A stretch of DNA of 32,000 bases from Candidatus Omnitrophota bacterium (GTDB taxonomy: Bacteria > Omnitrophota > Gorgyraeia > 2-01-FULL-45-10): contig JAMWCX010000002.1 of the NCBI GenBank assembly GCA_023818895.1, positions 210,001 to 242,000 of the forward strand, written 5' to 3'. Position 1 is the stretch's first letter; each line of letters opens with the position of its first letter. The notes beneath the pieces are model-generated. The model worked only from the letters and a program-made list of their open reading frames with translations. It did not search any database and was not told the origin of the DNA. A program made the translations under genes and the position numbers. Below are positions 1 through 32,000 of the stretch, one piece after another.

Positions 1-1819
1 CCAACTCCAAGATGGTCGTCTTGCCGGCCAAATTGACCGGCTTCGACCTGGCAAGTCTTGCGATCTCCGCCGCATAAACGGAATCCTTTTCGGCTCCTGT
101 CAAAACCGCCCTTACGTTAAAATCACACGCCAGCCTATCGCAAAATTCCGCTATATAAGAGGGCGGCCAATTTTTGCTTAACCACCTGTCGGAAGCCCTT
201 ACATTTATACCTACTAGCGTCTGTGAAGGCTGTAGCCAGTTCTCATTGAGCAACCTAGCGGCCTGAGCATCATCGTACCGCGAAGGCCAAAGTTCCAACT
301 CCGCTCCAGCATCCTTGACACCAGCCATCTTAAGCGTCCTTAACTGATGCTCGATCGGATTAAGGTATGGGGCGTCATCTTTTATCTTCTTATTAAGAAG
401 AAAGGACATCTTGCCGTTATCGTAGCCATAACGAAGAGGCGCCATGCTCAGATATGCCAAAATATGGCTTTTCTTGTTGTTTTGAAGGTCTATTACCATG
501 TCGAAACACTCTCTGCGCAGCGCCGCCGCAAGAGACAATAACCCTTTTAAGCCTTTATTTTTAACCTTGAAATCACATACTATCCTATCATTGATATAAG
601 GACAATTATCTAGCACCTCTCGGAACCGCAAACCCACCAGGACCTTTATCTTGGCATCCGGGTATTTGGCTCGTATCGCTCGCAGACTAGGCACACTGAG
701 TATGATATCCCCTATCGCGCTCATCTTTATCACCAGTATGTTTGGAGACTTAAGCGCTTCCTCGTATACCTGAATTGTAGACTTCATCATCTTCTCAAGG
801 TTGAAATCGGACTCCACCTTCTTTCTTGCCTCAATGGCCATCGAAATACGCAACTGGTCATCCTTATATATCCTGGCTATTTTTTCGGCCATGTCTGCCG
901 GATTCCGCGCCTCGCACAAAAGCCCAGTCTTCCCGTCGTCTATTATATCAACCACACCACCAACCCTCGTCGCGACGACGCAAACCCCTGAGGCCTGCGC
1001 CTCGATTATTACCCTTCCGAACGCTTCCGGCGTTGTAGTGGCCGAGACGAGACAGTCGAGGCCGCGCATCACCTCTGGCACGTCTTGACGGGCACCGCCA
1101 AACTCCACGATGTCTGAAAGCCCGAGTCGCCGCACAAGTATCTCCAGCTCCTCCCTGTATTTTTCTTTTGGAGCAGAGCCTACTATCACCGCCTTTATGC
1201 CCGCTATCTGACGTCTTAAAATCGAAACGGCCTTAATGAAATCGGCATGTCCCTTAAGAGGCGTTATCCGCGAGACCATGCCAACTACGAATGAGTCTCC
1301 GAAGAATTCCTTAGGCTTCGCGAAGCGGAATCTTTCCAAGTCAACACCTCGCGGTATGAGGCGGATCCGTTCATATGGCACCGCGAAATTACTGCTCATG
1401 TGTTTTGCCATTATATTCGATGCCACTATGACGTATTTGCCCCAGCTGATGGGGACGCTCATAATATGTTTGGAGTAATATCCGTGTGCCGTTGTGATAA
1501 AAGTCCGACCGGTGGAGCGGCAAGCAAAATAAGCGACGGCGGCCGGCACGCGGGAACGGGCATGCACTATATCTATATCCTCACTCCTTATGATGTCACG
1601 CAAGGCGCCGATCATCCTTAACATGCTAAATATGGACTTATTTCCTACAGGAAGGTTATAATGTCTGGCGCCAGCCGCCTCGGCTTCCGCCACAAGCCTT
1701 CCGCCGCCCGATACTATAATCGCCTTATGGCCGTGTGATGATAGATAACGCGCAAGATCAACAGTACCCGTCTCCACACCGCCTATATCCAGAGATGGCA
1801 GAATCTGAAGGATATTCAT
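1..1819 (-). CDS. Bifunctional glycosyltransferase. N-terminal GT4 (GT-B, WaaG/RfaG-like) domain fused in frame to a C-terminal GT9 ADP-heptose:LPS heptosyltransferase-like domain. The C-terminus lies beyond the left window edge.
   Basis: Hand translation of the minus strand from ATG 1819-1817 (AGAGGA about 7 nt upstream) gives 606 codons with no stop down to position 2. N-terminal part: MNILQILPSLDIGGVETGTVDLARYLSSHGHKAIIVSGGG ... GHADFIKAV ... PEAFGRVIIEAQASGVCVVATRVGGVVDIIDDGKTGLL, the typical GT4 donor-binding region. The frame then continues without a stop: ...QVYEEALKSPNILVIKMSAIGDIILSVPSLRAIRAKYPDAKIKVLVG...DLQNNKKSHILA...PIEHQLRTL...VGINVRASDRWLSKNWP...LAGKTTILEL, which are GT9 heptosyltransferase hallmarks. 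It is absent from the ORF track because the ORF is open at the window edge. Confidence 0.8.
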   Translation of the reverse strand, partial: MNILQILPSLDIGGVETGTVDLARYLSSHGHKAIIVSGGGRLVAEAEAAGARHYNLPVGNKSIFSMLRMIGALRDIIRSEDIDIVHARSRVPAAVAYFACRSTGRTFITTAHGYYSKHIMSVPISWGKYVIVASNIMAKHMSSNFAVPYERIRLIPRGVDLERFRFAKPKEFFGDSFVVGMVSRITPLKGHADFIKAVSILRRQIAGIKAVIVGSAPKEKYREELEILVRRLGLSDIVEFGGARQDVPEVMRGLDCLVSATTTPEAFGRVIIEAQASGVCVVATRVGGVVDIIDDGKTGLLCEARNPADMAEKIARIYKDDQLRISMAIEARKKVESDFNLEKMMKSTIQVYEEALKSPNILVIKMSAIGDIILSVPSLRAIRAKYPDAKIKVLVGLRFREVLDNCPYINDRIVCDFKVKNKGLKGLLSLAAALRRECFDMVIDLQNNKKSHILAYLSMAPLRYGYDNGKMSFLLNKKIKDDAPYLNPIEHQLRTLKMAGVKDAGAELELWPSRYDDAQAARLLNENWLQPSQTLVGINVRASDRWLSKNWPPSYIAEFCDRLACDFNVRAVLTGAEKDSVYAAEIARLARSKPVNLAGKTTILEL

Positions 1820-1916
1820 GCGGCATCCTCTTTCATGGTGTTTGGCATACTTTCAGCGCCATAATATTTTTTGGACATCCACCATACACTTTAAAAGACG
1901 CCTCCCCAAGGCCATG

Positions 1917-3857
1917 CTATATAAGCCGCCTAACCGCCGCAAATATCTTCTCGCGGTCGTTAGTCCCTTTGCCTGAGAACTGCTTCTTCCACGTCCTTTC
2001 GAGCGCCGCGCCAAGGCCAGCCGGAGTCGTACGAACAAGATACCCGTCCCTCTCCAGATCAGCAAGGACACGTTCGTACTTTGTCACGGCCTTCGTCTTC
2101 TTGTCAAGCTCGAAAACAACAACCTTTTTTCCGGACGCGATCGCCTCGGAGACCATTGATATAGATTCGCCTGAGACGGCTATTATATCGCTGAGTTCCA
2201 GGATGCCTGCCACAGCCCCTTCGATATTACGCTCGTTGGCCACAACGAGAAGCTTACACAACCTATTATTGCCAAGCCTGGCTTTAAGAATAGACTCTGA
2301 TTCCGACGGCGTTCTCCTGGAGGTAGTGGCGAGCATTTCGGCATCGTTTGCCTTGCAGAATTCAAGGACTCCCATGACGATCTTGTTAGTAGAGTCTTTG
2401 GTCAACATAAAACCGGCGTTATCACCACCTACAAGAAGACCAAGAACTATACTTTTCTCTATGCGCACTAACTGTCTAATCTTAGCGCCTTTTGAGCGCA
2501 TGGTATCGCCATCTATGAGATTAGGCGCCAGTGTGGTTTCAACCACGTTCTTTCTTGAAGGCGGCTTGTCATGGCGTGGTATTACGGCGAGGCTAAAATT
2601 TTTGAGACCTGGGATTCCGGGCCTCATTATGATTACGTTTCTGGCATTATTCTCCTTGGACATAAAAACATTCGCGGCGGATGTGGCAGAACCGCAAGAT
2701 ACGACGAAATCAGCGTATGTTTTCATAAGAGTGTCGTATGACTGCCCGGTAAGACAGGCCCTCATGCACAGCATGCAGCCCTGGCATCTCCAATTAGCTA
2801 AGCGGGCACATAGCGAAAGGGCTAATTTCGCAAACTTGTTTTTAAATTTCACATCTACAACGACTATCTTAGTATCGCTTTCTTTGTAGCCTTGCGATAG
2901 GCGGGCTTTTTGTATCTGGCCGGCGACCGCAAGCGACTGGTTCAAGTGGCCGGCCTTGCCATCGTTGAGTACAAGCACCGTCCTCAGAGGGGTTGACTTC
3001 CACCTTTTGTGAAGCCATAGCCACTGGTCCGGATACTGCCTCACATATCTCTCAAGCAAGCTCATGTACCTCTGCAGATTCTCCCGTACGGCATCTTTTG
3101 AAGGAGTATTCCTGAAATCTATATACTCCTCAAGATAAAGCTTATGATAAGGCCCCTTGGTACGGACGATGAAATTGGGCAACACTATCGAATCGGTCCT
3201 TTTGGCTATTTCCATGGTGCCGGAATGGCTAGAGGTGGGCCTGCCGAAGAAGTCGACAAACATTCCGTTTTTACCGGCATCTTGGTCTGCAAGTATGCCA
3301 ACGATCTTCTTCTCCTGCAGGGCTTTTAATATATTCTTTACATCCATCCCCTTCCTAATGACCTTGCAGCCGTTCGATTCGCGCAAACGGTTAAGGAGCT
3401 CGTTTAACCGCTTCATCTTCTGCTCCCTCACAAGCACCATTATCGGCCATCCCTCTACGGAACTGACAAGGCTGGAAAGCTCCCAATTGCCAAAATGGGC
3501 GGTGAGAAGGATGGTGCCCCTTCCGGAATTTGCCGCGTTTCTTATGAGGTCCATGTTCACCACCTCAACATACCTATCAACATATTCGCGGTTGACCTTG
3601 GTGAGATTGAGAACCTCCATAAATGTCTGGACCATGTTCTGATACACGCGCTTGGTTATTGTTCTCAGCTCGTGTGGCGACTTCTCCTTGGCGAAAGCCG
3701 CCTTGAGATTCGCATAGGCTATAACACGCCTTTTCTTGTTAAAGAAAAATGCAACGACACCGAGCCTTCTGCCAAGCCACAGCGTAAGGCTTACAGGCAC
3801 GAACCTAAATAAAAGATTCAGAGCTCTAACGAGAATATAAGCTATTAAGTCTAGCAA
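1917..3857 (-). CDS. Fusion protein. N-terminal lipid A late (lauroyl/myristoyl-type) acyltransferase of the LpxL/HtrB family (about aa 1-290), joined to a C-terminal ELM1/GtrOC1 (DUF1022) family putative glycosyltransferase (about aa 291-646).
   Basis: 646-aa ORF. The N-terminal half has the LpxL-family layout with the HX4E acyltransferase motif (LLTAHFGNWEL) and the family-typical end YPDQWLWLHKRWK. The C-terminal half has ELM1/DUF1022 motifs: VLVLNDGKAGHLNQSLAVA, LLVGGDN, TTSRRTP, ISMVSEAIASGKKVVVF. The start is TTG at 3857, preceded by AAGGAG 7 nt upstream, and it overlaps the lpxK 3' end by 32 nt. Confidence 0.8.
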   Translation of the reverse strand: MLDLIAYILVRALNLLFRFVPVSLTLWLGRRLGVVAFFFNKKRRVIAYANLKAAFAKEKSPHELRTITKRVYQNMVQTFMEVLNLTKVNREYVDRYVEVVNMDLIRNAANSGRGTILLTAHFGNWELSSLVSSVEGWPIMVLVREQKMKRLNELLNRLRESNGCKVIRKGMDVKNILKALQEKKIVGILADQDAGKNGMFVDFFGRPTSSHSGTMEIAKRTDSIVLPNFIVRTKGPYHKLYLEEYIDFRNTPSKDAVRENLQRYMSLLERYVRQYPDQWLWLHKRWKSTPLRTVLVLNDGKAGHLNQSLAVAGQIQKARLSQGYKESDTKIVVVDVKFKNKFAKLALSLCARLANWRCQGCMLCMRACLTGQSYDTLMKTYADFVVSCGSATSAANVFMSKENNARNVIIMRPGIPGLKNFSLAVIPRHDKPPSRKNVVETTLAPNLIDGDTMRSKGAKIRQLVRIEKSIVLGLLVGGDNAGFMLTKDSTNKIVMGVLEFCKANDAEMLATTSRRTPSESESILKARLGNNRLCKLLVVANERNIEGAVAGILELSDIIAVSGESISMVSEAIASGKKVVVFELDKKTKAVTKYERVLADLERDGYLVRTTPAGLGAALERTWKKQFSGKGTNDREKIFAAVRRLI

Positions 3858-4866
3858 CCAAAAGCTCCTTTCCAGCGGTTATCTCCATCTCTATGGCGAG
3901 CTGCATCATCGTATAAGCGCCGAACGAAAAGCTCATCCGCGCGAACTTGACCGCATCCTTTTCCGTAGTGATCAGAAAATCTAAAGATCGACCACCGCAT
4001 CTTCTTATAATGGTCTCCACATCCCTCAATGTATAATTGTGGTGGTCGCCAAACGAGATGTGTTCAAGAACCACCGCGCCCAGATCCTTCGCCGTCTCCT
4101 CAAAATATTCGGGATCGCCTATGCTCGACACAAGTATAACCTTTTTGCCTTTGGCAAAGAAGATGTCGCGATTTTTTCTCGCCTTGGGATCATAAAGATA
4201 TTTGGGTCTATGCACAGCCTCCAGAAATACGACGTGGCTGTTTATAGCCCTTATCCTGCTTCTGAGCGCCTCGAGATGGGATGGCGATGCTTTATTAACT
4301 TTGGTCAGAACCACTACATGCGCCCTTTTAAGCGCGCTTAACGGCTCTCTTAAAACACCTCTTGGGAAAAGGCGACCGTTGCCAAATGGATTTCTTGCGT
4401 CGACTAACACTATATCGAGATCCCGCTTAAGTTCCCAGTGCTGAAAACCATCATCAAGAATCGCGAACTGGCTGCCATAAAGCCTTATCGCCTTGTGTGC
4501 GCTTTTAGCCCTATCTTCCCCGACCAACACAGGTATGTCCGGCATATTCTTTTTAAGCAGCGCTTGCTCATCCCAGCCGTAGCCGCGTATGAGCACGGCG
4601 GCCGATCTCTTGAGCTCATTCTCAAGTATCCCCGCAAGCGCTATGGTAAAAGGCGTCTTCCCCGTTCCGCCGAGAGTTAAATTACCTACACTTATGACTT
4701 TAATAGGCACGCTGTGTGATTTCAATATTTTAAAACGGTATAGAAGCCTTCGCGCGAATATGGCCATGGCATATAAAATAGACAGAATGTAAAGGGCTGC
4801 CTTTAGAGGCGCGAATATAACGCCTTTGCGCTTATCGGTCATCAGTGAATATATAAAATTTACCAT
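3826..4866 (-). CDS. lpxK: Tetraacyldisaccharide 4'-kinase (lipid A biosynthesis)
   Basis: 346-aa ORF with an N-terminal membrane helix followed by the LpxK P-loop VISVGNLTLGGTGKTPF. Size and context (directly downstream of waaA, 1-nt gap) fit. Confidence 0.9.
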   Translation of the reverse strand: MVNFIYSLMTDKRKGVIFAPLKAALYILSILYAMAIFARRLLYRFKILKSHSVPIKVISVGNLTLGGTGKTPFTIALAGILENELKRSAAVLIRGYGWDEQALLKKNMPDIPVLVGEDRAKSAHKAIRLYGSQFAILDDGFQHWELKRDLDIVLVDARNPFGNGRLFPRGVLREPLSALKRAHVVVLTKVNKASPSHLEALRSRIRAINSHVVFLEAVHRPKYLYDPKARKNRDIFFAKGKKVILVSSIGDPEYFEETAKDLGAVVLEHISFGDHHNYTLRDVETIIRRCGGRSLDFLITTEKDAVKFARMSFSFGAYTMMQLAIEMEITAGKELLVARLNSLYSR

Positions 4867-4867
4867 A

Positions 4868-6145
4868 CTATAACAGTTCTTTAAGCACCGCCAAGTTACG
4901 GACTGTCGCGCCGCGGTTATTCTTTATGATATTTTGCGCAGCGGAGCCGATTGAAAAAGCAACGCTTTCCTCTTTCAGAAGGGACTTTACTCTGCAATAC
5001 AGCTGGCTTGAGTCTTTCACCTGTATTGCGCCCCCGCCCTCGAGTAGCGCGGCGGATATGTTCTTGAAATTAAACATATATGGCCCGAATATCACGGCTT
5101 TGCCGAACACCGCCGGTTCTATTGGATTCTGCCCGCCATGAGGCACAAGGCTACCCCCTATAAATACAACCGACGCGATCGAATAAGCATCGTTCAGATA
5201 ACCTATCGCATCAAGAATGTAAACAACGCGCCTACTCCTTGGCTCAGCAAGACGCGCAAATAATGAGGATGATAAAAAAAAAGGCGTAAAACCGGCTTTC
5301 TTAACTACTCTTTCAACTTCCGAAGCCCTCTCGATATGGCGAGGAGCGATCAAAAGCTTCAGATCCGGGAATTCCGCAAGCAAACTCTTATATACCGATA
5401 TTGCTATATTCTCCTCGCCGGAATGCGTGCTACCCGCTACAAACAGCCTCATCCCTTCGCTAAAGCCCAGAAATTCCTTTATCCTGCTAAGCGATTCTTC
5501 ATGAGTTTGTACTTGGAAATCGAACTTCATATTGCCGGTAACGATGACCTTTTCGGGCGGAGCCCCAAGGATCTTTATCCTCTCAGCATCCTCTTTAGAC
5601 TGCATGCAGAAAACACCTATCCTCTCAAGCGTCCTCTTAAGGAAGGGCCTGGCCATCAGGTATTTTCCAAACGATCGATCGGATATTCTGCCATTAATCA
5701 GGGCAGAAGGCACAGCCCTAAGCGAAAGCTCTTTCAGAACATTAGGCCATATTTCGGTTTCGATCATGACATAAAGGCTGGGCCTTATGAGGGCGATGGT
5801 TTTTTTTACCACAAAAGATATGTCAAGCGGGAAATAGATTATCACGGCATCTCTGGAATATAGTTTATTCGCAAGCTCCCATCCAGTTCTTGTAATCGTT
5901 GAGAACACGATAGGATTTGCAGGGAACTCCCTCTTGATGAGAGGAATGAGATCCCTGCACAAAGCCACCTCACCCACACTGACAGCCTGTATCCATATAG
6001 CGCCTTTTGCGTCCGATAGGCTTTTTCTCTTTTCTGCGGAGTAACATCCGAATCTCTCAGCAAGGCCGCCGTGCAGCTTACCTTTAAAGATAAGCGTTGG
6101 AAGGTAGAAGACCGAGAATATAAGAAAACCGATGTCATACAGCAT
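4868..6145 (-). CDS. waaA: 3-deoxy-D-manno-octulosonic acid (Kdo) transferase
   Basis: WaaA/KdtA signature IWIQAVSVGEV plus a GT-B C-terminal half (GGSLVPHGGQNPIEPA). The ORF track starts at GTG 6154. I place the start at ATG 6145 (MLYDIGFLIF...), which has GGAG 8 nt upstream and matches typical WaaA N-termini. Confidence 0.88.
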   Translation of the reverse strand: MLYDIGFLIFSVFYLPTLIFKGKLHGGLAERFGCYSAEKRKSLSDAKGAIWIQAVSVGEVALCRDLIPLIKREFPANPIVFSTITRTGWELANKLYSRDAVIIYFPLDISFVVKKTIALIRPSLYVMIETEIWPNVLKELSLRAVPSALINGRISDRSFGKYLMARPFLKRTLERIGVFCMQSKEDAERIKILGAPPEKVIVTGNMKFDFQVQTHEESLSRIKEFLGFSEGMRLFVAGSTHSGEENIAISVYKSLLAEFPDLKLLIAPRHIERASEVERVVKKAGFTPFFLSSSLFARLAEPRSRRVVYILDAIGYLNDAYSIASVVFIGGSLVPHGGQNPIEPAVFGKAVIFGPYMFNFKNISAALLEGGGAIQVKDSSQLYCRVKSLLKEESVAFSIGSAAQNIIKNNRGATVRNLAVLKELL

Positions 6146-6210
6146 TGTCACCACTCCATCTGGCGGATCTCAATTACTCTTTACGCTTCACTAATTACTG
6201 ATTACGAAAT

Positions 6211-7083
6211 CTACGCTCTCGGATGCGCCTTATCATAAACGGTCTTGAGCCTGTCCATCGTCACGTGAGTATAAATCTGTGTGGTAGACAGATTCATGTG
6301 TCCGAGTAGCTCCTGAACGCTTCTTAGGTCCGCCCCCCTGTCCAACATGTGTGTGGCAAATGAATGGCGTAAACTATGCGGTGATATCTTCTCGGCAATA
6401 GCGCAAGCGCGTATGTACTTATCTACCACCCGCCGCACGCTCCTGTCGGTCAGGCGTCTTCCCGCATTATTGAGAAAAACGGCATTTTTATCCTTAATTT
6501 TACGGACGTTCCGCGATTCCGTATACTTCCGTATGGCGTTAAGCGCTGGTTCTCCTATCGGCACCACCCTCTCCTTTGACCCTTTACCCAGCACCTTCAC
6601 AACACCGCTTATAAAATCCACGTCATCCACATTAAGACCGACTAACTCGCTTACCCTTATACCTGTCGAATAGAGTGTCTCCAGGATCGCTCTGTCCCTC
6701 AGACCTGCTTCGCTGTTATCCGGAGGCGACTGCAGCAATTTTTTCACCTTGCTGACATCAAGAAAAACGGGCAACTTTTTATCCAGCTTAGGTGTTGAAA
6801 TAGCCGTTATGGGATTTTTCTTGATATGCCCTTCGCGGTAGAGAAAACGGAAAAGGCTTCTTAAAGAGGCGAGTTTTCTGGCTATCGTTCGCTTGGAGTA
6901 GTTCTTGGAGCGAAGCTCAGCGAGAAATCGCCTCAAGGCGAGATGGTCGACTGAGTCAATCTCCCTGTCGCCGATAAAATCCCTGAATAAGCCGAGGTCT
7001 ATCGTGTAATTGGTTATGGTATGAGGCGAGGCATTTCGCTCGACCTTCAGGTAATTGATGAATTTGTCAATATACCGCTGCAT
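6211..7083 (-). CDS. xerC: Tyrosine site-specific recombinase, XerC/XerD family
   Basis: 290 aa. N-terminal SAM-like domain (YLKVERNASPHTITNYTIDL) and catalytic C-terminus HSLRHSFATHMLDRGADLRSVQELLGHMNLSTTQIYTHV. The dprA-topA-xerC neighbourhood is a common housekeeping arrangement. Confidence 0.85.
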   Translation of the reverse strand: MQRYIDKFINYLKVERNASPHTITNYTIDLGLFRDFIGDREIDSVDHLALRRFLAELRSKNYSKRTIARKLASLRSLFRFLYREGHIKKNPITAISTPKLDKKLPVFLDVSKVKKLLQSPPDNSEAGLRDRAILETLYSTGIRVSELVGLNVDDVDFISGVVKVLGKGSKERVVPIGEPALNAIRKYTESRNVRKIKDKNAVFLNNAGRRLTDRSVRRVVDKYIRACAIAEKISPHSLRHSFATHMLDRGADLRSVQELLGHMNLSTTQIYTHVTMDRLKTVYDKAHPRA

Positions 7084-7091
7084 CTGAAGAT

Positions 7092-9104
7092 CTAACCCTT
7101 ATCCTCGTGGCCTTCCGGCAGCTTCTTTGATATGAACTTGCAATTCGGATAGTTCGAACAGCCGTAAAAGGAACCCCGCTTTGAGCGGCGCTGGATAAGC
7201 TCTCCGCCGCAACCCGTAGGGCATTTTACTCCGCTTGTGATAGATTTGGCGTTCTTACAAGTAGGGTAGTCCGAACAACTGAGGAATTTGCCCCTCCGGC
7301 CCCATTTTATTACCATGGGTTTGCCGCAGATCGAACATACTTCGTTGGTCGAAACCACTTCTTTCTTTACATCCTTCATTTCAAGTTTCGCCTGCTCAAC
7401 CGAGTGGATGAAAGGCGAATAAAAACTCTTTAGCACCGTGATCCAGTCCGCCTCGCCTTCCTCTATTCCGTCCAGCTCATCCTCCATTCTGGCGGTAAAT
7501 TCGACGTCAAGTATTTTAGGAAAATGGCGCATAAGAAGTGTCGTAATCATGATGCCCAGTTCGGTAGGATGGAAATAACCCGATTCTCTTCTTACATAAT
7601 CGCGCGCCGTTATCGTCTGAATAATGGGAGCATAGGTCGACGGCCGCCCAATACCGAGCTCCTCCAGCGCCTTTACAAGCGATGCGTCTGAATATCTTGG
7701 AGGCGGTTTGGTGAAGTGCTGGGCTGGGATAATATCGAGAAGATCGAGCGGCTCATCGATGGAGAGCTCGGCCAAACTTCTGCTTACGCCTTCCTCGGTT
7801 TCCTTCTCCTGTTCCGCTTCATATACTACGGTATAACCATCAAATATAATCTTCGTTGAGGCCGCCTTGAATACATAATCCCCCGCTAGTATATCAACCG
7901 ATGTTTGGGAATAGACGGCGGCGGCCATCTGGCTGGCTATGAAACGGTTCCATATAAGCGTGTACAACTTAAGCTGGTCGGCGGTAAGGTAATCCTTGAG
8001 GGAATCCGGCTCGCGCAAAGGAAGCGTAGGACGTATGGCCTCGTGGGCTTCCTGAGCCGATTTTCTAGACTTGTATACGTTTGGTGTCTCAGGATAGTAC
8101 TTCTTGCCGAATTTCTCCAGGATATAACGCCTTGCGTCGGACTGCGCCTCTTTCGAGACTCTGACAGAATCCGTCCGCATGTACGTTATGAGACCAACCG
8201 ACCCTTCCTTGCCTATCTCGACGCCCTCGTAAAGACCCTGGGCTACATGCATAGTCTTGGCGCCGGAGAACCTAAGCTTATTGAAAGCCTCTTGTTGCAG
8301 CTTCGAAGTAGTAAAAGGCGGGTATGGGTTCTTTTTCTTCTTCGATTCCTTGATATCTCCTACTATAAAGGCCTCTTCCCTCAAGGCCGAACATATATGC
8401 TCGGCCTCTTCCTTTCTTTTTATCTCGACTTTCTTATCTTTATACCTATCGAGCTTTGCTGCGAATTTTTCCTTGGGGCTATCGCCCTTCCTTTTCAACT
8501 CAGCGGTTATATCCCAGTATTCTTCCGGTTTGAATTTCTTTATCTCCTCCTCTCGCTCCACAATCAGCTTGACCGCTACAGACTGGACTCTTCCTGCGCT
8601 TAATCCCCTCGACACTTTTTTCCAGAGAAGGGGGCTCAAAGTATATCCGACTATCCTGTCAAGTATGCGGCGCGCCTGCTGGGCATTCACCAGATGCATG
8701 TCAATATCCCGGGGATGCTTAAAGGCGTTGATAACGGCCTCCTTGGTTATCTCATCGAATTTCACCCTATAGAATTTTTTCGCCTCATGCCCCTCTTTTT
8801 CAGTCTCACTAAGAATGTTCTTTATATGCCAGCATATGGCCTCCCCCTCCCTGTCGGGGTCAGCGGCAAGATATATGGCGTGTTTATCCTTTGCCTCTTT
8901 CTTGAGCAGGGCGAGATTTTTCTTGCGGTCCGCCATCACGACATATTCAGGCCGAAAGTTATCCTCAACATCAACACCAAGTTTAGACTTCGGAAGATCT
9001 ACTATATGCCCCATGCTTGATGTGACAACGTAATTCTCGCCGAGAAATTTGTTTATGGTTTTCGCCTTCGCCGGCGATTCTACTATTACAAGCGACTTAG
9101 ACAT
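7092..9104 (-). CDS. topA: DNA topoisomerase I (type IA)
   Basis: 670 aa. Toprim N-terminus SLVIVESPAKAKTINKFLG, a catalytic region (GLITYMRTDS) and two C-terminal Cys4 zinc ribbons (CSICGKP...CSDYPTC; CPTGCGG...CSNYPNC). Confidence 0.95.
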   Translation of the reverse strand: MSKSLVIVESPAKAKTINKFLGENYVVTSSMGHIVDLPKSKLGVDVEDNFRPEYVVMADRKKNLALLKKEAKDKHAIYLAADPDREGEAICWHIKNILSETEKEGHEAKKFYRVKFDEITKEAVINAFKHPRDIDMHLVNAQQARRILDRIVGYTLSPLLWKKVSRGLSAGRVQSVAVKLIVEREEEIKKFKPEEYWDITAELKRKGDSPKEKFAAKLDRYKDKKVEIKRKEEAEHICSALREEAFIVGDIKESKKKKNPYPPFTTSKLQQEAFNKLRFSGAKTMHVAQGLYEGVEIGKEGSVGLITYMRTDSVRVSKEAQSDARRYILEKFGKKYYPETPNVYKSRKSAQEAHEAIRPTLPLREPDSLKDYLTADQLKLYTLIWNRFIASQMAAAVYSQTSVDILAGDYVFKAASTKIIFDGYTVVYEAEQEKETEEGVSRSLAELSIDEPLDLLDIIPAQHFTKPPPRYSDASLVKALEELGIGRPSTYAPIIQTITARDYVRRESGYFHPTELGIMITTLLMRHFPKILDVEFTARMEDELDGIEEGEADWITVLKSFYSPFIHSVEQAKLEMKDVKKEVVSTNEVCSICGKPMVIKWGRRGKFLSCSDYPTCKNAKSITSGVKCPTGCGGELIQRRSKRGSFYGCSNYPNCKFISKKLPEGHEDKG

Positions 9105-10016
9105 TCATTCTCCTTTTCTCACAAATTGCTTTCCAGGAATCTCCCGTATAAGTTTCTTTAGCTGAAGACCTAGCAGCAGCTTCGAAACCTTCGCGGTATC
9201 GAACCCAGACCTGAAGGTTATCTCGTCTATATGGAGCGGTTCTTCTGATAATATCTTGTATAAAGTGCGTTCATCCTTCGTAAGTGAATTATATATATAG
9301 GCACGGGTCATCTTCTCTATCTTCGAGTCTATTTTCTTCCTGTCCTCGCTCGAAATGGGTTCCATCTCTCGTATCTTTAGTTCTTCAATGATATCCTCTA
9401 CCGACTGCACGAGCCGCGCCCCGTCTTTTATCAGCTCATTTGTGCCCGCGCTGGTCGCGGATGATACCTTTCCCGGCACGGCAAAGACTTCCCTTCCCTG
9501 TTCTGCCGCGAAGTTCGCCGTTATGAGCGCCCCCGAATTGCGAGCCGCCTCAACAACCACGACACCGAGTGACAAGCCGCTTATAATGCGGTTCCGGGCC
9601 GGAAAATTTTCCGGCAGCGGCGGCATATCATCTTCATATTCGGTAATCACTGCGCCGCTTGTGATTATTTGGTCGTATAACCGTCTGTTTTCGGGCGGGT
9701 ATATGACATTATGGCCGCTTCCCATGACCGCGATAGTCCTCCCGTTTGCCTTCAACGCGCCTTTATGAGCCGCCGAATCTATTCCGCGGGCCATTCCGCT
9801 CACCACCGTAACGCCGCGCAACGCCAGCTCAAAGGCAAGCTTCTCGGCCATCTCTAAGCCATACATCGAGGCCCGTCTTGACCCCACGATCGCCACCGCT
9901 ATTTCGTCGCGCTTTTCGAGCGTCCCGTTAACATACAACTCTTTCGGCGGCTTGTGAATGTTCTTCAGGTTTTTCGGATATTCCGGGTCATCTATATTTA
10001 TCTTTCGCGCTGCCAT
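9105..10016 (-). CDS. dprA: DNA processing/protecting protein DprA (Smf)
   Basis: 303 aa with the DprA Rossmann core (VAIVGSRRASMYG, VVSGMARGIDSAAHKGAL, AVMGSGHNVIYPPEN) and a C-terminal winged-helix-like tail. Its stop abuts the topA start. Confidence 0.9.
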   Translation of the reverse strand: MAARKINIDDPEYPKNLKNIHKPPKELYVNGTLEKRDEIAVAIVGSRRASMYGLEMAEKLAFELALRGVTVVSGMARGIDSAAHKGALKANGRTIAVMGSGHNVIYPPENRRLYDQIITSGAVITEYEDDMPPLPENFPARNRIISGLSLGVVVVEAARNSGALITANFAAEQGREVFAVPGKVSSATSAGTNELIKDGARLVQSVEDIIEELKIREMEPISSEDRKKIDSKIEKMTRAYIYNSLTKDERTLYKILSEEPLHIDEITFRSGFDTAKVSKLLLGLQLKKLIREIPGKQFVRKGE

Positions 10017-10060
10017 AACACGTTATTCTCAATTATAAATTATCCTTACCGCATAAACTA

Positions 10061-10621
10061 TCAGGTGAAAAATTCTCTTATCCTACGTCGTGAAAAATAA
10101 ATAATAACGGCACAATTGAAAGAAATGGACAGCATAATCCCGGCCATTATAGTCGAGTCCGCAGAGAACAGCACCGCCTTAAGCGATGCCTCTCTGGACT
10201 CCTCTAGCCGATTTCTTGCAGCCGGATTATTTATATTTCTATGCGACGCCGCAACCTTGGCGAAAGCCGCATCAAACTGACGGATAGCCTCTTCACGACC
10301 GCCTTTTACGGAGCGTTGATAGCTGGCGAGCGTTTCAACCATAACCAGTACTGATATCACAATAATCGCTATTCTTGCCCAATTTTTCATCTTAAAAATA
10401 TTTACCACCACCACTATAGAAAAGGCGGATATGACAAAATAGAAAACGGATATCAACACACCATTAACATTGAGTGATACTGGCATAGCGAGTATATTCA
10501 GTAAAGAACCGATAATTATAAGCCAGCCAAAAACCCTGATTCCTACAGGGTAACTGCTTGCCGCGCCACCACTCCTCTCAAAAGCGTTTTTTTTGGGACC
10601 GACCCTGTTCTTCAGTTTCAT
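10061..10621 (-). CDS. Hypothetical integral membrane protein (about 4 predicted TM helices)
   Basis: 186-aa ORF starting at ATG with AAGGGG upstream. It has long hydrophobic stretches (FGWLIIIGSLLNILAMPV, VLISVFYFVISAFSIVVVV, IAIIVISVLVMV, IMAGIMLSISFNCAVIIYF). I recognise no family. Confidence 0.55.
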   Translation of the reverse strand: MKLKNRVGPKKNAFERSGGAASSYPVGIRVFGWLIIIGSLLNILAMPVSLNVNGVLISVFYFVISAFSIVVVVNIFKMKNWARIAIIVISVLVMVETLASYQRSVKGGREEAIRQFDAAFAKVAASHRNINNPAARNRLEESREASLKAVLFSADSTIMAGIMLSISFNCAVIIYFSRRRIREFFT

Positions 10622-10636
10622 AACACCCCTTTTAAT

Positions 10637-10948
10637 TTACCAGCGCCTGAATATCAAACCAAAAAGCGTCCAGCTTAAAACGATGAACGCCACGGTGGTG
10701 GCAATTGAGTTTAATACTGTTATCTTGGTCTCTATTGCTGCCTTTTCACGACGAAAGACTTCAAGCATATATTCGTCATCGGAATTCTTGAATATGTTTG
10801 TGGACTTGGCCTGCTTAACAAGTATTGCCTTTGCCTTATTCTGTATAGATAATGACTTAGACATCATAGGAAAACCTATCAACGCGTAGTTTATGGCTAT
10901 TACGATAAGAAGCGTTATACCGATCCACAAACGGGCTTTAGCAGTCAT
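10637..10948 (-). CDS. Hypothetical small membrane protein (2 predicted TM helices)
   Basis: 103-aa ORF starting at ATG with a strong GGAGGTGA RBS 5 nt upstream. There is an N-terminal TM (LWIGITLLIVIAINYALIGF) and a C-terminal TM (IATTVAFIVLSWTLFGLIF). I recognise no family. Confidence 0.55.
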   Translation of the reverse strand: MTAKARLWIGITLLIVIAINYALIGFPMMSKSLSIQNKAKAILVKQAKSTNIFKNSDDEYMLEVFRREKAAIETKITVLNSIATTVAFIVLSWTLFGLIFRRW

Positions 10949-10963
10949 ATAATCACCTCCGCA

Positions 10964-11013
10964 TTAAGGCTAAGGTTAAGGCTAAGAGGCCCTTATCCGC
11001 GCCTTAGCCTTAA
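10964..11013 (-). repeat. Tandem 12-nt direct repeat plus a matching inverted arm. This allows two mutually exclusive 11-bp hairpins between the aroK stop and the RBS of the next gene.
   Basis: On the plus strand, ttaaggctaag occurs at 10964-10974 and again at 10976-10986. Its perfect reverse complement cttagccttaa lies at 11003-11013 and overlaps the aroK TAA (11010-11012). The loop for the proximal pairing is 16 nt. No U-tract follows on the minus strand. Confidence 0.6.
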
Positions 11014-11531
11014 CTTTTCTTCGACTTGCTTTCCTCGACTATCCTCACTATCTCTTCCACAACCTGTCTCACCGTCAGTTTCCCCGTATCTATCGTATGA
11101 TCGGCCCTGGCATATAAAGGGGCGCGCTTGGCAAGAAGATCCTTTATTCTGCGCTTCGGATCCTCGCAGTTAAGAAGCGGCCTGTGCTTGTACTTTTTAG
11201 TCCGCTCCATTATGGTCTGTTCGTCGGCGGTAAGGCATATCACTATACCGTTTGATTTCAGGTTAGAAAGGTTCTCGTCCCTTATCACGGCTCCGCCACC
11301 TGTATCGATCACCTGGCCGTCAATGCAACAGATATCCCTTATAACAGAGGATTCAACATCCCTGAAATAATCCTCGCCGCTCGATTTGAATATTTCATTT
11401 ATAGTGCGTCTCTCGCGTCTTTCTATAAGATCGTCGGTGGAAACGTATTTCATCCCCAGGCGGTGGGCAAGTCTCGTGGCGATCGTAGTCTTACCTGTGC
11501 CCATAAACCCGATGAGGACAATATTTTTCAT
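11010..11531 (-). CDS. aroK: Shikimate kinase
   Basis: P-loop IVLIGFMGTGKTTIATRLA, shikimate-binding DTGGG and typical length. The ORF track begins at TTG 11603. I prefer ATG 11531 (MKNIVLIGFMGTGKT), which is the usual distance from the P-loop, though no clear SD precedes it, so the start is uncertain. Confidence 0.85.
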   Translation of the reverse strand: MKNIVLIGFMGTGKTTIATRLAHRLGMKYVSTDDLIERRERRTINEIFKSSGEDYFRDVESSVIRDICCIDGQVIDTGGGAVIRDENLSNLKSNGIVICLTADEQTIMERTKKYKHRPLLNCEDPKRRIKDLLAKRAPLYARADHTIDTGKLTVRQVVEEIVRIVEESKSKKS

Positions 11532-11599
11532 ATTTAAATTTAAACTTAGAGATTCGATTTTGTTTAAAATTTTGATATTATCAGGCGCGTTTACCTTCC

Positions 11600-12724
11600 T
11601 CAAAAGTGCTTTAACTGCTCGATATAGCCGCTATAATTTCTCTTCATCTCGCGCAAACTGTCGGCGCCGAACTTCTCCACCATCGCGTTCGCTATCTCTA
11701 TCGCGCAGACGGCCTCGCCTATGACACCGGCGGCAGGCACGGCGCACACATCCGAACGCTCTACTGAGGCCTTTACGGCCTTCTTGGTCTTTATATTCAC
11801 GCTTGAAAGCGGAGACCTGAGCGTCGATATAGGTTTCATCGCCGCTTTTATCACGATATCCTCGCCGTTAGTAACCCCACCTTCGATGCCTCCGGCATTA
11901 TTAGTAGACCTGTAAAAACCCCTCTTTTTGTCGTAAAATATCTCGTCGTGGACCATTGAACCGCGCCTGCGGGCCGCATCGAATCCGATGCCGAAGCTCA
12001 CACCTTTTACTGCCTGTATCGATACAAGGGCAAATGCGAGACGGCCGTCCAAGCGCCTGTCCCATTGTGCGTAGCTTCCTAAGCCCGGCGGCACACCCTT
12101 TATAATGACTTCGAACACACCTCCTAGAGTATCTTTACCCTTCATCGCCTCTTCTATCTCGGCACACATTAACTTTGAGGCATCAGGATCAGCACAACGA
12201 ACAGGTGACTTCTCGGCAATAGTCACTATCTGGTTAAAGCCCAACTCGCCCGTGGAGGCCTCGACAGAGCCTATCATCGTGACATGGCTTGCGATCTTTA
12301 TCCCGAATTCGGAAAGAAGCCTTTTACAAACAGCGCCTACGCAGACTCTGGCGACCGTCTCGCGGGCGCTGGCGCGCTCGAGAACGCTTCTTATATCTTT
12401 TAGATCGTATTTGAGCACGCCGGCAAGGTCCGCGTGCCCGGGTCTTGGCTCAAGCACCGCAGGAAGCGTATCTATCGAGTGGTCAACGTTCCTGACCACC
12501 ATGGCGATAGGGCTTCCGATGGTAACTGACCGCCTAATACCTGAGAATATTTCGACCCTGTCAGATTCTATTCCCATGCGCTTGCCGCGGCCGTATCCCA
12601 ACATCCGCCTCGAAAGCTCCGCGTTTATCATCTCCTCATCCACACTAAGACCAGCCGGCACACCGTCTAATATAGCCAGCATTGCCTTGCCGTGAGACTC
12701 ACCGCTTGTAAGATATCTGATCAT
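11600..12724 (-). CDS. aroC: Chorismate synthase
   Basis: 374 aa with N-terminus MIRYLTSGESHGKAMLAILDGVPAGL and conserved GRSSARETA-like (ERASARETVARV) and GGIxGG (AGGIEGGVTNG) regions. AAGGAGA RBS lies 6 nt upstream of ATG 12724. Confidence 0.95.
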   Translation of the reverse strand: MIRYLTSGESHGKAMLAILDGVPAGLSVDEEMINAELSRRMLGYGRGKRMGIESDRVEIFSGIRRSVTIGSPIAMVVRNVDHSIDTLPAVLEPRPGHADLAGVLKYDLKDIRSVLERASARETVARVCVGAVCKRLLSEFGIKIASHVTMIGSVEASTGELGFNQIVTIAEKSPVRCADPDASKLMCAEIEEAMKGKDTLGGVFEVIIKGVPPGLGSYAQWDRRLDGRLAFALVSIQAVKGVSFGIGFDAARRRGSMVHDEIFYDKKRGFYRSTNNAGGIEGGVTNGEDIVIKAAMKPISTLRSPLSSVNIKTKKAVKASVERSDVCAVPAAGVIGEAVCAIEIANAMVEKFGADSLREMKRNYSGYIEQLKHF

Positions 12725-12755
12725 AAAAGTCTCCTTCTTTGGGGGCCTTTCCGGT

Positions 12756-13532
12756 TCACCATAATCCGCAGGCTAATGTCCTCAATATGGATTCTCCGAA
12801 GAATATCGATATCACCGCCGCAAGGGCAAGGTGGGGGCCATATGGTACGGCATCCACTCCCTTTATCCATTTTTTCACACTGCCTACTATTGCGCCGCTA
12901 ATCGGCGCGATAAAAAATGTAAGCACCGTAAGTTTCCAGCCGATCGCCGCCCCTATCATAGCCATAAGCTTAATGTCACCGCCACCCATCGCTTCTTTCT
13001 TGAATATTAAGCTTCCGATAAGTCCCATAGAATATATCAAAGCGCCACCAGTAATAAGACCTGCGACGGATTGATAAAACGCCATCCCTTTTATAGGAGT
13101 ATCGTGGATCTCCGGAAATAAGAAGGAAAAGATGACGGCTATGACCATCCCGCCGAGCGTAATCTCATCCGGTATTTCCTGTATCTCCAAATCTATAAAG
13201 GAGACCACTATCAGCGCCGACACTAACGCTGAATATATTATGAACTTAGGTCCCATTCCCAAAAATAGGAAAAGACCAAGGATGAGAAAAGCCGTAAGAA
13301 GCTCTATTAATATATAACGCGGCCGTATCCTCTTATGACAAAAACTACACCTTCCTCCAAGTATTATGTAACTCAATATCGGTATATTATCATACCAATG
13401 AATATTCTTTTTACAATGCGGACAATGAGACGGCGGAAATACGACCGATTGCCTTTTGGGGATCCTGTATATACAAACGTTGAGGAAACTTCCTATGATC
13501 GATCCTACAACAAAAACAAAAAATCTGTCCAT
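12756..13532 (-). CDS. pilD: Prepilin peptidase / N-methyltransferase (A24 family, PilD-like)
   Basis: 258-aa polytopic membrane protein with the N-terminal Cys4 region CPHCKKNIHWYDNIPILSYIILGGRCSFCHKRI and the A24 aspartate motifs (FIDLE..., GGGDIKLMA). Confidence 0.88.
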   Translation of the reverse strand: MDRFFVFVVGSIIGSFLNVCIYRIPKRQSVVFPPSHCPHCKKNIHWYDNIPILSYIILGGRCSFCHKRIRPRYILIELLTAFLILGLFLFLGMGPKFIIYSALVSALIVVSFIDLEIQEIPDEITLGGMVIAVIFSFLFPEIHDTPIKGMAFYQSVAGLITGGALIYSMGLIGSLIFKKEAMGGGDIKLMAMIGAAIGWKLTVLTFFIAPISGAIVGSVKKWIKGVDAVPYGPHLALAAVISIFFGESILRTLACGLW

Positions 13533-13548
13533 CCTTTCACCTATCTTT

Positions 13549-14409
13549 TTACCGCCTCGTCTTAAGCGCTTCTTTGAGCGCTTTTCTCATTACCGCCACA
13601 GGCGCTTTTTTGCCGGTCCATATCTCAAAAGCGATAGCGCCTTGATACAACAGCATCCCAATGCCTGTTACAGCACGCAGTTTACTTGAATTGGCATCTC
13701 TGACGAGCCTCGTGACAGGTCTGTTGTAAACAAGATCATACACACGAAGGCCGTCGTGAAAAAGTTCCTTGCTAACAGGCGACGGATCGTTCTCCTTCAT
13801 GCCTATCGGTGTAGCATTTATTAGAAGATCGCTCTTTTCAATAGCAGGCCCTACCCTATCCTCTTCCGTGATAAGATCCAATTTGTTGGGATCGAAATAT
13901 TTTCTGTAATGCTCAGCGAGAGTTTTCGCCTTTTCTCTGTCTATGTCGAAAATAGAAATCTTCGCCGGCCCATTGCCAAGGTACATCACTATCGCCTTAG
14001 CTGCTCCGCCGGCACCGAAGACAAATATGTTCCTGCCTTCGGGCTCAAATCCAAGATCCTCGACGAGCGAGCGGTAAAAACCGGCGCCGTCCGTGTTGAA
14101 ACCGCGCAGGCTGCCGTCCTCAAGGACCTTTATGGTATTGACCGCACCGAGCCTTGCGGCGTTATCATCAAGGGACCCTCTTAGCTCCAGGTATTCTTTG
14201 GTCCTTATCTTGTGCGGAATGGTTACATTCAGTCCCGATATCCTTTTGACAGGCAAGTCATCAAGAAAGTCATTGAGCTCCTCTGGTCTGACGTCGTATA
14301 AAAAGTAATCGGCGTCAATGCCCAGTTCTTTGAAAGCCGCATTATGCATCACAGGCGAAAGCGAATGCTTCACAGGGTGACCTATTATTCCATATATTAG
14401 TTTGGCCAT
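13549..14409 (-). CDS. aroE: Shikimate 5-dehydrogenase
   Basis: 286 aa with N-terminal GIIGHPVKHSLSPVMHNAAF, a central NVTIPHK and NTDG, and the NAD(P) fold VFGAGGAAKA. Confidence 0.93.
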   Translation of the reverse strand: MAKLIYGIIGHPVKHSLSPVMHNAAFKELGIDADYFLYDVRPEELNDFLDDLPVKRISGLNVTIPHKIRTKEYLELRGSLDDNAARLGAVNTIKVLEDGSLRGFNTDGAGFYRSLVEDLGFEPEGRNIFVFGAGGAAKAIVMYLGNGPAKISIFDIDREKAKTLAEHYRKYFDPNKLDLITEEDRVGPAIEKSDLLINATPIGMKENDPSPVSKELFHDGLRVYDLVYNRPVTRLVRDANSSKLRAVTGIGMLLYQGAIAFEIWTGKKAPVAVMRKALKEALKTRR

Positions 14410-14496
14410 AGGGGTAACTAAATGTCCGTTGAATCTTCCTTGCGACCCAACGGACCGGTCAAATTCTCGCGAAGAAAACTCTACAAGCTACACATT

Positions 14497-16008
14497 CTAT
14501 TTTTCCGCCAGAGCACGCTTGTTCATGGCGTTGACATAAGCCTTTATACTGGCTTCTATAATGTCCGTGCTCGCGCCGCGACCAGAGAAGATCTTGCCCT
14601 TGGATTCCACCTTTACTGTCACTTCACCTAAAGCATCCTTGCCGCCTGTTACCGATCGTATTTTGTAATCCAGAAGTTTTCCCGTCAAGGCCGTTATCTT
14701 ATCAATCGCTTTATAACACGCATCAACAGGCCCATCACCAGTGGAGCTCGCCTCGCTTATCTTACCGTTATATTTAAGCGTAACTGTTGCTGTCGGCTTA
14801 ACTTGGTCACCGGAAGCTATGTGAAAATGTACCAGGCATATCTTCTCTGGCATTTTACTGATTTCTTCATCAACTATCGTCTCGAGGTCTTCGTCGAATA
14901 TCTCCTTCTTTTTATCCGCCAGTTCCTTAAAGCGCTCAAAAGCCCTGTCCAGATCCGCCTTGTTCAGGTCAAGACCCATGGACTTCAACCGGGCATCGAA
15001 CGCATGTCTGCCGGAATGCTTTCCGAGAACTATTTTGGATTCCTCGAAACCGACATCTTCAGGACGCATTATTTCGTAAGTTATCCTCTCCTTAAGCACG
15101 CCATCCTGGTGTATGCCGGACTCATGCGCGAAAGCGTTAGCGCCAATTATGGCCTTGTTCGGCTGCACTGGCATGCCTGTAAGCTTGGAGACAAGCCTTG
15201 ATGTCTTGTACAGCTCCTTTGTGTTAATATCTGTGTATAGGCCTTTAAAGATATCGTTTCTTGTCCTTATGGCCATAACTATCTCTTCGAGCGAGGCGTT
15301 GCCGGCCCTCTCCCCAAGCCCGTTTATCGTGCATTCAACCTGCCTAGCGCCACTCAATACCGCGGCAAGAGAATTCGCCACACCAAGACCCAAGTCATTA
15401 TGACAATGGACGCTTATGACGCATTTTTGTATATTTGGAACGTTATATTTGAGGCTTCCGATAATATCCGCGAACTCGAACGGCGTCGAGTAACCGACGG
15501 TATCGGGTATATTAACCGTAGCCGCGCCAGCATCTATCACTGCCTCAACTACCCTCTGCAGGAATGAAAGCTCTGTCCTGGAAGCATCTTCAGGCGAAAA
15601 CTCTATATCGGGGCATTTTGCGCGAGCGTATTTTACCGCCGCTACGGCAAGCTTCAGTATCTCATCCTCCGCTTTCTTTAATTTATACTTCATGTGTATC
15701 TTGGAGGTGGCAAGAAAAACGTGTATCCTTGGCCTGTTTGAGAATCTTACCGCATCGTAGGCCGCGTCTATGTCTTTCTCCACGGAACGCGCTAGACCGC
15801 AGATGACCGGCCCCTTTACATTCTTGGCGACGGTCTTCACAGCTTCAAAGTCACCCGGGCTAGATACGGGAAATCCGGCCTCGATTATGTCGACGCCCAG
15901 CACCGCCAACTGTTTCGCAATCTCAAGTTTTTCTTTTATATTCAGACTTGCGCCCGGACATTGTTCGCCGTCCCGCAGCGTCGTGTCAAATATTATGATT
16001 TTTTCCAT
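14497..16008 (-). CDS. leuA: 2-isopropylmalate synthase (a citramalate synthase activity cannot be excluded from sequence alone)
   Basis: [35 protein letters not shown] and a C-terminal LeuA-dimer/regulatory region. The ORF track starts at GTG 16023. I set the start at ATG 16008 ([10 protein letters not shown]), which has AAGGA 6 nt upstream. Confidence 0.88.
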
Positions 16009-16030
16009 TTCTATCCTTACCAAGCCATTA

Positions 16031-17020
16031 TTACTTCATCCAGGGCATCATCTTACGCAACTGCTGTCCAACCTTCTCTATCGGATGCTCATCTCCTTCT
16101 TTAAGCAGCCTGTTAAAATTGGGCCTGCCCGCCTCGTTCTCCTTGATCCATTCCCGCGCGAACTTGCCGGAGACTATCTCTTTGAGTATCTTCTGCATCT
16201 CTTTGCGGGTCCTATCAGTAATTATGCGCTTGCCACGGGTAATGTCGCCGTAACATGCCGTATTCGAAACGCCGCGCCTCATACCACTGATACCACGCTC
16301 CTGGATAAGATCTGTTATTAGCTTGAGCTCGTGCAGGACCTCAAAATACGCTATTTCGGGCTGGTAGCCGGCAGCCACAAGGGTATCGAAACCCGCCATT
16401 ATGAGCTCGCTTGTACCGCCGCAAAGCACCGCCTGCTCACCGAAAAGGTCCGTTTCCGTCTCTTCCGGGAATGTCGTTTCTATTACGCCTGCTCTGGTGC
16501 CACCTATGGCCTTCGCGTAGGCGAGCGCTATCTGCTTGGCGTTGCCTGTGGCGTCCTGGTGCACCGCCACAAGGCACGGAACGCCCTTACCCTCTTCATA
16601 CATCTTGCGCACGAGCGCGCCCGGTCCCTTCGGGGCCACCATGATAACATCTATCTTCTTTGACGGCTTTATCTGCTTGAAGCGTATATTGAACCCGTGA
16701 GAAAAAAGCAGGGCCTTGCCCTTAGTCATGTTTTTCGCTATCGACTCGTTATAGACCTTGGCCTGGACGTGGTCCTGGGTCAGTATCTGAACTATATCCG
16801 CCTGCCTGGACGCCTCGTCCGCAGAGACCGGATTAAACCCGTCCTTCTTGGCCTGTTCGTAATTAGGAGTGCTGGGAAGCTCGCTAACTATGACATCGAC
16901 ACCTGAATCCCTCAGGTTAAGGCTTTGGCCGCGGCCCTGTATGCCGTATCCGATCACCGCCACTTTCTTACCTTTAAGAAGATTCAGGTCCGCGTCTTTG
17001 TCGTAATAGATTTTTGCCAT
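16031..17020 (-). CDS. ilvC: Ketol-acid reductoisomerase (class I)
   Basis: [40 protein letters not shown] is the canonical KARI N-terminus. ATG 17020 is preceded by AAGGAGGAAAA. The ORF-track start at 17068 adds 16 non-homologous residues. Confidence 0.95.
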
Positions 17021-17109
17021 TTTTCCTCCTTGGTTGGTTTTCAATAATAAAGCGCAAAGAGTAATCAAATACTAGAATCGCTACTCACTCTTTATTAATT
17101 AAAGCCGGT

Positions 17110-17625
17110 TTACTCGTTAACCTCAGGTTTGCCTTCCGGTTTGAAGCCTTTGTCGCTCTTGTCCATCGCGACCCTTCCGGTCCTCACCACCTCGATGATA
17201 CCGAACGGCCGCAAAAGCTCCAGAAGCGTCCTCACCTTGGTCTGGTCGCCGGTGGCCTCGACGCAAAGAGACTTCGCGCCGGCATTCTCTATCCTAGCGC
17301 CGCACGATTCTATGGTCTCGAGTATCTGCGGCCGAGTCTTCGGTGTAACAGCGACCTTGATCAGGATGAGCTCCCTGTCAAGAAAATCACCCTCTTTGAA
17401 ATCGACAACTTTTATAACATCTATCAGCTTATTGAGCTGTTTTTTTATCTGCTCAAGCGTTTTGTCGTCACCTTCCGAGACTATAGTCATACGCGAGACG
17501 GTCGGATCCTCGGTCTCGCCGACCGCAAGCGAACTGATATTGAACCCACGCGCGCTGAAAAGCCCCGCTATGCGGGCAAGCACTCCGAATTTATTCTCGA
17601 CAAGCACTGATATGGTGTGTTTCAT
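17110..17625 (-). CDS. ilvN: Acetolactate synthase small (regulatory) subunit
   Basis: The ACT-domain N-terminus [36 protein letters not shown] begins at ATG 17625 and overlaps the ilvB TGA as ATGA. The 87-codon N-terminal extension in the ORF track (start 17886) lies inside ilvB in another frame and is Arg/Gly-rich nonsense. Confidence 0.93.
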
Positions 17626-19298
17626 GCCAGGTCCCCTTCGAGCATCTTGTTGATCGCCTCGCCTGCCGGCACCATAGGAAAGACGTTTTCTTCTTTCTCC
17701 ACATGGAAATCCATAAAGACGATATTGTTGATCGAAAGCGCCTTGTCGATAGCAGGCCTTACTTCTTCCTTTTTGGTGATACGCATGCCGACAGCGCCGT
17801 AACTTTCCGCAAGTTTCACGAAATCGGGCTGGGCACCCTCCATGCATACCTGTGAATATCGCCGTTTGTAGAATAGCTCCTGCCACTGCCTCACCATGCC
17901 AAGATAGCAGTTATTAAGTATCGCTACTTTAACGGGAAGCTTATTTGTAACCGCCGTGGCAAGCTCCTGTATGTTCATTTGGATAGAACCATCGCCGGCT
18001 ATATCAAATACGGGGGTGCCGGGCCTGCCGAGCTGCGCGCCGATCGCCGCAGGAAAACCATAGCCCATTGTTCCGAGACCGCCTGAAGAGATAATGGTGC
18101 GCGGTTTGGTGAACTTGTAGAACTGCGCTGCCCACATCTGATTCTGGCCAACTTCCGTGCATATGATGGCATCTCCCTTGGTGGCTTCCCATATCTGCTC
18201 GACGACATACTGAGGCCTAAGCTTGCTATCGTTTTTGTACTTCAAGGGATACAACTTTTTCCACTCCGCTATCTGCTTAAGCCAAGCGCTGGTATCCGGC
18301 TTTTTGACATATTCAATAAGATTTTTCAACACCTTTTTGGCATCACCCACTATCGGAATATCCACGTCGACAGTCTTCGAAACGCTGGCCGGATCAATAT
18401 CGATGTGGATTATCTTGGCGTGCGGCGCAAATGCGTCAACCTTTCCTGTGACTCTGTCATCGAATCTGGCTCCCACAGCGATAATCAGATCGGATTCCAT
18501 AATGGCATGGTTTGCGTATGCGGTACCATGCATTCCAAGCATCCCAAGCGAAAGCTCGTGCGTCATGGGGAAAGAACCTAGCCCAAGAAGCGTCATTGTG
18601 ACAGGGATGCTATTTTTGGTCGCAAGTTCTATAACTTCAGAAGAAGCCCCTGATATTATCACCCCACCGCCCACGTATAGTATTGGCCGCTTTGATTCCG
18701 ATATCGCCTTGGCGGCCCTTTTTATCTGGCCAACATGCCCCTCATAAGTTGGGTTATAACCACGTATCTCGACCTTTTCAGGATAGCGAAACTCCGTCTC
18801 CTGCTGCTGCACATCGACAGGAAGATCTATGAGGACCGGCCCGGGCCTTCCCGTTGAAGCTATGTGAAACGCCTCTTTGATCGTACGCGCAAGGTCTCTT
18901 ACATCCTCGACAAGGTAATTATGCTTTGTGATCGGTCTCGTTATGCCTGTTATATCCGCCTCCTGGAACGCATCATTACCTATTAGAAATGTCTTTACCT
19001 GGCCGGTGAAGGCAACGATTGGCACCGAATCCATGTACGCGGTCGCAAGGCCGGTTACTAGATTAGTAGCCCCCGGTCCCGAGGTAGCAAGACATACACC
19101 CACCTTGCCTGTCGCCCTGGCATAACCATCGGCGGCGTGCGCTGCTCCCTGCTCATGGCGTGTCAATATAAACCTTATCGGGGCGTCGTAAAGCTTGTCG
19201 AATATTGGCAATACCACACCGCCCGGATAGCCGAACATTATCTCGACTTTCTCTTTTTTAAGACATTCGATAAATATCTGAGCGCCTGTCAGTTTCAT
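17622..19298 (-). CDS. ilvB: Acetolactate synthase large (catalytic) subunit, ThDP-dependent
   Basis: 558 aa with N-terminus [27 protein letters not shown] and the ThDP motif [15 protein letters not shown]...[14 protein letters not shown]. There is an ATGA overlap with the ilvD stop. Confidence 0.95.
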
Positions 19299-20950
19299 GC
19301 TTTAAGCACCGCTCCTTCCGACGCCGAGCCCACAGCCTTCGCGTATCTTGCCAGATACCCCTCCCTCTCCTTCGGCTCCGGCGCCTTCCATTTCTCAAGG
19401 CGCGCTTTGATCTCCGCATCGTTCAAATCCAGCGCCAGCTTTCGCGCTGGGATATCTATGACGATCGTATCGCCATCTTGGACTATCGCGAGCGGACCGC
19501 CGACTTGCGCCTCTGGCGAAATATGGCCTATGCACGGCCCTTGCGTTCCGCCGGAGAACCTTCCGTCGGTGATCAAGGCAACGTCATTAGAAAGCCCCAT
19601 GCCCACGATGGCTGCTGTCGGTGAAAGCATCTCCCTCATGCCGGGGCCGCCTTTCGGGCCTTCGTAACGGATGACGACACAGTCGCCCTTCTTTATCTTG
19701 CCTGCCATGATATCCTGCATGGCAGACTCCTCCGAATCAAAAACGCGGGCCTTACCCTTAAATTTCATCACTGACTCAGAGACGGCTGTCTGCTTTATGA
19801 CACACCCTTCCGGCGCCAGATTACCTTTAAGTACAGCTATGCCTCCTTCGGCATGATAAGCGTTCTTGTAATCGCGAATCACATTTTCATCCAATATTTG
19901 CGCCTCGTTGGCGATCTGGCTTATATTCTTTCCGCTTACTGTCATTACGTCATTCAGCTGATTCTTCATGCGTTTCATAATTGCCGGGATGCCACCGGCA
20001 GACTCGAGGTCTTCCATGAAATGCTCACCGGCCGGAAGGATATTAGTTATGTGCGGCGTAGAGCGCGATATCCTGTCGAACATCTCAAGAGGTATGTCGA
20101 TGCCGAATTCCTTGGCCACAGCGATGATATGAAGCACTGTATTGGTTGAGCCGCCGAGCGCCATATCGATCTTTATGGCATTCTCGAACGCCTCTTTGCG
20201 GCAAATGGTCCTGGGCAGCACATTGCGCTTCACGAGATTCACTATCTTCTCGCCGGACTCTTGCGCGATCCTGTCCTTCTTCGCTGAGACAGCAAGAGCG
20301 CTGGCGCATCCCGGCATGCTTAAACCCAACGCCTCGGTGACGCAAGCCATTGAATTGGCCGTGTAGAGGCCCTGACAGGAACCGGCGCCTGGGCAGGCGC
20401 ACATCTCAAGTGTCGAAAGTTCCTCAAGAGAAATATCCCCTTTCTTGCACCTTCCAACAGCCTCGAAAGTATCCTTAACCAGCGAAAGCCTCCTTCCCCG
20501 CAAGTTTCCGCTCAGCATAGGGCCGGCCGTCACTACGATGGCCGGAACATTTAGCCTTCCGACAGCCATCAGCATGCCCGGCGTTATCTTATCGCAATTG
20601 GTAAGGCACACCAGGCCGTCAAGCTGATGGGCCTTCATGATGCACTCTATCATATCAGCTATAAGCTCGCGCGATGCCAGCGAATAACGCATCCCCGTGT
20701 GGCCCATAGCGATACCATCACAAATTCCGGGAACACCGAAGAAAAAAGGAACTCCGCCGCCTGCAGCTATACCGCGCTCGATAAACCGCTCCAGTCTCGG
20801 CATGTGAATGTGGCCCGGAATAAGGTCAGTCCTTGAGGTAACAACACCAATAAACGGCTTGGCCATATCCTCCCTGGATATTCCCGTAGCGTACAAAAGG
20901 CTCCTTGCGCCGGCCCTTTCAATACCTTTCTTTATCTTATCACTACGCAT
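19295..20950 (-). CDS. ilvD: Dihydroxy-acid dehydratase
   Basis: [34 protein letters not shown], and the C-terminal [15 protein letters not shown] 20950 has AAGGAGA 6 nt upstream. The ORF-track start at 20971 lies inside promoter-proximal leader sequence. Confidence 0.95.
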
Positions 20951-20988
20951 ATAGCTCTCCTTTTCCCACATTATAGAATCGGGTTAAA

Positions 20989-21017
20989 ATTATATAATAT
21001 TAGCATATATATGTCAA
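20989..21017 (-). promoter_or_regulatory. Consensus sigma70-type promoter for the ilvD-ilvB-ilvN-ilvC-leuA operon
   Basis: On the minus strand: TTGACA (21017-21012), a 17-nt spacer TATATATGCTAATATTA, then TATAAT (20994-20989). An A/T-rich tract (ATTCTATTTATT) lies immediately upstream. The leader to ATG 20950 is about 30 nt. Confidence 0.75.
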
Positions 21018-21029
21018 ATAAATAGAATC

Positions 21030-21052
21030 CCCCGCCTGGACTCCAGGCGGGG
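21030..21052 (-). terminator. GC-rich hairpin, the second of two tandem terminator-like structures after the anti-sigma gene
   Basis: On the minus strand: CCCCGCCUG-GAGUC-CAGGCGGGG (9-bp stem, 5-nt loop), followed by the U-rich but interrupted tract GAUUCUAUUUAUUU. Confidence 0.55.
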
Positions 21053-21057
21053 TACAT

Positions 21058-21105
21058 AAAAAATGCCGACCTGCCGAATCTTTTCACCAAGCTTAGCAGG
21101 CCGGC
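21058..21105 (-). terminator. Rho-independent terminator downstream of the 21132-21857 gene
   Basis: On the minus strand: GCCGGCCUGC, a 21-nt loop, then GCAGGUCGGC (10-bp stem with one G-U pair), followed by A-UUUUUU. Confidence 0.65.
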
Positions 21106-21131
21106 AAAATCACCATGAAAAAGCGGATTAC

Positions 21132-21857
21132 CTACTTAACACTGCCGCTACTACCTATCCTGCGTAGCCCGGCTAGCGCCTCATCTATTTCCGGGCTATG
21201 CGGATATTCGGAGATTACCCTCTCGTAGGCCGCCTTCGCTTTTACGGGATCGTGAATCTTTTCTTCGTATATGATGCCGATCGCGCACTGGGCTACGCTT
21301 CCCAGGGCTGATCGCGGATATTTATCTACGACGTACTGGAAGGCCTTAACAGCTTTTTCATGCTCACCCATGCGCTCGTAATATGCGCCTATGAAAATCG
21401 GCATGCTGGACTGACCCGGCGCGGCTGGCCCGAACGCGGACGGCGGCGAGACCATGGAAGAACCAAACATAGCTCCGATGCCTTTATCGGCATAAAGCGG
21501 CGCGGCGTTGAGAAGCTCTCTGGTCCTTAACTTGTTAGTTTCGAGGAGAATCGACCCGTCAATCCTTGCGGAATACAAAGCCTCTTTTTCCGCTTTTTCG
21601 TTGGTGGCGGAAGATCCGGGCAAAAAGATGTTCCTGTAACCCAGCACCGCTGCGACCATTACCACAGCCACCGCCATGACCGCGGCCGCCATCCGCATGG
21701 CCGCGTAGTAGTCGATACCCGCCGAAGCCTCCGGCATGGTGTAAAGGCGATGTATGAACTCATCGGTCCTTGAGGCCGGAAGCTCGCGCTGACCAAGCGC
21801 GCCAAGCATGCCTTTGATCGCATCCTGGATTTTCTGGTCGTTATCTCTTGCGAACAT
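21132..21857 (-). CDS. Membrane-anchored anti-sigma-like protein with a C-terminal TPR domain. It is a paralog of 25349-26650 but lacks the FecR domain.
   Basis: The N-terminus MFARDNDQKIQDAIKGMLGALGQRELPASRTDEFIHRLY aligns with MRPTPDDRTIERRIKELVGRPPESRLPDSRAKEFVARLY of the paralog. There is a single TM (AAAVMAVAVVMVAAVLGY). The C-terminal TPR/YbgF-like region IGAYYERMGEHEKAVKAFQYVVDKYPRSALGSVAQCAIGIIYEEK is near-identical in pattern to the paralog. The start is set at ATG 21857 (GGGGGTGAAGGCG between the sigma TAG and the ATG) rather than the ORF-track 21881. Confidence 0.7.
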   Translation of the reverse strand: MFARDNDQKIQDAIKGMLGALGQRELPASRTDEFIHRLYTMPEASAGIDYYAAMRMAAAVMAVAVVMVAAVLGYRNIFLPGSSATNEKAEKEALYSARIDGSILLETNKLRTRELLNAAPLYADKGIGAMFGSSMVSPPSAFGPAAPGQSSMPIFIGAYYERMGEHEKAVKAFQYVVDKYPRSALGSVAQCAIGIIYEEKIHDPVKAKAAYERVISEYPHSPEIDEALAGLRRIGSSGSVK

Positions 21858-21870
21858 CGCCTTCACCCCC

Positions 21871-22461
21871 CTAAAATTCATCCTTAAGTTTAAGCAGGAA
21901 CTTATACAATATCTTACGCGCTCTCAGCACATGCGTGCCAACCGTCTTGGCGTTTGTATTCAATATGCCGGCGGCCTCCTCGTGAGTAAACCCCTCGACA
22001 TCGCACAGAAGAAGCGCGTGCCTGTATTTTTCGCTTAACTTTAAAAGAGCCTTCTCAATTATCTCCCGTATCTCGCCGCGCATCGCTGTGTGATCGGGCC
22101 TCTGCATCTCGTCCGCGATCATGTCGCCGATCGACTCATCGCTTCCTTCGGCTGAGGGCTGGTCAAGAGAGACGTCGGCGAGCTTTCTTTTCCTAAACTC
22201 CTTCTTGGCGCAATTTGTCGCTATCCTGTAGACCCACGGCAGGAACCTGCCCTCCTCTTCATAGTCCTTGAGGTGGTTATACACGTTCATGAACGTCTCA
22301 AGGGTAAGGTCCTGCGCCTTTTCGTCGTCGGCGAGGTATCTCGACAGGTAGCTGTATATCCTGTTCTTGTGCCTCTTGAAAAGAACGACAAAGGCCTCTT
22401 TATCCCCGGCCTTCGCTTTAGCCACCAGTTGTTCGTCGGTCGGCTGTATCTCTTTATCCAC
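21871..22461 (-). CDS. ECF-type (group 4) RNA polymerase sigma-70 family factor, intact copy
   Basis: 196 aa. Region 2: AFVVLFKRHKNRIYSYLSRYLADDEKAQDLTLETFMNVYNHL...FLPWVYRIATNCAKKEFRKRK. Region 4 HTH: YRHALLLCDVEGFTHEEAAGILNTNAKTVGTHVLRARKIL. The start is GTG 22461 with no obvious SD. Confidence 0.85.
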   Translation of the reverse strand: MDKEIQPTDEQLVAKAKAGDKEAFVVLFKRHKNRIYSYLSRYLADDEKAQDLTLETFMNVYNHLKDYEEEGRFLPWVYRIATNCAKKEFRKRKLADVSLDQPSAEGSDESIGDMIADEMQRPDHTAMRGEIREIIEKALLKLSEKYRHALLLCDVEGFTHEEAAGILNTNAKTVGTHVLRARKILYKFLLKLKDEF

Positions 22462-22616
22462 TAATATAATCCGTTAAATAAGATAATATCTTCAATTTTT
22501 TATCGATCAGCCCGTCCGGATCCTGCTTGCCTAATCAGCACTGCCTCGTCGCCGAGCCTACCGGCCGCTATCTCACAAATCGATAGTTTTTTAATCTGCT
22601 AAACTTTCAACTTAAA

Positions 22617-22645
22617 ATTTTATAATAATATGGTATAGGTGTCAA
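22617..22645 (-). promoter_or_regulatory. Sigma70-type promoter upstream of the intact ECF sigma gene
   Basis: On the minus strand: TTGACA (22645-22640), a 17-nt spacer CCTATACCATATTATTA, then TAAAAT (22622-22617). It is preceded by ATTCTATTTGTT, nearly the same A/T tract as at the ilvD promoter. This implies a 5' UTR of about 150 nt. Confidence 0.6.
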
Positions 22646-22753
22646 ACAAATAGAATTATATACTCATCATTGTGATATAGGGCGGGATACAGAAACTGCC
22701 CGGTATAAAATCATTCCAGAGCATCGTGGGCTGGCGAGATGGCTTTCGTCATG

Positions 22754-25168
22754 CTAATAAATTATTTTGCCCTCGTCCCATCCTATAAATGGATTTACGA
22801 AGAATTTTCCTATGGTCCTGCAGAAGGCTAGGCTCTTCTCCACCAGACCCCAATTGTAACCGACAAGCCCTTCTACCCACGCGTAACCGTTGACGGCGCC
22901 GTAAGCCCTGGAATAATAAATCCATCCCCTTGAGCCGTTTCCACCGACGAGGCCGCCGACACAGTTATTTCCCGTTACGGTTCCGTTTGTAATCGCATGG
23001 AGAAAGCCGTTATTCCAGCCGACAGCGCCTCCGACAAAATTGGAGCCGTTCACAGCTACATACGCTATGGTAGCTTTGATAACTCCCGTATTGCCGCCGG
23101 CGACCCCGCCGACACCGTCCGTTCCACGCGCGGAGCCGGTGACGCTGCAACCTTCGATAACACCGCTGTTCCAGCCGGCGATAGTGCCGACGCGTGAACT
23201 GCCCGCTACGGTTGCGTTCACCAGGTTTACATTCCTGATCGTGCCGCTATTTCCGGTTACCAGCCCGATATCTGAGGTATAAGGCTGGTTTATATAAAGG
23301 TTTATTATTTTATATCCATTACCGTCTAACGTGCCGGAAAAAGCCCCGAGCGGTTCAAAACCAATATAATAACCCGGCTTGGTATTGGACCATTTCCACT
23401 GAGCGCTCGCGGAAGCATCAATATCCCGCCTCTGGATAAAGGTACCGTCAAGTTTGTTACCGATACACGCAAGGTCGACGATATTATATATATTTGTTGA
23501 ATATGAGCCTTTATAGTTATGCCAATATCCATTAAGAATATAATATCTGTATAAACCGAAATCGATATAACCCCACCCTCCGATAATACCGCCTATGTCA
23601 CCGGATCCTTCGACTACGCCGGTAAATATAGAATCACCTATAACCACCGACGTCTTGCCGCTTTGAAATCCCATGATACCCCCTACATTGCTTATTCCGG
23701 AAACAGCACCTCTGGATAGGGCATTACTAATACGACTGTCGGCACCTGATATTCCACCCACATAATAAGCACCGCTAATGGTAGCCTCAGACGTTGCGCC
23801 ATCAATGTGTCCGGTAGTGATTGCACCGGTTATTCCCCCAGTATAATCCATGCCTTTGATGATGCCTTTTGAAGAGACATTTCTTATCGACATGTGATTT
23901 ACCCCGGCTATCCCGCCGGTATAATTCACCCCCTCGACAGTGCCATCAAACTCGCATACCAATACCGAATTTTCATTCCACCCCACTATACCGCCGGTAT
24001 AATCTCCGCTATTTGTCACCTTTGACAAATATTTTGAATCGCGTAAATACCCTCTGTTATAACCAACAAGTCCTCCGACGTAAGAGCCGCCGCCGTTTAC
24101 GGTTCCGTAGGACGTCGATAAAGAGATCTCACCCATACGCGATACATCCAAATCATTAACTCCTGTTATTCCTCCCACATATGATGTCCCATATACAGAG
24201 CCGCGGAAGGTCGTAGAGTAAATCAATGATGCAATGTTATGACCGGCTACTCCACCTACATAACTGGAGCCTCGCGTAATTCCATAGCTAGTGCATCCAA
24301 CTATCTGAGCATACTCTATGCCTCGCTCGTTACTGCCTGCTACCCCGCCGACATAATCTACGCCGGTGACGTCGTTGTACGCATTAGAAACTCTTATTGA
24401 TCTATTATTTATTCCTGCTATACCGCCAACATAGGAGACGCCTATTACCGTACCATATGCCGCGCAGGATTCGATGTAGCCACCCCTGAGCTGGCCGGCG
24501 ATGCCGCCGACGTAATTTACGCCTCTTACGCTTCCGGTAAAAGATAAATTCCTTATACCGTAGTAGCCGATATTTCCCGCCACGCCCCCGACGTAATTCC
24601 GTCCTGTGATATAGGCGTTTAACACGTTTAAATCATAAATACGGGGAGGTGGTTCATAGCCGGGCGAATACCACCCCTCCCCACCGGTCTGCCCAAAAAT
24701 CCCCACATAGTCTTCTTCTGGTCTGTTGATATAAAGGTTCGAAATGGTATATCCTCTGCCGTTGAAAACACCCTTAAAATTATCTATTGGATCGAATCCG
24801 AGTCCGCCGTTCCATAATCGTGTTTCGCTGGCGTCTATGTCGCAGGTAAGAATATAAAATCCATAAATGTCATTCTTAATATTTTGCAGCTATAAGACGT
24901 TTGAAATGAAAAAGACGGACTGGCTGCCAAGATGGCTCGCCTGCATGATCGGCGCTTCTCTCTGTATTACGAGAGGCGACTCTAGAGCGTTCATCATCTC
25001 AACAGCCGCAGTCGCATTTTGCTGGGCTGCTATGGCTTGCTCAACAGACATGCCGGAAGCGATCTTCTTCTGGTCGTTTTCGCTTCCTACATATTGTAGC
25101 TCCGGATACGCGACTTGCGCGGCCATGAACGATACTGCGATCGCGATGCATACCGCCTTCTTGGCCAC
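22754..25168 (-). pseudogene. Secreted GLUG-motif repeat protein (805-codon reading frame) interrupted by one in-frame TAG at 24890-24892
   Basis: ORFs 24890-25168 (92 aa, signal peptide MAKKAVCIAIAVSFMAAQVA) and 22754-24706 (650 aa) are in the same frame. The 61 codons between the TAG and the first possible start (GTG 24706) have no ATG/GTG/TTG, yet they encode LQNIKNDIYGFYILTCDIDASETRLWNGGLGFDPIDNFKGVFNGRGYTISNLYINRPEEDY. That stretch is homologous to the internal module RRDIDASASAQWKWSNTKPGYYIGFEPLGAFSGTLDGNGYKIINLYINQPYTSD at aa 426-478 of the 650-aa ORF. The body carries 18 x-Y-V-G-G-[ILV]-[AVT]-G repeats, the GLUG motif. Confidence 0.75.
22847..24598 (-). repeat. Coding repeat arrays of the GLUG protein: 13 units (about 23573-24598) plus 5 units (about 22847-23194), with a period of 25-33 codons
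   Basis: Motif positions in the 650-aa ORF are 37, 64, 91, 117, 148, 175, 208, 235, 261, 287, 314, 339 and 369, then 504, 530, 556, 581 and 609. Examples are NYVGGVAG, SYVGGIAG, DYTGGIVG and NCVGGLVG. At the DNA level the recurring plus-strand signature is ccgcc(g/a)ac(a/g)ta about every 80 nt. Confidence 0.8.
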
Positions 25169-25179
25169 GCCGATGTTCC

Positions 25180-25251
25180 TTAATATAGCGCCCGCACTAT
25201 AAGCGAAAGCACAAGCGATGGTAAAGCCTCTAAATAAGTGATTGTTTTCAT
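25180..25251 (-). CDS. Either a possible 23-codon upstream ORF, or a remnant of the original GLUG-gene start displaced by a 1-nt frameshift
   Basis: The best RBS in the region, AGGAGG-GGGCC-ATG (ATG 25251-25249), opens MKTITYLEALPSLVLSLIVRALY. Its TAA (25182-25180) overlaps the AAGGA RBS of the GTG 25168 start. It is one frame off from the main ORF, which is itself open upstream to 25309. Confidence 0.3.
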   Translation of the reverse strand: MKTITYLEALPSLVLSLIVRALY

Positions 25252-25348
25252 GGCCCCCTCCTATGCTTTTTTGACCTTCTTTATTTATTTGGTTACCTGC
25301 CTGATACAGCTAAAACCCAAGAGGAAGGAATAGGAGTGTCAGACTTTT

Positions 25349-26650
25349 TTATGGCCTAACAAGGTGGTTGGATATCCTTTTTATCCCAGATTGAGCTTCT
25401 TCAATCTCTGCGCTTTGGGGATAGTCTGAGAGGACTTTCTGATATGCCTGTATCGCATTCTTTGGATCGTTCAGCTTCTCTTCATATATAATGCCTATCG
25501 CGCATTGCGCTATGCTCGCGAGATTCGAATTCGGGTATTTATCGAGTATTTTACGGAACGTCTCTATGGCTTTTTCGTGCTCCTGCAGGCGCTCGTAATA
25601 AGCCCCTATGAAAAGCAGGAACTGAACGTCGTATTTGGGGTTAGAATATTGTTCCACTATCTCTTCGAGCTGTCGTATACTCTCGAAATGCTTATCAACA
25701 GATGCGGCCCTGATCGCCTGGTTGAAGGTGTTGACGATCGCCTCCATCTTCTCGGGCAGCACACTGGGCCGCGCGCTCGCAACGTAGAGAGGCACGGCGT
25801 TCAGAAGTTCTCTGGTGCGTGTTTTGCCGGTGCTGATGAGAAGCGCGACCTGAGGTTTTCTTCCTATCGAATACAGCTCCTCGAGCTCAAGAAGCTCATT
25901 CTCCATCAGCCGCTGAGGCCTCAGCGGCGGCCTGCCGGCATGGACTGTCGTCTTTTCCCCGGCTTCCACAAATACCGTATCGATATTCGTAACCCTCACG
26001 GCGCCGTCGAGCACTCCTACCCATGTCCTATCCGCAAGCGGCAGCGCCTGAACCATGAAATCCGTCCCCACCGCCGAGACGGAGGCCTGAGGCGTCCGGA
26101 TATCGAATTGTCTGTTGACAATACCGCCCTTCTTGTAAAAGGTAAAGGCCTTGCCTTTCTCAAGCATATACTCAGTACCGCCCGGCGAAGCCCTTGAGAA
26201 AGATCTCGCCAGCTTTATCTCGGAATCGCCTTTAAGCCGCATATGGTACGAGCCCTTGACGACAAGATCGGCCTGGCCGTCAGAAAACGTCTTTACTATA
26301 TCATTTCTGGCAAGCCGCACGCCCTTCTTTTTCTTGGCGAATGTCCATTCGTTCCTGCGGGCCGAATATATCTTCACTGTACCGCTTGCGTTCTGGACAA
26401 CAGGCCCAACAGGGGAAAAGAGGAAATGGGTGGCTACGATAAATATGAGGACGGATACTGCGACAGTCGCAAAGACGCGCGCGTCCCTTAACGTGGCAAA
26501 ATAGACTATGTGCTTGGCCTCTTCGGACACCTTATAGAGCCTCGCCACGAACTCTTTGGCCCTGCTGTCCGGCAACCGGCTCTCCGGGGGCCTTCCCACG
26601 AGCTCTTTTATCCTGCGTTCTATCGTGCGGTCATCCGGAGTTGGTCTCAT
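25349..26650 (-). CDS. Membrane anti-sigma factor with a periplasmic FecR domain and a C-terminal TPR domain
   Basis: 433 aa. The cytoplasmic N-terminus is homologous to the 21132-21857 paralog, and there is one TM (VFATVAVSVLIFIVATHFLF). FecR-domain pattern: VKTFSDGQADLVVKGSYHMRLKGDSEIKL...LEKGKAFTF...FDIRTPQASVSAVGTDFMV...VGVLDGAVRV. The C-terminus has TPR repeats (FIGAYYERLQEHEKAIETFRKILDKYPNSNLASIAQCAIGIIYEEKLNDPKNAIQAYQKVLSDYPQS). It starts 5 nt after the sigma stop. Confidence 0.8.
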   Translation of the reverse strand: MRPTPDDRTIERRIKELVGRPPESRLPDSRAKEFVARLYKVSEEAKHIVYFATLRDARVFATVAVSVLIFIVATHFLFSPVGPVVQNASGTVKIYSARRNEWTFAKKKKGVRLARNDIVKTFSDGQADLVVKGSYHMRLKGDSEIKLARSFSRASPGGTEYMLEKGKAFTFYKKGGIVNRQFDIRTPQASVSAVGTDFMVQALPLADRTWVGVLDGAVRVTNIDTVFVEAGEKTTVHAGRPPLRPQRLMENELLELEELYSIGRKPQVALLISTGKTRTRELLNAVPLYVASARPSVLPEKMEAIVNTFNQAIRAASVDKHFESIRQLEEIVEQYSNPKYDVQFLLFIGAYYERLQEHEKAIETFRKILDKYPNSNLASIAQCAIGIIYEEKLNDPKNAIQAYQKVLSDYPQSAEIEEAQSGIKRISNHLVRP

Positions 26651-26655
26651 AATAC

Positions 26656-27243
26656 TCAGCCCTCAAACTCTTTTCTGAACTTCTCCAGCATCGCATACAA
26701 GGCCCTCCGCGCCCTGACAAGTCTGGTATGAATGCACTCGGTAGTGCACCCAAGTATCTTTGCCGCTTCCTCATATTTCATCTCTTCTATGTCACACAGG
26801 CATATCACCTGCCTGTATTTTTCTTCCAGCCTCGATAAGACCTTGTAAACAAATTCCTTGAGGTCATTTAACTCGGCCTCGCGGGCTGGCCCGGAGCTTC
26901 TGCCCTCCAAGATATCGCCCAGCTTGATAGCCTTTTCCTAGTCGAGAGTCTCTTCCAGGGCCACCTCTTTTCTGCTGATCTTCCTGCGCAACGCCTTCTT
27001 CGCGTAGTTTGTCGCGATACGGTATATCCACGATGAGAATACGCTCATCTCATCATATCCCGGCAGGTTATTGTACACGCTTAAGAATGTCTCAAGCGTG
27101 ACATCCTGGGCCAGTTCAGCATCCCCAAGATACCGGGAAAGATAGCCATATATCCTGTCCTTGTACCTGTTGAACAGGACTACGTATGCCTCCTTGTCGC
27201 CGGCCTTGACCTTCTCAACCAGCTCGCTATCCGCTATCTCCAT
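26656..27243 (-). pseudogene. ECF-type sigma factor paralog interrupted by a single in-frame TAG (26938-26940) between region 2 and region 4
   Basis: ORFs 26938-27243 (101 aa, region 2) and 26656-26910 (84 aa, region 4 HTH: YRQVICLCDIEEMKYEEAAKILGCTTECIHTRLVRARRAL) share one frame. Read-through gives 195 codons, against 196 for the intact paralog. The alignment ...EVALEETLD*EKAIK versus ...ADVSLDQPSAEG places the TAG opposite CAG (GAC TAG versus GAC CAG). Confidence 0.8.
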
Positions 27244-27296
27244 AATTATAATCCGGCAAATAAAGGTGTTGGTGTCAAAAATACTTCTTTGGTTAG

Positions 27297-27324
27297 ATTA
27301 TATCACAGGGATTGTTAAAAACAA
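27297..27324 (-). promoter_or_regulatory. Candidate extended -10 promoter upstream of the interrupted sigma gene
   Basis: On the minus strand: TTGTTT (27324-27319), a 16-nt spacer ending in TGA, then TATAAT (27302-27297), that is TGnTATAAT. A TTGACACC box (27278-27271) homologous to the -35 of the paralog lies closer to the ATG, but it has no -10 at proper spacing. Confidence 0.4.
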
Positions 27325-27354
27325 CCTTTTGAGGCGGGAATGATCGGGCGGTAA

Positions 27355-29136
27355 TTATCTGGTCACCCGCTCATCGATAAAGATGACGGCCTCGCTCGAT
27401 ACACCGTCATCCTTCAGCGCTGCGGGCGCCTTATCTCTGAAAGTGTCTTTTATGGCCGCGGCAAATGCCTTGACGGCATTCTGTATCGTTGCGGAGTATT
27501 TTTCCCTGACAGGCCATATAACTTTTTCATAAATCTCGATCGATAGCTTCTCGGTGCCGCTTAAAGCGGCTCCATCCTTACGCTTTATCTCCTCGATGGC
27601 AAGGTCGACCAGGATCTTTCTCTTTGCGCGCTGGTCGAGGGCAAGTGTCCCCAGTTCCTCCGGAAGCTCTATCATGCCCATATATTCTTTCAGCAGCTCT
27701 TCGAGCTGGACATAGGTCGCTTCTGTCGTGACGATGTAGTCATTGTATGCGGCCGTCTGTGTCCTGGTGAGCGTATCGAGCGCCGCTTTGATCACGCTAA
27801 AATCCACCACTCCGCTGAAGGCATCCCGCATCGATTCGGCAATCCGTATGCACTGCATAGCCTCGGTAAACTCTTGCATCGTTTCATCATCGATATATTC
27901 ACGCTCCCTTACCAGGGCTTCGGCAGCTTCAAGCATACCTGATTCAATATCGGTCTTATCCTTCTTGGAATTTAAGGCGGCGATTATGGCGTCGAGGCCT
28001 TCTTCTTTGGCCAGGGCTTCAGCCGCCGCATTTAGATGCTTGAGGCCAGCCTCATAAGCGCGCTCCCGCGACTGAGATCTTTCGGCAACATTGTAATCAA
28101 CTGCCGCGCCGGCTTCGCCGGTTTCCGGTAAGCCCGCAAGGCTTTCGACGGGTTGTTTATTATTCAACTCCTTAACCTGGTTGTAAGCCGTTTGCGATAT
28201 AGCCAATTCATCACGCAGTTTAGGGTAGAGATCTCTCTGCCCTAAGATTGGCCGGATCGACGCAGTAGTCTGCCCGGCATCCGTCGCTGTAATGCGAGGG
28301 GTAACTGACCAGTTGAAGCTCTCGCCATAACCGTCAGAGGCAGTCTCTTTTCGTAATAAGATCGGATCTTTTGAAAACGCTATAATCTGCTCACCGTCGC
28401 CTGATGTTATCCGTACAGCGGTCGGCAACCCCATCGATATTGTGCTAAATACGCGGTCGGAGATTTTATTATACGCTCCCGTAGATTGATCCAGCATATA
28501 CACACCATCCGGCATATATTTTACTGTTACAATCTGTTGACTAAAATTCTCTTTCATAAGCCAATAACCGCTCTCGTCTTTCTTGACCCATACGACAGTT
28601 TGGCCAATATCTGAGTTACCCAGCAATACATAACTTACCACCCCGTTCTTGATTTCGGCAAAAATATCCGAAGAATTTATTGATCCGGCATCTCTCGGGG
28701 AAACACTAAGGCCACGACCTCCCAGAACGAGTTGCCGTGTTTCATCTTCAATCAGTAACGAGCCTTGTGGCTCACTATTTGTCGCATACCTTTCGCCAGC
28801 AACCGATATGACGCCTCCTCCCTTCGGTCCCTGCAGCGGTAGGCTTTCGGGCGCGTTCTCTGAAACATGGGTTTTCAGCTGGTTATCCGCGACACCGAGA
28901 ATATCCGAACGATTCTGAACATTATCTTCGCTCTTCGGGTTCCATTCTGATGGGATGACCCAGCCCGGAGTTGATAAAGCGCTCTGACGTTGCTCAAGTC
29001 TTCGCGTCGCATCTTCACGGTAGCCGTCAGATGCGGCCCCAATGCCTCCCGGCCAGCAAACTACAAGGACCATAATTGATAATATAATGGTATTATTTTT
29101 AATATATTTCACCTTATATAATATTAGAGCATACAT
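27355..29136 (-). CDS. Hypothetical secreted or membrane-anchored protein, with a beta-rich N-terminal half and an alpha-helical Glu/Ala/Leu-rich C-terminal half
   Basis: 593-aa ORF with an N-terminal hydrophobic signal/anchor (NNTIILSIMVLVVCWPGGIGAAS). I recognise no family motif. The start is either ATG 29136 or GTG 29112 (MKYIKNNT...), and neither has a strong SD. Confidence 0.6.
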   Translation of the reverse strand: MYALILYKVKYIKNNTIILSIMVLVVCWPGGIGAASDGYREDATRRLEQRQSALSTPGWVIPSEWNPKSEDNVQNRSDILGVADNQLKTHVSENAPESLPLQGPKGGGVISVAGERYATNSEPQGSLLIEDETRQLVLGGRGLSVSPRDAGSINSSDIFAEIKNGVVSYVLLGNSDIGQTVVWVKKDESGYWLMKENFSQQIVTVKYMPDGVYMLDQSTGAYNKISDRVFSTISMGLPTAVRITSGDGEQIIAFSKDPILLRKETASDGYGESFNWSVTPRITATDAGQTTASIRPILGQRDLYPKLRDELAISQTAYNQVKELNNKQPVESLAGLPETGEAGAAVDYNVAERSQSRERAYEAGLKHLNAAAEALAKEEGLDAIIAALNSKKDKTDIESGMLEAAEALVREREYIDDETMQEFTEAMQCIRIAESMRDAFSGVVDFSVIKAALDTLTRTQTAAYNDYIVTTEATYVQLEELLKEYMGMIELPEELGTLALDQRAKRKILVDLAIEEIKRKDGAALSGTEKLSIEIYEKVIWPVREKYSATIQNAVKAFAAAIKDTFRDKAPAALKDDGVSSEAVIFIDERVTR

Positions 29137-29184
29137 TTTTTGCCTATGAATGGTAATTATCTTACTTTTTTATGATTTAATTTC

Positions 29185-30360
29185 CTAATATTTGTAGACG
29201 CGAGGAACTCGGTTGGAGATACCGCAGACTACTTCGTAGGCTATTGACTCGGCCATGCGGGCAAGATTTTCGGCCCTTATCTCATCGAGGCCCTGCTTGC
29301 CTATAAGCACGACCTCGTCGCCGACCTTAACGCCTTTTATATGCCCTACATCTACCATGGTCTGGTCCATAGTCACTTTGCCGACCACCCTTGCCCTCTG
29401 ACCCTTCACCAACACTTCGGCCTTATTGGAGAGCTTCCTACCGTAACCATCGGCGTAGCCGATCGGAAGAGTGGCTATTCGGGTATGCTTCTGGGTAATG
29501 TGCGTCCGGCCGTAGCTTATTGAACGGCCTGGCGGGGTATCCTTAAGAAATACGATGCGGGTCTTAAGCGTAAGGGCGGGTTTTAATTTTATCAGCTTTG
29601 GAAAATTATATTTTGGATACATGCCGTAAATTATGAGGCCTGGACGGACCAGGTTAAGGTGAGAACGCTTAAAATCCACGGTCGCGATGGAATTGGCCGC
29701 ATGCTTTAACGGGATCTTTATCCAATTCTTCTCGATATCTGACAGGAGTTTCTCAAAAGCCTCTATCTGGTAATTGGTGAAGAAGTTATCATGGCCGGCG
29801 GAAGAAAAGTGAGTATAGATGCCTTCGAGAATTATACCCTTTTCGGCCGAAACCTTTTTAACAAAACCGAGCGCATCTTCATGCCATACGCCCACCCGGC
29901 CCATTCCGGTATCAACTTTTACATGAACCTTGACCGACCTCCCAACTGAGACCTCTTCCCTGATAGCTTCGAGCAGCTCTTCCCCGCCCAGGGTAATGGT
30001 AATGTCCTTCTGCGAGGCAACCTTCACCTCTGCGGGCAAGACAGAGCCCAGTATAAGAATTGGTGCTGTGATGCCGTGGTCTCTTAAGCGCAGGGCTTCG
30101 TCCGTTGTCGCCACGCCGAGGTAATCGACGCCCGCCCTTTCAAGGACCGAGGAGACTTCGACGGTACCGTGACCGTAAGCGTTGGCCTTGACAACGGCCA
30201 TGACGTACACGTCTTTTCCGACCAGCCTTTTCACCTGGCGGTAGTTATACTCTATAGCCCGCAGGTCTATTTCAGCCCATGTGGGACGGTGGTGAGTGTG
30301 AATGACCCCATCCCTGGTCCTCACTGATATTTCGCGCACCTTACTTCCCTGTGATATCAC
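29185..30360 (-). CDS. alr: Alanine racemase (PLP-dependent)
   Basis: RPTWAEIDLRAIEYNY, the PLP-lysine motif AVVKANAYGHG and a C-terminal beta-domain (YGRTHI...IATLPIGYADGY, MDQTMVDV). The start is uncertain. GTG 30360 (GAGGGA upstream) overlaps tsaB by 20 nt, while GTG 30339 lies 1 nt after the tsaB stop. Confidence 0.9.
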   Translation of the reverse strand: MISQGSKVREISVRTRDGVIHTHHRPTWAEIDLRAIEYNYRQVKRLVGKDVYVMAVVKANAYGHGTVEVSSVLERAGVDYLGVATTDEALRLRDHGITAPILILGSVLPAEVKVASQKDITITLGGEELLEAIREEVSVGRSVKVHVKVDTGMGRVGVWHEDALGFVKKVSAEKGIILEGIYTHFSSAGHDNFFTNYQIEAFEKLLSDIEKNWIKIPLKHAANSIATVDFKRSHLNLVRPGLIIYGMYPKYNFPKLIKLKPALTLKTRIVFLKDTPPGRSISYGRTHITQKHTRIATLPIGYADGYGRKLSNKAEVLVKGQRARVVGKVTMDQTMVDVGHIKGVKVGDEVVLIGKQGLDEIRAENLARMAESIAYEVVCGISNRVPRVYKY

Positions 30361-31009
30361 ATTCCCTCGAATATAAATATAACGGCTCTAGGTTCTCTAC
30401 CTTGACGAATCTTTTTTTTCTAAACCGCTCAAGCCCTAACCTTCCAACGACTTCGGGTTTAGGATGCCAGGAGGAAACAGGCACTATCGAACACGGCAAT
30501 TTCGATGCGGCGCGCTCAGCAAAGTCACCGATAAACTTTACATCTTTATATTTTTTAAGGCCCTCGAGGAGTTCCTTAAGCGGCAGTAGCAGATATCTGG
30601 AAAGCCTTTTTACTCTCTTGCCGTCCGAACAGTATATGCAGGCGTATACCTTGTCTTTACGCGCATCCAATACGATACATATTATACCATGTATTCCCAC
30701 GCTGGCAGCTGCTATCACGTCCATAGTCGGCACTGCCACTACCCTCTTTTTCATAGCAAAGGCAAGTCCCTTGACCGTAGCGACTCCTATCCTAAGACCA
30801 GTGAAGGAGCCTGGACCTACGCTTACGGCAAAACCACCAATATCGAAGATTTTAAGCCGCGCCTTCTTTAGGGCAGAGTCTATCGCAGGCATAAGTAAAC
30901 TGGAATGGCTTCGCGGCGCTTTTCTATGGATGCGAGAGGCTACCCTCTCACCGTCCATTACGGCAACGCTAAGATAATCGGTCGAAGTATCTATAGCTAA
31001 CATCTTCAT
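30341..31009 (-). CDS. tsaB: tRNA N6-threonylcarbamoyladenosine (t6A) biosynthesis protein TsaB (YeaZ)
   Basis: 222 aa with MKMLAIDTSTDYLSVAV...GPGSFTGLRIGVATVKGLA, the ASKHA-fold YeaZ signature. There is an ATGA overlap with the tsaE stop. Confidence 0.88.
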   Translation of the reverse strand: MKMLAIDTSTDYLSVAVMDGERVASRIHRKAPRSHSSLLMPAIDSALKKARLKIFDIGGFAVSVGPGSFTGLRIGVATVKGLAFAMKKRVVAVPTMDVIAAASVGIHGIICIVLDARKDKVYACIYCSDGKRVKRLSRYLLLPLKELLEGLKKYKDVKFIGDFAERAASKLPCSIVPVSSWHPKPEVVGRLGLERFRKKRFVKVENLEPLYLYSRECDITGK

Positions 31010-31419
31010 CGTTTCTTGATCTCTATCTTTCTCTTGTTCTCTCCCACCACACTTAATCTAACTTCTATATATTTTGCCGGCAACAGCTCTCTTATCTTAT
31101 CTGCCCATTCTATCACCGTAACGCCGTCGCTGTAAAAGTACTCTTCGTAGCTTTCCGCGTCCAGGACGCTCGTCTTGTCGGGGCGGTAAAGGTCAAAATG
31201 GTAGAGCGGAAGCCTCCCTATGTATTCCTTTATGATGACAAAAGTCGGGCTATTCACATAACGCGGGTTCTTAACCCCTAGCCCCTTGGCTATACCTTTT
31301 GTAAAGACCGTCTTACCGGAGCCGAGATCGCCTATAAGAGCTACCACATCGCCTTTTTTAAGAGTGCGCGCAAGGGCAGCTCCCGCCTCGATTGTGTCTT
31401 TCACGCTTTTTGATATCAT
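31006..31419 (-). CDS. tsaE: t6A biosynthesis ATPase TsaE (YjeE)
   Basis: 137 aa with the P-loop LIGDLGSGKTVFTKGIAKGLG, then SPTF and HFDLYR motifs. Confidence 0.9.
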   Translation of the reverse strand: MISKSVKDTIEAGAALARTLKKGDVVALIGDLGSGKTVFTKGIAKGLGVKNPRYVNSPTFVIIKEYIGRLPLYHFDLYRPDKTSVLDAESYEEYFYSDGVTVIEWADKIRELLPAKYIEVRLSVVGENKRKIEIKKR

Positions 31420-32000
31420 CTAAAAATGCAGATATCCTTTTTTATCCAACTTTTTGATACGGCCGCTTCTTGTGATAAGCGTGTAACCGTACTTTTCCGG
31501 CATAATCTCTCCGATCAGTGTCAGAGGCGTCCTCATGAGCCCGGCGGAGGCGAGCGCAAATAGGCGCCTGGCCTCTGAAGGCCTCATCGTAAATAGAAGC
31601 TCGAAATCCTCGCCGTCTGAAATGGCTCTTTCGAATGAGCTGGCATCGCGCGAAACAGGTATAAGGTCCTGGCTTATCCTGGCGCCGACGCCGCTTGCCT
31701 GCAGGACACGCCAAAGATCAATCGCGAGCCCGTCACTTATGTCTATCATCGAGCTTATCTTAAATTTTTTAACAAGCGTCCTGGCCTCCGCCACTCTTGG
31801 CAAAAACCTCAGGTGTTTGAACTTATGCGCACCGCCTATAGTGCCGGTCACCATGATAAGATCGCCTGGCCTGGCGCCGTTTCTTGTCACAAGATTTTTT
31901 CTTTCGACTTCGCCTATCAACGAAACATCCATGACAAGCCTCTTCGAGCGACAGGTATCGCCGCCGACAAGGTTGACGCCGAACTTCGAAGCAAGCGCCC
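31420..32000 (-). CDS. thiL: Thiamine-monophosphate kinase, C-terminal part. The 5' end lies beyond the right window edge.
   Basis: The minus-strand frame is open from 32000. Hand translation upstream of the ORF-track Met gives ...ALSKFGVNLVGGDTCRSKRLVMDVSLIGEV, then RPGDLIMVTGTIGGA and DISDGLAIDLWRVLQASGVGARI. These are PurM-like/ThiL motifs. Confidence 0.8.
   Translation of the reverse strand, partial: ALASKFGVNLVGGDTCRSKRLVMDVSLIGEVERKNLVTRNGARPGDLIMVTGTIGGAHKFKHLRFLPRVAEARTLVKKFKISSMIDISDGLAIDLWRVLQASGVGARISQDLIPVSRDASSFERAISDGEDFELLFTMRPSEARRLFALASAGLMRTPLTLIGEIMPEKYGYTLITRSGRIKKLDKKGYLHF

Follow-up and report, generated by a model that had tools for sequence, protein, structure and literature searches.

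A probable pair of decaying, Omnitrophota-specific sigma/anti-sigma units in a six-gene island

The window analysed here, a 32,000-nucleotide stretch of an Omnitrophota contig, carries on its minus strand an island of six genes in the order hyp593, sigma-2, anti-sigma-2, GLUG, sigma-1 and anti-sigma-1 (Table 1). An earlier note on this DNA had described these genes, their order and the alr/tsaBE and ilv neighbours, and the coordinates, frames and gene content agree with it: one flank is thiL-tsaE-tsaB-alr and the other is ilvD-ilvB-ilvN-ilvC-leuA. The absence of a TonB-dependent transducer, also reported there, extends to the full 32 kb, in which no TonB-dependent receptor was found. The island is closed by a hairpin resembling an intrinsic terminator. 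The sigma-1 leader contains a degenerate copy of the 3' coding end of alr, which we regard as a trace left by the insertion or duplication from which the island arose.

Table 1. Features of the island and its borders (positions in the window)
Feature	Position	Strand	Remarks
ilvD promoter	21017-20989		TTGACA-17-TATAAT; comes after the terminator-like hairpin
Intrinsic-terminator-like hairpin closing the island	21030..21052	-	10 pairs, 9 of them G-C; T-rich tail after
anti-sigma-1	21132..21881	-	TPR only by Pfam
sigma-1, intact ECF sigma	21871..22461	-	GTG at 22461
Proximal ECF-type promoter-like site of sigma-1	22465..22494	-	TGAAGA, 17 nt, GATTAT within GGATTATA
Degenerate copy of alr 3' coding end, inside sigma-1 leader	22500..22573	-	Compare 29262-29342
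sigma70-like promoter, sigma-1 leader	22617..22645	-	TTGACA, 17 nt, TAAAAT; 11/12 matches
GLUG-repeat secreted protein	22754..25168	-	GTG start, signal-peptide-like N-terminus; 804 codons if read through
In-frame TAG in GLUG gene	24890..24892	-	Aligns with Glu in P0184, Gln in P0197
Upstream promoter element TTAGgccATAAAAAAGT before GLUG	25343..25359	-	Overlaps anti-sigma-2 stop codon; consensus spacing, degenerate -35/-10
anti-sigma-2	25349..26650	-	FecR (PF04773) and TPR by Pfam
sigma-2, ECF sigma	26656..27243	-	Frame broken by one TAG; ATG at 27243
In-frame TAG in sigma-2	26938-26940	-	In variable linker between sigma2 and sigma4 domains
Proximal ECF-type promoter-like site of sigma-2	27247..27277	-	TGACAC, 18 nt, GATTAT within GGATTATA
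Distal sigma70-type promoter of sigma-2	27297..27324	-	TTGTTT, 16 nt, TGTGA-TATAAT
hyp593, secreted	27355..29136	-	Member of Omnitrophota-restricted family
hyp593 C-terminal domain, aa ~379-593	27358..28002	-	~210-aa all-helical bundle, short beta-hairpin at end
Upstream promoter element TTAAatcATAAAAAAGT before hyp593	29164..29180	-	Weak downstream hexamers; spacing 6 nt below consensus

Pfam searches agreed with the domains previously assigned to the sigma factors, the anti-sigma factors and the GLUG protein. Both sigma-1 and sigma-2 contain Sigma70_r2 and Sigma70_r4. They are 46% identical, and the sigma of a related locus (L001) is nearer to each of them (56-57%) than they are to each other. 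The best-scoring models for both are of the SigW/RpoE type and not FecI, so the description of a FecI/FecR-type pair was not upheld. Anti-sigma-2 shows no damage, and none of the residues invariant in its family is missing. A short N-terminus in the cytoplasm is followed by a single transmembrane helix and then by a FecR/PupR-like beta domain, which a conserved alpha/beta linker joins to a CpoB/BamD-like TPR. Among known structures, the model of anti-sigma-2 (pLDDT 85.7) matched that of the PupR cell-surface-signalling domain (6ovk) and those of a putative anti-sigma factor (4m0h/4m0n), and its C-terminal TPR part matched YbgF/CpoB and BamD; Pfam and the model both support the proposal that a TPR replaces the usual C-terminal domain of FecR proteins. 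Residues G195-T196 of the FecR/PupR-like domain are invariant across the family alignment. FecR and FoxR self-cleave at Gly-Thr (PMC9249621), and the invariant pair, matched to the FecR cleavage site by position in the domain alone, may be its counterpart. Anti-sigma-1 had been noticed to have no FecR domain, and alignment to anti-sigma-2 identifies it as a paralogue from which an internal deletion has taken out this domain: amino acids 14-106 align to 6-98 of anti-sigma-2 and 110-244 to 269-428, the N-terminal region, the transmembrane helix and the TPR being kept. The N-termini of the two proteins are 31% identical. There are at least 124 FecR-TPR homologues, several per contig and hardly any from a named taxon outside Omnitrophota; distant members of the family carry a zf-HC2 anti-sigma domain at the N-terminus.

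Comparison with about twenty related loci revealed a conserved unit, recurrent throughout the uncultured phylum Omnitrophota, in which a gene for a hyp593-family secreted protein is followed by an ECF sigma gene and then by a FecR-TPR anti-sigma gene. Based on a domain HMM, the hyp593-family gene lies immediately upstream of sigma in L001, L002, L005-L010, L012, L015, L018 and L019, and the upstream genes of L011, L013, L014, L016 and L053 are homologous to those of L009, L010, L012 and L015. An exception is one of the two units of L019, which has an acyltransferase gene in that position. In L002 and in L019 several hyp593-family copies adjoin one another, and L018 contains tandem units together with a 131-aa remnant consisting of TPR only. 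Since tandem arrays, including this remnant, occur in other Omnitrophota, the island is better parsed as a tandem pair of secreted-protein/sigma/anti-sigma units than as two modules bracketing the GLUG gene. The protein hyp593, previously called an orphan, is instead a member of the family that supplies the module with its third conserved gene and has 63 representatives among 1.84 billion proteins. Its start codon is uncertain (ATG 29136, GTG 29112 or, in NCBI model P0121, ATG 29073). Members of the family begin with a signal peptide and a conserved N-terminal motif; a variable middle, dockerin-like or beta-helix-like in some, separates these from a conserved helical domain that is always C-terminal. 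For this domain of hyp593 no relative was found in Pfam, PDB sequences or Foldseek, and by these comparisons it is a new helical domain of about 210 aa.

The GLUG protein reached 29.7 bits with Glug (PF07581; cut-off 20.5). A recount gave about 18 repeats, as stated before (15 by a strict regular expression and three variants); they form two blocks, and a DIDAS...GxFDGxGYxIxNLxI head precedes each. Like other GLUG-motif proteins, which are related to the N-terminal region of IgA1-protease M26, it has repeats and a signal peptide; unlike them, it contains no protease or sorting domain and has a nonsense codon. The GLUG family is huge and scattered (more than 5000 matches), and the closest homologue, P0184, is 42% identical over the N-terminal 231 aa and has no sigma or anti-sigma gene within 8 kb. 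A counterpart is also absent from all the related loci examined, which argues against GLUG as the defining partner of the system and against a conserved sigma-FecR-TPR-GLUG neighbourhood. The gene occupies the output position downstream of anti-sigma-2, preceded by a weak GCTTATA box and by no recognisable ECF-type promoter, and either sigma-2 or sigma-1 is at most a candidate regulator of it. We consider GLUG a variable passenger and not the core of the unit.

As noticed before, sigma-2 and the GLUG gene are each interrupted by one in-frame TAG. Each is a single substitution, and the two frames, which are well conserved, show no other defect; the sigma4 part beyond the TAG of sigma-2 is intact, and a single G/C-to-T change would have made the TAG of GLUG, since it stands opposite Glu or Gln. 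The GLUG gene is probably a pseudogene. TAG is the ordinary stop codon of many genes in the window, alr and thiL included, which speaks against global recoding.

All promoter assignments are sequence motifs. All related sigma genes have an extended -10 (TGnTATAAT) in their upstream sequence, at a distance of about 60-125 nt. The proximal ECF-type sites directly precede ATG 27243 in sigma-2 and GTG 22461 in sigma-1, and the pattern TGAAtT..N~17..GGATTATA, in its fuller form TGAAtTATTT..GGATTATA, is conserved in close sigma genes. This site is repeated before the gene downstream of anti-sigma in the close relatives L001, L005, L006 and L007, which points to autoregulation and to a downstream output; the proteins encoded there have signal peptides, and those of L001, L006 and L007 are homologous giant proteins. 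A different arrangement precedes hyp593 and GLUG: in each case a TTAGnnnATAAAAAAGy element stands ahead of a sigma70-type promoter. Across Omnitrophota the element is a mark of surface-protein genes, and its promoter class is common to hyp593-family, pilin-like, FG-GAP and giant proteins. Since a sigma/anti-sigma pair was present in 3 of the 63 metagenome loci carrying the element, it represents a broad promoter class and does not tie hyp593 or GLUG to the module.

On balance, we interpret the island as two tandem Omnitrophota-specific envelope-signalling units, now decaying, whose autoregulated sigma drives a downstream surface-protein gene, a reading that we hold to be probable though well short of certain. 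The hyp593-family gene would be transcribed from a sigma70-type promoter with the conserved upstream element, and the sigma/anti-sigma operon from a constitutive sigma70-type distal promoter and the proximal ECF-type promoter, giving autoregulation. The sigma would be held at the membrane by the N-terminus of the anti-sigma until the FecR-TPR part, probably through protein contact, detected a cue in the periplasm or at the surface; stepwise proteolysis of the anti-sigma would follow. The freed sigma would then transcribe its own operon and the gene for a secreted or giant surface protein immediately downstream of anti-sigma. Unit A would consist of hyp593, sigma-2 and anti-sigma-2, GLUG taking the place of the output, and bears nonsense codons in the sigma and in the output; unit B would consist of sigma-1 and anti-sigma-1: its sigma is intact, its anti-sigma has lost the sensor and an output gene is absent. 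This damage makes a decaying pair the most likely identity of the island, and not a new GLUG-centred system.

The unit resembles the FecI-FecR-FecA type, including FoxR and PupR, in its ECF sigma, its single-pass anti-sigma with a periplasmic FecR (PF04773) fold and conserved Gly-Thr, and the stepwise proteolysis expected to release the sigma; the C-terminal cell-surface-signalling domain of PupR is the best structural match of the modelled anti-sigma. However, the Omnitrophota unit has no TonB-dependent transducer, its sigma is SigW/RpoE-like, its anti-sigma lacks DUF4880 and DUF4974/FecR_C and ends in a CpoB/BamD-like TPR, the gene conserved beside it encodes a secreted protein with a helical domain, and its putative outputs are surface or giant proteins instead of iron-uptake genes. 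The PUMA3 system of Pseudomonas aeruginosa, VreA-VreI-VreR, consists in order of an extracytoplasmic partner, an ECF sigma and a FecR-like anti-sigma. It shares with the unit this gene order and a partner other than a complete TonB-dependent receptor, but VreA retains a recognisable TonB-dependent-receptor signalling domain, to which the hyp593 family has no detectable homology. Casas-Pastor et al. 2021 (PMC7826278) report FecR-like anti-sigmas unaccompanied by TonB-dependent receptors for spirochaete ECF242, and a protein kinase associated with ECF267. These groups, beside which we set the Omnitrophota sigmas by group description, belong to other phyla (Spirochaetes and Proteobacteria), and neither a hyp593-family partner nor a downstream giant-protein output is described for them. 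SigI/RsgI of Clostridium thermocellum and DdvS/DdvA of Myxococcus form multiple paralogous pairs per genome, with modular extracytoplasmic sensor domains in the anti-sigma, autoproteolysis as the first signalling step and sigma control of neighbouring secreted-protein or island genes (PMC10328401, PMC11506125). The Omnitrophota unit is similar in the first two of these respects and would be so in the others, but neither its sigma family nor its sensor domains are related to theirs; RsgI detects polysaccharide with its carbohydrate-binding modules, and in DdvA the domain is a TPR-CHAT, with the TPR in the periplasm (PMC10328401, PMC11506125).

The decay itself could be questioned. Both interruptions are TAG in frames that are otherwise sound, and read-through, either programmed or due to a suppressor tRNA, might carry translation past them. 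Alternatively, the MAG consensus may show a minority or mistaken base at these sites, and strain variants could account for nonsense codons in such an assembly; in either case both genes would be functional in the population. We judge this improbable: TAG terminates many window genes where homologues predict the end, no tRNA gene lies in the window, and sigma-2 and the read-through GLUG product are missing from the protein database while products of neighbours on the same contig are present, as is consistent with annotation as pseudogenes. Even less credible is the hybrid circuit suggested in the earlier note, in which anti-sigma-2 now controls sigma-1 as one working pair driving GLUG. The damage is indeed complementary in form, and anti-sigma-2 has lost none of its invariant residues. 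However, the divergence of the two sigmas, each closer to that of L001, and of the anti-sigma N-termini speaks against cross-pairing, as does the general orthogonality of ECF/anti-sigma pairs from different groups (PMC7826278). Moreover, sigma-1 presumably still has a cognate binder, because anti-sigma-1 retains its N-terminal region and membrane anchor, and GLUG has a nonsense codon and no ECF-type promoter.

Two further readings, neither of which we rate as likely, concern the part played by the hyp593 family. Its proteins may be extracytoplasmic sensor partners of the anti-sigma that replace the TonB-dependent transducer of FecA/FecR or the VreA of PUMA3. In this view a host surface or a ligand outside the cell would be bound by the variable middle, and signalling would start when the conserved C-terminal domain, or else the N-terminal motif, touched the FecR-TPR part. 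This possibility draws on the fixed place of the gene directly upstream of sigma in nearly all units of the entire family, the conserved termini around a variable middle, a non-ECF promoter of its own as expected of a constitutively made sensor, the protein-binding TPR at the end of the anti-sigma and the correspondence to the order vreA-vreI-vreR; it is weakened by arrays, such as that of L002, in which the hyp593-family genes are not each paired with a sigma, and by a C-terminal domain unlike known signalling domains. The same side-by-side copies in L002 and L019, together with the promoter class common to pilin-like, FG-GAP and giant proteins and the dockerin-like or beta-helix-like middles, would suit a similarly tentative view of these proteins as surface or secreted cargo only, like the giant proteins and GLUG, clustered by block duplication and without a part in signalling. 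Yet block duplication alone does not account for one family immediately 5' of sigma across relatives whose anti-sigmas are 35-60% identical.

The literature yielded no published description of such a sigma/anti-sigma/secreted-protein system, in keeping with the earlier note, whose observations and domain calls stood, whereas its GLUG partner, orphan protein, FecI type and bracketing modules did not. Judged from gene order and domain content, the three-gene unit is an undescribed, Omnitrophota-restricted variant of ECF/FecR-type signalling, and it appears to switch on neighbouring surface-protein genes.

The six co-oriented genes of the island lie between alr (29185-30360) and ilvD (19295-20971). 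ORF listing, translation and Pfam searches gave the gene order, the two in-frame TAG codons and the domain content that the earlier note had described. The remaining genes of the window are of housekeeping type, comprising thiL, tsaE, tsaB and alr, ilvD/B/N/C, leuA and aro genes, together with a prepilin peptidase, dprA, topA, xerC/D-like and lipid A/Kdo genes. Every recognized gene of the window (1-32000) is carried by the minus strand and the GC skew is negative throughout, which is consistent with a single replichore with strong co-orientation. The TonB-dependent transducer reported as missing is indeed absent: neither the proteins of the 32-kb window nor the called genes of L001, L002, L018 and L019 (L numbers denote loci compared with the window) include a TonB-dependent receptor. 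An Rfam scan of the island gave zero matches, and the PADLOC anti-phage defence models showed no family match for the five proteins scanned.

Coordinates of island genes, promoter features and their counterparts in related loci
Feature	Position	Strand	Description
hyp593	27355-29136	minus	no Pfam family
sigma-2	26656-27243	minus	ECF sigma, one in-frame TAG at 26938-26940
anti-sigma-2	25349-26650	minus	433 aa, FecR plus TPR (Pfam)
GLUG gene	22754-25168	minus	Glug repeats, one TAG at 24890-24892
sigma-1	21871-22461	minus	ECF sigma, intact
anti-sigma-1	21132-21881	minus	249 aa, TPR only (Pfam)
sigma-2 distal promoter	27324-27297	minus	TTGTTT-16-TGTGATATAAT
TATAAT in sigma-1 leader	22660-22655	minus	sigma70-type -10
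TTGACA-17-TAAAAT in sigma-1 leader	22645-22617	minus	sigma70-type
Upstream element before hyp593	29180-29164	minus	poor hexamers; spacing 6 nt short
Upstream element before GLUG	25359-25343	minus	overlaps anti-sigma-2 stop codon; poor hexamers
Upstream element in other loci	L001 6997; L002 13616; L006 8326; L009 2045, 5445; L011 7856; L012 3198		
Upstream element in other loci	L013 7857, 11060; L014 11265; L015 7856; L016 903; L018 829; L020 7772; L021-L083		
Giant secreted protein genes after anti-sigma	L001 13229-21311; L006 11672-16629; L007 2948-8133		
Predicted leader hairpins	L001 ~9350-9395; L006 ~9355-9395; L007 ~730-770; L008 ~2040-2080; L018 ~9345-9385, ~14935-14985		

The secreted protein hyp593, formerly regarded as an orphan, belongs to a family that forms the conserved third gene of a unit with the sigma and anti-sigma genes. 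When the six window products were compared with related loci by tblastn, the last ~215 amino acids of hyp593 aligned to the C-terminus of the protein encoded directly upstream of sigma. A word-indexed search returned hyp593 itself only, and an exhaustive HMMER search was needed; it retrieved only 63 representatives of 500-1300 aa in 1.84 billion proteins, with the alignment to hyp593 always at their extreme C-terminus. Family members are built from a signal peptide, a conserved N-terminal motif (Q..gP.WvI.S.lN / LKGPKGGG), unrelated middles and a ~210-aa helical C-terminal domain, and hyp593 itself scores 238 bits with the domain HMM and an E-value of 5.6e-26 with the N-motif HMM. Its C-terminal domain was modeled as a long helical bundle with a small terminal hairpin (pLDDT 87.9, pTM 0.81); no relative was found in Pfam or by PDB sequence profile, and Foldseek against the PDB gave nothing significant (best E 0.11, TM below 0.3). 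The domain HMM placed a hyp593-family gene directly 5' of sigma in L001, L002, L005, L006, L007, L008, L009, L010, L012, L015, L018 and L019, and the upstream genes of L011, L013, L014, L016 and L053 are homologous to those of L009, L010, L012 and L015. Units without such a gene upstream are one in L019 (acyltransferase), one in L018 and the sigma-1 unit of the window (GLUG). Since L018 and L019 contain tandem unit arrays, plus a 131-aa TPR-only remnant, the layout of the window and also the way in which it has decayed are typical for the phylum.

Both sigmas show only Pfam Sigma70_r2 and r4_2 in about 190 aa, which is the ECF (group 4) layout, and score 91-95 bits with NCBIfam TIGR02937 (cut-off 42.9), a result that for sigma-2 presupposes read-through of its TAG. 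Their top NCBIfam models are of the SigW, RpoE and SigM types, each below the equivalog cut-off, and no FecI model (FecI-like clade, ECF239-243) appeared among the top NCBIfam matches of either sigma. The label "FecI/FecR-type" is thus not supported for the sigmas, whose closest models are SigW/RpoE. The TAG of sigma-2 sits in the variable linker separating the sigma2 and sigma4 domains and leaves the sigma4 part intact, which makes it a recent, a polymorphic or a tolerated lesion. The read-through products of sigma-2 and GLUG are absent from the protein database, where hyp593 and anti-sigma-2 of the same contig are present. This absence fits a pseudogene annotation of both genes. Global recoding of TAG was ruled out, as this codon ends many ordinary genes of the window and no suppressor tRNA is present; indeed, no tRNA gene was found anywhere in the window.

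At least 124 homologues of anti-sigma-2 (35-60% identity) were found, essentially all of them in Omnitrophota MAGs or unnamed metagenome contigs and often several to one contig. In anti-sigma-2 the FecR domain (PF04773) scored 40.1 bits (cut-off 24), and Pfam reported neither DUF4880 nor DUF4974/FecR_C at E<=0.01, which agrees with the previous proposal that TPR takes the place of the transducer-binding domain at the C-terminus. The AlphaFold model (pLDDT 85.7) begins with an N-terminal helix that continues into the transmembrane segment. It then has a beta-rich domain (aa ~84-237) and ends in seven TPR-type helices (aa ~297-431), the two being joined by a small alpha/beta linker (aa ~250-291). 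Foldseek matched the beta domain with the C-terminal cell-surface-signalling domain of PupR (6ovk) and a putative Parabacteroides anti-sigma factor (4m0h/4m0n), at E ~3e-07 (2.7e-07), and the C-terminus with the TPR domains of YbgF/CpoB and BamD (2xev, target-normalised TM 0.75). By sequence profile the TPR region matched CpoB (6g5s, E 4.5e-12), yet it remained below the NCBIfam cut-offs for YbgF and BamD (TIGR02795, 48.3 vs 90.1 bits; TIGR03302, 43.6 vs 81.4), so that it is like these proteins in fold and sequence but is not a member of either family. Anti-sigma-1 corresponds in BLASTP to anti-sigma-2 less an internal block holding the FecR domain, and keeps the N-terminus, the transmembrane helix and TPR; together with the Pfam result this confirms the FecR loss proposed before. 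The idea of a recurrent FecR-less subtype was discarded because the short matches P0057, P0075, P0078 and P0080 (P numbers denote homologous proteins from the searches) are contig-end fragments.

Across 30 members of the anti-sigma family, G195-T196 (motif vlGTdFmV) is invariant, as are 24 other positions. FecR (G181-T182) and FoxR (G191-T192) undergo self-cleavage at a Gly-Thr bond inside the FecR domain (PMC9249621) and, judged by position in the domain, the invariant G195-T196 is probably the same site. In the distant homologues P0076, P0105 and P0118 a zf-HC2 anti-sigma domain (H..C..C) replaces the short N-terminus, with FecR and TPR retained. These variants show domain swapping at the sigma-binding end, and they support the anti-sigma assignment for the whole family. 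TPR-bearing FecR-like anti-sigmas were known earlier in ECF267, and spirochaete ECF242 has FecR-like anti-sigmas without TonB receptors (PMC7826278); the FecR-TPR architecture is therefore unusual, not unprecedented.

The GLUG protein has about 18 repeats, the number first counted, and matches Pfam Glug (PF07581) with 29.7 bits over a cut-off of 20.5. Its homologues exceed 5000 over bacteria and archaea, and the related sigma loci yielded none. P0184, an Omnitrophota protein and the best relative, gives an end-to-end alignment that covers the N-terminal 231 aa and crosses the TAG; no sigma or anti-sigma lies within 8 kb of P0184. The residue opposite the TAG is Glu in P0184 and Gln in another homologue, so GLUG was formerly a single 804-codon frame, broken by one G/C-to-T change. 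The view of the earlier note that sigma, anti-sigma and GLUG form a system is not supported by the gene-neighbourhood comparison, and GLUG was rejected as a component of the unit because it is absent from related sigma loci and its closest relative stands away from sigma genes. The gene has no ECF-type promoter and is a passenger, incidental to the island. Between its promoter element and its start codon, in a different frame, a 23-codon mini-ORF (MKTITYLEALPSLVLSLIVRALY; 25180-25251, minus strand) with a strong GGAGGGGG Shine-Dalgarno was noted, possibly a leader peptide or a relic.

Three conserved elements were derived by comparing upstream regions across loci. Each sigma gene has a distal promoter of the sigma70 type with an extended -10 (TGnTATAAT) 60-125 nt upstream. 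Close relatives carry, just before the start codon, TGAAtTATTT, ~12 nt and GGATTATA. This proximal site consists of a -35 TGAAnn, a spacer of 16-18 nt and a -10 GATTAT, an arrangement that resembles SigW-type ECF promoters. Within the window the extended motif is matched just twice, by the proximal sites of sigma-2 (TGACAC-18-GATTAT) and sigma-1 (TGAAGA-17-GATTAT), both with the -10 within GGATTATA. In L001, L005, L006 and L007 a near-identical copy, resembling the sigma site of its own locus, precedes the gene that follows the anti-sigma downstream. A loose version of the motif turns up about once in 10 kb of strand, so that finding three or four hits in this particular ~250-nt interval before that gene is unlikely by chance (roughly 1e-3). 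All four downstream genes encode signal-peptide proteins; those of L001, L006 and L007 are homologous giants, one of 5516 aa, with >1650 and >1728 aa visible for the other two. The duplicated proximal site is what is classically seen where an ECF sigma regulates both itself and a neighbouring target. The three giants share an N-terminal EVTNYDLF(S/A)Y motif, and two of them run off their contigs.

In six of eight related sigma leaders, single-sequence folds predicted a hairpin pairing a C-rich arm with the G-rich Shine-Dalgarno, with the ECF-type -10 box in the loop and z-scores of -1.8 to -3.2; RNAalifold, in which the stems were misaligned, gave no consensus structure. The arms vary in a compensatory manner (CCCTCC/GGAGGG, CACACCCC/GGGGGTGTG, GCCCC/GGGGC, GCCTTC/GGAGGC). 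Transcripts from the distal promoter would translate poorly and those from the proximal promoter would be without the anti-Shine-Dalgarno arm. The two sigma genes of the window show no hairpin and no Shine-Dalgarno, the latter because the start codon is only 3 nt after the box. The sigma-1 leader also holds GTGAGATAGCGG (22575-22564, minus strand), resembling the sigma-2 start ATGGAGATAGCGG, and a second TTTGACACC box (22646-22638, minus strand), like the sigma-2 -35 region. Both could be left over from an earlier sigma 5' end.

The third element, gTTAGnnnATAAAAAAGy, lies about 35 nt before GTATACT upstream of hyp593-family genes and, in distant loci, also of the downstream gene. Its core is present in exactly two copies in the window against 0.24 expected. 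A metagenome scan gave 63 element loci with the gap sharply peaked at 34-35 nt (39/63), and when 47 non-redundant sites were aligned into a position matrix, a canonical TTGACA 17 nt before TATACT became visible behind the element. In these Omnitrophota-type contigs the 17-nt element keeps a fixed distance upstream of the promoter, its A-tract falling at about -57 to -50. We had considered ATAAAAAAG..GTATACT as the ECF target promoter, and this was ruled out by the matrix and by the presence of a sigma/anti-sigma pair in only three of the 63 loci. The canonical hexamers argue instead for a housekeeping-type promoter, on which the element would be either UP-like or the site of a global activator of surface-protein genes. 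Most genes behind it encode signal-peptide or membrane proteins (giants of 3496 and 3580 aa, pilin-like, FG-GAP), and it also precedes that of the GLUG homologue P0184. The element marks a broad class of surface-protein promoters across the phylum. It lies inside the last anti-sigma codons (RLGIKKL, KLENKKV) in L009 (5445) and L014 (11265) and over the stop codon in the window, so the protein C-terminus and the DNA element constrain one another. Another family, also of large or giant proteins but membrane-anchored, is found behind the element in L027, L029, L030, L035, L056, L078 and L079, with the N-terminal domain motif LP.YLG...D......IHIQDAHCNY and members of up to 3496 and 3580 aa; Pfam gave nothing for the one member scanned.

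The GC content of the island is unremarkable, and neither an integrase nor a tRNA was found at its borders. Within the sigma-1 leader, 22500-22573 is a degenerate copy, ~70 nt long, of the 3' coding end of alr (29262-29342), and the stretch immediately preceding the NCBI start of hyp593 (29073-29111) can be aligned to the proximal sigma promoters at 22461-22494 and 27243-27277. These alignments suggest that alr was formerly directly before sigma-1 and that insertion of the hyp593/sigma-2/anti-sigma-2/GLUG block duplicated the junction. A direct repeat at both island edges (20990-21012 and 29114-29136, 8124 bp apart), in promoter regions, is 83% identical over 23 nt with a 14-nt exact core (CTAATATTATATAA); it may be a trace of recombination or, the DNA being AT-rich, a coincidence. 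The unit most closely related, that of L001, stands in a different context (secY-adk-map). Units are evidently mobile or subject to gain and loss, which lends the description of the island as accessory a qualified support.

Unit A (hyp593, sigma-2, anti-sigma-2) has a nonsense codon in sigma-2 and another in GLUG, the gene in the output position. Unit B (sigma-1, anti-sigma-1) has an intact sigma, a FecR-less anti-sigma and no output gene, being followed by a strong terminator (21052-21030) and then the ilvD promoter. The complementary damage described before is thus real, and the island is most likely a partly decayed example of the Omnitrophota unit. The hybrid circuit of sigma-1 with anti-sigma-2 built upon it is not supported by the sequences: besides the complementary pattern nothing speaks for it; the sigmas are 46% and the anti-sigma N-termini 31% identical and each sigma is closer to that of L001 than to the other.

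The unit, with its observed architecture, conservation, promoter motifs and, in relatives, duplicated ECF-type promoter, is most likely an ECF/anti-sigma switch of the regulated-proteolysis type, for which we infer sigma binding, proteolysis and a cue. The distal promoter would provide basal transcription of sigma and anti-sigma, and the N-terminus of the latter would sequester the sigma. Once the FecR-TPR part has received a cue from the periplasm or the surface, the anti-sigma would be cleaved and the sigma set free, giving positive feedback at the proximal promoter and induction of the downstream secreted or giant protein. The sigma would act on TGAA..GGATTATA sites (own gene and downstream-gene copy) and not on the TTAGnnnATAAAAAAG-type promoter. 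What the hyp593-family protein would contribute to such a switch can be read in two ways. A role as sensor or co-receptor is attractive, since the gene holds a fixed position and has a promoter of its own and since the protein combines conserved ends with a variable middle. The gene order of the unit parallels the vreA-vreI-vreR order of the PUMA3 system. It is also possible that the protein is pure cargo.

Omnitrophota are uncultured, mostly ultra-small bacteria, suspected to be host-dependent or predatory, with giant surface proteins (PMC10066038; bioRxiv 10.1101/2023.11.21.568195). In the literature on the phylum, including two giant-gene studies, we found no paper on sigma factors, FecR or these promoters, and no published account of the regulation of giant surface-protein genes. 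A farther-reaching scenario, which we regard as rather unlikely, would be an Omnitrophota-specific trans-envelope signalling in which the TonB-dependent transducer is replaced by a secreted member of the hyp593 family, whose variable middle would bind a ligand or host and which ends in the new helical C-terminal domain. Through the FecR-TPR anti-sigma and the ECF sigma, this protein would act on the neighbouring gene for a giant surface protein. With dozens of paralogous units, each genome would in that case possess a sensory array that selects the surface or attack proteins of these putative host-dependent nanobacteria.

The result specific to the window is more modest, a partly decayed unit with GLUG incidental to it. 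The unit as such is a new phylum-restricted form of ECF sigma plus FecR-type anti-sigma, to which it adds a partner family and a domain; new are the hyp593 C-terminal domain and the promoter-upstream element marking surface-protein genes phylum-wide. A conserved multi-copy unit directly upstream of secreted or giant genes, with a matching promoter on both, makes a concrete and testable regulatory hypothesis, and the promoter motifs can be searched in metatranscriptomes. The significance would be greater if the hyp593-family protein is a sensor and the unit controls the giant surface proteins of Omnitrophota.
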